Positions 1-64,000 of a stretch of DNA of 64,000 nucleotides are shown here, one piece after another. Source of the DNA: Candidatus Kapaibacterium sp. Its GTDB lineage: Bacteria > Bacteroidota > Ignavibacteria > Kapaibacteriales > HRBIN21. The stretch spans positions 5,715-69,714 of the forward strand of contig CALKEU010000005.1 of NCBI GenBank assembly GCA_938084565.1, in the 5' to 3' direction. Numbering within the stretch: the first letter of the stretch is position 1; each line of letters begins with the position of its first letter. The position numbers and the translations under genes were made by a program. The notes beneath the pieces are model-generated. The model had not been told where the DNA came from. It did not search any database and was given only the letters and a program-made list of their open reading frames with translations.

Positions 1-1640
1 AGCACGAGCCCTTTGTGGGTGAGCTGGTGCTGGGCATAGAGCGTCAGGAGGCGCGGGCGGACGGAGAAGAGATCGTTGTTGAGCCCAAGGGGAGGTATCC
101 ATGGGGCGAAAATTTCGCAGTAGTGTAACTCCTGCAGGCGGAGTTCGGCACCTGTTTTGAGCTGATTCTTCTCGGCCAGGAAGGCTGTCAAATCGGCTTT
201 CACCGTGAGTTCGCGCGCAAAGCGCTGGTGCCAACTCCAGGCTGTGCCAATGTCATAGAAGCCGTCGCCGGGGATGATCCCCGTACGGGTGGAATCGCCT
301 GTATCGTAGTACTGTGGAGGGAGGGTTGGGATGTCTTGGGGCTCGCTGTATTGGGTGTAGTCCCGTCCGTTGGCGTCGCCGCGGGTGTACCATCCAGTAA
401 AGCTGAGGCGGAATTCAGTGTAAAGACGCGGACCCAGACTCTGCTGCCATGCCAGTGAGTGGAGTTGGGAGAGGGTCGAGAAGGTTAGCGCACCATCGAA
501 GTGCCCTTGGAATTTGTACTGGTAGCCCGGCTCCGGGGGGAGGTAGTCGAGCGTAGCTGATACGGTACGCAAGTTTTGGTTGAGTGCCATACTACGGGCC
601 GTCGTGTAGAGGAGTCGTGTCGTCGGGGTCAATTGCCAGCTCAGCTTGAGGAAGGCAGAGAAACTGTTGTCCTGCCGTTGCGCAAGCCATGCAGGGAGGA
701 TCGGGGAGCGCAGCTGAACGCGAGCAAATTCTGGAACGAGCCCATCGCTAAAGGAGGCCTCGGCATTCAGGACGAAGCCGAGCTGCCCGGGCAGCCGGAG
801 CCCAAGGCGCGGCAGGAGCCAGCGTGTCAGCGGTTCGGGGCCGCTGAGACTGAGGCTGTACCGATAGCTCTGGTAAGAGCTGCCCGTATCGCGATCGTAG
901 GGGTTGCGGCGATGGAGACGCCATTCAGGGCGCGCTTGGAGGCGCGCTCGCAGTGAGCGTGTGGGTTCGGCCGTGCGGATGTTGATAACTCCTGACGTGG
1001 CTTGCCCATACTCGGCTGCAAAGCCGCTGGTGAGGAGCTCAATCTCTTGAACAGCTTCCGGAGGGAGGGTCAACCCTCCACCAGAGCCCGCCAGCGGATC
1101 CTGGACCGAGATGCCATCGATGAGATAGGCTACCTCGTAGCCACGCCCGCCACGGAGGTGAAGCGTGTTGTCCTGTACCAACACCCCCGCTTGCTGGATC
1201 AGCGCATCCGTGATTGTGGATACGGCAGAGCGTTCGAGCTGCTGCTGCCCAATGCTCCGAAGAGATTGCGTTTGCTCAACATCCACCAGTGGTCGCTCCC
1301 CGATAATGACAACCTCCTGCCCAAGCGTAAGAGCCGTCTCTTCCAGACGGAGCACAAGACGCGTGGTATCGCCCGGCCGAATGCGGATGCCGCTGTGCCG
1401 GAGTGCCTTGTATCCTAGGAGAGTTGCTTCCAGCACGTATGTTCCTGCCGGAAGATTGCGCAGCATGAAGCTTCCGTCAGGGGCTGTAATGGTGCCATAC
1501 GTAGTGCCGACAAGGCGGACAGTAACCGAGCGAAGCGGTGCGCCAGTAGCAGCATCCACCGCACGACCGGCGAGTGCCCCGGTCTGTTGTGCCCACAGAG
1601 GGAGAGCAAGCAAGCCACCCAAGAGACTACGGCAGATCAT
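1..1640 (-). CDS. TonB-dependent receptor, N-terminal part (signal peptide, carboxypeptidase-regulatory-like domain, plug); 3' end lies beyond the window start
   Basis: Manual translation of the reverse strand from the ATG at 1640..1638 gives MICRSLLGGLLALPLWAQQTGALAGRAVDAATGAPLRSVTVRLVGTTYGTITAPDGSFMLRNLPAGTYVLEATLLGYK..., then a plug-like segment LGQEVVIIGERPLVDVEQTQSL...ITDALIQQAGVLVQ...HLRGGRGYEVAYLIDGISVQDPLAGSGGGL...AEYGQATSGVINIRT. The frame stays open to position 1. The start ATG overlaps the TGA of the upstream gene (caATGA). It is absent from the ORF track because it has no in-window stop. Confidence 0.65.
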   Translation of the reverse strand, partial: MICRSLLGGLLALPLWAQQTGALAGRAVDAATGAPLRSVTVRLVGTTYGTITAPDGSFMLRNLPAGTYVLEATLLGYKALRHSGIRIRPGDTTRLVLRLEETALTLGQEVVIIGERPLVDVEQTQSLRSIGQQQLERSAVSTITDALIQQAGVLVQDNTLHLRGGRGYEVAYLIDGISVQDPLAGSGGGLTLPPEAVQEIELLTSGFAAEYGQATSGVINIRTAEPTRSLRARLQARPEWRLHRRNPYDRDTGSSYQSYRYSLSLSGPEPLTRWLLPRLGLRLPGQLGFVLNAEASFSDGLVPEFARVQLRSPILPAWLAQRQDNSFSAFLKLSWQLTPTTRLLYTTARSMALNQNLRTVSATLDYLPPEPGYQYKFQGHFDGALTFSTLSQLHSLAWQQSLGPRLYTEFRLSFTGWYTRGDANGRDYTQYSEPQDIPTLPPQYYDTGDSTRTGIIPGDGFYDIGTAWSWHQRFARELTVKADLTAFLAEKNQLKTGAELRLQELHYCEIFAPWIPPLGLNNDLFSVRPRLLTLYAQHQLTHKGLV

Positions 1641-3193
1641 TGTAATCCGAAAGCCTCAAGCAGAATGCGTTCCAAGAGCTGTTCGGCTCCCCCGGAGCGG
1701 TTGAAGAGATGCAGGGGGAAATTCAGGAAAAAGAGCCGACGAGAGCCGCTCCGAACCCCAACGATGGGGGTCCCTGCGTAATAGGGGCTCGGGGGTAACC
1801 GATAGAGCGGGAAAGCCGTTGCATTGGGGAAGAGAGCGTGGAGGCCAACGGCTACCCCGCGCTCCTTGACCAGAACGGGGTAGGCACCCTCTGGCACAGT
1901 GCTGTCGGGTAGCAGGGCTGTACCATTTGGCAGCGCTGCAGGTGTGGAGAAGAGCTCGCGCTGACTGAGGCTATCGACAGGGGCAATGTCCGTATAAGCC
2001 GTCGGGGAAACGAGGCTCGGCAGAGTTATCACCAGCAGGAGTTTCCCGCCCGAGCGTAAGTATTCTGGCACTACAGCGTAGGCGACCTCGAGCGCCCACT
2101 GCGGATCACCGTACCAGACTACGGCCTCGAAGAGGCGCAGTGTCTCGATGAACATGGGACTCAGGAAGGGAGGAATGTTCCGTGGCGGTGTGTGCGCCGT
2201 TCGTCCGGAGCGGATGTCGAGGACATCGAACCTGTGGGCAAAGCGTCCACCGGCAATGCGCTGGAGGGCACCGGTGTAGAAGGTGTCGGCTCCGTCGGCA
2301 ATAGCGTAGTCGTGCAGTACCAGAAGTGGACCGCGAGGTTTTCGTACATACCAGCGCCGGCCTGGTGGAGGATACTCGAGCACAGGGCTGTGAAGCCCAC
2401 CGATATCGACGGCTCGGAGGAAGAAGCGGTTGTCTGCATTGGGATACAGCCCATCAGCTTCGCGAAGGGTGATAAACTCCGCCGTCGGAGGTAGCTGGGA
2501 CCACCGGCTAGTGTCATTGAGCGCCCATTCGTAGTAGGCAATGTGGCCGGGACCATCGGGATCGAAGGCGGTAAAGCGGAAGGTGGCAACGGTAAAAGTC
2601 GTCTCAGGGAGCCATACGCTCCGGGCAGCAGCATCTGTGGTATCGCTCCCCCAAAACAGTCTCGGAGGGCTGTTCCGGACGGGGTAGCGCAGGCGTGCGG
2701 GAGTAAGGTCGACCGCCCCCTCGAGCCCGAGAAAGGGCTCCCCGTCATCGTGGATGCCATTCCCGTTGAGATCGCTAAAGGCAAACCGATCCCCCTCTCG
2801 GGGCCGAGGGCTGGCGGAGTTGTCCACAGCAGCTACGGCGAAGGTGTAGATCGTATCTGTGGATCCAACGGCGAGCTGGACGACGGTATCACGACGCTCC
2901 GTATAGTACCATGCCCGACCGTCGAAGGAGAGGAGGAAGCCGACAACAACTCCATCAGGATCATCGCCACGCCAGAAGAGATGGGCTTGGCTGCGCTGGG
3001 GGGTGGCAATAGTGTCAACCCAGAGGACCGTCTCCGGTGGAAGATTATCTCGGGGGATACCTTGGAGCCCTTCAGCACAGCCGGCGAGCACTATCGCACA
3101 GACGGGCCAGCACTTTCCCCGCTTTCTCCACCTCATTCCCCACTCCACTCTCCTGCCCTGTGCCTCTGTGCTGTTATTCCCCTCTGCCGACAC
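1637..3193 (-). CDS. hypothetical lipoprotein (about 500 aa), translationally coupled to the downstream TonB-dependent receptor
   Basis: 518-aa ORF. The internal Met at 3136 gives MRWRKRGKCWPVCAIVLAGCAEG, a lipobox-like LAGC. The stop overlaps the receptor start. No recognisable catalytic motif. Confidence 0.5.
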   Translation of the reverse strand: MSAEGNNSTEAQGRRVEWGMRWRKRGKCWPVCAIVLAGCAEGLQGIPRDNLPPETVLWVDTIATPQRSQAHLFWRGDDPDGVVVGFLLSFDGRAWYYTERRDTVVQLAVGSTDTIYTFAVAAVDNSASPRPREGDRFAFSDLNGNGIHDDGEPFLGLEGAVDLTPARLRYPVRNSPPRLFWGSDTTDAAARSVWLPETTFTVATFRFTAFDPDGPGHIAYYEWALNDTSRWSQLPPTAEFITLREADGLYPNADNRFFLRAVDIGGLHSPVLEYPPPGRRWYVRKPRGPLLVLHDYAIADGADTFYTGALQRIAGGRFAHRFDVLDIRSGRTAHTPPRNIPPFLSPMFIETLRLFEAVVWYGDPQWALEVAYAVVPEYLRSGGKLLLVITLPSLVSPTAYTDIAPVDSLSQRELFSTPAALPNGTALLPDSTVPEGAYPVLVKERGVAVGLHALFPNATAFPLYRLPPSPYYAGTPIVGVRSGSRRLFFLNFPLHLFNRSGGAEQLLERILLEAFGLQ

Positions 3194-3292
3194 CTACCGA
3201 AGCAGGCCATACATGCCCAGACCTGCTACAGAGAGCTCGCCAATTGCGTTGATGCAAAGTTACGCCACTCCTGCCAAGCGAGCCCCGAGACT

Positions 3293-4333
3293 CTACGGAT
3301 ACAAGATGAAGAAGCTCAGGCGGGGCACAACATCGGTTTTGCGTCGAGGAGTCTGCTCCTTGGCCGTGTATGCGAGTATCCACACATTGGGCATCAGGTG
3401 TACCTGGGGCACCGGTGCATAGTCCAGCCCGAGGAGGGCAAAGTGGTATATGAAGCCTTCTATCCGAGCATGGCGGTCTTCGTCAACCCGGTCATAACGA
3501 GCTACCAGCCGGAGCGATGGCTCACCCACCAGCTGGATATTGCCGGAGAAACTCATCCCCAGCGAGGAGCTCGTCTGTCCCTGGGTGGGGAAATTCCGGT
3601 GCGACCGGAGAAGAAATTCGGCCCCCGCCTGAAATGTCGGTCGTCGATAGCCCAGGAAGAGCTTCAGGAGGCTGACGGTCTGCTCCGCAGGGCGAGCCTC
3701 CCAGTCGCCGTAGAGCTCGATCCAAGCCCCCCGAAAAGGCTGTAGAGCCAGCTGTCCGTAGAGCTTCTTGTAACGGTCCGTTTCCAAGCGAACCCCATCA
3801 CCACTTCCCACCATGAGGGTACTCTGCAGAGCGGTGTTTTTCCCCAGAGGAATGCGGGTGCAGAGGGCTACGCCGAAATCGGTTGAATTGCCCCAGCCCC
3901 AGAAATCGGTCACCGTACGCTCTAGGCTCCGATAGCCCCAGATTTGCTCCGACAGGTGCCAGGTAGGAGTTGGTATGATCCCGCCTCGTAGCTGCAGGAA
4001 GGGTAATCCAAGACTATCCCACCTGACAGAAGCCTCTTTGACGAAGACCGTGTAGCGACGCCGACCGTCGAGCGATACGTCATTGCTCTCGAGCAAAAGA
4101 CGGCTCGAGCAGCGTGGTCCCAGTTGCGCATCAACCCACAGATAGAAACGGCGGAACTGGAATGCGTGGTCGCCTCTCTTGTAGGCCGCATACTGCGCCC
4201 GGCCACCAGTGGAATCGCCCCCTGCTTTGTAGAAGTAGTCTCCGAAGAAGTAGCCCCGGATGGACAGCTGAGACTGTGCCCATGCAATACCCGACAGCAG
4301 ACCGAGGAACACCACACGGCAGAAGGTAGCCAT
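3293..4333 (-). CDS. putative outer-membrane beta-barrel / porin-like protein
   Basis: 346 aa. Signal peptide MATFCRVVFLGLLSGIAWAQ, an alternating amphipathic Y/F/W-rich composition, and a C-terminal aromatic-rich end (FFILYP). Confidence 0.45.
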   Translation of the reverse strand: MATFCRVVFLGLLSGIAWAQSQLSIRGYFFGDYFYKAGGDSTGGRAQYAAYKRGDHAFQFRRFYLWVDAQLGPRCSSRLLLESNDVSLDGRRRYTVFVKEASVRWDSLGLPFLQLRGGIIPTPTWHLSEQIWGYRSLERTVTDFWGWGNSTDFGVALCTRIPLGKNTALQSTLMVGSGDGVRLETDRYKKLYGQLALQPFRGAWIELYGDWEARPAEQTVSLLKLFLGYRRPTFQAGAEFLLRSHRNFPTQGQTSSSLGMSFSGNIQLVGEPSLRLVARYDRVDEDRHARIEGFIYHFALLGLDYAPVPQVHLMPNVWILAYTAKEQTPRRKTDVVPRLSFFILYP

Positions 4334-4481
4334 CGTACGTACAGCCCCAGAGAGTACAACATGCCTTTGCGCCTATGGCGCACACAAACCTAAGCTCCAT
4401 GAGGCTTCAGGAGGTATGAGCAATCTGACAAGGGAAGCTGAGATAGGTCAGCCGTGAGAAACTACCGGAGTGCGGGGTACT

Positions 4482-5210
4482 TCAGCGGCGTCGCCGCAGA
4501 CCGATGAGGAGCTGGAGTGTGATGGCCAGAGCAAATGAGCTTATAGGCGGAACCAGAAGGAGAGCCATTCCCCAGCTCAAGCGCCAATGGCCGGTTTCTC
4601 TATCGAGCTCGAAGCAGCGGAGCGCTACATCGGTACCAGGAATCGGGTAGGAGAGTACGAATTCCCCGCGGGCCTCGCGCACGAGATCCCACACAAGTAC
4701 CGGATCCTGAAAGCCTTCCATACGGCGGAGAAGGTTGCCGCGCTGATCGAGGACACAGAGCATAATCGAGTGATCGAACTCCCTGCGAGTGCTGTCGTAG
4801 TGCACGGAATACCCGAGAGCTGTCAGAAGCCGTGGAACATGTTCTTGCAGGAGGAGCCCCCACCGCCACGTGGAGTGATCGGTGAATCCAAGGCGCTGTG
4901 CCGTTGCTCGGACATCCTCAAGCCTATCTCGTGGATCAAAGCTCAGAGCCACGACAGCATACCCCTGCGGGGTTGTGCCTATGGCCTGCTTTAGGTACAA
5001 CAAGTACGGGGAGCAGAGCCCCCCACAGCGGGCCGAAAAGAGGGTGAGGAGGATGGAGTGCGAACGTATGAGGCTGTAGAGGGTTGTCTGCTCCCCGGTG
5101 GCAAGGACGAGCCGAACATCCGGTATCTTCCGCAGATAGTAATGGCCCTCGTTCAGCTGAGCCCACAGAGGGATTGCACTGATCAGGCCGAAAACACTAC
5201 ACGCCAGCAT
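4482..5210 (-). CDS. SCO1/SenC-family copper chaperone (thioredoxin-like, CxxxC)
   Basis: The ORF runs 4482..5288; the likely start is the Met at 5210 (MLACSVFGLISAIPLW, a TM/signal segment). It has a CGGLC (CxxxC) motif as in Sco proteins and sits immediately downstream of oxidase subunit I. Confidence 0.55.
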   Translation of the reverse strand: MLACSVFGLISAIPLWAQLNEGHYYLRKIPDVRLVLATGEQTTLYSLIRSHSILLTLFSARCGGLCSPYLLYLKQAIGTTPQGYAVVALSFDPRDRLEDVRATAQRLGFTDHSTWRWGLLLQEHVPRLLTALGYSVHYDSTRREFDHSIMLCVLDQRGNLLRRMEGFQDPVLVWDLVREARGEFVLSYPIPGTDVALRCFELDRETGHWRLSWGMALLLVPPISSFALAITLQLLIGLRRRR

Positions 5211-6604
5211 CGTCGCAGCACATAGATGACGAAGGGGACTACTGCGGCCAGCACCAGCAGGGCGAAGAGACCCCCGACAAGAGCCCATAGATGCCCATCG
5301 CTGACGAAGGCCGGATACTTGTCGACTCGCCGCATGACTGACAGTGAGCCCGCAATGTAGAAGGCGAGCACAAACCCTACCCCGCCGAGCAGGTACAGCG
5401 TCGTAACGGGACGGTAGAGCCGGCTACCATCATCTCCACTCTTTTCCCGCACAAACCACGTGATGAAGCCCAGGCTGAAGAGAACATTGCCCAAGAGGTT
5501 GTACGTGTGGAAGTGCGCTGGTACCCATAAGGTGTTGTGGAGGACGAAGTTGTTTGCTACAATGGCATCCAGGATGGCGCCTAGTCCCCCGATAATCCAG
5601 AACATCACACCAGCGAAGAAGAACGTTGGGGCCAGCCACCATTTCATACCCGAGCGGTACACCGTGCCGAGCACAGAGAAGGTTGTAACAGCCACGGCCG
5701 GAATCGGAGCAATCCACGAGGCCAACTGTCCAATGTACTGCACGACTGTTGGCTGCACGAAATCCATGTAGAGGTGATGGAAGTAGGCCGTCCATACAAC
5801 GACCAGCACGAGGTTCCACGCTAGCGCAACAAAGGGTTTGGTCTTGTAGGGTTGCTTACCAGCAAGGGCCGGGAAGAGCTCGTAGAGGGTTGCAATGCCA
5901 AAGTAGAGCATCTCGTTGACTAGGGTGTGCCCGAAGAAGAAGGTGAGGTTCTTCATGAGGAGCGCATCTTGCGTGGCCCCGCTGGCGTACTGGATCAAAA
6001 ACAGCCCTAGTAAGATGACCGCTGCAATGAAGGCAGGGATTAGTCCGAGCAGCGTCGTCGTTGTGATGAGGATGAAGGGAGGTGTCTCGGGTGTACTCTT
6101 CCCCAACAGGTGCTGCCACGCCAGGGCTTGTGTCAGCGGGTACCTCCGGAGGATAGCCACCAAGAGCCCCAGGGACCAAATGAACCAGCCAATCCCTAAG
6201 CTCCCTAGGGAGAGCAGAAAGACCAAAGTGGCCCATTCACTCGTGCGTGCATAGAACGGGAGGGGGTAGAGGAAGTACCATCCCGTGTGGAGATCCCCGC
6301 CAAAGATCGCTGCTAGCAGGAGGCCAACGCCAACGAGCGTCAGGACATATCCGACCGTTGCCGGCCAGACCTGCACGTTGACGTAGCGCTGCAGGAGATA
6401 GCTCACCCCTGCCATGCTCATGACAAACCAGATCCCAACCATGAGGAGGCCATGAGCGGTCATGAGGGAGTAGAAGGTCAGCGAGGAGAGCTCGAGCACA
6501 TTGGCCTGGTTCAGGCGCATGAGAATGCCGAAGAGAATAGCGATCGGGAAAACCACAGACACTGTGATAATCCACGTGGCCGTAAGGCGGTCCAATGCCG
6601 TCAT
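5183..6604 (-). CDS. heme-copper oxidase subunit I (B-family / ba3-like)
   Basis: 473 aa, polytopic. It has the HH CuB-ligand pair (AYFHHLYMDF), the helix-10 His pair context (VPAHFHTYNL), and an FFFGHTLVNEMLYF helix-6 region. The partner is a short CuA subunit II. Confidence 0.8.
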   Translation of the reverse strand: MTALDRLTATWIITVSVVFPIAILFGILMRLNQANVLELSSLTFYSLMTAHGLLMVGIWFVMSMAGVSYLLQRYVNVQVWPATVGYVLTLVGVGLLLAAIFGGDLHTGWYFLYPLPFYARTSEWATLVFLLSLGSLGIGWFIWSLGLLVAILRRYPLTQALAWQHLLGKSTPETPPFILITTTTLLGLIPAFIAAVILLGLFLIQYASGATQDALLMKNLTFFFGHTLVNEMLYFGIATLYELFPALAGKQPYKTKPFVALAWNLVLVVVWTAYFHHLYMDFVQPTVVQYIGQLASWIAPIPAVAVTTFSVLGTVYRSGMKWWLAPTFFFAGVMFWIIGGLGAILDAIVANNFVLHNTLWVPAHFHTYNLLGNVLFSLGFITWFVREKSGDDGSRLYRPVTTLYLLGGVGFVLAFYIAGSLSVMRRVDKYPAFVSDGHLWALVGGLFALLVLAAVVPFVIYVLRRCWRVVFSA

Positions 6605-6620
6605 GGTGTCCTCCGCTCAG

Positions 6621-7169
6621 TTATTCGACAACGAAGCGTGCTTGCATCCCAGCGTGAGCCGCGCCGCAGTACTCCAAACACTGGGCAATGTATTCCCCAG
6701 GCTGGTCGAAGCGCCAGCGCAGGCGATTGATATACCCCGGCATGGCCTGGACCTGAGCCACAATACGCCCATTGGGGGCGTAGAGCGCAAAACCGTGATT
6801 GACGTCAAAAGAGGTGACCCGGAATTCCACTACTTGCCCCAGAGGCAGTACGAGAGTCTGCCCTAAAGCTGCTGCGTAGTCTCCATCAGTCTCAATAGGG
6901 CGTTCTGACAGGGCAAAGGCGAACTGACGGCCAACTACGTGAATGACTCGTGCGGGTGTCTCGCTCGCATAGAGGAAGTATGGCATGCGGGAAAGTGTCA
7001 GGGCAGTAAAGATGCCGACAAATCCTACAAGCCCAACGAACACCCACCGGCGTAAGGGCTCAGCCGAGACAGGTGCTGCTGTCTTTGAACTCTGCCAAAA
7101 CCACCAGAATACTGCGGCAATGATGAACGCTCCGATGAGGAACAACATCAGTATCGTGCCCTGTGACAT
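6621..7169 (-). CDS. cytochrome c oxidase subunit II (single TM, CuA cupredoxin domain)
   Basis: 182 aa. One N-terminal TM helix. CuA motif CLEYCGAAHAGM (C-x-E-x-C-G-x-x-H-x-x-M) with an upstream His (DVNHGFAL). The short single-TM form is typical of ba3-type subunit II. Confidence 0.8.
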   Translation of the reverse strand: MSQGTILMLFLIGAFIIAAVFWWFWQSSKTAAPVSAEPLRRWVFVGLVGFVGIFTALTLSRMPYFLYASETPARVIHVVGRQFAFALSERPIETDGDYAAALGQTLVLPLGQVVEFRVTSFDVNHGFALYAPNGRIVAQVQAMPGYINRLRWRFDQPGEYIAQCLEYCGAAHAGMQARFVVE

Positions 7170-7178
7170 GGGGTCTCC

Positions 7179-7955
7179 TTATTCCTGTGGAACAGACCGA
7201 GCGTATGTCAGCAGTGGAAGGGTGGTCAGCAAGACAGCGCCGGCGATATTGCCAAGCGTGACAGGAATCTGGTTCCACAGCCACCAGTCGGCCACTGTGA
7301 TCTGCGGGCTGCCGAGCAAGATTGCCGCAGGCAATACGAACATGTTCACAACGCTGTGCTCATACCCGAGAGCGAAGAAGGCCATGATGGGGAGCCACAT
7401 CGTCAATACTTTGCCGGTGGTTGTTGTCGAGATGAAGGCGATCACCGTCCCGAGCGTCACCATCCAGTTGCAGAGAATCCCCTTCAGGGCAGCAATACCC
7501 CATCCGGCAGGACCCAGCGCCTGATAGGCGAGCGTCTTGCGAGAGGCGAGTTGAAAGAGCAAGCCGCTGAGTTTGTCGTCATGGAGGGTGAGAGCGAAAA
7601 CCAGTGCATAGAAGACTCCCCCCAGTAGGTTCCCCACATATACCCAGCACCAGTTACGCACGACGGCTCCTATGGTCAGCCGTCCAGACAAAGCGGCCAG
7701 AGGCAGCAGAGCAAAGTTGCCTGTTGCAAGTTCCAAGCCCAACAAAGCCAGGAGCACAAATCCTACAGGGAAAATCAGGGCACCGACAATCGGTGGCAGG
7801 CCCTGGGCGTGGGGAACAAGGGCCAGCGAGGTTGCATAGCCCAGTAAGGCACCCGATAGAAAACCTCGGACTAGCAGTATCCGCCGTGGCAATGTGGCTT
7901 TCTTCTGTGCCACGGCCAGCATGGCGTTCACGGCCTCTTCAGGGTGCAGGTACAT
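7179..7955 (-). CDS. formate/nitrite transporter (FNT) family channel
   Basis: 258 aa with 6 TM helices. It has FNT-like segments (LLVRGFLSGALLGYA, GxELxTGN-like LGLELATGNF, WNQIPVTLGNIAG). It ends 10 nt before coxII. Confidence 0.7.
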   Translation of the reverse strand: MYLHPEEAVNAMLAVAQKKATLPRRILLVRGFLSGALLGYATSLALVPHAQGLPPIVGALIFPVGFVLLALLGLELATGNFALLPLAALSGRLTIGAVVRNWCWVYVGNLLGGVFYALVFALTLHDDKLSGLLFQLASRKTLAYQALGPAGWGIAALKGILCNWMVTLGTVIAFISTTTTGKVLTMWLPIMAFFALGYEHSVVNMFVLPAAILLGSPQITVADWWLWNQIPVTLGNIAGAVLLTTLPLLTYARSVPQE

Positions 7956-8158
7956 CGCTACCCAATGTGGACGATGATGCTCAGATCTATCTCTGATCTC
8001 ATGCGACAGCCTTGCACAAATATATCGAACTCCAATGTTTTGGCCTCCTCAGTTGCTGCCCTCTGCTACGACTTGGAAGGAGGGCTGGATTGCCTATTTT
8101 TGCGTGGCGTGCTCGCTGCAGGTGCTGAGTCTATGCCCAATTTGGGGTAGGCTCGGAG

Positions 8159-8305
8159 AATAGGGAAGCAGGTGTAATTCCTGCGCGGTCCGTGCCGCCG
8201 TGACGGGGGACGAATCCCCAAAGCCGTAAGGCAGCCACTGTCCGCCGTGCGCGGATGGGAAGGCAGGGGAGGAGGATGAGCCCGAAGCCGGAAGACCTGC
8301 CTGCA
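8159..8305 (+). promoter_or_regulatory. cobalamin (AdoCbl) riboswitch
   Basis: AATAGGGAAGCAGGTGTAATTCCTGCGCGGTCC...GACGAATCCCC...GCCGTAAGGCAGCCACTG...GAGCCCGAAGCCGGAAGACCTGCC. It has the conserved GGTG/AATCC elements, GCCACTG (8234..8240) and a B12 box GCCGGAAGACCTGCC (8287..8301), in the same order as in the E. coli btuB leader. It lies 120 nt upstream of the 8427 ORF with an SD-like AGAGGTGAG in between. Confidence 0.75.
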
Positions 8306-8426
8306 GCTCGGTCGGATATGTGGAGCCTACACTGGATAGGTTCCCCGACAGGGCAGGGCATCTGCTGTACCCTCTCTCCACCACCGGCGAGCATGCAGAG
8401 GGTGTGTTCCACAGAAGAGGTGAGCC

Positions 8427-9821
8427 ATGGTCTACCGTGTGAGTGCTCTGATGCTACTGCCCCTCTTGTTACTGGCACAACAGTACCGGTGGGAGTTTGT
8501 CCGGACCCATGCCGCTCTGGGGAAGACGCCGCTTGGGCTGTTCTGGGGGCCTAGGGAGAGCGATCCTGATCCGACCAGCACTGCTTACGTACTCTGCGCC
8601 GGCTTCGATGCGAACTTCAATGGACAAAACGATCCCGGTGATGAGCCTCCCTCGATTACCGTTGCATGGGAGGAAAACGGTGGAGAAGCAAGCCTGAACG
8701 TACGGCTCCCGTGGGGTGTGCCGAGCTTTCCGCTCCGCCCTGCAGTTGTACGCCAGAATGAGCAATTCGTGCTCTACCTTCCCCGGCGGGATCGGGTAAG
8801 TCGACACACCCTTCTTCCTGCGATCAATCCCTTCCACGAGGATACAGTACTGAGAAGCCCGGCACAAGCTGTGCTCGTGCTAGGGGATACACTCTTTGTA
8901 AGCCAGCGCATCAGCTCAGATCCTGAGGTTGGGCTCATTCTGCGACTCATCCCCGGCCAGGGGCTCGTGGATACCATTCGGCTGAGCAGCTGCCCCAATA
9001 TCCAACAGTTGCTCTGGGATGCTCGGCGGCGGCAGCTCATCGTGCTCTGCGAGGGTATATTTGGCCAGAGAAACTCAGTGTTGCACTTCCTGCCGAACGC
9101 CAAGGATTCGAACTCTGCATTGGTGCCGATTGGGGACACAGGGAACTCCATGCTCTTGGCTGGGGATACGCTGGTCGTGGTGGCCAATGGCTCGCATGAG
9201 GTCTACCTCATCGACCCTGCAACCCGTCTCTGGCATCGTATGCCCCTAGAGATTGGCACGAGCGGCTATGGAGGGCCGCGAGAGGCCATACTCTTGGAGC
9301 TTCCTACGGGACAGCGGACGCTCCTGGTGAGCACCTATAGCAGGGATGTGCGGTGGATTGATCTGGCCACCGGTGCTGTCCTCCAGATTTTACCGCTCAG
9401 TGGGCTTGCCGAAGGTATGGCCATACGGCGCCGTGGCGACACGCTGCAGTTGTGGGTGGCACAGCCCTTTACGCCCACTTACAGTCCTGATAGCTCCCTT
9501 GCCGTCTTCCAACTCGTGCTCCCAACCTCCGTAGCCGAGGGATATTCAGGGGGAGGGCAGCTCCGGATCCGACCTACCCTCGTGAGCGAAGGGCCGGTCT
9601 GGATCGAATGGGAGGTGGAGCACTACCACGGTCACACGGTGCAGGTGGAGCTCTTCAGCATGGATGGGCGGCGGTGCCATATGTGGCAAGTGCCCACTTC
9701 GCCGGCGGGGAAACTGATGGCGGCGGTGCCGCTATCACGTTTACTTGTGCCCGCAGGAGCTTACATCCTCAAGCTCACAGCGGGGTCTATGCAGGCCAGC
9801 GCCCCTGTCTTTGTCTATTGA
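8427..9821 (+). CDS. secreted beta-propeller-like protein with T9SS C-terminal sorting domain; riboswitch-controlled
   Basis: 464 aa. Signal peptide MVYRVSALMLLPLLLLAQQ. Repetitive beta-strand-rich middle. The C-terminus ...VPAGAYILKLTAGSMQASAPVFVY is typical of a T9SS CTD. Confidence 0.6.
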   Translation: MVYRVSALMLLPLLLLAQQYRWEFVRTHAALGKTPLGLFWGPRESDPDPTSTAYVLCAGFDANFNGQNDPGDEPPSITVAWEENGGEASLNVRLPWGVPSFPLRPAVVRQNEQFVLYLPRRDRVSRHTLLPAINPFHEDTVLRSPAQAVLVLGDTLFVSQRISSDPEVGLILRLIPGQGLVDTIRLSSCPNIQQLLWDARRRQLIVLCEGIFGQRNSVLHFLPNAKDSNSALVPIGDTGNSMLLAGDTLVVVANGSHEVYLIDPATRLWHRMPLEIGTSGYGGPREAILLELPTGQRTLLVSTYSRDVRWIDLATGAVLQILPLSGLAEGMAIRRRGDTLQLWVAQPFTPTYSPDSSLAVFQLVLPTSVAEGYSGGGQLRIRPTLVSEGPVWIEWEVEHYHGHTVQVELFSMDGRRCHMWQVPTSPAGKLMAAVPLSRLLVPAGAYILKLTAGSMQASAPVFVY

Positions 9822-9879
9822 CAGGGGGATGGCGCTTAGGGCTCCGTGAGCCATTCGGAGCTGGAGTTGCAGGGCACGG

Positions 9880-11103
9880 CTATCGCTGTAATGATGCGGC
9901 TCGAATAACCGCCAGAAGCAGTATTGAGGATGCTCCGTGGGCAAGGAGAGCAAACGTCACAAGCCACTTCGGCGAAGCCTGGTAGAGCAAACCCATAGCT
10001 GCACTCCCGAGAAACCAGGCGATGCCGAAGGAAGCATTGAACAGCCCATAGGCTGTTCCTCGCTGCTCTAGGGGCACCATCGGTGCCAGAGCTGCACGGG
10101 CGAGCGATTCCTGTGCCCCGACTCCTATACCCCAGAGCAGTACCCCTCCGAGCGCCCAAGGAAGAGGACCCACAAAGCTGAGGAGTACGGCGCCGGCTGA
10201 GAGCAGAACAGCGCCAGGAAGCACCCACAAGCCTCTGCGGTCATAGAGTCGGCCGAGCACGAGAGCAGCCAGGGCATCACATCCCATGGCAGCGCCGTAC
10301 GAGAGGGGGATCCACGCTGCCGGCACATCCCTGTGCAAATGGAAAGCGATGAGGGCAAAATCAGCCGTTCCCGCTGCCCACAGTGCCATTGCCGCTGTGT
10401 AGAGCCAAAAGAGCCGCTTCGGCTGACCGATCCCCTGCTTCTTCCAGTTATGCTGTTGGTGCTCGGGGAAGGTCTCAAACGAGCGAGTAACCATCAAGAC
10501 GATGAGGCTTGCTACAGCAGGCAGGAAGAGCAGGGCAAAAGCAGTGCGATAGTGTCCGCCGAGGCTGAAAACAGCAGCAATGGCCAGAGGCCCCAGCAGT
10601 GCTCCAATCTGGTCCAGTGCCTCGTGGAGGCCGAAGCTACGACCGTATCCGAGGACGCTTCCAGCTTTTGAGAGGAGCACGTCGCGGGCTGGTGTACGGA
10701 GTGCCTTTCCAATGCGTTCGGCGATGATGAGCCCAGCGGCTCCTCCCCAATGGGATACCGTTGCCAGCAGGGGTAGGGCAAAGACGTTCATGGTATAGCC
10801 TACCAGCATCAGCAGCCAGTATCGGCCAGTCCGATCGCTGATGTATCCCGAAAGGAGGCGCAATGTGTAGCCGAGCAGCTCTCCAGCCCCAGCGATTACT
10901 CCAATAGTTGCAGCGCTTGCCCCGAGCAGCCCCAAGAATGGTCCTGTAATGCTCCGCCCTCCCTCATAGGTCATATCAGCCAGGAGGCTCACCAGGCCTA
11001 AAAAGAGGACAAAGCGCAGGGCTGACGCACGGATAGGTTCCGGCTCCATTCGAACACTCTCGGCAGTCTCAACCAGAGTCAGCAGACGTCGGCAACGGGG
11101 CAA
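9880..11103 (-). CDS. MFS transporter
   Basis: 407 aa, about 12 TM helices. MFS-like loop motif GYISDRTGRYW. Possible start at the Met at 11049. Confidence 0.75.
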   Translation of the reverse strand: MPRCRRLLTLVETAESVRMEPEPIRASALRFVLFLGLVSLLADMTYEGGRSITGPFLGLLGASAATIGVIAGAGELLGYTLRLLSGYISDRTGRYWLLMLVGYTMNVFALPLLATVSHWGGAAGLIIAERIGKALRTPARDVLLSKAGSVLGYGRSFGLHEALDQIGALLGPLAIAAVFSLGGHYRTAFALLFLPAVASLIVLMVTRSFETFPEHQQHNWKKQGIGQPKRLFWLYTAAMALWAAGTADFALIAFHLHRDVPAAWIPLSYGAAMGCDALAALVLGRLYDRRGLWVLPGAVLLSAGAVLLSFVGPLPWALGGVLLWGIGVGAQESLARAALAPMVPLEQRGTAYGLFNASFGIAWFLGSAAMGLLYQASPKWLVTFALLAHGASSILLLAVIRAASLQR

Positions 11104-11148
11104 TCATGCTCTACATGAGGCAGAGGGGTGGGTGGATTGTAAAAGCCC

Positions 11149-11156
11149 TAAGTTTG
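11149..11156 (+). promoter_or_regulatory. candidate Bacteroidota-type -7 promoter element TAAGTTTG
   Basis: Matches TAnnTTTG 14 nt upstream of the 11170 ORF, in a divergent intergenic region. Confidence 0.25.
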
Positions 11157-11169
11157 AAGCTGGAGGTAA

Positions 11170-12864
11170 GTGCACAGCGCGGAGGAATCGATGGCCTGGA
11201 GTGAGCTGTACGAGAAGCATGCCCAGACACTCTCGCACGCTATAGCTGCAGTGCGGGAACGTACCTTCTTTGCTCACTGGGCTGAGGTGCCGAGCGGCAA
11301 AGTGTATGGTGAGAGTGCAAACGAAGAGGGCCGGCGTCGCTTCGAGGCATTCGTCGGTAAGCCCTTTCGGGAGCTCCTCCAGGAACACAATGGCCTGTGG
11401 GTAGGGCAGGAGGTATCACCCTACGGATTTCCGCTCGAGATTACATACCCGCAATTGCCTGTCCTTACTGCTCTGGAGCGGGCTCAGCGCGCACAGAAAC
11501 AGTGGCAGCGGTTGAATGTGCGGCAGCGGGCAGCTGTTCTCATCGAAGCCCTCGAACAGGCGGCTGCAGACTTTTTCACCCTGGCTTATGCTACCATGCA
11601 TACGACAGGCCAAGGGTTTGTTATGGCCTTTCAGGCTTCTGGACCTCATGCCTTCGATCGTGCCCTGGAGACAATTGCCACAGGGGTCCTAGCTATAGAG
11701 TGCTTTGCGCAGGAGGCGCTCTGGAGGAAGCCCCTTGGAAAGGCGGAGCTGGTAGTGCAGAAACGCTTCCTAACCGTGCCTAAGGGTATAGGTGCTGTCA
11801 TTGGGTGCTCCACCTTCCCCCTGTGGAATGCCCTGCCGGGGGTCTTTGCCAATCTCATCACGGGCAATGCATGTTTGTGGAAGCCCCATCCACGGGTCAT
11901 CCTGCCAGTGGCGCTCTTCGTTGCGCGGCTCCAGCAGACCTTCGATACACTTGGGCTAGACCCGCACGTAGTTGTTCTGCTGCCCTGTACGGTAGAGAAC
12001 CCGTTGACCTGGGAGGTCGTTGAACATCCGGCCGTACGCATTGTGGACTATACCGGCAGTCCAGCTTTTGGGGCGGAGTTGGAGCGCCGCCTTGGAGCAA
12101 AGGTGCTCTTTACTGAGAAGGCAGGGGTCAATTCTGTTTTAGTGCACTCGGTGGCTGATCTCGGGGCGGTTGTAGACAATTTGGCTTTTAGCCTCTGCCT
12201 CTATAGCGGGCAGATGTGCACAACGCCGCAGAACATTTTCATTCCCGAAGAGGGTGTGGAGACGCCGGAGGGGCTTCTGACTCCCTTAGCCTTCGCCGAG
12301 CGGCTCGTGGCCGCAATCGATGCGCTGGTGCATAATCCAAAGGCAGGTCCGCCAACGCTTGGAGCCATTCAGAATGAGCACACTCTCCAGCGCGTTCGGG
12401 AAGCGGAGAACTTGGGGTTACCCATACTGCGGGCTAGCACACCCTTTGTGCATCCAGAGTTTCCCCAGGCACGGACGGCAACCCCGCTTGTGCTCGAAGC
12501 CCGTTGGGAAGAACATCGGGCGCTTTACGGACGGGAGTGGTTCGGACCGATTACATTTCTGATCAGAACGCCCACGCTGCAGCAGGCGCTCGCCGAGGTA
12601 GTACATCTGGTGCAGACGGCAGGTGCGCTGGTCACATCGGTTTACACAACGGACGAGATCACCAGAGAACACGTAGTGCAAGCCATTACGGAGGCGGGGG
12701 CTCCTGTGGCGGTCAATTTCACCGGCCCAATCTGGGTCAACCAATCGGCGGCTTACAGTGACTTCCACGGTGCAGGGGTCAATCCCGCTGGAAATGCCAG
12801 CTTTGTCGACTTAGCGTATGTTGCAGCTCGGTTTGGAGTAGTCCATGTGCGCCAGCTCCTCTGA
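11170..12864 (+). CDS. paaN: aldehyde dehydrogenase superfamily, PaaN-like ring-opening enzyme
   Basis: 564 aa. Catalytic Cys context GQMCTTPQ. The length and motifs fit stand-alone PaaN rather than a generic 480-aa ALDH. Confidence 0.6.
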   Translation: MHSAEESMAWSELYEKHAQTLSHAIAAVRERTFFAHWAEVPSGKVYGESANEEGRRRFEAFVGKPFRELLQEHNGLWVGQEVSPYGFPLEITYPQLPVLTALERAQRAQKQWQRLNVRQRAAVLIEALEQAAADFFTLAYATMHTTGQGFVMAFQASGPHAFDRALETIATGVLAIECFAQEALWRKPLGKAELVVQKRFLTVPKGIGAVIGCSTFPLWNALPGVFANLITGNACLWKPHPRVILPVALFVARLQQTFDTLGLDPHVVVLLPCTVENPLTWEVVEHPAVRIVDYTGSPAFGAELERRLGAKVLFTEKAGVNSVLVHSVADLGAVVDNLAFSLCLYSGQMCTTPQNIFIPEEGVETPEGLLTPLAFAERLVAAIDALVHNPKAGPPTLGAIQNEHTLQRVREAENLGLPILRASTPFVHPEFPQARTATPLVLEARWEEHRALYGREWFGPITFLIRTPTLQQALAEVVHLVQTAGALVTSVYTTDEITREHVVQAITEAGAPVAVNFTGPIWVNQSAAYSDFHGAGVNPAGNASFVDLAYVAARFGVVHVRQLL

Positions 12865-13966
12865 CACGGCAGTATCGATCAGGCGGACGATCTTTGCCGA
12901 TCTGCATCGGCGGCTAGGAGCTAAGATGGCTCCTTTTGCAGGCTTTGAGATGCCCATTCACTACCCCAAGGGCATTCTCTACGAGCACTTGGCTGTGCGG
13001 CAGCGCGTTGGAGTCTTCGATGTCTCCCACATGGGGGAATTCCGCATCTGGGGCGAGGATGCGGAAGCGTTTCTGCAGTGGGTAACGGTCAACGATGTTG
13101 CACGCCTCGTGCCCGGACGGGCTCAGTACTCGGCAATGTGTTACCCCGATGGTGGTATCGTCGATGACTTGCTCGTCTACCACTGCGGCGACTACTACAT
13201 GATGGTGGTCAATGCAGCCAACATTGAGAAAGACTTTGCCTGGCTTCAGTCGCAGGCTTCGGCGTATCGGGTTCAGTTGGATAACCTCAGCGACCGGATT
13301 CATCTGCTGGCGGTGCAAGGGCCTCGGTCGGCCGAGGCGCTGCAATCCTTGACCGAGGTCCCACTACGCGAAATCCCCTACTACCACCATCGGTGGGGGA
13401 CTGTGGCCGGGGTACCGATGCTGATTTCCCGCACCGGATATACGGGGGAGCTCGGCTACGAGCTCTACTTCGAGGGAGATCAAGCTACAGCAGAGCACGT
13501 CTGGGAAGAGATCTTCCGAGCCGGGGCTCCCTATGGTATTGAGCCGGCAGGATTGGGGGCCCGTGATACGCTGCGCTTGGAGAAGGGCTATTGCCTCTAC
13601 GGCAATGATATTGATGAGACGACCAACCCGCTCGAGGCTGGCCTGGGCTGGATCACGAAGCTCGACAAAGGGCCCTTCAGCGGACGAGAGGCCCTGCTAC
13701 AGATCACGCAACGAGGGCTGACACGGCGTCTTGTGGGCTTGCGTACAGAGAGTGAGCGCGCTCTTCCGCGCCCGCACTATACCATCGCTGCCGAAGGGAA
13801 GCCCATCGGCCATGTGACCAGCGGCAATATCTCCCCAATCTTGCGTGTGGGGATCGGGATGGGGTATGTGGAGCTTAGCTACGCTGAGCCCGGAACACGC
13901 GTTGAAATTATCGGACATGGCGGGCGCCGCTTTCATGCCGAAGTCGTCAAGCTGCCGTTTGTGTAG
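12845..13966 (+). CDS. gcvT: glycine cleavage system T protein (aminomethyltransferase)
   Basis: Full-length similarity to GcvT ([32 protein letters not shown]). The real start may be the Met at 12926 ([10 protein letters not shown]). Confidence 0.85.
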
Positions 13967-13976
13967 CGGGGGCACT

Positions 13977-14723
13977 CTACCGCTCCTCGAAGCGGAGATA
14001 GCGGTACCAGAGGGTGAAGAGTTCCCACGTTGCCGCAACGTCCCGCAAACAGTAAGCAGCAATCTCCCTCAGACGGCCGTCACGGTAGTACTGTTCGATG
14101 CATGAACCATCGATGCCCTGGGCTTTCGGGGATTCGATTCCAAAGGCGCGGGCGTAGAAGTCGAAGTTGTAGCGCTTGGTCGCTCCCAGCGTTTGCGGGT
14201 TGTAGAAGCACAGCTCGTCCAAAAGGTCAGTGTGTCCGCCATAGCGGTAGCGTGTGCCTTCCATGAGGTTGCGCGAGGGGCGAATGCGGTAGAGGGCCGA
14301 ACGCAGCATAAGGAAGGGAGCATCGAAGTTGCGCCCGTTGAAAGTGACAAGGTGGGCTGTCGGATACTTCTGCAAGAGCTTCCAGAACTGCTCCAGCAGT
14401 ATGCGTTCCGTACACCGGTACAGGGGATCCCCTTCCGGGAGGGTATCCGGCAGGAGCTCACCGTCGGAACAGGAGGGATCGACAACGTAAGCCCCGCGCC
14501 GGCGGAGCTGCCACTGCTGCTCGCCGAGGGTTTCCATCACCTGGAGTCCAAGGCAGATGACTTGGGCCGTGAAAGGAGAAAGCGCCATAGCAACCTTGCG
14601 CTGTTCTTGCTCAGCTTCTGAGCGAGCTCCTCGGAGCAAGAACTCCTGCTGGCTCGGGGAGAAATGCTCCCACGGGAGCGCCACGGTTTCAATGTCGAAG
14701 ACGATGTAGATGGGCTCCGGCAT
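13977..14723 (-). CDS. 3'-5' exonuclease, DEDDy family (PolB-like exonuclease domain)
   Basis: Exo motifs FDIET, FNGRNFDAPFL and YCLRDV. The start is chosen at the Met at 14723 (MPEPIYIVFDIET) to avoid a 65-nt overlap with the upstream gene. Confidence 0.6.
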   Translation of the reverse strand: MPEPIYIVFDIETVALPWEHFSPSQQEFLLRGARSEAEQEQRKVAMALSPFTAQVICLGLQVMETLGEQQWQLRRRGAYVVDPSCSDGELLPDTLPEGDPLYRCTERILLEQFWKLLQKYPTAHLVTFNGRNFDAPFLMLRSALYRIRPSRNLMEGTRYRYGGHTDLLDELCFYNPQTLGATKRYNFDFYARAFGIESPKAQGIDGSCIEQYYRDGRLREIAAYCLRDVAATWELFTLWYRYLRFEER

Positions 14724-14727
14724 GGCC

Positions 14728-17613
14728 TCAGCGCAGGAGGAGGAACGGGTGTACCTCGACGGTCCCATCGGGGAAGCGGGCCTGGAGCACATAGAAGCCT
14801 ACGGGGAGGCCGCGGAGGTCGAGCACTATGTCTCCACTGAGGCGCTGCAGAACGGGAGGCTGCCATATATGGCCCGTGAGGGTGCTCACGGACACAATAG
14901 CCGTCTCGGCCTTATGACCACTGTAGCGCAAATACAGCGAAGCCGGATTCGGTGTCAGGGAGCGTTTCGCAAGAGCTGGTTCAGCAAGTCCGGTAAGTGG
15001 CTGGATGCTCACATCATCCAGGAACCATCCTTCGGCGGTGCGAAGCGGCCCTGAAAAGAAGCGGAAGCGCACCCAGAGGAGTTGAGCTGTGTCGGGTGGC
15101 GTGAGGCGGTAGCGCTCGTGGCGCCAGTCGTCGGGAGTGACGGCACTATCGGCCCACGGCGCATAGAGTGAGGCGTTGTAGGCCCCAAGCCGAATCCACC
15201 GGTCCCACGTGTTCCAGGCAATTTCCACAAATCCGGTGTCCGAGGGGTGGATGAGGGCAGCATGGACGAAGCTCAGCTCTATGGGCATGGCTGGTGTGAC
15301 GGCGATGGGGAAGAGCATGAACGTATCGCGAGCCCGGTTTGGATATGGGCCTGACGGGGATTCCGTCAAGGCAAATGGCGGGGAGAAGAAGACCGTGGCG
15401 GTCAGTCCCCAGGAGCCGCTGTTGTAGTAACGAGGCATTTCTGGGGCCGCAAAGGGTTCGAAGAGTTCCGTGCGGAGGGGCCCAGCATAGAGGAGATAGT
15501 CCATGCTTGGCGAGCTCTCGGCCTCGCCTGCCATGACCGTGGCGTGGTAGCGGTAGAAGCCAGCTTCGGAGAGTATATCTATCACCGTGAGCGTGCGGCC
15601 AGTATCGGCCGTGTGCAGGGGGATACTCTGTATGAGGATCCCGTCGCGGAAGAGACGTAGCTGGCTTAGGTTTGTCAGGGGTGTTATTCCATCGGCTCGG
15701 AGGCGAGGCAGATGGATGTGGAGCCGGACGGTATCGGGGTACACGAGAGCACCGGAGACGAATTCAGGTGGGGCTGGCTGACGGGCACCACCGGCTCGGG
15801 CTGAATCCACTCGGGGCAAACTGGTGTCGGTGTCGGCCACTACCAGGAGCTCGTATCGATAGAGCTCGTGGGGCTGGAGAGCGGTGTCCAGATAGGTGGT
15901 GCGATTCTGCGGCAGTGTGGTGAGAATGTGGCCGTTGCGGCGCAGCACATACGTAAAAGTCGGCAGCGGCTGGCCAAAGACGCGGCCGTTCGGAGGATCC
16001 CAGCTGAGCTGTAGAGCCGTAGGGTTGTCAGGGAGGATGGTAATGCGAAAGTTCTCAGCCGGCATCGGGGCTCGGACGTTGATAGAGGCAGTATAGACAT
16101 CGTTGTCGGCAGGGTTGGTGATCGTGTTGCGCATATCTACCCAGGAGGGGTAAACACGGCCTCCGTAGAAGGCGCAACCGCTGTAATCACCGGCGAAGGC
16201 ATTGCCTCGGAATGGGTTCCGCCGTAGGTCCCAGAGGGTGTCCCCGATGCGGCGGTCTGTCCATGTGGTTCCACCATCGCTGGAGTAGCTGACCGAGACC
16301 GTAACGAGCACATTTTGCGGGTCATCGCGGCTATCCAAGTACATAATGGCCAGATCTCCCGTCGTGGGGTCGAGCGCCATCCACGGCCAGAACTGGTCTC
16401 CACTTGTGTCGGTGTGGACAATGATGGGGTCGGACCAGGTGAGGCCTCCATCGGAGGAGCGGGAAAAGTAGATGTTCGGTACGGGATCGGCGGCCCAGCA
16501 GAGGTAGAGCCATCCACGGCGTGGACCGGAGGTAGTATCGCAGACCAACACAGGATAGGTTTCCGCACGGACACCCCCTTTGACCGTATGGCGGACTCCT
16601 TCAGGAATACGCCGGGCCATCCCCAGCGGGCGATAGCGGTGGATGAGACGGGGAGGACTAAAGCTCTGCCCCCCATCCCGCGAGAAAGCAAACCCGATAG
16701 CTTTCTGCGGGCCGTGGTTCCAGACGACGTAGACGGTTCCGTCTGGACCAGTTGCCGCCAGAGGGAAGCTTTGCCCGTAGGTGGTGTCTTCCGAGGAGAA
16801 GGGTAAGCGCTCGCTCACCGGCACTGGCGTGCTCCAGGTCAGCCCTCCATCGCTGGAGAAGGAGAGCATAATCTGAGTGGAGGAGTCCCGCGGAATGACG
16901 CGCTTCCACGGGATGTAGAGCCGCCCGCGGTAGGGCGATCTTGTGCAGTGGTCAGCCGTGATGTAGTACTTGTCTTCGAATGCAGAGTCGGGGGTCATCG
17001 TGCCGCGGTGGAGGATTACCGGAATGTGCGGCTGCCACGTCCTCCCCTGATCGGTTGTGATGGCTACAAAGACCCCGTTTTCGCCTGTCGATAGGTTGAA
17101 GCCCCCGTAGCACAGGTAGCCACGCCCTTCCCCGTCGAAGGTCACCGAGGGATCGTTGGAGGAGACCCATTCAGGAAAGGGCTTGCCCAGGTTGATATTC
17201 CGCCACCGTCTGCCGCCGTCCTCGGAGACATAGACCCATGTGGAAGAGTTAGCACGGTAGTCCACGGCTGTGGCCAGTAGGTTGTGCGGATTGCGGGGAT
17301 TGACTGCAATGGAGGATTCATTTTGAATCGGCAGCGGATCCGTTTCTGGCTCGATGACGTTGATGTTCGGAAAGAGGCTCAGCCGCGGAGATACTTCGGC
17401 GGGGGCGAGAGGCAAGAGCGGTAAGCGTTGCTCGAGCTCTGGCCGGGGTTGAGCCTTCTCCATCAGGTGTCGGAAGGGGTTGGTGCCATCACGCGCCCAG
17501 AGGGCTACTGTACCGAGTACGACGGCTATGCTGCGGACCATGGTCGGCAAGGGGCTGTACAACTGCAGCGGTGAAATTACAGCTTTCCGAGAGTTCGCAG
17601 GAATGCTGAGCAA
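14728..17613 (-). CDS. BNR/Asp-box repeat protein (sialidase-like fold) with T9SS C-terminal domain
   Basis: 961 aa. Multiple Asp-boxes (SDGGLTW, SSDGGTTW, TTDQGRTW, SRDGGQSF). The signal peptide is at the internal Met (MVRSIAVVLGTVALWA). C-terminus LPVGFYVLQARFPDGTVEVHPFLLLR. Confidence 0.65.
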   Translation of the reverse strand: MLSIPANSRKAVISPLQLYSPLPTMVRSIAVVLGTVALWARDGTNPFRHLMEKAQPRPELEQRLPLLPLAPAEVSPRLSLFPNINVIEPETDPLPIQNESSIAVNPRNPHNLLATAVDYRANSSTWVYVSEDGGRRWRNINLGKPFPEWVSSNDPSVTFDGEGRGYLCYGGFNLSTGENGVFVAITTDQGRTWQPHIPVILHRGTMTPDSAFEDKYYITADHCTRSPYRGRLYIPWKRVIPRDSSTQIMLSFSSDGGLTWSTPVPVSERLPFSSEDTTYGQSFPLAATGPDGTVYVVWNHGPQKAIGFAFSRDGGQSFSPPRLIHRYRPLGMARRIPEGVRHTVKGGVRAETYPVLVCDTTSGPRRGWLYLCWAADPVPNIYFSRSSDGGLTWSDPIIVHTDTSGDQFWPWMALDPTTGDLAIMYLDSRDDPQNVLVTVSVSYSSDGGTTWTDRRIGDTLWDLRRNPFRGNAFAGDYSGCAFYGGRVYPSWVDMRNTITNPADNDVYTASINVRAPMPAENFRITILPDNPTALQLSWDPPNGRVFGQPLPTFTYVLRRNGHILTTLPQNRTTYLDTALQPHELYRYELLVVADTDTSLPRVDSARAGGARQPAPPEFVSGALVYPDTVRLHIHLPRLRADGITPLTNLSQLRLFRDGILIQSIPLHTADTGRTLTVIDILSEAGFYRYHATVMAGEAESSPSMDYLLYAGPLRTELFEPFAAPEMPRYYNSGSWGLTATVFFSPPFALTESPSGPYPNRARDTFMLFPIAVTPAMPIELSFVHAALIHPSDTGFVEIAWNTWDRWIRLGAYNASLYAPWADSAVTPDDWRHERYRLTPPDTAQLLWVRFRFFSGPLRTAEGWFLDDVSIQPLTGLAEPALAKRSLTPNPASLYLRYSGHKAETAIVSVSTLTGHIWQPPVLQRLSGDIVLDLRGLPVGFYVLQARFPDGTVEVHPFLLLR

Positions 17614-17675
17614 GGTGCGGGGAGGGCTGTGGACGCGTACGGTATTTTTGCAGCGTCGACAATGCGCCAGGACGC

Positions 17676-18788
17676 ATGAAATACCTCCTCATGCTGGTGG
17701 CAATAGGAGCTGGGATTGGGCTGGTGGCCCTATACCCTCCGGAGAGGCCGCGTCCGATATGGTGGCAATGGACGGTGCTTGGGCTTGTGACGCTGCTGAT
17801 TGTCGCAGCGCTGCTCCCCCCGCTCGGTGGGAACATAGCTGATGCCCTTGTGGCACGTCGCCTGGGCACGCAGCACGTGGGTGCCCTCCCGCTGATGAGT
17901 ATGCAGGAGGTGCAGCGCATGAAGGTGCCGGAACGCGTGGTACCGATTCTGGTGCGATGCGTGGATTCGGCACGCTTCGATGCTGCCCTAAGTATGTGGC
18001 GGGTGCAGGTCGAGGATCGCCAGCGGCAGCAGCTAACACTTCTCTTTGCCACGGAACCGCCCACCAGGCTGTTGCGAGCTGCTTCGGCGGTGGTAGCGGT
18101 CGAACCGACGGAAGTAGAAAATGTCTGGAGTGTTCGGCGCATCGAGGCCTTCGAGCCGTGGGTTGTCATGCCGTATGTGCCGGGTCTGGGGGAGCGGGCC
18201 CGTATCCTCTACTTCCACGTCCCGATGGCCTGGATTGCTGTTTTGGCTTATGCGGTGGGCATGCTATCGGCAGTGCAGTACTTACGGCGCCGCCAGCCTC
18301 TGGCTGATATACGAGCAACTGCTGCTGTCGCAGTTGGCACGCTTTCGACCATCTTGGCAACTGTGACCGGTGCCATATGGGCGCGTTTCAACTGGGGAAG
18401 CTTCTGGAATTGGGACCCACGGCAGACTACCATCGTTGTGCTGCTGTTGATTTACCTGGCTTACTTTGCGCTGCGGGCGTCGCTCCCGGCCGGAGAACGC
18501 CAAGCGCAACTGGGAAGCGTCTATTTGGTGTTTGCCTTCGTGACGGTGCCCTTCCTCGTCTTTGTCCTCCCTCGCCTTATGGAAAGCCTCCATCCGGGGG
18601 GAAGAGGCGATGTGGGTCTCGGCCCCGTTATCGACCCCTCGCCGGAGGCTTTGGCCCCGGTGAAACAGCTGCTGTTTGCTTATTCGTTGTTGGCCTTTAC
18701 GGCGCTATTTGGGTGGCTGTGGAGCTGCCTGGTGCGCCTCTTGCGAGTTTCTGCGGCTGTGCGATGGCATGAGGCAAGACAGAGATGA
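17676..18788 (+). CDS. ccmC: CcmC-like heme exporter (WWD domain) with an N-terminal extension of about 110 aa
   Basis: RILYFHVPMAWIAVLAY and WGSFWNWDPRQT (WWD motif). The second His is in LMESLHPGG. 370 aa against about 245 for canonical CcmC. Confidence 0.7.
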   Translation: MKYLLMLVAIGAGIGLVALYPPERPRPIWWQWTVLGLVTLLIVAALLPPLGGNIADALVARRLGTQHVGALPLMSMQEVQRMKVPERVVPILVRCVDSARFDAALSMWRVQVEDRQRQQLTLLFATEPPTRLLRAASAVVAVEPTEVENVWSVRRIEAFEPWVVMPYVPGLGERARILYFHVPMAWIAVLAYAVGMLSAVQYLRRRQPLADIRATAAVAVGTLSTILATVTGAIWARFNWGSFWNWDPRQTTIVVLLLIYLAYFALRASLPAGERQAQLGSVYLVFAFVTVPFLVFVLPRLMESLHPGGRGDVGLGPVIDPSPEALAPVKQLLFAYSLLAFTALFGWLWSCLVRLLRVSAAVRWHEARQR

Positions 18789-18958
18789 TGGCTTTTCTGG
18801 AACACCATGCAGCATACGTTGTCCTGAGTGTGACGCTTGTGGTGTGGGCTGGTATAGCAGCACTCTTGATAGCGGTAGAGGCTCGTCTCCGACGCTTACA
18901 GCAGCTGGTGGAACCTCCGGCAGGGCAAGAGCGTTTGTCTGAGTACGGTGGTGGATGA
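18785..18958 (+). CDS. ccmD: CcmD-like small membrane protein
   Basis: 57-aa ORF MMAFLEHHAAYVVLSVTLVVWAGIAALLIAVEARLRRLQQL..., single TM. ATGA overlap with the ccmC stop. Not in the ORF track because it is under 60 aa. Confidence 0.45.
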   Translation: MMAFLEHHAAYVVLSVTLVVWAGIAALLIAVEARLRRLQQLVEPPAGQERLSEYGGG

Positions 18959-19008
18959 GGCAGCGGTGTGCTTCGTCTATGTGTGAGACCACGAGGTAGA
19001 GGAGCCAA

Positions 19009-19395
19009 ATGCGCATTCGCCCTCGCTACTGGATCGGTGCTCTGGCCCTTGCGGGCTTTGTCGCCCTGGGCATTTCAGCGTTGGAGCAGGCGACCGTGCA
19101 GTATGTCTCGATCGCAAAAGCGATCCAGCTGGGGAAACGTGTGCAGATCAAGGGGGTGTGGGTACGGGATGTTGAGCCCGTCTATGACAGCCGAGCAAAT
19201 GTTTTTCGCTTCGTACTGCAGGATGAGCACGGCGACCGCATCCCCGTTGTCTACGCTGGTGCGAAGCCAAACAACTTCGAGCTTGCCGAAAGCGTAGTGG
19301 TACAGGGCCACGTTGTGGGGGCAGAGTTTCATGCGAGCGCGATTTTGACGAAGTGCCCTTCTAAGTATAGCGGTGCTACCCCTCTGCAGCAGTAG
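19009..19395 (+). CDS. ccmE: CcmE heme chaperone, CxxxY variant
   Basis: N-terminal TM, OB-fold-like core, and C-terminal FHASAILTKCPSKY, where Cys116/Tyr120 (Cys codon at 19354..19356) replace the canonical HxxxY (LAKHDENY) heme-binding motif. Confidence 0.7.
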   Translation: MRIRPRYWIGALALAGFVALGISALEQATVQYVSIAKAIQLGKRVQIKGVWVRDVEPVYDSRANVFRFVLQDEHGDRIPVVYAGAKPNNFELAESVVVQGHVVGAEFHASAILTKCPSKYSGATPLQQ

Positions 19396-19399
19396 TCCA

Positions 19400-19780
19400 A
19401 TGCGACTGCGCCCAGTTGTGTGGGGTGTTCTCGGGTTAACCCTCGTGCTAGCGTTTTTCATGGCGCAGCAATTTGCCGAGCTGCCCGAGGTGTCATTTGT
19501 GCGTGCTGTGCAGATGGCGCAAGAGCAGCCGAGTGAGGAGCGAGCTCCCACGGTTATGATTCGTGGAGTGGTACATGCGGTACCGCAGCCTGGGAGTTCG
19601 GGTCTGGCTTTCTGGATGCAGGATGGCGAGGGATCGATTTTTGCGGTCGAGTATACCGGTGGGAAAGCTCTTCCGCCATTGAGGCCGGGCGATCGCGTAG
19701 CTGTTCTCGGGCATGCGCATGGGGGAGCGTCGCCGTATTTCCATGCCTCCGATGTGCGGCTTGAGCAGGGGGGCCCATGA
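19400..19780 (+). CDS. CcmE-like paralog lacking the heme-binding motif
   Basis: TM followed by an OB-fold-like segment that aligns to CcmE (DGEGSIFAVEYTGG...GDRVAVLGHA...FHAS). It terminates 9 residues after FHAS without a C/HxxxY motif. The stop overlaps the ccmF ATG. Confidence 0.45.
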   Translation: MRLRPVVWGVLGLTLVLAFFMAQQFAELPEVSFVRAVQMAQEQPSEERAPTVMIRGVVHAVPQPGSSGLAFWMQDGEGSIFAVEYTGGKALPPLRPGDRVAVLGHAHGGASPYFHASDVRLEQGGP

Positions 19781-22086
19781 TTGCCCAGTTGACGGTGCAT
19801 CTGGTATGGGCATTGGCTGTGGCAACGGTAGTAGGGTATGTGGTGTCCCGTCGGCGGAGCGAGTACCTCGGTCCAGCGCGGTGGGCGTATACGCTGACCA
19901 GTGCTGGAGTTGGGGTGGTATGGCTCGTGCTCTTGGGCAGCATTTTCAGTCATGATTTTCGCTACACGTACGTGTGGGGGCATTCTTCGCGGTACTTGCC
20001 GCTGCATCTGCTTTTGGCCAGTAGCTATGCTGGGCAAGAGGGGAGTTTGCTGCTGTGGGCGCTGTGGTTGGCTTTAGTAGGCTTTGTGGTGCGCTCGTTT
20101 GCACGGCGTCTTGGCTGGGAAGCTGAGACGATGAGCCTCTATGCAGGCGTGCTCGCCTGGATGCTCTTACTGCTGGTGGCGAAGAATCCCTTCGCCTTTG
20201 TGTGGGAGACGTACGCCGAGCAAGGGGTCATGGAAGGCTTTCTGCCAGCGGAGGGTCGGGGGCTCAATCCGTTGCTGCACAACTACTGGATCGTCATCCA
20301 TCCGCCAGTGCTCTTTTTGGGGTTTACGTTCGTGACGGTACCGTTTGTGCTCCTGCTTGCAGGGCTGTGGCGGGGGGACTCCCAGCGGTGGGCGGCTGTG
20401 GTCTTGCCCTGGTTGGGGATAGCAGCAGCGGTACTCGGACTTGGCATTATTCTCGGTGGGCTGTGGGCGTATGAGACCCTAGGGTGGGGCGGTTTTTGGG
20501 CATGGGATCCGGTAGAGAATTCCTCTCTGGTGCCTTGGCTGTTTACGGTAGCGGCTGTGCACACGGTGTTGATTCAGCGGAGAACAGGGGGGCTTGTGCG
20601 AACGACGGCTGTGCTGGTCGTGCTGGCATTCCTGACGGTTCTGTACTCGACTTTCTTGACACGCAGCGGGGTATTGGGAGATACATCGGTACACTCGTTT
20701 GTCGATCCTGGCTTCTTTGCCTACGTACTTCTTGTGGTGATGATGGGCATAGCCGGGGGGCTGAGCGGGATTTTCCTGCTGTGGCGGTGGAAGGAGCTCG
20801 GGCGTGAGGCGCTGGCACTGCCACCGAACTCGCGACAATTCTTGCTCGCCCTGGGAGCGTTGGGATTGGTGGTCAGCGCTATTGTGGTGTTGGTAGGAAC
20901 GAGCTACCCCTTGGTGGCAGAGTTGGTTGGCAGACCCAAAGTGGCCGTTGAGCAGCGCTTTTATAATCTGCTGCACATCCCGATTGGGGTGTGGATATTG
21001 CTGCTCAACGGCATCTCGTTCGTGTTTCAATGGCGTGCGACACCCGGCGGTCTGGTGTGGCGTCGGCTGTTGCTCCCGCTGGGTGCCACCGTGGCCGGGA
21101 CGGGATTGCTCTGGATTGGTGGGATACGGGATGTCTGGCTACTTGGCTTAGGAGCGTCGGCATGGTTGACCTTGGTCATCAGTGGAAGCTTCCTCTTCAG
21201 AGGGCTGCGGCAAAATCCGCCGATGGCGGCTGCGCTCATCGCCCATGGCGGGCTGGCCCTGCTGGTACTGGGAGTAATTACGTTGGCTTCGCTGTCTTGG
21301 ACGGCACATGTGCGCTTGCCACAAGGTGAGCCCATACAGCTAGGGGCTTACCGACTCACCTATATCGGGCGAGAGCGCATCGAGCAGCAGTACCCCGATC
21401 GCGAGAAGTGGCGTTATGCTGTCTCTGTGGAAACTGGCACCGAACGCGCTGTGCTCTTCCCCGTGTTGTTCTGGAGTGATTATAATCAGCGGCAAGCGGC
21501 CTTCTTGGAGCCAGGTATCGGCTGGCGCATAGCGGCGGATTTTTACGTATCGCCCAAGTCCGTGGAGGAGGTCGGAGGTGAGGTCTCCGAGTTCGTTCTG
21601 CGTCAGGGAGAGGTGGTCCCGATCGATAGCCTGCTGCAGGCACGCCTTGTGCGCTTTCAGATGGGGCCGGTAGAGGGCGACACACTCACCCTCTTTCTCT
21701 GGCTTGAGCTACGCTCTTTGCACGGTAGGATCGATACGCTGCGGCTGCCCACACGCATGGTGAGCCTCGAGCAAACGATGCCGAGCTGGATTGCGGTCGG
21801 AGATTCCCTCGAGATGGCGATGCTCCGATTCCTTCCCGATCGGCAAGACCCAGCGCGCTCGCAGGCTCTCGTGGGTATCCGGCGCAATAGGGCTGCCGCA
21901 CGGGAGATCCTGACGGTGGAATTTTCCCTCAAGCCGGGCATTAATCTGGTCTGGCTTGGGGCTGCGCTCATGGTTGGGGGGCTCTTCTGGGCGGGAGTAC
22001 GGCGGCTGCGGGCTGCAGCACAGCGGACCCGCAGGCAGAGGTCGGCTGCGGCAATGCAGCAGCATCCTGCGTCGGTAGCGGACTAA
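19777..22086 (+). CDS. ccmF: cytochrome c-type biogenesis protein CcmF (heme lyase)
   Basis: 769 aa, polytopic. WWD motif WGGFWAWDPVENSSLVPW. Conserved His residues in flanking loops. Confidence 0.8.
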   Translation: MIAQLTVHLVWALAVATVVGYVVSRRRSEYLGPARWAYTLTSAGVGVVWLVLLGSIFSHDFRYTYVWGHSSRYLPLHLLLASSYAGQEGSLLLWALWLALVGFVVRSFARRLGWEAETMSLYAGVLAWMLLLLVAKNPFAFVWETYAEQGVMEGFLPAEGRGLNPLLHNYWIVIHPPVLFLGFTFVTVPFVLLLAGLWRGDSQRWAAVVLPWLGIAAAVLGLGIILGGLWAYETLGWGGFWAWDPVENSSLVPWLFTVAAVHTVLIQRRTGGLVRTTAVLVVLAFLTVLYSTFLTRSGVLGDTSVHSFVDPGFFAYVLLVVMMGIAGGLSGIFLLWRWKELGREALALPPNSRQFLLALGALGLVVSAIVVLVGTSYPLVAELVGRPKVAVEQRFYNLLHIPIGVWILLLNGISFVFQWRATPGGLVWRRLLLPLGATVAGTGLLWIGGIRDVWLLGLGASAWLTLVISGSFLFRGLRQNPPMAAALIAHGGLALLVLGVITLASLSWTAHVRLPQGEPIQLGAYRLTYIGRERIEQQYPDREKWRYAVSVETGTERAVLFPVLFWSDYNQRQAAFLEPGIGWRIAADFYVSPKSVEEVGGEVSEFVLRQGEVVPIDSLLQARLVRFQMGPVEGDTLTLFLWLELRSLHGRIDTLRLPTRMVSLEQTMPSWIAVGDSLEMAMLRFLPDRQDPARSQALVGIRRNRAAAREILTVEFSLKPGINLVWLGAALMVGGLFWAGVRRLRAAAQRTRRQRSAAAMQQHPASVAD

Positions 22087-22128
22087 TGGTACGCCCCGCA
22101 TACGAGTGAGCTGGGGGCTATTTTCGCG

Positions 22129-23646
22129 GTGCCTGTGTCCATTCTCTCGAAGGCTGAAAGCATGGTACGCTGGAGTGTCCTGGGGGGAATCGCAGTTGTA
22201 CTAGTCGTCTCGGCAGTGGTGGTGTACCGTACAGTGAAGCTCGGGGCGGCACATGAGGTAGAGCCGCTCCCGCAGCCGCCTCTGCTGCTGGATTCTGCCG
22301 CAATTGTGCAGCGTTTTGCCGCATCACTCCGCTACCGTACAATTTCGCATCAGGATACGGCGCAGGTGGAGGCTGCTGAATTCGAACGTTTCCACGCTTT
22401 CCTGCACCAGAGCTTCCCGGAGGTCCACCGTCAGCTCCAGCGGGAACGGGTCAGCAATTATAGCGTGCTCTACCGCTGGCGCGGCACCGATACGACGCTC
22501 CCGGCCATTGTGCTCATGGGTCATATGGACGTTGTACCGGTGGAACCAGGCACGGAGGACAGCTGGAAGTACCCACCCTTCGATGGGGTCATTGCTGAAG
22601 GGTACGTGTGGGGGCGAGGAGCCATCGATGACAAAATCACCGTGATGGGGATTCTAGAGGCGGCAGAGGCGTTGCTGCGGAGTGGGTTCCGGCCCGTTCG
22701 GGATGTGTATTTCTGCTTTGGCCACGATGAGGAGGTCGGGGGAAGGCATGGGGCACAGCGCATCGTTACGCTCCTCCGGCAGCGTGGCGTACGTGTCGCA
22801 TGGGTTTTGGACGAAGGAGGAGCTGTAACCACGGGGGTGTTCCCTGGTATCGAGCGCCCGTTGGCGCTGGTTGGGATTGCGGAGAAGGGATACATGATGG
22901 TCGAGCTCAGTGCCGAGGGGAGGGGTGGGCATTCCTCAACACCACCGCGCGAGAGCCCGCTCGGCTTGGTTGCTGCAGCTGTGGCTGCTGTTGAACGCTC
23001 CCCTCTCCCTGCCCGCTTGGAGGGCGTGGTGGCTACTCTCCTGGAGGCTCTGGCTCCGGAGATGCCCTTTCCCCAACGTCTGATGGTAGCCAATCAGTGG
23101 CTGTTCAAGGGCATAGTGCTGCGGCAGTTGCAGCAGACCCCGCGCGGAAATGCCATGGTACGCACGACGCTGGCGCCCACAATCTTCCACGCAGGGGTCA
23201 AGGAGAACGTGATACCCTCTGTGGCGCGAGCGGCCATCAATGTACGCCTCCTGCCCGGAGATACGCCTGAGGAGGTTATGCGTCACCTACGCCGGATTAT
23301 CCCCGACCGCCGGGTGAAGGTGCAGCAGCAGAGTGTGCTCAGCCTGCCATCCCCTGTGGCTGATGTAGGGGCGGTGGGATTCCAGCTCATCCAGGGAGCC
23401 GCTCGCACTGTCTTTCCGGAAGCTCGTGTCGTGCCTTACTTGGTGCTTGGGGCCACAGATGCGCGCTACTACACCGCCTTGACGCCGAATGTCTACCGCT
23501 TCTTGCCTGTCCGGCTGACCCCGGAAGAGTATCAAACATTCCATGCCCCCAACGAGCGCTTGCGGCTCAGCGAAGTGCTACAGGCGGTGCGCTTCTACGC
23601 GACGCTCCTCTTCCACGGTGCTGGAGGCAGTTCGGGCACCCCATAG
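22129..23646 (+). CDS. M20-family metallopeptidase (ArgE/DapE/CPG2-like)
   Basis: HMDVVPV...WKYPPFDG...GRGAIDDK motifs. 505 aa with an N-terminal TM/signal. Confidence 0.75.
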   Translation: MPVSILSKAESMVRWSVLGGIAVVLVVSAVVVYRTVKLGAAHEVEPLPQPPLLLDSAAIVQRFAASLRYRTISHQDTAQVEAAEFERFHAFLHQSFPEVHRQLQRERVSNYSVLYRWRGTDTTLPAIVLMGHMDVVPVEPGTEDSWKYPPFDGVIAEGYVWGRGAIDDKITVMGILEAAEALLRSGFRPVRDVYFCFGHDEEVGGRHGAQRIVTLLRQRGVRVAWVLDEGGAVTTGVFPGIERPLALVGIAEKGYMMVELSAEGRGGHSSTPPRESPLGLVAAAVAAVERSPLPARLEGVVATLLEALAPEMPFPQRLMVANQWLFKGIVLRQLQQTPRGNAMVRTTLAPTIFHAGVKENVIPSVARAAINVRLLPGDTPEEVMRHLRRIIPDRRVKVQQQSVLSLPSPVADVGAVGFQLIQGAARTVFPEARVVPYLVLGATDARYYTALTPNVYRFLPVRLTPEEYQTFHAPNERLRLSEVLQAVRFYATLLFHGAGGSSGTP

Positions 23647-23739
23647 ACGGTTGGAGCTTCCCTGAGATATTCCCGGCTGGCGGAAGGGGGAGGAAGCGTA
23701 TTTTTGTGACCGCTGGTCGGAAATCGACTATCGGTCGAC

Positions 23740-25077
23740 ATGGAGCGCTGGTTGTGGGGAGGAGTGCTGGGAGTTGTGGGGAGCCTATTAGCGCAGCAGC
23801 CATTGACACTGGAGCGGGCAGTTCGGTTAGCGCTAGAGCGGAATCCTGACGTTCTCGTCAGCCGGCTTGAGGTACAGCGTGCTGACGCTCGTGTGCGTGA
23901 GGCTATCGGTACGGCGTTGCCATCGCTGAGCGTGGCGGCAGGCTACAACCGCAACATCGTGCCGCCAGTGTTCTTTCTGCCGGACTTTCAGAATCCGAAT
24001 TCGGGGCGGCTGCAGGAGGTGCGCATTGGATCGGATAACGCTTTTCAGGTACAGTTGCAGCTTGGGCAGGTATTGTTCAGTCAGGCGGTGTTAGTTGGCA
24101 TTGGCGCTTCGCGGCTGTATGCCGAGGCTGCTCGGCAGCAGTATCGGGCTGTTGCCGTGCAGACGGTGGCATCGGTGAAGAAGGCCTTCTATGCCGCATT
24201 GCTGAGTCGGGAACTTCTCGAGGCAGCGCAGGCTAGTCTGCAGCGGGCTGAGCGCTTTGCGCAGGATGTGGGCGTGTTGGCCTCGCAAGGCCTCGTGGCA
24301 GACTATGATGCTCTGCGAGCTCGCGTGCAGCTTGAACAGATCCGGACTGTCGTTGCTCAGGCACAGTTTGGGTATGCAGCAGCCCTCCGGAATCTCAAGC
24401 TCCTGATTGGCTTGCCGCAGGAAGAACCGGTCGAGCTTGCCGGTGATTTGGAGGCAGAGTATCGCCCGGCGGACTTACCGACGGAGCCGGAGCTCATCGA
24501 AAGAGTTTTGCGGCAGAATATACAGCTGCAGGCTCTGCGGCTGCAGGAACAAGTCCAGCAGGAGGTGGTGCGCATCTACCAAGCTGAATCCTATCCAACC
24601 GTGGTGGGGTTTGGGGGGGTGACTTACCAGGGGCAATCGCCGACGTGGCGCAACTTCGTGACAGCTGTCAGCAGTGTGGTAGGCATTCAGCTTTCGATCT
24701 CGCTCTTTCAGGGATTGCAGACGGCCGCGCGAGTAGAGCAGGCGGAGCTAGAGCAGCGCAAGGTGCAGCAGCAGCGGGAACGGCTCCAAGAGGCCTTGAA
24801 GCTCCAAATTTTGCTGGTGCGCCAGCAGGCGCTTCTGGCACAGCAGCGGTTGGAAGCTCATCGTAGTGCGATTAGGCAGGCTGAGCGTGGCTACGAGATT
24901 GCTCTCACGCGCTACTCCACCGGCCTGGGTAGTCAGCTAGAAGTTCTCGATGCTGATGCGGCGATTCGGCAAGCCCGATCGACATACGCCCAGGCCCTTC
25001 ACGATTACCTGGTAGCCCAGGCAGAGCTTGAGGCTTTGACCGGACGCATCGACCCTAGGATTGCTCCCGAGCTATAA
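23740..25077 (+). CDS. TolC-family outer-membrane efflux protein
   Basis: 445 aa, signal peptide, two coiled-coil repeat halves. First gene of the efflux operon. Confidence 0.75.
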   Translation: MERWLWGGVLGVVGSLLAQQPLTLERAVRLALERNPDVLVSRLEVQRADARVREAIGTALPSLSVAAGYNRNIVPPVFFLPDFQNPNSGRLQEVRIGSDNAFQVQLQLGQVLFSQAVLVGIGASRLYAEAARQQYRAVAVQTVASVKKAFYAALLSRELLEAAQASLQRAERFAQDVGVLASQGLVADYDALRARVQLEQIRTVVAQAQFGYAAALRNLKLLIGLPQEEPVELAGDLEAEYRPADLPTEPELIERVLRQNIQLQALRLQEQVQQEVVRIYQAESYPTVVGFGGVTYQGQSPTWRNFVTAVSSVVGIQLSISLFQGLQTAARVEQAELEQRKVQQQRERLQEALKLQILLVRQQALLAQQRLEAHRSAIRQAERGYEIALTRYSTGLGSQLEVLDADAAIRQARSTYAQALHDYLVAQAELEALTGRIDPRIAPEL

Positions 25078-25080
25078 GGC

Positions 25081-25749
25081 ATGGGTGTACTTGAGCGGCG
25101 GCAGCGCGAGCGCGAACAGCGGCGGCGGCAGATCTTGCAGGCAGCCCGGCGGGTCTTCTTCCAGTACGGGTATCGCAATGCCACAATGGACATGATCGCC
25201 GCGGAGGCGGAGCTCGGCAAGGGTACGCTGTACGAGTACTTCGCCACGAAAGAGGAGCTCTACGTCGGGCTGTTAGAAGATGGATTGCGCCTGCTCGATG
25301 AGGCTATGGCGCGCATGTCTGAAGAGATGGCTGCAAAACCGATCGAGCAGGCAATCCGCAGTATGGCTCGCCAGTATTGGTGCTTTGCTGAAGAGAACCC
25401 GGAGTACTTCACGCTGCTCATGCATCTGTCTACGGCAATTGAGTTGCCCTTGGAGAAGGTGCGTCCGGAGCTCCTGGAGGAACTCCGCCGGCTACAGGAG
25501 CAGGCGATCCTCCGTGGGGTAACGTTGATCCAGCGGGGTATCCAGGAGGGACTCTTCCCGAGCGGGATAGCACCGGAGCACGTGCTGGCGCAGTTCTGGG
25601 TGGTCGTCAGCGGGGCCATTCTCCTGGCGCGCCACCCCTATCGGATTCGCCTCATGCAGGATATAGCGCCGGAGAGGTTTGTGGATGAACTTGTCGAACT
25701 CTTGATCCGTGGATGGCAATGTCGCAAGGAGTCGCGTTCGGTCTCCTGA
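25081..25749 (+). CDS. TetR/AcrR-family transcriptional regulator
   Basis: N-terminal HTH (ILQAARRVFFQYGYRNATMDMIAAEAELGKGTLYEYF), 222 aa. Confidence 0.75.
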   Translation: MGVLERRQREREQRRRQILQAARRVFFQYGYRNATMDMIAAEAELGKGTLYEYFATKEELYVGLLEDGLRLLDEAMARMSEEMAAKPIEQAIRSMARQYWCFAEENPEYFTLLMHLSTAIELPLEKVRPELLEELRRLQEQAILRGVTLIQRGIQEGLFPSGIAPEHVLAQFWVVVSGAILLARHPYRIRLMQDIAPERFVDELVELLIRGWQCRKESRSVS

Positions 25750-26849
25750 TCGGAATCACCTCCGTTGTGCTGCTCGGGTGTGGTTCAGATGCTACGACTC
25801 CGGAGGCGAAGCGTCGCCAAATAGAGCGACTGCGTGCAGAGATTGCGCGTTTGCAGCAGCAGCTGGAAGCTCTCGAGCGCAGGACAGGCCAGCTCAGTAC
25901 AACATCGGCGGAGGTGTCCGTTGTGGTTGAATCCGTGTCCGTCGGGCCTCTGCGTCGCCTGCTGGAAGTACCCGGAGCAGTGGAATCTCGCACGACCGTA
26001 ACGCTGAGTGCCAAGAGTGCTGGGAGTGTCACGGCCGTATACGTGCAGCCGGGTATGCGAGTGGTGCAAGGACAAGTCCTCATCGAGCTGGATGCAGAAG
26101 TAGTGCGTCGCACAATTGAAGAGGTGGAGACTCAGCGTGATCTAGCCAAGACGCTCTATGAGCGCTACCGGCGAGCGTGGGAGGCTCAGGCCGTTGCTGA
26201 GGTACAGTACCTCAGTGCCAAGCAGCAGTGGGAAGCTTTAGAACGGCGTCTTGCCACACTACGTGAGCAGCTAGCCCAGGCGCGCATTACGGCGCCTATG
26301 GCTGGGATTGTCGACGAGGTGTTTGTCAAAAATGGTGAGCTGCTGGTGCCAGGCGCTCCTGCCGTACGACTGGTCAACACCCGGAATCTCTTCGTGGCTG
26401 CAGATGTCTCGGAGGCTTATGCGGGGACACTTCGGGCGGGTGGAACGGCGGAGGTGGTCTTTCCAGAGCTCGGCGATACGGTCCGAGCACGCCTTCGGAG
26501 CGTAGGGCAGGCCATCAATGTGCGGACGCGCACATTCCGCATCGAGCTGGTGCTGGACCGTCTCCCCGAAGGTATTCGCCCAGGGCTTCACTGTAGTGTG
26601 CGGATTGCCGATGTCGAACGTGCGCAGGCAGTGACCATCCCTCTGGCTGCACTCCAGCGGCGGAATGGGAAGCCGATCGTTTACGTCGTGGAGCGTCAGG
26701 CCAAGGAGGCCATCGTGCGAGAGCGCTCAGTGCGTATAGGCGTGCTCACCTTCGAGCGAGCGGAAATTCTCTCAGGGCTGCGCCCGGGCGAAGAAGTTGT
26801 CGTGCGCGCCGCTGGCCCGCTGCAGGATGGGATGCGGGTGAAGCTGTAG
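25713..26849 (+). CDS. RND efflux periplasmic adaptor (HlyD/MFP family), lipoprotein
   Basis: Lipobox LLGCGS, a coiled-coil hairpin, and a beta-barrel/MP domains. Confidence 0.8.
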   Translation: MAMSQGVAFGLLIGITSVVLLGCGSDATTPEAKRRQIERLRAEIARLQQQLEALERRTGQLSTTSAEVSVVVESVSVGPLRRLLEVPGAVESRTTVTLSAKSAGSVTAVYVQPGMRVVQGQVLIELDAEVVRRTIEEVETQRDLAKTLYERYRRAWEAQAVAEVQYLSAKQQWEALERRLATLREQLAQARITAPMAGIVDEVFVKNGELLVPGAPAVRLVNTRNLFVAADVSEAYAGTLRAGGTAEVVFPELGDTVRARLRSVGQAINVRTRTFRIELVLDRLPEGIRPGLHCSVRIADVERAQAVTIPLAALQRRNGKPIVYVVERQAKEAIVRERSVRIGVLTFERAEILSGLRPGEEVVVRAAGPLQDGMRVKL

Positions 26850-26856
26850 AGAGGGA

Positions 26857-29800
26857 GTGCGCATGCGAGAGTTTTGGCTGACCAATTGGGCTCTACGCAA
26901 TCGAGTGACCGTCTACGTGCTTGCCGTCATCGTCTTCGGGCTAGGCTTGTACACGTACGTCCGCGTGCCCAAGGAGCTCCTGCCCGATGTTGTCATCCCT
27001 ACGCTCCTTGTGACCACGGTCTACCCGGGTACTTCTCCGACTGATGTAGAAAACCTGCTGACACGGCCGATCGAAAAGCAGCTCAAGGCGGTCGCTGGAG
27101 TCAGCAAGATACGGAGCTCATCGGCACAGGACATCTCTACCATCGTCGTACAGTTTGAGACAACGGTCGATCCCAGCGTTGCCAAGCAGCGGGTCAAGGA
27201 TGCCCTCGATCGCGCTCGCGGGGAATTGCCATCCGATTTGCCAGAGGAGCCGCGCCTTGTGGAGATTGACTTTTCGGAGTTCCCCATCATGCAGATTAGC
27301 ATTGCTGGGGAGCTGCCGCTCGAGCAATTGAAGCGTTATGCCGAGGACATGCGCGATCGGATCGAGGCACTGCCGCAGATTCGGCGGGTGGATATTGTTG
27401 GGCTTCCCGAGCGTGAGATACGGGTTGATGTTGATCTCTATCGCCTCTGGGCCTTAGGGCTGAGCTTGACCGATGTAGAGCAGGCCATTCGACGGGAGAA
27501 TCTGAATATCTCCGCCGGTGAGCTTTCTGCTGGCGGGCTGCGCCTGAATGTGCGGTTGGCGGCAGAATTCCGCACACTCGAGGACCTTGCCAACGTTGTC
27601 GTCCGAGGGGGCACGGGCAACACAGTGCGTCTGGCAGATATTGCCACGGTAGCTGAGGAATTCAAAGAGCAGCAGAGCTATGCGCGACTGAACCGGCAGC
27701 CTGTCGTAACGCTCAGCGTCGTTAAGAAAGAGGGAGAGAATCTGCTCGAGGCAGCAGACCGCATCTACCGCATTGTGGAGGAATTCCGCCAGCACGTTGT
27801 CCCTCCGTCAGTGCGTTTGACCATTACCGATGACCAATCGGTACGGAGCCGCTCGACATTGGCGGATCTGACCAACGCCATCATCCTTGGCTTTCTCTTC
27901 GTGGTGGTCTCGCTCATGTTCTTCATGGGGGTGCAGAATGCTCTCTTCGTAGGGCTTGCCACCCCGCTGTCGTCGTTTTTGGCCATGCTGATCCTGCCGG
28001 CTCTGGGCTTTACGTTCAACATCGTGGTGACCTTTGCCTTCCTGTTGGCCCTGGGGATCATTGTCGACGATGCCATTGTAGTCATCGAGAACACCTATCG
28101 GCTCTATCGACGGGAGGGGCTCGATATTGTCGCGGCGGCCAAGCAGGGTGCTGGAGAGGTCTTTGCCCCGGTATTGGCTGGGACGCTGACGACGCTGGCT
28201 CCGTTCCTCCCACTGCTCTTCTGGCCCGGGGTGGTTGGGAAGTTTCTGCTCTACCTGCCCGTTGTGCTCATTGCGACGCTCTCGGCGTCCTTTTTAGTGG
28301 CTTACGTCTTCAACCCGGTCTTTGCGGTGGATTTCATGCCGCAGAGGCAGCGCCCGATGCAGCTCCGAGATATTGTCCGGCGCGTTGCTCTGCTGCTGAG
28401 TGTAGCGGCCCTGGGGTATCTTCTGGGAGCGTGGAGCAACGCTGCTTTCTTGACAGGAGCAGCCACCGTGACGTGGGTTATTGCGCTTCTGTGGGCGTTC
28501 AACCGTGTGGTATTCACCCCTCTGATTGTGGAGCCTTTCCAGCATCGGATATGGCCGGCTGTGTTGCAGCGATATCGGCACATTGGGGCATGGATTCTGC
28601 AGGGACGGCGCCCGTGGGTTCTGGTGGCCAGCGTCGTTGTGCTTTTCGGTGTAACAGTGGGGCTGACGGTCCTCGTGCGCCCAAGGGTGCTCTTCTTCAC
28701 CAATCCGGAGCCCAATTCCGTGTACGTGTATGTTTCGCTGCCGGTGGGCACAGATGCGGCCGTGACCGATTCCATCATGCGGGTAGTCGAAGAGCGGGTC
28801 TATGGAGTGCTTGGGGAGGAGAATCCGCTAGTGAGCTCAGTGAGCGTCAATGTAGGGGTTGCCGTGGGTGAGCCCTTCCGACCGAGCTTTGGTATAACTC
28901 CGCACAAGGGCCGACTCACCGTGAGCTTTGTCGATCCAGAATATCGGGCTGGCATTTCAACGTGGGGATACTTTGAGGCTATTCGCCGAGTTGTAGCCGA
29001 TATCCCTGGGGCCGAAATTGCAGTGGACAAGGACCAAGCTGGACCGCAGACAGGCAGCCCGATTAACATCGAAATCGCTGGGGAAGATCTGGACACGCTC
29101 CAGAGGTTAGCCGAGCACGTGCGCTCTCTCTTGCTCGATACGCTCCAGTTGGCGGGGATAGAGAACTTGCAGCTCGATGTGCAGCAGACAAAACCAGAGG
29201 TGATCATTACGGTTGACCGCCAGAAAGCTGCCCGGGAGGGGCTCAATAGTGGACAGCTCGGCGCGGCGCTGCGCGCGGCCCTCTACGGTGTAAAGGCCTC
29301 CGCCTTCCGAGCCGGCGAGGAGGAATATCCCATCCAAGTACGCTTAATGTCGCCGTATCGGGAGCGGTTGGAGGATCTGCTCAACGTGCCGGTAGCCTTT
29401 CGCGATTTGGCAACGGGGCAGTTCCGCTTGATCCCAGTCTCGGCCGTTACTACGGCGACATACACCACCACGTACAGCGCTATCAACCGAATCAACCAGG
29501 AGCGTGTAGTGACACTACGCTCCAATGTGTTGCCTGGCTACAGCGCGCCGCTCCTCAATGCTGAGATTCAGCGGGCGCTTACCCGCTTCCCCCTGCCCCC
29601 CGGATATACGATTCGCCTGACGGGCGAACAAGAGGAGCAGCAAAAAACGGTGGGCTTTCTACAGACGGCCTTCCTTATAACGGTGGCGCTCATTGCGCTG
29701 GTTTTGGTCACCGAATTTAGTTCGGTGGTCAAGCCCTTACTGGTTCTGACGACGGTGCTCTTCAGTATCACAGGGGTGCTCTTGGGCTTCTTGCTCAGCG

Positions 29801-30240
29801 GGTTGACCATCTCGATTGCCTTGACGGGGGTTGGGATTGTGAGCCTGGCAGGGATTGTGGTGCGCAATGGGGTGGTGTTGGTAGACTATATCGAGCAATT
29901 GCGGGGTCGTGGGATTTCGCTGCGTCGAGCGGTTCTCTGGGGAGGGGCCACGCGAGTGACCCCTGTTGTGTTGACGGCGCTTTCGACGATTCTAGGCTTA
30001 TTGCCGCTGGCCGTTGGGTTGAACATGGATTTCGGGAGTCTGCTGACGCGCTTTGATCCGAAGCTCTACTTCGGAGGGTTCAGCGCTGCTTTCTGGGAGC
30101 CATTGGCGTGGGCGATCATCTTCGGGCTGATTTTTGGGACATTCTTGACGCTGGTTGTGCTGCCGGTGCTCTACTATTTGGTGATGCGGGGTGAGCTCGT
30201 GCGGCGGTGGCGGCGTCGCCTCTACCGAGGCCGAGGCTGA
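26857..30240 (+). CDS. RND efflux permease (AcrB/HAE1 family)
   Basis: 1127 aa, about 12 TM helices, two large periplasmic loops, AcrB-like conserved segments. Confidence 0.85.
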   Translation: MRMREFWLTNWALRNRVTVYVLAVIVFGLGLYTYVRVPKELLPDVVIPTLLVTTVYPGTSPTDVENLLTRPIEKQLKAVAGVSKIRSSSAQDISTIVVQFETTVDPSVAKQRVKDALDRARGELPSDLPEEPRLVEIDFSEFPIMQISIAGELPLEQLKRYAEDMRDRIEALPQIRRVDIVGLPEREIRVDVDLYRLWALGLSLTDVEQAIRRENLNISAGELSAGGLRLNVRLAAEFRTLEDLANVVVRGGTGNTVRLADIATVAEEFKEQQSYARLNRQPVVTLSVVKKEGENLLEAADRIYRIVEEFRQHVVPPSVRLTITDDQSVRSRSTLADLTNAIILGFLFVVVSLMFFMGVQNALFVGLATPLSSFLAMLILPALGFTFNIVVTFAFLLALGIIVDDAIVVIENTYRLYRREGLDIVAAAKQGAGEVFAPVLAGTLTTLAPFLPLLFWPGVVGKFLLYLPVVLIATLSASFLVAYVFNPVFAVDFMPQRQRPMQLRDIVRRVALLLSVAALGYLLGAWSNAAFLTGAATVTWVIALLWAFNRVVFTPLIVEPFQHRIWPAVLQRYRHIGAWILQGRRPWVLVASVVVLFGVTVGLTVLVRPRVLFFTNPEPNSVYVYVSLPVGTDAAVTDSIMRVVEERVYGVLGEENPLVSSVSVNVGVAVGEPFRPSFGITPHKGRLTVSFVDPEYRAGISTWGYFEAIRRVVADIPGAEIAVDKDQAGPQTGSPINIEIAGEDLDTLQRLAEHVRSLLLDTLQLAGIENLQLDVQQTKPEVIITVDRQKAAREGLNSGQLGAALRAALYGVKASAFRAGEEEYPIQVRLMSPYRERLEDLLNVPVAFRDLATGQFRLIPVSAVTTATYTTTYSAINRINQERVVTLRSNVLPGYSAPLLNAEIQRALTRFPLPPGYTIRLTGEQEEQQKTVGFLQTAFLITVALIALVLVTEFSSVVKPLLVLTTVLFSITGVLLGFLLSGLTISIALTGVGIVSLAGIVVRNGVVLVDYIEQLRGRGISLRRAVLWGGATRVTPVVLTALSTILGLLPLAVGLNMDFGSLLTRFDPKLYFGGFSAAFWEPLAWAIIFGLIFGTFLTLVVLPVLYYLVMRGELVRRWRRRLYRGRG

Positions 30241-30887
30241 AATTCCATCCCATAGAGGGGGACAAACTCCTCAGCCGTGGTGACTATCCCGCGGCGGTAT
30301 CGCTCGAGCCCAGCACGGGCGATCCATTCAGCCGATAAGCGGTCTAGGAAAGGCGCGCGAACGCCCTCAACCCATAGAGCCCCTGGGCCGCACAGGAGGG
30401 TATTCGGATCGGGCGGGATATCGCCAATTGCCCGTCGTTCAATGTCGCTTTCGGGGATGCCCGTGGCGGAGAAGTGCTGTATGAACAACCATCCTTCGGC
30501 CCCGTGCGCTGTCGGTGTCACATGCGAGGGGACGCAAGCCAGGATACGCCGAAGGCCAAGCAGAGCTGCTAGTGGGACGGCCTGCGCAGCCAGCGCTTCC
30601 AGCGTGGGAACGGCTACAAGCGCCGGTGGGGCATCCAGGCAGAGTCCTTTGGCCAAACTTGCGCCAATACGCAGCCCCGTAAACGAACCCGGCCCGGCGG
30701 AGATGGCCACAGCGTCCAGCTGTGCAAGCTCAAGGCCGCAATCCTCCAGCAAGCGGCGAATCAATTCGGCGGCCATACGGTCGTGCACATGTGGCTCGCC
30801 CAGGAGGAAGAGGCCCTGCAGCTGCCCATCGGCCACGAGGGCCACGCTCAGCGGATCGCCAGAGGTCTCTATCCCGAGAACGCGCAC
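30222..30887 (-). CDS. tsaB: tRNA t6A biosynthesis protein TsaB (YeaZ)
   Basis: The ORF extends to 30959, but a GTG start at 30887 (VRVLGIETSGDPLSVALV) matches the TsaB N-terminus and removes a 62-nt overlap with the upstream gene. Confidence 0.65.
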   Translation of the reverse strand: MRVLGIETSGDPLSVALVADGQLQGLFLLGEPHVHDRMAAELIRRLLEDCGLELAQLDAVAISAGPGSFTGLRIGASLAKGLCLDAPPALVAVPTLEALAAQAVPLAALLGLRRILACVPSHVTPTAHGAEGWLFIQHFSATGIPESDIERRAIGDIPPDPNTLLCGPGALWVEGVRAPFLDRLSAEWIARAGLERYRRGIVTTAEEFVPLYGMEFQPRPR

Positions 30888-30897
30888 GGGCACCGTG

Positions 30898-33800
30898 TTA
30901 GTGCAGCCAGAGGAACAGACGGAGCCGACTGTGCTGAGGAAAGTGTAGCCGAACGGCATAGAGACCCGGAGCCACCCCAGGGAGGGAGAAGCGTCGTTCG
31001 TGCCTGCCGGCAGAATGCCACTCGGGAGAGCTTACAAGCAGCGGCCGTCCCATGAGATCGAGGAGTTCCAGCCAGAGCATCCCTGCTTCCGGGAGCTCGT
31101 AACGGACGAGTATTTCGCTCGGTGCAGTGACTTGTACGGACACATCCTCCCTTCCTTCCGGTGACAGAGCAATGCCCGTTGCCCCCATGGCAAACCAGCG
31201 GGGGTGGTAGAGTGGCTGCCCGGCCTCCAAGGCTCCGACTTGCCCCTGCTGGAGATCAACAACAAGGAGGAGGCCAGCTCGTGGGGAAACGAGCGCAAGG
31301 TACCGGTTGTCGGGAGAAAAGCTCGGGCGCTGTACGTCCAGCAAGGGCTGACCCCGGTACGTCCACTGGGAAGTCCCTAAGGCAGCAATCTGCCCGGTTT
31401 GGAAGTTAGCGAGCAGGGTCTCGAAGATGCCCGTTCGGTGATCAACGTAGTTGAAGGCAACGAGATCTGGATCGGTGTTGCTGTAAGTGATATTGCCGAG
31501 GCTGAACTCTTCCGGCCGCGGAGGGACGAGCTCGTAGAGAGCAGGACCGGCGAAGTGCACTTCGTAGATGTTCCAGTAGGCCAGCGTATCACCGGTTTGT
31601 AAAGGGAGGAGGTTCAAGGCATCGAAGGCGAGCCGGGGATCACGCATGTTGGGACTCCAGGACATGACGTCGGCCAGCCAGACGGTCGAGACGGGTTCAC
31701 CATCGGGGACTTGAGGGGTCAGCGGAAGGCGGGCTACCTGTTGCCCGTCTGTGATGTAGAGGGATCGGTCCAAAACTCCTGTGACGAGGGAGGCAAGGCG
31801 GCCATCACTACTGATACAGACGTTCCGCAAAGCGGAGAGCTGAGGCAGTGAGACGACGAAGAACTGACCTCGGGTCAAATCGGCATATGCTAGCTGCTGC
31901 TGCTGGTTGATGAAGTAGATGCGATCGCCGCTCCGAGCCGTGCTCAGTTGGGAGAGCGGGAAGCCATCGGGCGAGAGGAGAACTTTCGTCTGCGGATTGT
32001 CTGGGCTGATGATTCCGCTTTGTCCATCGCTGGTACGGAGGAGGGCAATGCGGCCATCGGAGAGGATGAAACTGATGAACCATGTCCCTCCTTGGACGGG
32101 GGGGACCTCATTCCCTCTGCCCCCACCACCACTTCCGTCGTAGATACCAACCCCATCGAAGGCCTGAGCTGCAGCTTGCGCTTCCGCCGACCCGTAGAGC
32201 TCTTGTGCTGCGCGGATGACAGCACGGCGGCAGTCGATGAATTCTGAGCTTCGCGTCAGATAGTGCGCCAGCGCACGGTAGTAGATGCGCTCGGCCTTCT
32301 CCCGTCCAATGGCCTGGATGAGGAGGTAAGCAGCACGGTTGGGAATGCCACTGTTGATGTGGACCCCTCCATTGTCTTGGTTGATCGGCAGGTTGGCGTA
32401 CTGGCTCATATGGCTCGGTTGGGGGGAGAGCACATTGGGGTTACTGGGGTTGGCCAGATCACGGAGAGCCAACGCTGTCCGTGTTATGTCTTCGCCCAGC
32501 AAGAAATCTTCTCGGTCCACCATAACGGCGAAGATGTCGGAGAAGGATTCGTTGAGGGCTCCTGGCTGGAACTGGTAGACCAAGTTTGCCGTGTGCTGCG
32601 TGATGCCGTGGGTCAACTCGTGTGCCACTACGTCGAGTCCCCCGGCCAGAGGTTTGAAGTCTCGTGCGCCGTCACCGTAGACCATGATTTTGAGTCCACC
32701 GTTCCAGTAGGCATTGTCCATCGGCTGGCCTCTGTAGGTGGCGTGAATGATAGAGATGATCGTGCCCCCTTGTCCGTCGATGGCATTACGGTTGTGCGTG
32801 CTCCGGTAGTAGGAGTCACAGACGTAGGCGTTGTAGTGGGCAGAGACAGCTGTCGGGTCGTTCCAGGTGTTGGTTGGAGAGGTTATGTGGTAGAGGCGGG
32901 GATTCTGGGGGTCGACGTCGCCGTAGTTCGCAGTGAGCGTGATACTCCCCCCTTTGACTCGGTTGGGGAGCTGGGAGCCAGAGCGGTCGAGGCTTGGTAG
33001 GTCCCAGATCATGTAGTGCATGCCGTCGTCATGGCGGTAGACGCGGAAGCTTCGCTGCATGCCGTTCAGATCAGTACCAGAGGCATTGACGAACGTGCCC
33101 TGCAAAACCCCCGAGGAAGTGCTACGGGAGAGCAGCTGGGGTGGTTCATGGTGTGGGCAGGGGGATGAAGAGTGCCACGGGTTTACGTGCAATGTACACG
33201 TGTTCAGGATAGACCAGCGGATCGAGCCGTCGAGAGCATCTACGAAGACGGTGTAGTGTTCGACGAGATTTGCCGCCACGTTGACTTCGTAGCACAGAAA
33301 GACGGCTTGCGTCAGCGGGTGAGGAAAGAGGAGGAGCGAAGCGGTGAAGGGTTGCAGCTCTGGGTGGAGTTCGAAGAGGATGTCCGGCAGTGGGGTAAAG
33401 GTAGTGAGCTGCCATACGTGGTTTCGAGCCCGCTCTATGGCATTCTCGGGGCTCAGTCTCGGTTGTGTTGGGGCGCCAACTGGGGTGGGGATATACCGCC
33501 CGTTCAGGAGGGTGAGCTCACCGCTGGGCTGGATATGGACGTAGAGATCAGCAGCCCACACGGGGATGCCTTCGTAGAACTGCTGGAACCGGAGGTGCGA
33601 GATCCCGAGCTCATCGGTGTGAAGGGATAGCAGACGAAGCTCTCGATGGGGCTCTACGAGGCGCAATCGCTCGCGGTGGTGGGTGAGGAGATTCAGGACT
33701 GACACCAGATCGGGGATACGGGAAGGCGGAGCGTTGGAATGCGGTGAAGGAAGCTCGTAGAAGCGGGCCATGCCCAGAGAGAATTCGAGCCAGCTTGGAG

Positions 33801-34146
33801 TACCGTTGGGGGCAAGCCCAATGAGCGGTGTGAGTCGCAGCGGGTTTGGGGCTGGGTGCGGATTCCACGAGCCGAGCTGATGGTAGCGCAGGAACAGAGG
33901 CTCATGGTCGAATGGAGCCACAGGAATTGCAGGAACAGTGGAGAGAGAAGCGCTCTGCTGCTCGAGGAATTCAGCAACAGAGCGGATAGTTCGGGGCGGC
34001 TGCGCATTCTCTCTGGGGACAGCCTGAGGCGGGAGCGAAGCAGCAGCACAGAGAACGCTCCAGAGGAATCCGGTAAGATACCACAGCGGTGCCATAACTG
34101 CTTTCCTCAGGGCAGGGACAAACGTACGGGCACAAATATATGCCAT
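30898..34146 (-). CDS. M4 (thermolysin-like) zinc metalloprotease with propeptide, C-terminal TolB-like beta-propeller and T9SS CTD
   Basis: HExxH with the downstream Glu (VVAHELTHGIT ... GALNESFSDIF). WD40-like propeller repeats (FSPDNRYLALVSP, SSDGRLASLV). C-terminus GLYAVRLHFPQHSRLRLFLWLH. 1082 aa. Confidence 0.8.
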   Translation of the reverse strand: MAYICARTFVPALRKAVMAPLWYLTGFLWSVLCAAASLPPQAVPRENAQPPRTIRSVAEFLEQQSASLSTVPAIPVAPFDHEPLFLRYHQLGSWNPHPAPNPLRLTPLIGLAPNGTPSWLEFSLGMARFYELPSPHSNAPPSRIPDLVSVLNLLTHHRERLRLVEPHRELRLLSLHTDELGISHLRFQQFYEGIPVWAADLYVHIQPSGELTLLNGRYIPTPVGAPTQPRLSPENAIERARNHVWQLTTFTPLPDILFELHPELQPFTASLLLFPHPLTQAVFLCYEVNVAANLVEHYTVFVDALDGSIRWSILNTCTLHVNPWHSSSPCPHHEPPQLLSRSTSSGVLQGTFVNASGTDLNGMQRSFRVYRHDDGMHYMIWDLPSLDRSGSQLPNRVKGGSITLTANYGDVDPQNPRLYHITSPTNTWNDPTAVSAHYNAYVCDSYYRSTHNRNAIDGQGGTIISIIHATYRGQPMDNAYWNGGLKIMVYGDGARDFKPLAGGLDVVAHELTHGITQHTANLVYQFQPGALNESFSDIFAVMVDREDFLLGEDITRTALALRDLANPSNPNVLSPQPSHMSQYANLPINQDNGGVHINSGIPNRAAYLLIQAIGREKAERIYYRALAHYLTRSSEFIDCRRAVIRAAQELYGSAEAQAAAQAFDGVGIYDGSGGGGRGNEVPPVQGGTWFISFILSDGRIALLRTSDGQSGIISPDNPQTKVLLSPDGFPLSQLSTARSGDRIYFINQQQQLAYADLTRGQFFVVSLPQLSALRNVCISSDGRLASLVTGVLDRSLYITDGQQVARLPLTPQVPDGEPVSTVWLADVMSWSPNMRDPRLAFDALNLLPLQTGDTLAYWNIYEVHFAGPALYELVPPRPEEFSLGNITYSNTDPDLVAFNYVDHRTGIFETLLANFQTGQIAALGTSQWTYRGQPLLDVQRPSFSPDNRYLALVSPRAGLLLVVDLQQGQVGALEAGQPLYHPRWFAMGATGIALSPEGREDVSVQVTAPSEILVRYELPEAGMLWLELLDLMGRPLLVSSPEWHSAGRHERRFSLPGVAPGLYAVRLHFPQHSRLRLFLWLH

Positions 34147-34151
34147 CCGGC

Positions 34152-35138
34152 TTACTGTTGCGGTTGCTGGACGTGGCAGAGGAGGGCTTGGCGGATACGC
34201 CCCTGATGGCGTGCCAGGAGCTCCCGGGCCTGCTCGGCAGGGAGCTGGCCCAGCAGCATAAGGAGAGCCACTTTAGTATCCCACGAAGCTTCGTGGAGGA
34301 CGTGTTCTGCAGTCGCATAGTCCACGTTGGCAAGCAGCATGAGGATGCGCTTAGCGCGCTCGCGCAGCTTGAGGTTGGTCGGCCGGAGATCGACCATGAT
34401 GTTGTGATACGTCTTGCCCAGGCGGATCATGGCCGCGGTGGTGAGCATGTTGAGGACGAGTTTCTGAGCGGTGCCGGATTTCATGCGGGTGGAGCCGGCA
34501 ATGACTTCGGGGCCAACCTCAGGACAGATGAGGATGTGGCTATAGCGGGCAATTTCCATCTGCTGGACCTGCTGGCGGGGGTTCGTAGTGACCAAGATCG
34601 TCGTAGCCCCGCGTCGATGCGCTTCCTCGAGAGCCCCGATAACAAAGGGGGTACGAGCGGATGCGGCGATACCACAGACGACATCGCGCTCGCAGACCAT
34701 CCGCGCAGCGATGGCAGCAGCACCGTCTTCCCGTCGGTCTTCTGCTCCTTCTTGAGCCTGGAAGACGGCCTCAGGTCCGCCGGCGATAATAGCTTGGACC
34801 AGCTCTGGGGCGGTGCCGAACGTCGGAGGGCATTCAGCTGCATCCAAGATGCCGAGCCGCCCGCTCGTACCAGCCCCGACGTAGATGAGCCGTCCGCCGC
34901 GCTGGAAGGCGTCCACGATTCGCTCCACAGCCTGTGCGATGGCAGGAAGTTCACGCGCAACGGCCGGAGCAACTTTGTGATCTTCAGCGCTGATGAGCTC
35001 CAGGATGCGCTCCGTCTCTGCCAGATCGATATCCCAGGTGGCGGGGTTATTCTGTTCGGTGAGCAACTGCGCAAGCTCTTCGGCCAGCGAGGGCAGGGAG
35101 TGCTCCGGTGCCGAAGGTTTAGGAGTTGCGGCGCCCAT
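34152..35138 (-). CDS. murQ: N-acetylmuramic acid 6-phosphate etherase
   Basis: SIS domain. [27 protein letters not shown] and C-terminal NLKLRERA...TAEHVL match MurQ. Confidence 0.8.
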
Positions 35139-36456
35139 CGCCGGTGTGGTAGTCTAACTCGCGCAGGAGAGCCTGTCGCTCGATCTCAAGCTGCCGGATG
35201 CGCCGCTCCAATTGATCGAGCTCTTCGGGGAGGGAGTCAATCTGGATGCGCAGGCGGCTAGCAGCCTCGTCGATCAAATCAATTGCCTTGTCGGGCAAGA
35301 AGCGATCCGTAATGTAGCGGGCCGACAGTTGGGCAGCCGCTACAATGGCAGCATCGGTGATGCGCACACCGTGATGGAGCTCGTAGCGCTCTTTGAGGCC
35401 CCGTAGGATGGAGATGGTTTCCTCCACGCTGGGTTCGTCGACCAGGACCTTTTGGAAGCGGCGTTCCAAGGCAGGGTCTTTTTCGATGTACTTCTGGTAT
35501 TCGTCCAGGGTCGTGGCCCCGATGCATCGCAGTTCGCCTCGCGCCAGTGGCGGCTTGAGGATATTGGCAGCGTCAATACTTCCTTGAGCTGCCCCTGCCC
35601 CGACGACCGTGTGGAGCTCATCGATAAAGAGGATAACCTCACCGTTGGATTCCACCACCTCCTTGACAACGGCTTTGAGCCGTTCCTCGAACTGCCCGCG
35701 GAATTGGGTTCCAGCCACCAGAGCTGGCAGGTCGAGTGCGATGATGGTTTTCGTCTTGAGCGGCTCGGGAACATCTCCGGCCACGATGCGCTGGGCGAGG
35801 CCTTCGACGATGGCTGTCTTGCCGACCCCGGGTTCACCGATGAGGACGGGGTTATTCTTTGTACGCCGAGTCAGAATTTGCATGACGCGGCGGATCTCCT
35901 CCTCCCGTCCGATGACGGGATCAAGGCGTCCTTTGCGAGCTTCATCGTTGAGATTGCGTCCGTAGCGCTGGAGGGCTTGGTATTTCTCCTCTGGCACTGG
36001 ATCGGTGACGCGGTGTACACCGCGGATACGGGTCAGGACCTGCAAGATGGCTTCTCTCGTCAGGCCGTGCTTGCGGAGGAGTTGGGCCGTGCTGGAGGGT
36101 TCCTCCACGAGCGCTAACAAGAGGTGCTCCGTGCTCACATACTCGTCCTTGAGGGTTATCGCTTCCTGCCAGGCGCGCTCCAGAACAGCCATGAGTTCTC
36201 GAGACAAGTGTTGCTCGAAGCTCCCGCTGACCTTTGGGAGGCGAGTGAGCTCGGTGCGAAGGTGTTCTGTCAGTGAGGGAAGGGATACCTCCAGCGAGTG
36301 GAGAATCGTAGAGACCACGCCGGTATCATCTTCCAGCAGTGCTGCTGCAAGGTGGAGGGGTTCAATGGTAGAGTGGCCGAGCTCTGCCGCAAGCTGCTGT
36401 GCACGCTGCAGCGCTTCCTGAGATTTGAGCGTGAACCGTTGGAGATGGACTGGCAT
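35119..36456 (-). CDS. clpB: ClpB-like chaperone fragment: N-domain, AAA-1 and the first part of the M-domain only (truncated)
   Basis: 445 aa. Clp N repeats, Walker [16 protein letters not shown], Walker [10 protein letters not shown]-domain start [22 protein letters not shown]. It then stops (…[11 protein letters not shown]). AAA-2 is absent and murQ starts 19 nt inside its 3' end. Confidence 0.7.
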
Positions 36457-36617
36457 GGGCTCTTTGCGCAGCTGTCCTACTGTTGCTGGAGACGAACGAT
36501 AGGCCGCAAATGGTGGAGAAACTCCCAGAGGCGTAGAGCATTGCCGGTCAGCTCATGCATGGGAGCGAGACTTATCCGTCTTAACGGCTGGACAGCTGTG
36601 TGCGGTGAACATGTCCC

Positions 36618-39600
36618 TTGTGCCATTGGAGAGCGATGCAGCACTCAGCCCCTGACAATCTGTGGCTCCATCCTCTGCCGGAGGAGCTCCAGTATCCAGC
36701 GCTTGAAGAGGAGGTGTTGGCCTTCTGGGAGCGTGAACGCATCTTTGAGCGTTCGCTCGAGCAGCGGCGCCATGCACCGCGATTTCGCTTCTACGAGGGT
36801 CCGCCCACAGTCAACGGCCGACCGGGTATTCACCACGTCATGGCGCGGACGATCAAGGATGTTGTCTGCCGTTACAAGACGATGTGTGGCTTCTACGTGC
36901 GTCGGCAGGCCGGATGGGATTGCCATGGATTGCCGATAGAACTCGCCGTAGAGCAGCAGCTTGGCATTGTCAACAAGCGGGAGATTGAGACGCTCTACGG
37001 CGTTGAGCGATTCAACCAAGCGTGCAAGGAGCTTGTATGGCGGCACATCGAGATGGAGGGAGGGTGGCGGAGCCTGACGCGCCGGATGGGCTACTGGATC
37101 GACATGGAGCATGCCTACATCACCTGCTCCAACGAATACATCGAGTCCCTCTGGTGGGCGCTCAAGCAGCTCTTCGAGCGTGGGCTTATCTACCGTGGGT
37201 TCAAAGTGGTGCCGCAGTCACCGACGATTGAAACCCCATTGAGTTCGCATGAGCTTGCGCTCGGCTACAAGGAAGTCCGCGACCCGAGCGTGTTCATTCG
37301 TGTCAAGGTTGAGCGGCCCAGCCATCCGGCCGTAGCGGGGGCGGCGCTCCTGGTATGGACCACAACGCCATGGACGCTCTTTGGCAACGTGGCCTTGGCA
37401 GTCAACCCGTCGGTGCGCTATGTGCGCGTGCGGAATAGCCGTCCGGGTGCCAGAGAGCCAGAGGAACTCGTGCTGGCTGAAAGCTGCCTCTCGGTGCTGG
37501 AGGGGGAGTATGAAGTGCTGGCGAGCCTGACGGGTGCTGAGATGGTCGGCACGGTGTACGAGCCCATCTTTGCGTCCCCTACAGTCGACCCCCAGCAGTA
37601 TCGGCATGCTTTCACCGTGCTGCCGGCAGAATTTGTCTCCACAGATGAAGGCACAGGCATTGTGCACATTGCCCCAGCTTTCGGGGTGGAAGATTTCGAG
37701 CTCGGGCAGCAGTATGGACTGCCGCTCCTGCAGCCGGTAACCCCCGATGGGCACTTTACGGCCGAGGTGCCCGAATTTGCCGGACGGGCTATCAAGACAT
37801 TTCGGTACCACGATCGAGTCGAAGAGGGAGCCGAGCGGGATATCGTTGCAGCGCTGGCGCGTATGGGCAAGCTCTATCGGGCTCGCTTTGACTACGTGCA
37901 CTCCTATCCACACTGCTGGCGGACGGGCAACCCCGTCATGTACTATGCACGGCAGTCGTGGTTTCTCCGCTCTCCGGCTTACAAGGAGCGCATGCTCGAG
38001 CTCAATAAGCAGATTCGGTGGCAACCACCCGAGATTGGATCGGGCCGTTTCGGTAATTGGCTCGAGGAGGTCAAGGAGTGGGCGCTCTCCCGTGACCGCT
38101 ACTGGGGTACTCCGCTCCCGATTTGGATCAGCGACGATGGGACGGAGATGTTCGCCATTGGCTCTATAGCGGAGCTCTTGGAAGGGCTGTACGAATTCCC
38201 CGATGGGCGGCGGGTCCCCGTCCGAGAGGCTGGGGTAGAGCTCGATCTGCATCGCCCCTTTGTGGATCGCGTCATCTTCGTGCGGAATGGAAAGGTATTC
38301 CGGCGCACCCCGGAGGTGGTCGATGTCTGGTTTGACTCTGGCGCCATGCCCTTTGCGCAGTTTCACTATCCCTTCGAAAATCAAGAGCTCTTCGCCGAAC
38401 ACTTTCCCGCCGACTTCATTGCTGAGGGAGTGGATCAGACCCGAGGCTGGTTCTACACATTGCACAACTTGGCTACAGTGCTCTTCGACCAGCCGGCCTT
38501 CCGCTCGGTGGTGGTCAACGAGCTGATTTTAGACAAGCACGGCGTCAAGATGTCGAAGTCGAAGGGGAACGTTGTCGATCCCTTTGCGGTCATTGAGCGC
38601 TACGGGGCTGACGCTGTGCGGTGGTACCTGCTTGCGGCCAACCCACCGTGGAAGCCGATGCAATTTGATGAGGAAGAGATCGGGCGTACGGTCGTGGCTA
38701 ATTTCCTCCGAGCGGTGGTGAATGTGTACAACTTCTTTGCCCTCTACGCTCGTATCGATGGCTTTTCGGGGACCGAGCCGGCGGTAGCAGTGGCGGAGCG
38801 TCCGGAGATTGACCGTTGGGTGCTCTCGCGTCTGCAGACCGTGCTGCAGCAGTACCGAGAGGCCATGGAAGAGTACGAGCTGACGCGGGCGGTGCGGCTG
38901 GTGCAGGAGTTTGTGCTCGAGGAGGTGTCCAATTGGTACGTTCGGCGGAATCGGCGACGCTTCTGGAAGGGGGAGCATGATCGGGAGAAGCTCGCTGCCT
39001 ATCAGACCCTGTACACCGTCTTGCGTGGCATTCTGCTCATGATGGCGCCGTTTGCTCCCTTCCTGGCCGAGGCACTCTACTGGCGGCTGCGGCGGCCTGA
39101 AGAGCCGTGTTCGATCCACCTCCTCGATATGCCATTGCCTGAGCCGGAGCTTCGGGATCCTGAGCTGGAAGGCCGCATGGAGCTGGCGCGGCGGATTGTT
39201 GCGCTGGTGCGGCAATTGCGAGAGCGAGCGCGCATTAAGACCCGACAGCCTCTCCGGCGCATCCTTCTCCCAGCTCTGTCGCCCGGCCAGCAGAGGGATG
39301 TCCGCTCAGTGGAGAACCTCATTACCGAGGAGGTCAATGTGAAAGCCATCGAATTTCTGCCCTCAGAAGTCGAGGTGGTCCGCTGGACGGCTAAGCCTCA
39401 GTATCGTGTTCTGGGTAAGCGATTCGGCAAGCGGTTGCCGCAGGTGGAGCAGGCACTGGCCCAGCTCCCGCAGGAGGTTTTGCGGCGTTTCCACGAAACG
39501 GGGCGCCTCCGCCTCGAGCTGGAGGGCGAGACGGTGGAGCTGGGGCGGGACGAAGTCGAACTCCGCAGCCAGGAAATCGAGGGTTGGCTCGTTGCCAGTG

Positions 39601-39959
39601 ACGGGGAGCTCACGGTAGCTCTGGATACAACTCTGGATGAGGAGTTGCGTCGCGAAGGACTGGCTCGAGAGTTCGTCTTCTGGGTGCAAAACCTGCGCAA
39701 GCAGGCGGGTTTTGCCGTCACCGACCGTATCCATATCATCTATGCTGCACCACCCGAAGTGCGGCAGGCGCTCGAGGAGCTACGTGACTATGTGCAACGG
39801 GAAACTCTGGCGGAATCTCTTATTTTTGCCGCATGCCCAGAAGGGCATGCCGTCGATATCAACGGCTACCGTGCCTACGTCTGTGTTGAACGTGCACATG
39901 CAGTAAAGTCAGAGCACGGAGGACCAGCAGCATGGCAACTCGGAAACGAGGCGCTGTAG
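36618..39959 (+). CDS. ileS: isoleucine--tRNA ligase
   Basis: HIGH-type (PGIHHVMART) and KMSKS motifs. 1113 aa. Editing domain and C-terminal Zn-finger-less Bacteroidota-type tail. Confidence 0.9.
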   Translation: MCHWRAMQHSAPDNLWLHPLPEELQYPALEEEVLAFWERERIFERSLEQRRHAPRFRFYEGPPTVNGRPGIHHVMARTIKDVVCRYKTMCGFYVRRQAGWDCHGLPIELAVEQQLGIVNKREIETLYGVERFNQACKELVWRHIEMEGGWRSLTRRMGYWIDMEHAYITCSNEYIESLWWALKQLFERGLIYRGFKVVPQSPTIETPLSSHELALGYKEVRDPSVFIRVKVERPSHPAVAGAALLVWTTTPWTLFGNVALAVNPSVRYVRVRNSRPGAREPEELVLAESCLSVLEGEYEVLASLTGAEMVGTVYEPIFASPTVDPQQYRHAFTVLPAEFVSTDEGTGIVHIAPAFGVEDFELGQQYGLPLLQPVTPDGHFTAEVPEFAGRAIKTFRYHDRVEEGAERDIVAALARMGKLYRARFDYVHSYPHCWRTGNPVMYYARQSWFLRSPAYKERMLELNKQIRWQPPEIGSGRFGNWLEEVKEWALSRDRYWGTPLPIWISDDGTEMFAIGSIAELLEGLYEFPDGRRVPVREAGVELDLHRPFVDRVIFVRNGKVFRRTPEVVDVWFDSGAMPFAQFHYPFENQELFAEHFPADFIAEGVDQTRGWFYTLHNLATVLFDQPAFRSVVVNELILDKHGVKMSKSKGNVVDPFAVIERYGADAVRWYLLAANPPWKPMQFDEEEIGRTVVANFLRAVVNVYNFFALYARIDGFSGTEPAVAVAERPEIDRWVLSRLQTVLQQYREAMEEYELTRAVRLVQEFVLEEVSNWYVRRNRRRFWKGEHDREKLAAYQTLYTVLRGILLMMAPFAPFLAEALYWRLRRPEEPCSIHLLDMPLPEPELRDPELEGRMELARRIVALVRQLRERARIKTRQPLRRILLPALSPGQQRDVRSVENLITEEVNVKAIEFLPSEVEVVRWTAKPQYRVLGKRFGKRLPQVEQALAQLPQEVLRRFHETGRLRLELEGETVELGRDEVELRSQEIEGWLVASDGELTVALDTTLDEELRREGLAREFVFWVQNLRKQAGFAVTDRIHIIYAAPPEVRQALEELRDYVQRETLAESLIFAACPEGHAVDINGYRAYVCVERAHAVKSEHGGPAAWQLGNEAL

Positions 39960-40507
39960 AGCAGCCGAAGTCAAAGACGACAAAGCAGCGCTCCCGGAAA
40001 GAGACAGCAACGCCCCAGCCGTCTGCTCCCGAAGGAGCAGAGGCAGTCCAGGCGCAGCCTGCTGCACCACCCAAGGTGCGATACTCGGATGAGGAGCTGG
40101 AAATGTTCCGACAGATTATCCTGGCTGAGCGCCAGAAGACCATCGAGGAGCTCCGTCTGCTGCGAGAACGGCTGGAGGATCTGAATGCCTTCAACTACAT
40201 CGAGGAAGGCGGCATCTTTGCTCTTCATCCTGCCGAGCAGGGAGCCGAAGCGTGGGAGCGGGAGCGTACCTATGCGCAGATTCAACGTCTGATGGGCTAC
40301 CTGCAGAAGCTGGACGAAGCCCTCAAGCGGATTGAGGACAAGACCTACGGCATCTGCCGCAAGTGTGGCATTCTGATTGCTAAGGAGCGCCTGATGGCGG
40401 TGCCGATTACGACTCTTTCGGCCTCGTGGAAGATCCACCGTCGCTGTCCTGAAGACGGGATTGACCGCATCATCCCACTGCATCAGGCCAAAGCACTCCA
40501 GGAGTAG
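39932..40507 (+). CDS. DksA/TraR-family zinc-finger protein
   Basis: C4-type finger (CRKCGILIAKERL ... ) and a coiled-coil N-terminus. Sits in the conserved ileS/dksA-like/lspA arrangement. Confidence 0.65.
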   Translation: MATRKRGAVEQPKSKTTKQRSRKETATPQPSAPEGAEAVQAQPAAPPKVRYSDEELEMFRQIILAERQKTIEELRLLRERLEDLNAFNYIEEGGIFALHPAEQGAEAWERERTYAQIQRLMGYLQKLDEALKRIEDKTYGICRKCGILIAKERLMAVPITTLSASWKIHRRCPEDGIDRIIPLHQAKALQE

Positions 40508-40527
40508 GGGCAGAAGCGGAGGCTGGC

Positions 40528-41085
40528 GTGCGACGGGACTGGTTGCTGGTATTTACACTGGTTGGTGTGGACCAGCTGACGAAGCTGCTCGTCAAGGGAT
40601 TCCGTCTGGGGCCTCTGGTTCACCACGGGATGGCCCCAGGGGAGAGCATCCCCGTGCTGGGGGAGTGGCTACGCATTACGCTGGTGGAAAACCCTGGCAT
40701 CGCCTTCGGGGTCTCCGTCGGGGGAGCGAAGGTGCTCTTGACGCTCTTCTCGCTGGCCGTCAGTATTGCGTTGGGGTGGTATCTGCAGCGCCTCGGAGGG
40801 ATTCCATTTCGGGCACGGCTTGGTATTATCCTGCTCTTGGCCGGAGCAACGGGGAATTTGATTGACCGTGCCTTCTACGGAGTGCTCTACGGCGAGGCAG
40901 CCCTTTTGCACGGCAGTGTCGTCGATTTCATCGATGTCGATGTTCCGGACTTCGTGCTCTTTGGGCGTGTGTATGCACGATGGCCGGTCTTCAACGTAGC
41001 TGATGCCTGCATCACCCTTGGGGTCCTTGTGGCGCTAGTATTTCATCGATACCTCCCATCGGTGCGGCAGCTCCTGCGGCGGTGA
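40528..41085 (+). CDS. lspA: lipoprotein signal peptidase II
   Basis: MRRDWLLVFTLVGVDQLTKLLV..., FNVADACITLG motif, 4 TM helices. Confidence 0.8.
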   Translation: MRRDWLLVFTLVGVDQLTKLLVKGFRLGPLVHHGMAPGESIPVLGEWLRITLVENPGIAFGVSVGGAKVLLTLFSLAVSIALGWYLQRLGGIPFRARLGIILLLAGATGNLIDRAFYGVLYGEAALLHGSVVDFIDVDVPDFVLFGRVYARWPVFNVADACITLGVLVALVFHRYLPSVRQLLRR

Positions 41086-41104
41086 CGGGAAGCTGGCATT
41101 ACGT

Positions 41105-42442
41105 TTGCCAGCTTTAGGGCAGATGCGTGCGGTGGGAGACATGTGGCGCGGGATACTTTCTGTGGCATTGAGCACAGCTGTGGTATGGGGCCAAGCTCTG
41201 TCCATTGGGCGGAGTGATGGGGGGAGCGAACGCTTTCTGCTTGCAGGCGAGCGGGTGCGTCTAATGCTGGCGGTGACGCAAGGGAGTGTCTACGGAGCCG
41301 GGTGCCGCCTGCGGTACAGTCCGGCTCAGGTGGTGGTCGTATCGGGCTGGCGTGCGGGAAGTTTCCCCCCGGCTACGACGGTCGTGCTTCCAGGGATCGA
41401 TCAGCAGACGGGGGAGGGAGTTGTGGACGTTGCAGCGCTATCGACGGCGCAGCCCATTGGACAGCCTAGGTTGGCTGAAATAGAGTTCGTCATCGCACCT
41501 GAGGCGCCACATGGGGTGCTGGTCCGATTTCAGGTCACTCAAGGATGGGCGTTGCAGCAGGATAGTGTGGTGAGTGTGCCGAATGTCTCGGTCGATTTCC
41601 TCGTCCACGGATACGTTCAGGTCTGGCCGGGGGATGCCAATGATGATGGCAGTGTAGATGTGCGGGATGTCGCTGTTGTAGGGCTCTATGCGCATCGGGG
41701 TACTATGGGCTTTCGCCGGGTGCCAGCGAGCACGGAGTGGGCGCCGCAGCTGGCATTGGCATGGGAACAACCGGAGGCCACGCATGCGGATTGCGATGGG
41801 AATGGAGTCGTTGGAGTGCGGGATTTGGCCGTTGTGCTCCAAAACTACGGACGTCGTCGCGGTGAGCTATTGCCTCCTATTACCCCTCCTCCCGCTATAG
41901 AGCCGGCAGCAGGGCAGATCCTCTGCCAGTGGTGGATCCCAGAGGGGGCGGAACTCTTTGTCGGGGTGTTCTCCGCGTGCGCGGGGGAAACACTGCGAGA
42001 GCTCGCTCTCGGAGGTGAAGCGCCGGTGCAGGGAGTTGTCGTAGGGCTGGATTCCGTGGCGGTGGTTGCCGCCTATGTGCGAGGGTCGACAGTTTTGCGT
42101 CTGTTCGGGGAGGGAAAACTTTGCAACGGGGAAGTAGAGGTGCGCACGGTAGCAGGCACGTGGCAGAGTCTCGGAGAGATTCTGCATGCGGATGAGCCGC
42201 GGGAGGAAGAGCTACAGGTATGCACTGCGGACGGAGGATGGCTTTGCCTGAGAGGAAGTCGGGTGCGGCCTGGCTGGATGGTCCTCTATTCGCTCCTCGG
42301 GGCAGAAATTAGCCGTGTGTGGATACCTCCCGGGGAAGGGGAGTGGTGTATCCGAGTGCCGGCAGCTGGACCGATCCTCTTGCTCTACCGGACAGAGAAC
42401 GGGGTAGAGTGGCGTCGGTCTGTTGTGGTGCCGGGACACTAA
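41105..42442 (+). CDS. hypothetical secreted protein with two dockerin/EF-hand-like Ca-binding repeats and a probable T9SS CTD
   Basis: GDANDDGSVDVRDVAVV and DCDGNGVVGVRDLAVVLQNY (D-x-N/D-x-D-G-x-V...D). Signal peptide. C-terminal ...ILLLYRTENGVEWRRSVVVPGH. Confidence 0.45.
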   Translation: MPALGQMRAVGDMWRGILSVALSTAVVWGQALSIGRSDGGSERFLLAGERVRLMLAVTQGSVYGAGCRLRYSPAQVVVVSGWRAGSFPPATTVVLPGIDQQTGEGVVDVAALSTAQPIGQPRLAEIEFVIAPEAPHGVLVRFQVTQGWALQQDSVVSVPNVSVDFLVHGYVQVWPGDANDDGSVDVRDVAVVGLYAHRGTMGFRRVPASTEWAPQLALAWEQPEATHADCDGNGVVGVRDLAVVLQNYGRRRGELLPPITPPPAIEPAAGQILCQWWIPEGAELFVGVFSACAGETLRELALGGEAPVQGVVVGLDSVAVVAAYVRGSTVLRLFGEGKLCNGEVEVRTVAGTWQSLGEILHADEPREEELQVCTADGGWLCLRGSRVRPGWMVLYSLLGAEISRVWIPPGEGEWCIRVPAAGPILLLYRTENGVEWRRSVVVPGH

Positions 42443-42473
42443 CAGGGTTTAGCACAGCGGGGGCCGGAGGAGC

Positions 42474-42734
42474 ATGGTTGTGGAGCGGAGTGTGATTGTT
42501 CAACTGCCGATGGGGCTCCATGCCCGTCCGGCAGCGGAACTGGCTCGACTGGCATCGCAGTTTTCCGCCACTATCGAGCTCATTGGCAACGGGGGCACAG
42601 CGAATGCGAGGAGCGCACTCGAGCTGATTGGCTTGGCTTTAGAGGTAGGCAGTACGGTCGTCGTGCGGGCTATCGGTGAGGATGCCGCGGCAGCCGTTGA
42701 GCGCATTGCGGCATTCCTCCAGGGTGTGGGGTAG
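42474..42734 (+). CDS. ptsH: phosphocarrier protein HPr
   Basis: 86 aa, active-site His in MGLHARPAAEL. Confidence 0.8.
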   Translation: MVVERSVIVQLPMGLHARPAAELARLASQFSATIELIGNGGTANARSALELIGLALEVGSTVVVRAIGEDAAAAVERIAAFLQGVG

Positions 42735-42790
42735 AGGTGCAAATGGAGGCAAGCTCGTAATTTTCCGAGGGTTCGTCGGATAAGCCGGTA

Positions 42791-44536
42791 GTGGCAGTGG
42801 AGGGCTCATCGTCGAGTAGGCAGAGTCTGTCCCAGCCATTGTGGGAGCAGCCCCAGGGAGGCAGGGGCGTTGAGCGGTATCTGAGGGCTATTGCGGCATC
42901 GCCAGGGATTGCAGTGGGGAGAGTAGTTATCCTGTCGCCATTGGCGGGGGGAGTTTCACGACCGGAGGAGGCGCACGATGAGTGGCAGCGATATCAAGTA
43001 GCGGTAGAGACATTGCGGGCGGAGTGGGAGCAGGCGCGCCGCATTGCGGAAGCGGAAGCTCCAGGGGTTGTGCCGATTCTTGACAGCTATCTCCGGGTGC
43101 TCGATGAAGTGGTCGTAGGAGAGCGGATTCGTGAGGCGATAGCTGCTGGGACAACAGCCGAACGGGCTCTCCGACAGCTCTTCGAGCCGATCATTGGCCG
43201 CCTGCGCCGTTCGGCCGATATCCTGCTGCAGGATCGGGGAACGGAGTTGGAGCAGGTCTTGCAGCGTCTGCTGTCGGCACTGCAGCAGCAGCGCGTAGAG
43301 TATAGTCGTGTTGCCGGAGCTATTGTGGTAGCGACGGCCTTAACACCGTCGGAAGTTCTGCTGTTGCACCGGGCCGGGGTCTGCGGGATTGTGACAGCAG
43401 TCGGGGGCATTACATCGCATACGACCATCCTGGCCCGCAGCCTCCAATTGCCGGCAGTCATCGGATTGGGAAAGGCCGTCGGTGCTCTTGCCGAGGGTGA
43501 CTCCGTGATTGTGGATGGATATACAGGCGTTGTTGTGCTCCATCCCAGCCAAGAGACTCGTCGCCGCTATGAGCGGCACCGGGATAGTACGCAGTGGCGA
43601 CGGCGCATTCTGATGCGCTTTGCCTCTCTGCCGGCCCAGACAATCGATGGACGCCGCTACCGTTTGATGGCCAACATTGCATCGCTGCATGACCTTGAGG
43701 AGGCGCTCCTTGTCGGAGCTGAAGGGATAGGGCTGGTTCGGACGGAGCTGCTCGTAGTGCAGCTCGGACGCCTGCCCAGCGAGGAGGAGCAGCTCCAATG
43801 GTACCGGCACATTGCAGAGCGCTTCTCCCCTCGGCCTGTGGTCTTCCGCCTCTTCGATCTCGGGGGTGACAAGTACAATGATGGAGGCCCTCCGGAGCCC
43901 AATCCTGCTCTCGGCATGCGTGGGATCCGCTTCCTGCTGGCACGGCCGGAACTCCTCCGCCAGCAGCTGCGCGCTGTACTCCGTGCGGCTACCTGGCACA
44001 ATGTGCGCCTGCTGATCCCGATGGTGAGCACCGAGAGCGAAGTCCGGGCTGTGCGCCGGGAGCTCGAGATAGTTCGGCAACAGTTGCGGGATGCTGGAGA
44101 GCTCCATGGGGGTGAGATCCCAGTAGGGGTCATGGTGGAGACCCCCGCGGCAGCTCTGATTGCCGAACGGCTGGCCCCGCTGGCGGATTTCTTCAGTATC
44201 GGGAGCAACGATTTGACGCAGTACACGCTAGCTGTTGACCGAGCCTACGGAGCCGTAGCGGAGCTCTATGATCCCTTCCACCCAGCCGTGTGGCGTCTCA
44301 TCCTCCAGGTGGTTGAGGTAGCGCATCGCCGGGGCATCCCCGTCTGCTTCTGTGGGGAGATCACCGCCCACGCCCAGGCTACGGAGTGGCTCGTGGGACT
44401 CGGGGTAGAGGAGCTGAGCACGCTGCCGGCAGCTATTGTGGCGCTTAAGCATCGAATCCGTCGGTTGAGCTTCCAGCAGGCGCGGCATCATCTTCTGGAG
44501 AGACTCGCCTTCGGCGGTGGGGAGCCTACCAAATGA
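42791..44536 (+). CDS. ptsI: phosphoenolpyruvate-protein phosphotransferase (PTS Enzyme I)
   Basis: GGITSHTTILARSLQLPAV (phospho-His loop) and a PEP-utilising C-terminal domain. The true start may be a non-ATG codon downstream. Confidence 0.8.
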   Translation: MAVEGSSSSRQSLSQPLWEQPQGGRGVERYLRAIAASPGIAVGRVVILSPLAGGVSRPEEAHDEWQRYQVAVETLRAEWEQARRIAEAEAPGVVPILDSYLRVLDEVVVGERIREAIAAGTTAERALRQLFEPIIGRLRRSADILLQDRGTELEQVLQRLLSALQQQRVEYSRVAGAIVVATALTPSEVLLLHRAGVCGIVTAVGGITSHTTILARSLQLPAVIGLGKAVGALAEGDSVIVDGYTGVVVLHPSQETRRRYERHRDSTQWRRRILMRFASLPAQTIDGRRYRLMANIASLHDLEEALLVGAEGIGLVRTELLVVQLGRLPSEEEQLQWYRHIAERFSPRPVVFRLFDLGGDKYNDGGPPEPNPALGMRGIRFLLARPELLRQQLRAVLRAATWHNVRLLIPMVSTESEVRAVRRELEIVRQQLRDAGELHGGEIPVGVMVETPAAALIAERLAPLADFFSIGSNDLTQYTLAVDRAYGAVAELYDPFHPAVWRLILQVVEVAHRRGIPVCFCGEITAHAQATEWLVGLGVEELSTLPAAIVALKHRIRRLSFQQARHHLLERLAFGGGEPTK

Positions 44537-45704
44537 TACCTTCGGCTGCCTGCCAGGCAGTGCGGTAGGCCTCCTCAAGGCTGTTCCCGACAGCAGTAAC
44601 ATGTCCCATCTTGCGCCGAAGCCGGCTTTCCCGTTTGCCGTACAGGTGAATCCACGCCTTGCCGACCCGGAGCGCTGGCAGCACCGAGTCTGGGATTCCG
44701 CTCCCTGAGCGAACCCCGAGCAGATTGACCATCACTGCTGCCGGTACGAACATCTCGGGGGAACCGAGTGGGAGATTGCACACGGCGCGGATGGCGTTTT
44801 CGAATTGCGAAGTGTAACAGGCCTCGATTGTGTAATGCCCCGAGTTATGCGGACGGGGGGCAAGTTCGTTGAAGAAGAGCTGACCGTCGACATCGAGAAA
44901 GAGCTCAATGCCGAAGACCCCCACGCCCTCGATAGCCTCTACGCATGCGACAGCCAGCTCTTGTGCCTGCCGACGGAGCCGTTCGGGGATCGGAGCTGGT
45001 GCGTACACAATGCGGCAGACGTGATCTTCCTGTACAGTTTCAACGCACGGATAGACGGCCACTTCCCCATGCCGGTTGCGCGCAACGATGACGGCTAGCT
45101 CCTTCTGCAGGGGAACGAATCGTTCTACCAGAAGTCCCCCCGCGGGGAGGCGCTGCCGGAGTTCAGCCCATGCGTGTGGCAGCTGGTCAGCAGTGGCAAG
45201 CGTACGGTTACCGTAGCCGTCGTAGCCGAAGGTGCGCGTCTTCAAAACTAAGGGGAAGCCATGCTGCTGGGCGAAGGCGAGCACTTCCTCAGGGGTCTCT
45301 ACTCCTGCGAAGCTGGGCACTGGGATGCCGACAGCGGCTATCGTGTGTTTCTGCGTCAGCTTGTCGCGGACACGGCGCACTGTCTCCGGTGTTGGGTAGA
45401 CTGGCCGGTACTGGGCAATATAGTCGAGCACCTCAGGGCCGACAAACTCATTTTCCAGCGTAATGAGGTCGCTAGCACGGATGAAGGCAGCCAGCGTCTC
45501 GGGAGAGTTCCAGCCCTCGGGGAACTCAAGCTGAGTCATACGTCCGGCGGGGGAGTCGGCGCCGTGCTCAAGAATAGCAACGCGCAGCCCTAGGCGGTAG
45601 GCAGCCTGTGCGAGCATCTTTGCAAGCTGGCCCCCACCGATGATGCCGAGTGTGAGCTCGCGCGAGGCGTTGTACGGAGATGGCAGCATGGCCTCTGGGA
45701 TCAC
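44526..45704 (-). CDS. purK: N5-carboxyaminoimidazole ribonucleotide synthase
   Basis: ATP-grasp protein. LTLGIIGGGQLAKMLA N-terminus. 392 aa. Confidence 0.7.
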   Translation of the reverse strand: MIPEAMLPSPYNASRELTLGIIGGGQLAKMLAQAAYRLGLRVAILEHGADSPAGRMTQLEFPEGWNSPETLAAFIRASDLITLENEFVGPEVLDYIAQYRPVYPTPETVRRVRDKLTQKHTIAAVGIPVPSFAGVETPEEVLAFAQQHGFPLVLKTRTFGYDGYGNRTLATADQLPHAWAELRQRLPAGGLLVERFVPLQKELAVIVARNRHGEVAVYPCVETVQEDHVCRIVYAPAPIPERLRRQAQELAVACVEAIEGVGVFGIELFLDVDGQLFFNELAPRPHNSGHYTIEACYTSQFENAIRAVCNLPLGSPEMFVPAAVMVNLLGVRSGSGIPDSVLPALRVGKAWIHLYGKRESRLRRKMGHVTAVGNSLEEAYRTAWQAAEGIIW

Positions 45705-47200
45705 TCTTCCTCTTCGGTTCGACTCCGGAAGAGGGTGCCGAGCATGTCTTTATAGGTAGTGCTGCTGTCGAGCTCCTCTTTAGCGAGCTTGGAGTACTGA
45801 TGGAGGGCATCCAGGATGAACTCCATGGCTGTTCCGAGCTCGTAGGGGTTGTGCTCGTCGACGTGGAGATACTGGACGGCAAGACGGCGTAGGGTGGGGA
45901 CGCGCTCGAGCTCGGCCACAAAGGCCTCTGTGGGCATGGTGTCGTCGAGCGTAATTGTATTGCCAGCTTCGAACCAGCTGATGATCTCGGCATAGGGACT
46001 GGCATCGGAGCTGCTGGTGCCTTCGCGCCGGCGTGGGCGTGCCAGCGGGTCAGGGAAGTAGAGCGTGAAAGTCTCCCGTACGGCCCGTCCGATCAGGGCT
46101 TTGGCAACTTTGACCGGCCCCTCTTGCTCACCTTCGAAGACAAGCTCTACCTTGCCGGTAATGCCGGTGAGGGCTCGAGTGAAGTCCACGATGCGGGGGG
46201 CGATAACCCGTTCGCCCGTCAGCAGGGAGCGGCGCTCCGCATTCGAGACGAGCGCCTCCATTGTCGCAATACTGAGCCGGGCGGAGACTCCAGAGGTTTG
46301 GTCAATGAACTCGCTCTTGCGAGCCACGAAGGCGATATTCTCCACGATCTGTCGTAGGTACGTCGGAAGCACAAGATCCATGTCCGGCGTTCGGTGAATC
46401 CAGGCCTCCTGTGCAGTAATGGCCAGCGCATCCTCGAGTGTCCGCGGATAGTGTGTGAGGATCTGTGCTTGGATGCGGTCTTTGAGGGGGGTGATGATGG
46501 TGCCGCGGCGGGTGTAGTCCTCTGGGTTAGCCGTAAAGACCATGCAGATGTCCAGCGGGAGGCGGACTTTGAAGCCGCGGATTTGGATGTCGCGCTCCTG
46601 CAGGATGTTGAACAGACCTACTTGAATGCGGGGTTGCAAGTCGGGCAGCTCGTTGATGACGAAGATACCTCGGTTCGTTCGGGGAATGATACCGAAGTGG
46701 ATAGCTCCCTCGTGGGAGTAGTGGAGGCGCTGTGTTGCTGCCTTGATGGGGTCGATGTCGCCGATCAGATCGGCGATTGTGACATCTGGGGTGGCGAGCT
46801 TTTCGCCATAGCGTTCAGAACGGTGGATCCACTCCAGGGGGGTTTCATCACCCAGCTCGGCGATGAGGTCGACGGCGTACTTGGAGATGGGGGCAAAGGG
46901 ATTGTCATTGACCTCAGAGCCCGCAACGATAGGGGTGTACTCATCGAGGAGTTCAACGAGCATGCGGGCCAGGCGGGTTTTGGCTTGTCCGCGCAGGCCC
47001 AGCAGGATGATGTCATGCTTGGCCAGGATGGCGTTGACGAGCTGCGGGATGACGGTGTCGTCGAACCCAATGATTCCAGGGAAGAGCCGTTCACGGCGGC
47101 GGAGCTTCTCAATGAGATTGCGGCGCATCTCTTCCTTGACCGGCAGCACACGGTAGCCAGCCGCTTTCAGCTCGCCGAGCGTGCGAGCTTTAGGTCTCAT
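45701..47200 (-). CDS. MoxR/ChlI-clade AAA+ ATPase with C-terminal extension
   Basis: Walker A GLRGQAKTRLARML (MoxR-type GxPGxAKT). Walker B/sensor region VINELPDL. 499 aa. Confidence 0.55.
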   Translation of the reverse strand: MRPKARTLGELKAAGYRVLPVKEEMRRNLIEKLRRRERLFPGIIGFDDTVIPQLVNAILAKHDIILLGLRGQAKTRLARMLVELLDEYTPIVAGSEVNDNPFAPISKYAVDLIAELGDETPLEWIHRSERYGEKLATPDVTIADLIGDIDPIKAATQRLHYSHEGAIHFGIIPRTNRGIFVINELPDLQPRIQVGLFNILQERDIQIRGFKVRLPLDICMVFTANPEDYTRRGTIITPLKDRIQAQILTHYPRTLEDALAITAQEAWIHRTPDMDLVLPTYLRQIVENIAFVARKSEFIDQTSGVSARLSIATMEALVSNAERRSLLTGERVIAPRIVDFTRALTGITGKVELVFEGEQEGPVKVAKALIGRAVRETFTLYFPDPLARPRRREGTSSSDASPYAEIISWFEAGNTITLDDTMPTEAFVAELERVPTLRRLAVQYLHVDEHNPYELGTAMEFILDALHQYSKLAKEELDSSTTYKDMLGTLFRSRTEEEE

Positions 47201-47819
47201 GAGAGGGAGGCTGCTGGAAGAACAGACGCATGTAGGGACGCAGCAGACTTGCGACGTATTTTGCGAGGATGTCGAACTCCAGATTGACCCACGAACCTGT
47301 GCGCAGCCGCCCCAGCTGGGTGCGCTGGAGTGTGGTCGGAATGAGGGCTACCATGAAGGCATTGGCTCGGAGGCGAGCAATGGTGAGGCTGACTCCGTCG
47401 ACGCAGATGGACCCATGCAGCACGGCGTACGGGTGGAAGGCCGCAGGGAGTTCAATCCAGAGGTGATGTTCTCCCGAAGACCGTTCCACAGCTAGCACGC
47501 GGCTGACGCAGTCGACGTGCCCTTGGACGATGTGTCCATCGAAGCGTCCCGTGACCGGCAGCGCCCGTTCGAGATTAACCCAGGAGCCCGTGCGGAGCCG
47601 CCCGAGGGTGGTCTTGCGCAGTGTCTCCGGGATCACATCGACGGCAAACCGGCTCGGCTCGGCCTCTGCCACGGTCAGGCAGACTCCGTTGACAGCAATC
47701 GAAGAGCCGGGACGGAGTTCGGGGCCGAGCTCACCGGACTCAATCCAGAGGCGCTGCCCAGCGGCGCTCTTCTGGCGGTGGAGAAGTCGTACGCAGGTTT
47801 CGATGATGCCAGTAAACAT
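47190..47819 (-). CDS. ribE: riboflavin synthase
   Basis: MFTGIIE N-terminus. Internal duplication, with the RLRTGSWVNLE repeat occurring twice. Confidence 0.85.
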   Translation of the reverse strand: MFTGIIETCVRLLHRQKSAAGQRLWIESGELGPELRPGSSIAVNGVCLTVAEAEPSRFAVDVIPETLRKTTLGRLRTGSWVNLERALPVTGRFDGHIVQGHVDCVSRVLAVERSSGEHHLWIELPAAFHPYAVLHGSICVDGVSLTIARLRANAFMVALIPTTLQRTQLGRLRTGSWVNLEFDILAKYVASLLRPYMRLFFQQPPSHET

Positions 47820-50800
47820 GGCCGCACGAGTGTCCCCGGAAAAGTTGCAATTTCGCCCTGCAAAAGTAGGCCGACGGAGTCAACAGGTGGCCTATCTCCT
47901 CTTCAATCCAGCAGCTTCCGCACGGTGGCGGCCGCCGCAGTGTGTGCTGCAAGGAGATAACCGCTTCCGAGTGGAGCAGCTCCTGCGGGAGGCTGCGGCT
48001 GAGGATGCGCCCGAACGCCTGATTGCTCTCGTGCCGACGGAGCGTCGCGTACGTTGGCTGAAGCGACAATTCTTCCGGTGGGTTGCCCATTTCCATCAGG
48101 GCAAAGCTGCCCCAGAGCCCTTTCTCTTTACGCTGGCGGGCTTTCTCTGGAACTGCTTCGGACGGCTCTTCCCGCCGGGGCGATATATTCTCCTTTCGGA
48201 TGCCCATCGGCTGATGCTCTACGATGAGGCAGCCTCCCGAGCACCTTTGCGCTTCTATCGCCGTGGCAATGCAGCACTGCCACCGGCATTGCTTGAACAG
48301 CTGGCGCAGCTCATCGACGGTCTGCGGCGTGATGGGATTACAGCGGCAGTTCTTGCCGAAAGGCTCGCCGAGGCTCAACACCGAGGGGATCCGACCGTCG
48401 ATGGAGCACGGTTACACGACGTCGTGGCTCTAGCTCGAGAGTATGAGGCTCTGCTGGGCGAGGAGCTCGTCGATGAACCTCGGGGGTGGGCATTGGTCAG
48501 CCGGGCCTTAGCTGAGGGCGGCAGCCGTGCACTACAGCGGCTCTTTCCGGGGGCGGAACTGCTCGTCGTGGAGGGCTTCTCCGATTTCCGAGCTCCAGAG
48601 CTGGCCTTTCTGCAGGTGCTGGCCCAGCAGGAATTGCCCGTAGTGATTGCCGTTGACTATTCGCCGGACAATGGCCCTCTATTTGGCAATTTCCAGGAGC
48701 TCGTTGAGCACCTCCGGCAGGCTGGCTATGCGGCCTACTCCACCGATCCGATAGTGCTCATGAACGAGCAGACGCCTTCGGAGCAGCGAGTGTTTTGGCC
48801 TCTGGGGGCTTATCTGCGCCGTTGGCTCTTCAATACGGAGCGGGAGATTCGCCATCCGGGGCTGTCGCCGATGGTGACCATTGTGGAATGCCGCGATCGG
48901 GAGCAGGAAGTGCTCCTCATCGCCCGTTTGGTCAAGGATTTGCTCTGTCGGCAGGGCTACCAACCTCACGAGATTGCCGTCGTGATGCGGCAGCCGGAAC
49001 GCTATTCGGCGCTGTTCCGGGAAATTTTTGCCCTCTACGGTATCCCGGCCAATGTAACAGATCGTTTCTGGCTTGTGCAGTCGCCGGTCGCTGTGGCTGT
49101 GTTGAGCTTGTTAGGGCTGCCGCTCAACGGCTTTCGGCGGCTTGAGCTAGAGCGGCTGGTCTATAACCCGTACGTACGTTTGCTCAGAGCCGATGGGCGC
49201 CCCATCGATGGGGTGAATCTCCTCACCGTTGCCATGCGGCGCCGTATCCTCGGAGGCCATCGCTGTGGGGGTGCCGATGGCTGGCGCCGCCAGTTGACCA
49301 ATGCCTGTACCTTTCTGGAGCGTCAGCTGGAGTTAGTCAGGGCTGATCCTTACAGCGATCCGCTCGAGCGCGAGCAGCTCGAGCGCGAGCTGGAAGCCTG
49401 TCAGCGTGCATTGGACGACTTTTGTTCCCTCTCGGAGCGCCTGGCGTGGGAGCGCTACCTCTACACACCGGCGGAGTTTCTGCAGCTCCTCACGCGGGAA
49501 ATTCTGGTGGGGATGGGAATCTACGAGGCCGTCGTGGCAGCCTACAGGCAGCTGCGCCAACAGCCCTGGCGCAGCGATGCCGAATGGCTGACCGTGGTCG
49601 AGCGCATTGAACGGGATGCTCGTGCGTTGACGCGGCTCAGTGAGCTGGCCGATGAAATCGTCACACTCCTCCAGCGCCGGTGGGGCGGGGAGGCTCGGCC
49701 GTTGGCCGACTACGTTGAACGCTTCACAGCAGCTCTGCGTGGGGAACGCTATCAGGTGCGTGAAAAGCCCGGCGCTGGAGTGACGGTGACCTCGATTGAG
49801 CAGACACGTGGTATCCCCTTCCGTGTGCTCATCCTCTGCGGGGCTGTCGACGGCGAATTCCCTCTGCCGTACCGTACCGAACACCTGCTCGGCTATGCTC
49901 TGCCACAAGCCGAAGATCGCCATCGGCGTGCAGAGCGCATGCTCTTCTACCACTTCTTGACCAACGATTCGGAAGCCCTGGAGCGGCAGGACCTGCGCTT
50001 CTACATCACGTATCCGACGCTGCAGGAAGGCGAGCAGCTCGTGCGCTCCCCCTTCGTGGACGAGCTCCTGAAGGTGACATCCCTGGAAAGCGATGGCTGT
50101 GTCATCAATGCTCCAAAGGTACTGCGCTGGCTTCAGGGGCAAGAGGTGGAGGGCGAGGCAGCAGACCTCGAACGCCAGTATAGCCGAGCGCCATGGTTGG
50201 CCGTCCAAGGGACCGTGACGGAGTGGAAGGCTGTAACGTGGGCCGAGCCGGAGGAGCAGCAGACCCCACAGCATTCCGGGCAACAGACGCCCCAAAAGGT
50301 GGAGCCCCTTCAGGAATTCATTGGGCGGTATTTCTCTGCCTCGGAGTTGGAGCTGTATCGACGCTGTCCGTATCGCTACTTTGCCACCCATATACTGCGG
50401 CTCCGTCCGTTGGAGAGAGCTCCGTTGGAACTCTCGCCCCTGGAGCGAGGCCTTCTGTTGCACCGCATCGTCTATCGCTTTCTCCGGGAGCTTCAGCAGC
50501 GTGGCCAGCTCATTGCACGCCCTCTTCGAGGTGAGCTCCCCCCATTGCAGACTGCCCCGCTCGACGGGGAGCTGTCCGAGCTCTACGAGCGCTTGCGGGA
50601 GATTGCTCGTGAGGAGCTGCAGCACGTGCGTTTCGAGCACCCGTGGTTTCGCCTGGAAGCCGAACAACTTCTAGGAACCGATGAGCAACCGGGAATACTG
50701 CAGTACTGGCTCAACAGTGAGTATGATCGTCGGCGGAATCGACCGGAGTTTGAACCTGTCGCCTTTGAGTTTGGCTTCGGTATGCACCCGACGATGGCCG

Positions 50801-51315
50801 ACCCAGTGCCGCTGGCAGAGCATGCGTGGTTGCGAGGGCGTATCGACCGTATAGAGCTCGGCCGTCAGGGGCCAGAGGGAGCTCTCTCCATCGGTGTTGC
50901 CGATTACAAGAGTGGCCCCCTCCACCGGTATGCATCCTCTGACGACTGCCAGCGGGGGCTCCATTTACAGTTGCCGCTGTACCTGTGGGCGGCTCAACAG
51001 ATTCTGGCTCGTCACTATGCTCTGCAGGTGAAGCCCAGCTTTGCTGCTTTCTATGCCCTGCGCCCCCATCGGGACCGGCACGGTGGGAAGGCTGAGAAGG
51101 CGGAGCAGATACCTGTGCAGCTGGAGACCGCTCAGGACATGCTCGATAAAGCGTGTGAATACGCTCAGGATACCGTGGCACAGATTCGTGCTCGGATCTT
51201 CCCCGTGGCGCCGGCAAAGCGCACGCTATGCCGGGCTTGTCCGTATATAGCCCTGTGTCGTGTCAAGGAACTCCAGCCTAGGGAGAATGAAGAGACCGCT
51301 GGAGATACCTCCTGA
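47818..51315 (+). CDS. AddB/RexB-like PD-(D/E)XK nuclease with N-terminal inactivated helicase-like domain and C-terminal Fe-S nuclease domain
   Basis: The track ORF starts at 47530 inside ribE. The plausible start is the ATG at 47818 or the GTG at about 47889 (VAYLLFNPAA). It has a helicase motif-II-like LLVVEGFSDF and a C-terminal RecB-type nuclease region with Cys motifs (RRCPYRYF ... CRACPYIALC). Confidence 0.6.
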   Translation: MAARVSPEKLQFRPAKVGRRSQQVAYLLFNPAASARWRPPQCVLQGDNRFRVEQLLREAAAEDAPERLIALVPTERRVRWLKRQFFRWVAHFHQGKAAPEPFLFTLAGFLWNCFGRLFPPGRYILLSDAHRLMLYDEAASRAPLRFYRRGNAALPPALLEQLAQLIDGLRRDGITAAVLAERLAEAQHRGDPTVDGARLHDVVALAREYEALLGEELVDEPRGWALVSRALAEGGSRALQRLFPGAELLVVEGFSDFRAPELAFLQVLAQQELPVVIAVDYSPDNGPLFGNFQELVEHLRQAGYAAYSTDPIVLMNEQTPSEQRVFWPLGAYLRRWLFNTEREIRHPGLSPMVTIVECRDREQEVLLIARLVKDLLCRQGYQPHEIAVVMRQPERYSALFREIFALYGIPANVTDRFWLVQSPVAVAVLSLLGLPLNGFRRLELERLVYNPYVRLLRADGRPIDGVNLLTVAMRRRILGGHRCGGADGWRRQLTNACTFLERQLELVRADPYSDPLEREQLERELEACQRALDDFCSLSERLAWERYLYTPAEFLQLLTREILVGMGIYEAVVAAYRQLRQQPWRSDAEWLTVVERIERDARALTRLSELADEIVTLLQRRWGGEARPLADYVERFTAALRGERYQVREKPGAGVTVTSIEQTRGIPFRVLILCGAVDGEFPLPYRTEHLLGYALPQAEDRHRRAERMLFYHFLTNDSEALERQDLRFYITYPTLQEGEQLVRSPFVDELLKVTSLESDGCVINAPKVLRWLQGQEVEGEAADLERQYSRAPWLAVQGTVTEWKAVTWAEPEEQQTPQHSGQQTPQKVEPLQEFIGRYFSASELELYRRCPYRYFATHILRLRPLERAPLELSPLERGLLLHRIVYRFLRELQQRGQLIARPLRGELPPLQTAPLDGELSELYERLREIAREELQHVRFEHPWFRLEAEQLLGTDEQPGILQYWLNSEYDRRRNRPEFEPVAFEFGFGMHPTMADPVPLAEHAWLRGRIDRIELGRQGPEGALSIGVADYKSGPLHRYASSDDCQRGLHLQLPLYLWAAQQILARHYALQVKPSFAAFYALRPHRDRHGGKAEKAEQIPVQLETAQDMLDKACEYAQDTVAQIRARIFPVAPAKRTLCRACPYIALCRVKELQPRENEETAGDTS

Positions 51316-53755
51316 GAAGCTGCGGTGGCGCTGCCCGGAGGAGCTCTTTCCATTTGAGACGACTGACGAGTTGGAGCCCTTGGAGGAAATTGTTGGCCAG
51401 CCGCGGGCGGTGGAAGCACTGCGTCTGGGTGTGAGTTTGTGGGCTCCGGGCTACAATATCTACGTCTCTGGCCTCTCGGGAACGGGACGTCTGACAACTG
51501 TGCAGAGGATCCTCCAGGAGGTGGTGCAGGTCTGCCCTCCATTGTACGACTACTGCTACGTACACAACTTTCGCGAGCCCACGCGGCCACGGCTGCTCCG
51601 TCTACCCAAGGGACAAGGGCAGGCCTTTCGCGAGGCGCTCGAGAAGGCCGTAGCCCTTCTCCGAGAGCGTATCCCGCAACTCTTCGAGCGGGAGGATTTC
51701 CGCGCACAACGCCATGAACTCTTACACAATTACGAACAGCGCCATCGGCAGCTGCTGAACCAGTTTGAAGAGGAGCTCAAACAAGAGGGCTTCGTCCTCG
51801 GCCAACTGGAGACAGCCACGGGCGTAGAGCCGGAAATCTTCCCTGTCGTTGGAGACATCCCTATCACCATTGAAGAGCTCGACGATTACGTCCGCGGGCG
51901 GAAGCTTACCCTTGAGGAAGCTCAGGCCTTACGAAGGCGGTACGACGAGGCACGGTTCCGGCTACAAGAGCTGACGCGCTCGGCGGCGCGCCTCTGGCGT
52001 GAGTATCAACAGGCCCTCCGCGAACACGACCGCTCGGCCGTCATGGTGCTCATTCGCGGAATCTTTGCCGAGCTCCAGGAACGCTTTCCCTACGAGCCTA
52101 TCGGGCACTTCCTCACTGAGATTGAGCAGGACTTGCTCGAGCACCTCCATCTCTTTGTGTCCGATCCCCATGAGACCCCAGCGCAGATGGAACAGCGCCT
52201 CAAGCTCTTGGAGGAACACCTGCGCTACTACGGCGTGAACGTCATTGTGGACAATACCCACACCGAGTGCGCTCCCATCATCATAGAGACCACCCCGACG
52301 TACGCCAACTTGTTCGGTACTATCGACCGTTCCACGGAGGGACGTGGAGTCTGGGCAGCCGATTACCGTTCCATTCGTGCCGGCTCCGTTCTGCGGGCAG
52401 ACCAGGGCTATCTCATCCTCAATGCTCTCGATACTCTGTCGCAGCCGGGGGTCTGGCCGATGTTGAAGAATGTGGTGCTCTACGGCAAGCTGGATATCCA
52501 AACGTGGGATCCCCTCTTTGCGCTGCTGCCGGCCGGTATCAAGCCAGAGCCTGTCGCCGTACGGCTCAAAATCATCCTCATTGGTCCGGCCGAGCTCTAT
52601 ACGCTGCTCCACTTGCTGGATGAGGATTTCCCAAAGATGTTCAAGGTGCATGCACAGTTTGACACCGAAGCCCCGCGCTCGCCTGAGCTACTGCTTGCCT
52701 ATGCCCGTTTTATACGCAAGCTCAGTCAGCAGGAGGGGATTCTGCCGGCGCATCGGGGGGCTGTAGCAGCCCTAGCCGAGTGGGCCGCTGAATGGGCAGA
52801 GACACAGCGCAAGTTGACACTGCGTTTTAGCGATATAGCCGATGTCATCCGCGAGGCGCATTATCGAGCTCAGCAGCAGGGTGCTCAACGCCTGGAGCGA
52901 ATTCACGTCGAAGAGGCTCTCGAGGCCCGGCGCCGTCGGCACGACTTGCTCGATGAGAAAATCCGGGAGTACATCCTACAGGGGACACTGCTCATCGATA
53001 CGGAGGGCAAGCGTGTTGGGCAAATCAATGGATTGACCGTCTACTCGACGGGTACCTATAGCTTTGGTCGGCCAGTGCGCATTACTGCCTCTGTCGGCAT
53101 TGGGAGTGGGGGTATCCTCAGCATAGAACGAGAGGTCGAGCTCAGCGGGCGCATTCACAGCAAGGGGGTGCTGATTCTGGCCGGGCTCTTGCGCGAGCGC
53201 TTTGCCCATCGCCATCCTCTGGCCCTCTCTGCCTCGTTGACCTTTGAGCAGTCGTACTCCGATGTCGAAGGCGATAGCGCGTCAGCAGCCGAGCTCTATG
53301 CTCTGCTCTCTGCACTGGGCAATGTGCCTCTGCGACAGGATCTGGCCGTAACGGGTTCGGTGAGCCAGAAGGGGGATATCCAGCCTGTCGGGGGCATCAA
53401 TGAAAAGATCCGTGGCTTCTTCGAGGTCTGCCTTGCACGGGGTCTGACGGGGACACAGGGGGTTATCATCCCATGGCAGAACGTGGAGGACCTCATGCTG
53501 CCGGAGACCATCATCGATGCCGTGCGGGAGGGGCGCTTCCATATCTATGCTATCCGCCACTTCGAAGAGGCCATCCCGCTCTTGATGGGATTGCCCGCCG
53601 GGGTACAGCGTGCCGATGGCACGTATCCCCCGAATACACTCTTCGGGAAGGTGCAGCGCCGTTTGGAGCTCTTCTGGAGGCAATCCCAGGAGACGACTCA
53701 GCGGAGGCAGCGAAATAGCACGCTGAACCGTCGCCGCACTGTGCGTAAGCAATGA
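51260..53755 (+). CDS. Lon-like protease, LonC-type (degenerate AAA-like domain, S16 protease domain)
   Basis: N-terminus IVGQPRAVEALRLGVSL...GYNIYVSGLSGTGRLTT, a Walker A lacking the Lys. C-terminal Lon protease domain with Ser/Lys dyad context (EGDSASAAE ... SQKGDIQPVGGINEKI). 831 aa. Confidence 0.7.
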   Translation: MSRNSSLGRMKRPLEIPPEKLRWRCPEELFPFETTDELEPLEEIVGQPRAVEALRLGVSLWAPGYNIYVSGLSGTGRLTTVQRILQEVVQVCPPLYDYCYVHNFREPTRPRLLRLPKGQGQAFREALEKAVALLRERIPQLFEREDFRAQRHELLHNYEQRHRQLLNQFEEELKQEGFVLGQLETATGVEPEIFPVVGDIPITIEELDDYVRGRKLTLEEAQALRRRYDEARFRLQELTRSAARLWREYQQALREHDRSAVMVLIRGIFAELQERFPYEPIGHFLTEIEQDLLEHLHLFVSDPHETPAQMEQRLKLLEEHLRYYGVNVIVDNTHTECAPIIIETTPTYANLFGTIDRSTEGRGVWAADYRSIRAGSVLRADQGYLILNALDTLSQPGVWPMLKNVVLYGKLDIQTWDPLFALLPAGIKPEPVAVRLKIILIGPAELYTLLHLLDEDFPKMFKVHAQFDTEAPRSPELLLAYARFIRKLSQQEGILPAHRGAVAALAEWAAEWAETQRKLTLRFSDIADVIREAHYRAQQQGAQRLERIHVEEALEARRRRHDLLDEKIREYILQGTLLIDTEGKRVGQINGLTVYSTGTYSFGRPVRITASVGIGSGGILSIEREVELSGRIHSKGVLILAGLLRERFAHRHPLALSASLTFEQSYSDVEGDSASAAELYALLSALGNVPLRQDLAVTGSVSQKGDIQPVGGINEKIRGFFEVCLARGLTGTQGVIIPWQNVEDLMLPETIIDAVREGRFHIYAIRHFEEAIPLLMGLPAGVQRADGTYPPNTLFGKVQRRLELFWRQSQETTQRRQRNSTLNRRRTVRKQ

Positions 53756-54477
53756 GGTGGCCAACCGTGCGCATTGCTCCCTCTCTCTTGGCGGCCGATT
53801 TTGCTCGGCTCGGGGAAGAAGTAGCAGCCTGCGAGCGTGCCGGAGCCGATGTGCTGCATGTCGACGTGATGGATGGGCACTTCGTACCGAACCTTACCCT
53901 TGGGCCGCCTATTGTAGCGGCCCTCCGACCCCATACGAGGCTCCCCCTGGACTGCCACCTTATGATCACTGATCCCGAGCGCTACATCCCTGCCTTTGCT
54001 GAAGCCGGGGCCGATTGGATTTCCGTGCACGTAGAAGCTTGCCCCCATCTGCATCGCGCACTGACGTTGATCCGCACTCTGGGAAAGCGGGCCGGGATCG
54101 TGCTCAATCCGACCACTCCGCTGGCATATGCCTATGAGGCCATACCGTACTGCGACTTCATACTGCTGATGTCCGTCAACCCGGGCTTTGGGGGTCAAGA
54201 GTTCATCCCCGGCGTTGTCCATCGGATTGCGCAGCTTCGGGAGTACCTCGAACGCGCAGGGCTGGCTATGGATATCGAAGTTGATGGCGGTATCCATGCC
54301 GGCAATGTCGCCGAGGTCGTCCGCGCTGGAGCCACCATCATCGTCAGCGGTTCTGGAGTGTTCCGGGGGGAGCTGGCCGAGAATATCCGCACCTTGCGTC
54401 GTCTCATCGCCGCCGCGCTCGAGGCTCCTCCCCGAGCAAGTAGCCAAACCCGAGAGAGCCTGCCAAAGGAGCCTTGA
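53752..54477 (+). CDS. rpe: ribulose-phosphate 3-epimerase
   Basis: IAPSLLAADFARLGEE...VLHVDVMDGHFVPNLT...NPGFGGQ. Confidence 0.85.
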   Translation: MRWPTVRIAPSLLAADFARLGEEVAACERAGADVLHVDVMDGHFVPNLTLGPPIVAALRPHTRLPLDCHLMITDPERYIPAFAEAGADWISVHVEACPHLHRALTLIRTLGKRAGIVLNPTTPLAYAYEAIPYCDFILLMSVNPGFGGQEFIPGVVHRIAQLREYLERAGLAMDIEVDGGIHAGNVAEVVRAGATIIVSGSGVFRGELAENIRTLRRLIAAALEAPPRASSQTRESLPKEP

Positions 54478-55057
54478 GGCCAAGGTAGACACTCCAGGGA
54501 AAGTCGATGTAAGCAGCCCGTACCGCTGCTCCAATGGTATAGAGCCGGCCGTCCAGGACCAGATGTGACCGCGGCGAGAGGTGTACCGTCAGCCCGATAC
54601 CGCCTCCAGCCACACCCCAGGTGGTGCGCCGGAAACGCTGGGTATAAGGACCAAATTCTGCTGCACCTCCGACTTCCCCGAGAATGCTGAGCCCTAACGA
54701 TCCCAGTGGTATGGTGAGAGCAGGTTCCCCGAGCATAGCAATCCCGGTAACGAACTCCCTACCTATGCGGCCAGTGTAAGCCAGTGCTGTGCCGCGCAGC
54801 GAGAGAGATCGCGGCACAATGCTGAGGTGATAGCCTGCAGCAGCACCGAGGCTGGCAAAGCGCATGTCAACATCGATGTTGACGTCCTGACCGCCCGAGG
54901 CTGTAATCCCCACAGCTCCCATGGAGGTAGGCTGATCTGGAGGGAGGAGCAGTGGCCGCTCAAGGTGGTAGATGGCCGGGAAGTATATCGGACCGCAGCT
55001 ACTGAGGCAGAGGACGACTGCGAGCGTGCCTGTAACAGTCACAGCTCTCCGTCCCAT
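54404..55057 (-). CDS. hypothetical lipoprotein (possible small OM beta-barrel)
   Basis: Lipobox LSSCG. Gly-rich alternating pattern. 217 aa. Confidence 0.4.
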   Translation of the reverse strand: MGRRAVTVTGTLAVVLCLSSCGPIYFPAIYHLERPLLLPPDQPTSMGAVGITASGGQDVNIDVDMRFASLGAAAGYHLSIVPRSLSLRGTALAYTGRIGREFVTGIAMLGEPALTIPLGSLGLSILGEVGGAAEFGPYTQRFRRTTWGVAGGGIGLTVHLSPRSHLVLDGRLYTIGAAVRAAYIDFPWSVYLGLKAPLAGSLGFGYLLGEEPRARRR

Positions 55058-55800
55058 AGCCTCACCTCCGTGATGTGGGGCACAAGACCGTGGTAGTACA
55101 ACAATTCCAGGGTCTGTTCAGTAGCATCGGCGAGCGCCTCGCTCCAGCGCCAGTGGATGGTTCCATGGCGAGCCGGGGACGAGGAGGTGCTCTCGAGGAT
55201 AGCTTCTCTCGTCGGCAGCCCGGGTTGCACCAGGCGATCGAGCACTGTCGGCAGCTCTGCGGGCAGCTCCTCTGGGCGGCAGACCCAGAAAGCAACTGGC
55301 AGCATGTGGTCGAAGGCGACGTACCATTCCTCGGCCACATCCAGGCGGGCCATCTCTGGGCGATTTTCCTCCCAACTGATGACGGCATCGGCTTCGCACA
55401 GGGCCTCGTGGACACTTCTACCCGCAGCGGCCGTGAATGTGGGTTCCAGGTCGTAGATCTCCTTCAGCAGCAAGTGGAGAGCCTGTGTCAGAAAGGCAGT
55501 AAGTGATGGAGCGATGCAATGGGCGATAGTACGGATCTGCGGACGGAAGTAGAGCCACACGCGCTCGGTATAGCCTTCTAGGGCTAGAGCTCCGGTGGGC
55601 ACAATGCGATAGTCGGCCTGTCCAGCCAAGTTGCCGTAAGCCAGTGGGGAGAGGAGAGCGAGCTCAACACGATTGGTCCGCAGGAGCCGAGCGCATTCTT
55701 CCTCCGGGACGCGGAGGAGCTGTACACGGTCGACACTGGCACCTGCAGCCAGCAGCGGCGTGTAGAGGGCATCAATCGGAGCCGCAATGCGCAGCACCAT
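55039..55800 (-). CDS. MqnA-like (futalosine pathway chorismate dehydratase / DUF178 family)
   Basis: The start at 55800 (MVLRIAAPIDALYTPLL) matches the MqnA N-terminal pattern M.LRIG.I.YLN..PL. About 250 aa. Confidence 0.45.
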   Translation of the reverse strand: MVLRIAAPIDALYTPLLAAGASVDRVQLLRVPEEECARLLRTNRVELALLSPLAYGNLAGQADYRIVPTGALALEGYTERVWLYFRPQIRTIAHCIAPSLTAFLTQALHLLLKEIYDLEPTFTAAAGRSVHEALCEADAVISWEENRPEMARLDVAEEWYVAFDHMLPVAFWVCRPEELPAELPTVLDRLVQPGLPTREAILESTSSSPARHGTIHWRWSEALADATEQTLELLYYHGLVPHITEVRLWDGEL

Positions 55801-56365
55801 CAGTATGCGGAATCCTCTCTTCCTGCCACTTTCCGCGGCGGTAACACCGGAGGGCTTCATAGAGGACAATGCCAGCGGCTACTGCAACGTTGAGCGAATG
55901 CTTGGCTCCGTACATTGGGATAGCCAGAGCGCCATCGCAGTAGGCGAGTACCTCCGGTTGGATACCGACGATTTCATTGCCGAAGACGAAGGCGGCCGGG
56001 AAATCTGCCGGTGTCAGGCTGTCGTAGGGACGACTCTCATCGGTGAGTTCGACGGCGAAGACGCGGATGCGGCGATGCCGTAGCTCGGCCACCGCCTCGA
56101 CAGCAGAGCGCTGAACACGCCAGGGCACACTCTCGGTTGCCCCGAGCGCTGTCTTGTCAATCTCCGGCCGAGGAGGGGCTGGAGTGTAGCCGCAGAGGAT
56201 AATCTCTTGCGCTCTCACCGCATCGGCCGTCCGGAAAATAGAGCCAACGTTGTAGAGGCTGCGGATGTTGTCGAGCACAATGGTGATCGGATGCCGTGCC
56301 AGGTGCTGAAGTTCCTCCCGGCGATACCGCTGGCGGGAGAGTTCTTCGTAGGTGAGCTTGCGCAT
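55772..56365 (-). CDS. SpoU/TrmH-family RNA 2'-O-methyltransferase
   Basis: IVLDNIRSLYNVGSIFRTADA and the C-terminal FGNEIVGIQPEVLAYCD...IPMYGAKHSLNVAVAAGIVLYE. The start is set at the Met at 56365 (MRKLTYEEL); the longer track ORF extension is not credible. Confidence 0.7.
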   Translation of the reverse strand: MRKLTYEELSRQRYRREELQHLARHPITIVLDNIRSLYNVGSIFRTADAVRAQEIILCGYTPAPPRPEIDKTALGATESVPWRVQRSAVEAVAELRHRRIRVFAVELTDESRPYDSLTPADFPAAFVFGNEIVGIQPEVLAYCDGALAIPMYGAKHSLNVAVAAGIVLYEALRCYRRGKWQEERIPHTDGAAHCGSD

Positions 56366-56420
56366 GGAGAACGGCGGAAACGGTGTAATTTCCCTCAACG
56401 CATGCTGTGGATGCAGACGA

Positions 56421-57395
56421 ATGCCCTTCGTTGCCCTTGTGCTAGGGATAGTGCTGACGCGCTGGAGTACCTTCTGGCTGCTGCAGGGGGAGCTTGTCCC
56501 GGAAGCCTCTCGGGTATTCTGGGCCCCACGCAGTCCGAGCGTGGAAGCACTGCCGGCACCGGAGGCGACCGATACGACCTTGCGTTGGCTCGTCCTCGGT
56601 GATTGGGGGACCGGAGGGCAGATACAGCGCCGGGTTGCCCGGGCAATGGCTGAGGTGGCTCGCCGCGCACCAGTGCACTGGATTCTCAGCACGGGGGACA
56701 ATTTCTATCCCTCTGGTGTGCGCTCTGCTGATGACCCCCGATGGGAGAGCCACTTCGAACGGGTCTATGCCGAGAGCTCGCTCCGTGTGCCATGGTATCC
56801 TGTGCTCGGCAACCATGACTACCGTGGTCATCCCGATGCCCAGGTTGCTTACAGTCAGCGCAATCGGCTGTGGCGTATGCCAGCTCGGTATTACACTCAT
56901 GAGCACACGCTCCCTGATGGCACACCGGTTCTCTTTGTGGCTTTGGACACACAGGAGCTCCTGACGGGGCCAGATACGGCCCGTCGACGTCAGCTGCAGT
57001 GGCTTGAACGCACGCTACGGCGCTTCCCGCGGGGTTGGAAATTCGCCGTCGGGCACCATCCGCTGCGCTCTGCGGGTGCCTATGGGGAGAATGCTCAACT
57101 CCTGCGCCTCCTCAAACCGCTGTTCGATCGCTACGGCGTAGCAGCTTACTTCTGCGGCCATGAACATGATCTGCAACTCCTCCGCCACCCGGACGACCGC
57201 TTCGTCTGTGTAATCTCAGGTGCAGGCGGCGGCGTTCGCTCGACCTCTTACGGGCCTTTCACGCTCTTTGCGGCTGCCCAACCAGGCTTTGTCTACGCTG
57301 CGCTGGGGCCACAGACGCTACGGCTCTGGTTCATCGCTGCTGATGGCAGCATTCTAGCAGTAGAAACAGTCCCACGACCCGAGCCTCATCCATGA
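56421..57395 (+). CDS. metallophosphoesterase (purple acid phosphatase-like)
   Basis: GDWG, GDNFY, GNHDY and GHEHD motifs. The signal peptide is at the Met at 56421. Confidence 0.75.
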   Translation: MPFVALVLGIVLTRWSTFWLLQGELVPEASRVFWAPRSPSVEALPAPEATDTTLRWLVLGDWGTGGQIQRRVARAMAEVARRAPVHWILSTGDNFYPSGVRSADDPRWESHFERVYAESSLRVPWYPVLGNHDYRGHPDAQVAYSQRNRLWRMPARYYTHEHTLPDGTPVLFVALDTQELLTGPDTARRRQLQWLERTLRRFPRGWKFAVGHHPLRSAGAYGENAQLLRLLKPLFDRYGVAAYFCGHEHDLQLLRHPDDRFVCVISGAGGGVRSTSYGPFTLFAAAQPGFVYAALGPQTLRLWFIAADGSILAVETVPRPEPHP

Positions 57396-60385
57396 GAGGG
57401 CGTGCCCTGGCTGTATTCCTGCTGAGTTGTGTGCTCTGTACAGAGATCCTTGCTCAGCCGCCCGATAGCCGCGGGCGGGAGTTCTGGGTGGCCTTCCTGC
57501 CGAATTTCCACAACAATCGGCGCTCGCCCGTAGAAGCTGAACGATATGCTGATTCGCTCTACCTTGCCATTGTTGCCGATGAGCCAAGCCGTGGGTTCAT
57601 CGAATGGTGGGACGCAGAGGGGCAGCATTGGGTTGAACCCTTCCAAATTGCCGATCCGCGTGTGCCATACGTGTTCGCACGCTCCTGGTGGGGCTTAGAG
57701 CTTATGGGATATAACGATAGCGGGCAGCTCCTCCTCAGCGGCTCTGCGGAAGGGGGGCAAGGGGAAAGGCCCGTACAGCAGTCCGTCCACATTGTCGTCG
57801 AAGATGGGGGTGAAGTCACCGTGTATGCCTTCCAGCAGGCTGTCTACACCAGCGATGCCTTTCTGGTCTTGCCCGTAGATGCACTGGGGACGGAATACCT
57901 CGTGATGAGCTATCCGAGCGACGGGCGTCTTGAGCCGAGCGGCGCACTCAGTACAGCCAGCACGCCGTCGCAGTTTGCCATTGTGGCAATAGAAGAGCAG
58001 ACGGAAGTGATAATTCGCCCCAGTGCGCCTACGTATCGGTATGGGCTGCAGGAGCAGCGGGTGCGCCTCAATCGTGGGGAGGTCTATCTGGTTCAGGCTC
58101 GTATCACACCGAGCGATCTTCGAGCGGATTTGACTGGTACGGAGATTCGTGCGACCAAGCCAGTGGCGGTCTTTGCGGGGCATCAACGAGTAGTTGTGCC
58201 GGTGGGAGAGAGTGGTTTGACCTCACGCGATTGCCTGCTCGAGCAGCTCCCTCCCGTTACTGCTTGGGGGAATTCAGCCATCGTAGTGCCCTTCCCTGTG
58301 CCTTCGAGCGGTCTTGCGCCGCAGGGGACACACCGTTTCCGGGTGCTAGCTGCCCAGCCGAACACCACCCTGCTGCTGAATGGGCAGCCAGTAGCTGTGT
58401 TGCAGCGGGGACAGGTCTACGAGGCTGCTCTCGAAACGCCTCTTGTGCTCCAGGCCACTGGGCCTATACTGGTAGCGGCATTCCACAAGACCTCGAATGC
58501 GGGCCAGGTTGCCAATATCGGTGACCCCTTCATGATGCTGATCCCGCCGGTGCAGCAGTTTCTGTCTCGTTACCGCTTCCTCAACGTTCAGAAGTACACC
58601 GTCAGCTCTGGTTTTACCGAGCCGGTCTATCGCGAGCAGTATGCAACAGCAGTCTTGCCGATGGAGGCAGAGCTGTGGCTGGATGGACAGCGGGTACCAC
58701 GAGCGCTGTACCGGCCTCTTGGGGGAGTGGACTATGGGTTCGTGTGGCTCTCGATAACCGATGGAGTGCATGATATCGAAGCTCGCTTTCCGGATGGGCG
58801 GCTAGCGCCGCTGGGACTGTACGTCTACGGATATGGACCGGCGGACTCTTATGGGTACATTGGAGGCTGTAGCTTCCGTCCGCTCGATGTGTCGCCGCCG
58901 ACTGTGGTGGCCGTCCAGGGATGCTTTACCCTCAGCGGAACTGTATACGACACAGCCGCCACCGACAGTCGCCTGCAGAGCGTCGAAGTAGTTCGGGCAG
59001 ACAACGTCAATGTCGTGCTGGATCCTTTACCGGAGCCGGCCGATTCGGTTCGATTCCGGGCGGTACTGCTCGATCCTTTCGCTGATGGTTTCTTCGAGCT
59101 CCGCGCCCGGGATTCGGCCGGATACGCACAAGTATGGGAGTTTGCAATCCCAGGCTTCACACTTCGAGTAAGCCCCACACAGCTGCGTGTGCAGCTGCTC
59201 CGGGATGGTCAGCGCTCGTGCCAGCGCTTCAGGCTTTTCAACTCTGGTGCGTTCCCCCAGGAGCTGCGTCGGCTGGAGTTTCTCGGAAGACTCCCGCCGC
59301 AAGCGACTGTGACTCTGACACCACCGGACTCGGTCCTGCCGCCCCAGGAGAGTCGGGAGGTGGAGCTCTGCTTCGTGGCCTCGGAGGCCGGTACCTACGT
59401 GGCCCATGTGGTGGTCGGCACTCCGTGTTTGACAATGGACAGTATGGCGGTCGTTGTGATCACGGTCGGTGTCGACGATGTGCCTCCAAGCGTGCAACGT
59501 ATGCGGGATTCCTGTGGGTGGGAGGAGTATCTTGTGATTGCCGACACAGTGGAACCGGCTTCTGGCCTTGCAGCCGTAGAGGTCCGACAGCAAGTCAACT
59601 GCGTTGTTCAGGTCGTACAACGGGAGCTGCAGTACGCACGGGTGCACGTTCGTGTCCTGGATCCCTGGGAAGATGCTTGGTACGAGCTCTTCGTCCAGGA
59701 TGAGGCGGGTAATGAGCGCTGGGTGAGCGATACTCTGCCGGGCTTTACACTGCGCCTGCTTGCTCCGGCTGACGGCCATCTGGAGCTGGGTCCGAACTCT
59801 TACGGGCAAATACGCTGTGATACAGTTTGGCTGCACAACACAGGGCACTTTGCCATCCTGCTGCAGGCAGTGCCTCTGCGGCAGCAGACGGCCTTTTCTG
59901 TTCCACCGGGGCAGCTGCCGCTGCGCATTCTGCCGGGACAGGTGAAGGGGGTGCTCGTCTGCTTTGCACCGCTCCAACCAGACTTCGGCCTCTATAGGGA
60001 CACGCTCGTGCTCTCGCGGCAGTGCCTCCAGCTGCCCGTGATCCTCTCTGGGGAGCTGCGTCCACGGGAGTACGTCGGGCGCGATCGCTGCGGTCTGTTC
60101 ATCGAAATGGGGCAGCACATTAGCCGCCCCTTCCTTGCGCTTCCTCACCCTCAGCCAGCCACAACACAGGTGCACGTACAGTTTGGTCTGCCAGGAGAGA
60201 CCCTCGTTCAGCTCAGCCTCTGGGATACCCACGGTCGGCTGGTACGCCACTTCCTGCGTCGGCAGCTCCCTGCGGGGGGCTATACAGCAGTGCTGCCGCT
60301 AGAGGATCTGCCAGCAGGGGTCTACTGGCTTCAGCTTCAGACGACCTCTACGGTGCAGGGACAGCCGTTGGTGATCGTGCGCTAG
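57392..60385 (+). CDS. large secreted protein with an internal repeat of about 200 aa (Ig-like plus choice-of-anchor-D/ASH-like) and T9SS CTD
   Basis: 997 aa. Signal peptide. Repeats DPFADGFFELRARDSAGYAQVWEFAIPGFTLRV versus DPWEDAWYELFVQDEAGNERWVSDTLPGFTLRL, each followed by L.N.G motifs. C-terminus LPAGVYWLQLQTTSTVQGQPLVIVR. Confidence 0.6.
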   Translation: MRGRALAVFLLSCVLCTEILAQPPDSRGREFWVAFLPNFHNNRRSPVEAERYADSLYLAIVADEPSRGFIEWWDAEGQHWVEPFQIADPRVPYVFARSWWGLELMGYNDSGQLLLSGSAEGGQGERPVQQSVHIVVEDGGEVTVYAFQQAVYTSDAFLVLPVDALGTEYLVMSYPSDGRLEPSGALSTASTPSQFAIVAIEEQTEVIIRPSAPTYRYGLQEQRVRLNRGEVYLVQARITPSDLRADLTGTEIRATKPVAVFAGHQRVVVPVGESGLTSRDCLLEQLPPVTAWGNSAIVVPFPVPSSGLAPQGTHRFRVLAAQPNTTLLLNGQPVAVLQRGQVYEAALETPLVLQATGPILVAAFHKTSNAGQVANIGDPFMMLIPPVQQFLSRYRFLNVQKYTVSSGFTEPVYREQYATAVLPMEAELWLDGQRVPRALYRPLGGVDYGFVWLSITDGVHDIEARFPDGRLAPLGLYVYGYGPADSYGYIGGCSFRPLDVSPPTVVAVQGCFTLSGTVYDTAATDSRLQSVEVVRADNVNVVLDPLPEPADSVRFRAVLLDPFADGFFELRARDSAGYAQVWEFAIPGFTLRVSPTQLRVQLLRDGQRSCQRFRLFNSGAFPQELRRLEFLGRLPPQATVTLTPPDSVLPPQESREVELCFVASEAGTYVAHVVVGTPCLTMDSMAVVVITVGVDDVPPSVQRMRDSCGWEEYLVIADTVEPASGLAAVEVRQQVNCVVQVVQRELQYARVHVRVLDPWEDAWYELFVQDEAGNERWVSDTLPGFTLRLLAPADGHLELGPNSYGQIRCDTVWLHNTGHFAILLQAVPLRQQTAFSVPPGQLPLRILPGQVKGVLVCFAPLQPDFGLYRDTLVLSRQCLQLPVILSGELRPREYVGRDRCGLFIEMGQHISRPFLALPHPQPATTQVHVQFGLPGETLVQLSLWDTHGRLVRHFLRRQLPAGGYTAVLPLEDLPAGVYWLQLQTTSTVQGQPLVIVR

Positions 60386-62516
60386 AGTTCCAACGTAGTT
60401 CGGCGCGCACGAACCATTGCCGCCCGAATAGGTGAGGAAGAAAGCGCGGCAGGAGGACGTCAGTGAGATTGCGCCCGCCAAGGCTTACGGAGAGCGTTAC
60501 CGCATCGAAGAACCAGAATTGGGTCAGCCAGGCACTCAGTTCCCAAAAGCCGGGCACATACTCATCGTCTCGATCGAGGATGCGTCGGGGTGGGTTGAGC
60601 ACAGCGATGCCGTTACGATCGAGAGCTTCCTCGCCGAAGCGGCTGCGGTAGAAGGAGCGCAGGGTCAGCGTTGTCTTGGAGGGGGCGAAGTGGAGCTGTA
60701 GGGTGCCCGAGAAAGTATGTCGAGAGCGGCCCCAGAGTCCCCCGTAGTCACGGCGCTGCAAAGGGGTAAAACGCCCTGTGGAAGGATCCTGGGTTCCGGC
60801 TCGCCCTGCTGCAATGGCATCGAGGACGTCCAGATCGACGGCATCGAGCAATTGCCAGGCAGCATGGAGATCCATGCGCCAGTAGGGATGGGGATGCAAC
60901 TGCCCCTGGAGACTCATTTCGAGACCACGGGTAGCAATCCGGGCCAAGTTGCGATAGGAATAAATGTCAAGCCCCTCAGTCCGCCCAACGTAGAAGGGTT
61001 CGATCAGATTGCGCACCCAGTTGGCGAAGAGGCGTGCCTCTACAATACACTCCGATATCCACGGCAGCCATTGCTCTAGGGTAAGCTGAGCGCTTGCATC
61101 GACGGCCAGCGAACGTTCGGGCTGAAGTTCATAGCCTCGTCTGCGGGCTCCTATGAGCGCATAGCCAGCCCCTTCGAGACGGTTCGTGAAGGTGACGAAG
61201 AGCTGCCGGAAGTCGGGCGCACGAAAGCCACTGCCGGCGGAGACACGCACCTGAAACCCTGAATGTCCCAGAGGACGGACAAGGAAGGCTATCTTTGGAC
61301 TCCAATGCTCGCCGTAGGCGGAGGGTCGATCCCAGCGTAAGCTGAGGGCATAACTGAACCACGTGTAGGGGATCCCCTCCCATTGGAGGAATGCCGCGGC
61401 AGTCCGAGTCGTCGGCCGGTCGGGGTAGCGTGTACCGGCTATATCTTCGTAGAGAAGCTCTCCGCCGAGCGCCAAGCGATAGCGCTCACTCCAGAGCACG
61501 TCGTACTGGGACCACAGTCGCGCCAGACGCTGTCGAAAGTCATCATTACTGCTAGCCGTTGGCGTCGGTGGAACATCCCAGTTGTAGAGCTCTCCGTACT
61601 GATTGCCGAAAAGGCCGAGCTGAAATCGCGCTCGGCCTCTGGTCCAGGAGGCCGTGAGCGACGTGCTCCACTCCCGCTGGCGAAAGACCCCATGGTTGAC
61701 TGCTAGTTGGTTCCCATAGCTTTCGGCAAAAGCGCCATGGGTTCGGCTCTGGAAAAGGCGTCCGTCGGCCTCGAGCCGCCAGTGGGCTGCGGGGTGCCAG
61801 TAGGCTGAACTCCCTAGAGCAAACTCTGTTCGGCCTGGATAGGGGAAGAGGGTCGTGTCGGCCACCAGCTCAAAGGGACTCGAGCGACGAAGGAAACCGT
61901 AGAGCTGAAATGCCACGCTGGACGTGCCATACCCAATGCGCCCATGGAGCTCAGAACCCTGGCGGCTCAAGTATTGGCTCTGGAAGCTACCTGTCCAACC
62001 GCGCTGCGGGCGTACCGTGAGGAGATTGACAACCCCACCGAGGGCTGTGCTCCCGTATAGGCTCGACATTGGCCCCTTGACGATCTCTATGCGCTCGATG
62101 TCCCCCAGGGGTAGACGTTGTAAGTCGATAACCCCTGCTACACGACCAGTCAACGGCTGGCCATTGAGCAGAATGAGTGTGTAAGCCGGGTCTAGCCCCA
62201 TCATCTGAATGCCGCTCCGCAGCCGATACTGCTGGACGATGCCAGCCGAGGTTTCGAGTAATTCCGCCGCTGTCAGCTGTCCAGCTATCGTAGTCGGGGT
62301 TAGCTGTAGGACCTCGACGCGTACCGGAGCATACTCGACCGTGACGGGATTGCGGCTTCCAGTGACGACGACCGTTGGGGTTCGATAGACGTGCAGACTA
62401 TCTTCCCGGGGAAAGGGTGTAGGCTGCTGTGCTTGGAGGAGGCTCCCCCCACTGAGTACGCACGTCAGGACGGAGCACCGGAGATAGAGCCACCACAGGG
62501 TCTCTCTCATTTGCAT
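60348..62516 (-). CDS. TonB-dependent receptor
   Basis: 722 aa. Signal peptide. TonB box/plug (TPTVVVTGSR, IERIEIVKGPMSSLYGSTALGGVVNL). A beta-barrel rich in aromatic-terminated strands. Confidence 0.8.
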   Translation of the reverse strand: MQMRETLWWLYLRCSVLTCVLSGGSLLQAQQPTPFPREDSLHVYRTPTVVVTGSRNPVTVEYAPVRVEVLQLTPTTIAGQLTAAELLETSAGIVQQYRLRSGIQMMGLDPAYTLILLNGQPLTGRVAGVIDLQRLPLGDIERIEIVKGPMSSLYGSTALGGVVNLLTVRPQRGWTGSFQSQYLSRQGSELHGRIGYGTSSVAFQLYGFLRRSSPFELVADTTLFPYPGRTEFALGSSAYWHPAAHWRLEADGRLFQSRTHGAFAESYGNQLAVNHGVFRQREWSTSLTASWTRGRARFQLGLFGNQYGELYNWDVPPTPTASSNDDFRQRLARLWSQYDVLWSERYRLALGGELLYEDIAGTRYPDRPTTRTAAAFLQWEGIPYTWFSYALSLRWDRPSAYGEHWSPKIAFLVRPLGHSGFQVRVSAGSGFRAPDFRQLFVTFTNRLEGAGYALIGARRRGYELQPERSLAVDASAQLTLEQWLPWISECIVEARLFANWVRNLIEPFYVGRTEGLDIYSYRNLARIATRGLEMSLQGQLHPHPYWRMDLHAAWQLLDAVDLDVLDAIAAGRAGTQDPSTGRFTPLQRRDYGGLWGRSRHTFSGTLQLHFAPSKTTLTLRSFYRSRFGEEALDRNGIAVLNPPRRILDRDDEYVPGFWELSAWLTQFWFFDAVTLSVSLGGRNLTDVLLPRFLPHLFGRQWFVRAELRWNSSARSPTAVPAP

Positions 62517-62625
62517 AGGATTCCGAAGCTATGGCCTACAAATTTCGCTAGACTGCACGAAACTAAGAATCGGCTTCCGCCCGGCGTGGATACGGCCACC
62601 CGCGTGCGGCTCGGACCGGTTTGTG

Positions 62626-62633
62626 TATATTTG
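62626..62633 (+). promoter_or_regulatory. candidate Bacteroidota-type -7 promoter element TATATTTG upstream of fur
   Basis: Exact TAnnTTTG match 25 nt upstream of the fur ATG, in the divergent receptor/fur intergenic region. Confidence 0.3.
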
Positions 62634-62657
62634 TTCTCGGTCTGAATTGCGGAAGCA

Positions 62658-63143
62658 GTGATGGAGACGGCCGAGCGCGTGGATGTGGAGCAGCTCAAGG
62701 AGCGCTTTGCCACCTTCTTGCAGGAGCAGCGCTACCGGAATACGGCGGAGCGGATGCGCATTTTAGAATGTGTTGTGGAGATGCCGAAGCATTTCTCAGC
62801 CGATGAGCTCTACGTGTACATGCGTACGCATGGTGAGAAGGTATCGCGGGCCACAATTTACTCGACGCTCGAGCTCTTGCGGCGGTGTGGACTCGTGGTG
62901 GGCCATCGTTTCGAAGGTGGCAGTACGAAGTACGAGCTTGCGGTGCGGCTTCCGAATCACGATCACCTCCTCTGCACCGATTGTGGGCGCATAGTGGAGT
63001 TTTGTGCTCCGCAGCTCCAGGAGCTTGTGGAGCAGATTAGTCAGCAGTACGCGCTGCGGGCGGTGCGGCATTCACTGCAGATTTTCGCTCAGTGCCCTGA
63101 GTTTGGACGCTGTCCCTATCAGAGGGAGCTTGCTGCGCAATAG
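62658..63143 (+). CDS. fur: Fur-family transcriptional regulator
   Basis: 161 aa, winged helix, and C-terminal HDHLLCTDCGRIVEF (HxHxxCxxC metal site). Confidence 0.8.
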   Translation: MMETAERVDVEQLKERFATFLQEQRYRNTAERMRILECVVEMPKHFSADELYVYMRTHGEKVSRATIYSTLELLRRCGLVVGHRFEGGSTKYELAVRLPNHDHLLCTDCGRIVEFCAPQLQELVEQISQQYALRAVRHSLQIFAQCPEFGRCPYQRELAAQ

Positions 63144-63203
63144 CTGGGCAAGCCCATTCGTCGTCGAGTTCGAGGTGTACACGAACCAAAATACGGTGCG
63201 GCC

Positions 63204-64000
63204 ATGTACGGCAATTTGAGCATTGTTGAGCCCCTCCGTGGAGTGGAGCAAGAGGATCCGGAAAAGCTCGCTGAGTTTGAGGAGCGCATTGCTCGAGGCG
63301 AAAAGATTGAGCCGCACGATTGGATGCCCCGCGAGTACCGCCGCCAGGTGCTGCGCATGGTCGAGCAGCATGCTCATTCGGAGATCATCGGTGCTCTGCC
63401 GGAGGGGACCTGGATTACCCGGGCACCTGGCTTTCATCGGAAGCTTGCTCTCATGGCGAAAGTTCAAGATGAGGTCGGACATGCCCAGCTGCTCTATAGC
63501 GCTGCCGAAACGTTAGGCAAGCCGCGGGAGCAGATGATCAACGATCTCCTCAGTGGCAAGGCCAAGTACTCCAACGTCTTCAACTATCCAGCGCTGACAT
63601 GGGCCGATACGGCTATCATTGCGTGGCTCATCGATGCCGGGGCCATCATCAATCAGACGCTCAACAGTAAGGGATCCTACGGCCCCTATGTCCGGGCGCT
63701 CGAGCGGATCTGCAAGGAGGAGGCCTTCCACCTCAAGTATGGCTATGACAATGTTGTCACGCTAGCCAGCGGAACGAAGCGGCAGCGGCAGATGCTGCAG
63801 GAAGCCCTCAACCGGTGGTGGAAGCCCATTATGCACTTCTTCGGTCCGCCGGACCATATGTCCATCCATAGTGAGAAGCTCTTGCGCTGGAAAGTCAAGA
63901 TGGCCAGCAACGATGAGATGCGTCAGATGTTCCTCGATGCTTATGTGCCCAAGATCTGGGAGCTGGGGCTGAGCATTCCGGACCCGAACCTCCGCAAGGA
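63204..64000 (+). CDS. paaA: 1,2-phenylacetyl-CoA epoxidase subunit A (partial, continues beyond window)
   Basis: Manual translation from the ATG at 63204: [11 protein letters not shown]...[40 protein letters not shown]...[20 protein letters not shown]...[15 protein letters not shown]...[19 protein letters not shown]. This is near-collinear with E. coli PaaA. There is no stop in the window. Confidence 0.8.

Follow-up and report, generated by a model that had tools for sequence, protein, structure and literature searches.

The window, by which we mean the whole 64-kb stretch of DNA analysed here, contains an open reading frame for a 464-aa protein (8427-9821, + strand) that starts 108 nt past the end of a cobalamin riboswitch aptamer. 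The gene is flanked by a divergently oriented formate/nitrite transporter (FNT) gene at 7179-7955 (- strand) and by a convergent MFS gene at 9880-11103 (- strand), both assigned from their ORFs by family search, and it is therefore monocistronic. This agrees with the initial annotation, which had described a single-gene unit without btuB, a cob gene or a B12-dependent enzyme and had placed a convergent MFS gene next to it. We rejected the MFS gene as a conserved partner, as the convergent MFS of the window and the divergent MFS found in the related loci L010, L021, L027 and L028 gave no match at E 1e-3.

A cmscan search located the Rfam family Cobalamin (RF00174) at 8103-8318 (+ strand), with a score of 99.9 bits against a gathering score of 31.5 and an E-value of 8.6e-24. 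The aptamer is complete, as positions 1-189 of the 189 in the covariance model are covered; it includes the P6 extension and the B12 box. RF00174 is the sole family above gathering score in the entire 64-kb window. The cobalamin riboswitch proposed by the initial annotation is thus present, and so are the motifs quoted for it, GCCACTG at 8234-8240 (+) and the B12 box GCCGGAAGACCTGCC at 8287-8301 (+), both read in the sequence. The boundaries had to be corrected. A start at 8140, as had been set, is too late: P2 and the 5' strand of P1, together approximately 37 nt of aptamer sequence, would be lost; the true start is 8103. Likewise, the spacing had been given as 120 nt, and the distance from aptamer end to ATG is 108 nt. 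We also drop the label of an orphan riboswitch, because the gene under its control appears to be B12-related, as described below.

The expression platform occupies 8319-8426 (+), between the aptamer end and the ATG. Comparison of orthologues pointed to a conserved hairpin at 8322-8344 (+), a candidate for a P13-like kissing loop, with compensatory changes at 4 pairs among the 6 orthologues compared. A segment at 8379-8392 is complementary to the P1 5' strand at 8111-8124, and in the minimum free energy fold of the full leader the P1 5' strand pairs with 8384-8396, as it does with the equivalent segment in L001. The platform fold showed no extra stability over shuffled sequence (z = 0.18). A Shine-Dalgarno-like site, GAGGTGA, was read at 8417-8423 (+). 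An intrinsic terminator in the leader was ruled out by a terminator scan, which gave no terminator-like site or T-run between aptamer and start codon; a terminator of hairpin and T-run is seen in the low-GC relatives L019 and L022. As the platform of the window has no terminator, the putative OFF switch probably controls translation initiation or acts through Rho.

The AlphaFold2 model of the 464-aa protein (pLDDT 88.3) predicts a seven-bladed beta-propeller of about 28 strands followed by a C-terminal beta-sandwich, in line with the beta-propeller body proposed earlier. From the model and the family profile, the propeller spans approximately aa 18-370 (8478-9536, +). Fold searches with the model returned seven-bladed propellers, among which 1l0q and YncE rank level with BtuG. 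When the 464-aa sequence alone was scanned, Pfam gave no match, DUF5074 (PF16819) included, at E <= 1, NCBIfam gave two sub-threshold matches and nothing more, and a PDB search gave E-values of 0.011-0.36, with BtuG1 at E 0.2. The relationship to BtuG does not show in such single-sequence searches but emerges with the family profile, built from the window protein's 26 homologues and searched against the PDB. This profile matched Bacteroides thetaiotaomicron BtuG1 at E 6.5e-19 (entries 8BLW_B, 8PTD and 8PTF), BtuG2 at E 8.8e-11 (8BMY, 8BN0, 8BMX, 8BAZ, 8BAI and 3DSM) and BtuG3 at E 2.1e-8 (8OKV, 8P97 and 8PUJ). The entries are assigned to the three paralogues following PMC10404256 and bioRxiv 10.1101/2024.02.16.580637, where 3DSM, deposited as BACUNI_02894, is cited as apo-BtuG2. 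The BtuG structures outrank nearly all other PDB entries; 1l0q was matched at E 7e-14. Weak DUF5074 matches occur in 5 of the 26 homologues (best E 9.8e-5), and fragments of BtuG1 and BtuG2 score 49.8 and 36.8 bits, respectively, with PF16819, which has a gathering score of 27.2.

Based on these profile matches, we regard the 464-aa protein as a remote homologue of BtuG and not just as an analogue. The initial annotation had spoken of a protein analogous to BtuG; the kinship stands and is stronger than was claimed, while B12 binding itself is predicted from sequence. It should be noted that the Pfam family of BtuG is DUF5074, and that DUF4465, named earlier together with BtuG, is BtuH. Kinship to PorZ, which has two propellers and a sorting domain, was considered and rejected, as neither the Pfam scan of the family members nor the PDB profile search gave a PorZ match. 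The tandem forms of 770-800 aa resemble PorZ in this layout.

Alignments further indicate a circular permutation of the propeller with respect to BtuG, with the blade order 5-6-7-1-2-3-4. BtuG blades 1-4 have their counterpart in the C-terminal half (aa ~197-368), blades 5-7 in the N-terminal half. With a tandem BtuG1 sequence, one alignment crosses the junction and scores 86.4 bits, compared to 68.3 bits for linear BtuG1. Taken separately, the C-terminal half of the window protein matches the N-terminal half of BtuG1 with 70.0 bits, and its N-terminal half matches the C-terminal half of BtuG1 with 12.9 bits, where the best of 200 shuffles reached 1.4. The EGxF motif is found at residues 209-212 of 464, so the chain does not start at the EGxF blade as it does in BtuG.

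Alignment to BtuG1 and BtuG2 predicts corrinoid-contact motifs within 9051-9284 (+): C-E209-G210-I-F212 (9051-9062), G-D-T-G-N240 (N codon at 9144-9146), N254-G-S256-H257 (9186-9197) and G283-P284-R285-E286 (9273-9284), all on the + strand. The columns of these motifs are invariant or nearly so in family alignments A1 and A2. Residues E209, G210, F212, N240, N254 and R285 align with BtuG2 Glu55, Gly56, Phe58, Gln93, Asn107 and the arginine of S-P-R, and with BtuG1 Glu57, Gly58, Phe60, Asn95, Asn109 and Arg141, respectively; these BtuG residues have been named as B12 contacts (bioRxiv 10.1101/2024.02.16.580637). By sequence alignment, the mapping is confident for BtuG blades 1-3 only and not for blades 4-7; for Trp194, Trp272 and Tyr316, which narrow the pocket of BtuG2, no counterpart could be placed by alignment. 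The propeller of the window protein has a net charge of about -5, and that of BtuG2 has been reported as -18.

The C-terminal beta-sandwich (aa ~375-464; 9549-9818, +), with strands at 380-463 in the model, was assigned by profile and model as a divergent T9SS type-A sorting domain. With TIGR04183 it scores 15.4 bits where 23 is required, and PF18962 gave no match to the window protein at E <= 1. The same tail columns pass PF18962 in 10 of the 26 homologues (best E 1.3e-11), the tail of the L008 homologue reaching 45 bits, and tails of the close and distant clades align with each other at E 2.4e-4 (hhalign). In addition, profile positions 354-444 match the solved T9SS sorting domains 8glk_D, 8glj_D, 8qb1_A and 9whd_A. 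In the window tail the PNP motif is replaced by IRPTL and there is no terminal K/R, while G414 and G444-x-Y446 are retained. None of 13 close homologues (49-75% identity) has a shortened tail, and G414 and G444-x-Y446 are conserved among them, which argues that the tail is under selection. A second candidate cargo with a tail-like end is encoded in the window at 57392-60385 and is also sub-threshold, at 23.6 bits, which suggests that sorting domains have diverged across the lineage and not that this tail has decayed. On this sequence evidence we classify the tail as a divergent or degenerate T9SS sorting domain. The T9SS domain claimed by the initial annotation is therefore kept with a qualification: the tail is homologous to sorting domains, but is itself degenerate and falls below the curated cut-offs.

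The N-terminus carries a Sec signal peptide of SPI type, MVYRVSALMLLPLLLLA (aa 1-17; 8427-8477, +), with predicted cleavage before QQ, which was read in the sequence as had been claimed. It has no lipobox cysteine; inspection of the 464-aa sequence found no cysteine in the signal peptide. A17 and Q18 at the cleavage site are (nearly) invariant in the family alignments, and a lipobox-like match was found in 7 of 172 family proteins, most of them within the signal's hydrophobic core. Delivery by T9SS in place of lipidation, as put forward in the initial annotation, is thus borne out as far as the missing lipobox and the T9SS-type domain go, and export itself is predicted. In four sister clusters of the permuted family the C-terminal tail is missing and the proteins are lipoproteins of 360 aa, with Bacteroidota-style export signals after the cysteine. 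One propeller thus occurs in a tailed and a lipoprotein form, implying two display routes and arguing for a surface function. In the literature searched we found no example of a corrinoid-binding T9SS cargo and no prior description of BtuG with T9SS or of Kapabacteria with B12.

Related loci were collected with a 15-sequence family alignment as query, and the family comprises approximately 240 clusters at 50% identity (E <= 1e-30). Among the riboswitch-positive loci scanned in Kapabacteria and Ignavibacteria, RF00174 lies upstream of the homologue on the same strand in 24 of 24 (L001, L003, L004, L006, L007, L010 and the 18 loci from GTDB genomes, L011-L028), with aptamer scores of 41.8-103 bits. 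As the pairing persists down to approximately 27% protein identity, the association between riboswitch and gene is older than local synteny, and its recurrence in all these loci means that it is not due to chance. The surroundings of the gene vary. In L008, L014, L015, L016, L017 and L024 a TonB-dependent receptor of 560-681 aa is encoded directly 3' of the homologue, and the stop codon of the one often overlaps the start codon of the other. In the PDB, the L024 receptor matches B. thetaiotaomicron BtuB1 best (full length, E 1.1e-27), with BtuB2, BtuB3 and Escherichia coli BtuB next, and TonB-B12 is the best NCBIfam model for the L024, L014 and L008 receptors, the three that were scanned. Distant family members are thus found in operons of the order riboswitch, BtuG-like gene, BtuB-like gene. 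In L010, L021 and L028 the homologue shares its operon with genes for a PAP2 phosphatase and a BNR/Sortilin protein, and not with a receptor; in L018, L022, L023, L025 and the window clade it has no BtuB linked to it.

The 64-kb window encodes no BtuB-like receptor, and both of its TonB receptors look like heme or siderophore types. Neither was retained as a partner: the receptor at the left end (3-1640, -) carries CarboxypepD_reg at its N-terminus and is matched best by heme and siderophore models, and the one at 60348-62516 (-) is CirA-like rather than BtuB-like. The left-end receptor and its 518-aa lipoprotein recur in L006 and L013, where they lie immediately beside the riboswitch in divergent orientation.

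We suggest that the locus is probably a one-gene, B12-repressed module for the capture of corrinoids, either at the cell surface or by a secreted protein. We infer corrinoid binding, T9SS export, surface anchoring, the OFF switch and hand-over to BtuB to proceed as follows. With ample adenosylcobalamin, the aptamer at 8103-8318 would bind the ligand and P1 would close, turning downstream expression off; when B12 is scarce, the 464-aa gene would be expressed. The product would cross the inner membrane by Sec and be cleaved by the SPI-type signal peptidase before Gln18, after which T9SS probably carries it over the outer membrane by recognising the C-terminal sorting domain. The exported protein may be anchored to the surface via its new C-terminus or be released. 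Cobalamin or other corrinoids would be bound in the central cavity of the propeller, where the residues of blades 1-3 may hold the amide side chains of the corrin and stack on the lower ligand. The corrinoid would then be handed to a BtuB-type TonB-dependent transporter, encoded elsewhere in the lineage of the window and by the next gene in related lineages.

That a released protein scavenges at a distance, freed or shed on vesicles as a hemophore-like 'corrinophore' and not fixed as a lid on BtuB, is unlikely in our view, though among the alternatives it is the one we rate highest. The monocistronic gene and its lack of linkage to BtuB in the window clade, L018, L022, L023 and L025 are consistent with release; T9SS cargo may be anchored or released. 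The permutation, moreover, moves the chain end, and with it any anchor, from before BtuG blade 1 to after blade 4, so the lid geometry of BtuG need not hold. Fixation on a receptor fits better with the six loci in which the gene adjoins, or is translationally coupled to, a BtuB1-like receptor, as expected of a stable pair, and the sister lipoprotein forms are cell-bound by design. Less probable again is a protein that stays in the periplasm because T9SS ignores a decayed C-terminal domain, and that serves there in a BtuF-like role or as a store of corrinoids. The sub-threshold scores of the tail with TIGR04183 and PF18962, its missing PNP motif and terminal basic residue, and the absence of an adjoining outer-membrane partner in the window clade would all agree with retention. 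Against it, the tail appears selected in the 13 close homologues, it is alignable to PF18962-positive tails, the second tail of the window points to lineage-wide divergence, and the export signals of the sister lipoproteins point to surface display.

Improbable, and to us the least probable of the readings, is a B12-repressed surface propeller with a non-corrinoid ligand (for instance a polymer, a metal complex or some other tetrapyrrole) or with a B12-independent substitute function that ample B12 turns off. No curated family model matches the window protein, YVTN/YncE-type propellers bind many things, 1l0q and YncE are level with BtuG in the fold searches and 1l0q is strong with the family profile, and the operons of L010, L021 and L028 hold a BNR/Sortilin protein and a PAP2 phosphatase instead of a receptor. 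Yet the three BtuG paralogues are the best profile matches, the invariant residues of the family align with the corrin-ring contacts of BtuG, and the receptor that follows in relatives has its nearest match in BtuB1, with which BtuG1 is paired. To our knowledge, the B12-independent isozymes under cobalamin riboswitches are cytoplasmic enzymes, and none is a secreted propeller.

For the preferred reading, capture of corrinoids outside the cell, BtuG is the closest known system. BtuG, which binds corrinoids with fM-pM affinity, accounts for the success of gut Bacteroides in the competition for B12. It has been described as a surface lipoprotein that is restricted to Bacteroidetes and always paired with BtuB, and its N-terminal lipobox cysteine is followed by a lipoprotein export signal (PMC6143338). 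Like BtuG (BtuG1/BT1490, BtuG2/BT1954 and BtuG3/BT2095; DUF5074), the window protein is a predicted seven-bladed propeller under a cobalamin riboswitch, with the E-G-x-F, N, N and P-R contact residues of blades 1-3 common to both, with relatives that adjoin a BtuB1-like TonB receptor, and with a predicted action outside the cell. In contrast to BtuG, it is permuted and fails the DUF5074 model, has an SPI signal and a T9SS-type C-terminal domain in place of the lipobox cysteine and lipoprotein export signal, and is not encoded beside btuB in its genome; BtuG2 is also far more negatively charged. The window family occurs in Kapabacteria and Ignavibacteria, whereas BtuG occurs in gut Bacteroidales.

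Type-A cargo of T9SS (TIGR04183/PF18962), such as gingipains, mirolase and SprB-type adhesins, shares with the window protein the arrangement of Sec signal, functional domain and C-terminal beta-sandwich of approximately 85 aa, but the tail of the window clade lies below the curated thresholds and is without PNP. BtuH (DUF4465) and BtuJ of Bacteroides are likewise riboswitch-controlled extracellular corrinoid binders, which supplement uptake by BtuB-BtuG, so that B12 loci are seen to recruit several kinds of surface binders; they differ in being lipoproteins with other folds, and no sequence relationship to the window protein was detected. YncE of E. coli (3VGZ) and 1L0Q, a surface-layer protein of Methanosarcina, have no link to corrinoids or riboswitches, and the EGxF, NGSH and GPRE motifs that the window family shares with BtuG are missing from their alignments with the family.

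These results suggest that a BtuG-type module is present in environmental Bacteroidota, including hot-spring Kapabacteria and Ignavibacteria, where it is missed by current family models, and that this environmental form differs from BtuG in its altered blade order and in its route of export and anchoring. Tentatively, we raise the possibility that it constitutes an uncatalogued branch of the BtuG superfamily outside the gut Bacteroidales: permuted, hung from its C-terminus, delivered by T9SS and in several lineages unlinked from BtuB, i.e. a stand-alone riboswitch-controlled scavenger that is possibly released as a 'corrinophore'. If this is true, it would be the first vitamin-capture cargo of T9SS, with one binding module swapped between two routes of surface display. 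BtuG2 has already been used to strip corrinoids out of soil extracts (bioRxiv 10.1101/2024.02.12.580003), and if the window protein binds B12, versions from thermophiles could become robust reagents for corrinoid capture. B12 binding would also make the family a natural experiment on the anchoring point and on circular permutation in the lid of a TonB receptor, and a metagenome marker of corrinoid scavenging in lineages that are now scored as lacking BtuG, and it would extend the cargo range of T9SS to vitamin acquisition.

Searched against Rfam 15, the entire window has a single match above gathering score, a cobalamin riboswitch (RF00174) at 8103-8318 on the + strand, with 99.9 bits (E 8.6e-24) over the full model against a gathering score of 31.5 bits. 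This bears out the riboswitch of the initial annotation, and the elements named there are present, GCCACTG (8234-8240) and the B12 box (8287-8301, GCCGGAAGACCTGCC); its start at 8140 falls 37 nt inside the aptamer. On the aptamer strand the next ORF, 8427-9821, lies 108 nt past the aptamer, is preceded by GAGGTGA (8417-8423) and encodes a protein of 464 aa. A formate/nitrite transporter gene is divergent upstream (7179-7955, - strand; PF01226, E 8e-64) and an MFS gene convergent downstream (9880-11103, - strand; PF07690), and therefore the riboswitch controls a single gene, as had been proposed.

The stretch from the aptamer to the window gene's start codon lacks a hairpin plus T-run, which does occur in the leaders of the low-GC relatives L019 and L022. 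The hairpin at 8322-8344 is conserved across six orthologues, four of its base pairs showing compensatory changes, and is a candidate for the P13 partner in a kissing loop. When the complete leader of the window or of the related locus L001 is folded to its MFE, the P1 5' strand pairs with a segment approximately 65-75 nt past the aptamer (8379-8396). This suggests a strand exchange controlling access to the ribosome-binding region, which we infer only, because shuffled sequences fold as stably as the platform (z = 0.18).

The pairing of riboswitch and gene is conserved. A word-indexed search gave 27 relatives of the window protein, 13 of them close (49-75% identity) and from Chlorobiota and Bacteroidota MAGs; distant relatives are 21-33% identical, several with PF18962. 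In an exhaustive search, the family HMM matched 240 clusters (50% identity) with E <= 1e-30, or 927 when the limit was E <= 1e-10. The GTDB genomes that encode family members belong to Candidatus Kapaibacterium, Ignavibacteria and unclassified Bacteroidota MAGs. In 24 of 26 loci scanned, the homologue is preceded on its own strand by RF00174: 94-103 bits in L001, L003, L004, L006 and L007, 70 bits in L010, and 42-103 bits in 18 of 18 genome loci (L011-L028). The pairing extends to homologues approximately 27% identical with unrelated flanking genes. The two loci without it, L008 and L009, are from one species, and merely about 100 bp precede the gene there. For P0013, P0014 and the ORFs starting at L010 7893, L021 3380 and L028 5773, gene calls or the longest-ORF rule run upstream into the riboswitch; the N-termini 'KPEDLP'/'KSEDLP' are the B12 box AAGCCGGAAGACCTGCC translated, an annotation artefact.

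A 518-aa lipoprotein (LAGC lipobox), which had no match in Pfam, NCBIfam or PDB searches, precedes a TonB-dependent receptor (approximately 940 aa) whose N-terminal domain is CarboxypepD_reg (window 3-3193, -). This pair is also found at L006 3229-7574 and L013 1173-5947, where it is divergent, with only 97 nt between its start and the riboswitch. The window clade has a block of five genes between the two (window 3293-7955, -), encoding the formate/nitrite transporter (7179-7955), COX2 (6621-7169), COX1 (5183-6604) and a further two products with no family match (4482-5288 and 3293-4333). The block is present in the window and L001-L005, at least partly in L011 and L012, and absent in L006, L007 and L013. 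Four distant loci share an MFS transporter divergent from and upstream of the riboswitch (- strand; L010 6493-7707, L021 1982-3316, L027 3545-4930, L028 4382-5809), without detectable similarity to the convergent MFS transporter of the window.

Alone, the window protein had no Pfam match at E <= 1, DUF5074 included, only sub-threshold NCBIfam matches, and weak PDB matches (YVTN propeller 1l0q, E 0.011; 'YncE family protein' chains, E 0.2). When all PDB sequences were searched with a profile of the 26 aligned family sequences, BtuG1 ranked first (8blw_B, 8ptd_A, 8ptf_A; E 6.5e-19 to 1.1e-18), then 1l0q (E 7e-14), the BtuG2 group (8bmy, 8bn0, 3dsm, 8bmx, 8baz, 8bai; E about 1e-10) and BtuG3 (8okv, 8p97, 8puj; E about 2e-8). 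In their data-availability statements, PMC10404256 and bioRxiv 10.1101/2024.02.16.580637 assign 8BLW chain B, 8PTD and 8PTF to B. thetaiotaomicron BtuG1, 8BMX, 8BMY, 8BAI and 8BAZ to BtuG2, and 8OKV, 8P97/8P98 and 8PUJ to BtuG3; 3DSM is cited in both as apo-BtuG2, and its PDB record is named BACUNI_02894. Fragments of BtuG1 (49.8 bits) and BtuG2 (36.8 bits) rebuilt from HMMER output pass DUF5074 (gathering score 27.2 bits), which is therefore BtuG's Pfam family; it is matched weakly by 5 of 26 relatives of the window protein.

The blade order differs. The EGxF blade directly follows the lipid anchor in BtuG and lies at residue 209 of 464 in the window protein. A tandem head-to-tail copy of BtuG1 gave a single junction-crossing alignment to the family HMM (profile positions 27-380, 86.4 bits), against 68.3 bits for linear BtuG1. 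In half-profile comparisons our C-half scored 70.0 bits against the BtuG1 N-half and 2.7 against the C-half, and our N-half 12.9 bits against the BtuG1 C-half and 6.8 against the N-half (best of 200-shuffle sets, 1.4 to 4.4 bits); these swapped-order scores confirm a circular permutation. An AlphaFold2 model from the family alignment (pLDDT 88.3, pTM 0.81) has a signal helix (aa 3-17), approximately 28 strands (aa 22-364), a low-confidence linker (aa 370-373) and a seven-strand sandwich (aa 380-463). Family proteins are mostly 420-480 aa; many, P0035-P0043 among them, are 760-830 aa, with two tandem permuted propellers ahead of a single T9SS tail.

In BtuG2, polar contacts to corrin side chains are made by Glu55, Gly56, Gln93, Asn107, Ser131, Arg135, Trp149, Ser195 and Gln219, and Phe58 stacks on dimethylbenzimidazole; BtuG1 contacts are Phe60, Arg141, Arg244, Glu249 and Tyr290 (bioRxiv 10.1101/2024.02.16.580637). 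Our reconstruction of BtuG1 residues 47-376 recovered the published numbering (F60, R141, R244, E249, Y290). Correspondences were read from profile alignments and are confined to blades 1-3, the contacts of BtuG blades 4-7 not being mappable. BtuG2 E55-G56-x-F58 and BtuG1 E57-G58-x-F60 correspond to E209-G210-I-F212 of the window protein, Q93 (GDVAQ) and N95 (GDTAN) to N240 (GDTGN), N107 (VVNNSH) and N109 to N254 (ANGSH; H257 matches H110), and S131-P-R and R141 (QPR) to G283-P284-R285. We count the BtuG2 arginine of the P-R motif as residue 133 and treat it as the preprint's Arg135. E209, G210, N240, N254, H257, G283, P284 and R285 are invariant in 26 sequences, and F212 nearly so. A V-D-A-N-F-N-G-x-x-D-x-x-D motif with invariant D61 (window 8601-8648, aa 59-74) is found where R244 and E249 contact B12 in BtuG1, along with an insertion of six residues; by its sequence it resembles a calcium-binding loop, and the D-x-[ND]-[FY]-[ND] pattern that it includes occurs in 161 of 172 family proteins.

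In L014, L016, L015, L017, L024, L008 and L009 a TonB-dependent receptor of 560-681 aa is encoded directly 3' of the gene, and the two genes often overlap at their stop and start codons. The best PDB match of the L024 receptor is B. thetaiotaomicron BtuB1 (8blw_A, E 1.1e-27, residues 13-624 of 628), followed by BtuB2, BtuB3 and E. coli BtuB. Each of three receptors scanned with NCBIfam (L024, L014, L008) has TIGR01779 (TonB-B12) as its best model, below equivalog cut-off. In L014 and L016 the preceding gene encodes a double propeller (5866-8199 in both), between riboswitch and receptor. L014 (CAYULF010000019.1) is labelled 'uncultured Hyphomicrobiales bacterium', yet encodes a T9SS-tailed protein and has the layout and coordinates of L016 ('bacterium isolate Co_bin.359'); the contig is probably misbinned or mislabelled. 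A BtuB-like receptor adjoining the gene was not found in the window clade. The window's own receptors, 3-1640 (-), running off the left end (CarboxypepD_reg N-terminal domain, heme and siderophore models), and 60348-62516 (-), CirA-like, are not BtuB-like, and the partner BtuB, if any, is outside the 64 kb. In the L010, L021 and L028 sub-clade the riboswitch-controlled BtuG-like gene is followed by a BNR/Sortilin-Vps10 protein (1055-1081 aa) and a PAP2-family phosphatase (L010 9251-13017, L021 4660-8366, L028 7134-10900), on the same strand with overlapping stop/start codons, and no receptor is present.

The N-terminus of the window protein, MVYRVSALMLLPLLLLA/QQYRW, is a classical Sec signal with no cysteine. 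Its tail scores 15.4 bits against TIGR04183, the T9SS sorting domain (cut-off 23), and has lost the PNP motif. PF18962 is matched by 10 of 26 family members (45 bits for the L008 homologue tail), family-profile positions 354-444 match the solved T9SS sorting domains 8glk_D, 8glj_D, 8qb1_A and 9whd_A, and the window-clade tail aligns with distant-member tails (hhalign E 2.4e-4). We suggest that it is a diverged T9SS sorting domain. A second, likely secreted window protein (57392-60385, +; IgGFc_binding domain) also has a tail just sub-threshold (Por_Secre_tail, 23.6 bits), so such scores may be a trait of the window lineage. Further likely secreted proteins are a 1082-aa M4 (thermolysin-type) peptidase (30898-34146, -) and a 961-aa BNR-repeat protein (14728-17613, -). 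A lipobox-like match occurs in only 7 of 172 family proteins. In the representative library, four clusters of the same permuted family look like genuine lipoproteins (P0109, P0110, P0144, P0163; approximately 360 aa), with signals ending FSC/SDDN, NAC/KEN, SSC/DKT and YSC/SEND, acidic or polar residues after the cysteine, and a stop right past the propeller, with no C-terminal tail. Either display signal thus occurs with the permuted propeller, which appears to have switched between a lipid anchor and display by the T9SS.

BtuG proteins are described as Bacteroidetes-specific lipoproteins adjacent to btuB (Wexler et al., PMC6143338). The window protein departs from strict DUF5074/BtuG membership in four tested features: curated model, blade order, lipobox and btuB adjacency. 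The literature searched yielded no previous account of a BtuG that is permuted or has a T9SS tail. Rival readings are that the propeller is retained in the periplasm, that it is a released corrinophore, or that its ligand is a non-corrinoid. A BtuG-like working is proposed because of the homology, the conserved contact residues of blades 1-3, the riboswitch control and the BtuB linkage in relatives, and the most economical reading of the locus is a BtuG-type propeller for corrinoid capture that is repressed by B12. Such a propeller would leave the cytoplasm by Sec, would probably pass on through the T9SS, and would work with a BtuB-type receptor, encoded by the next gene in related lineages and elsewhere in the window lineage.
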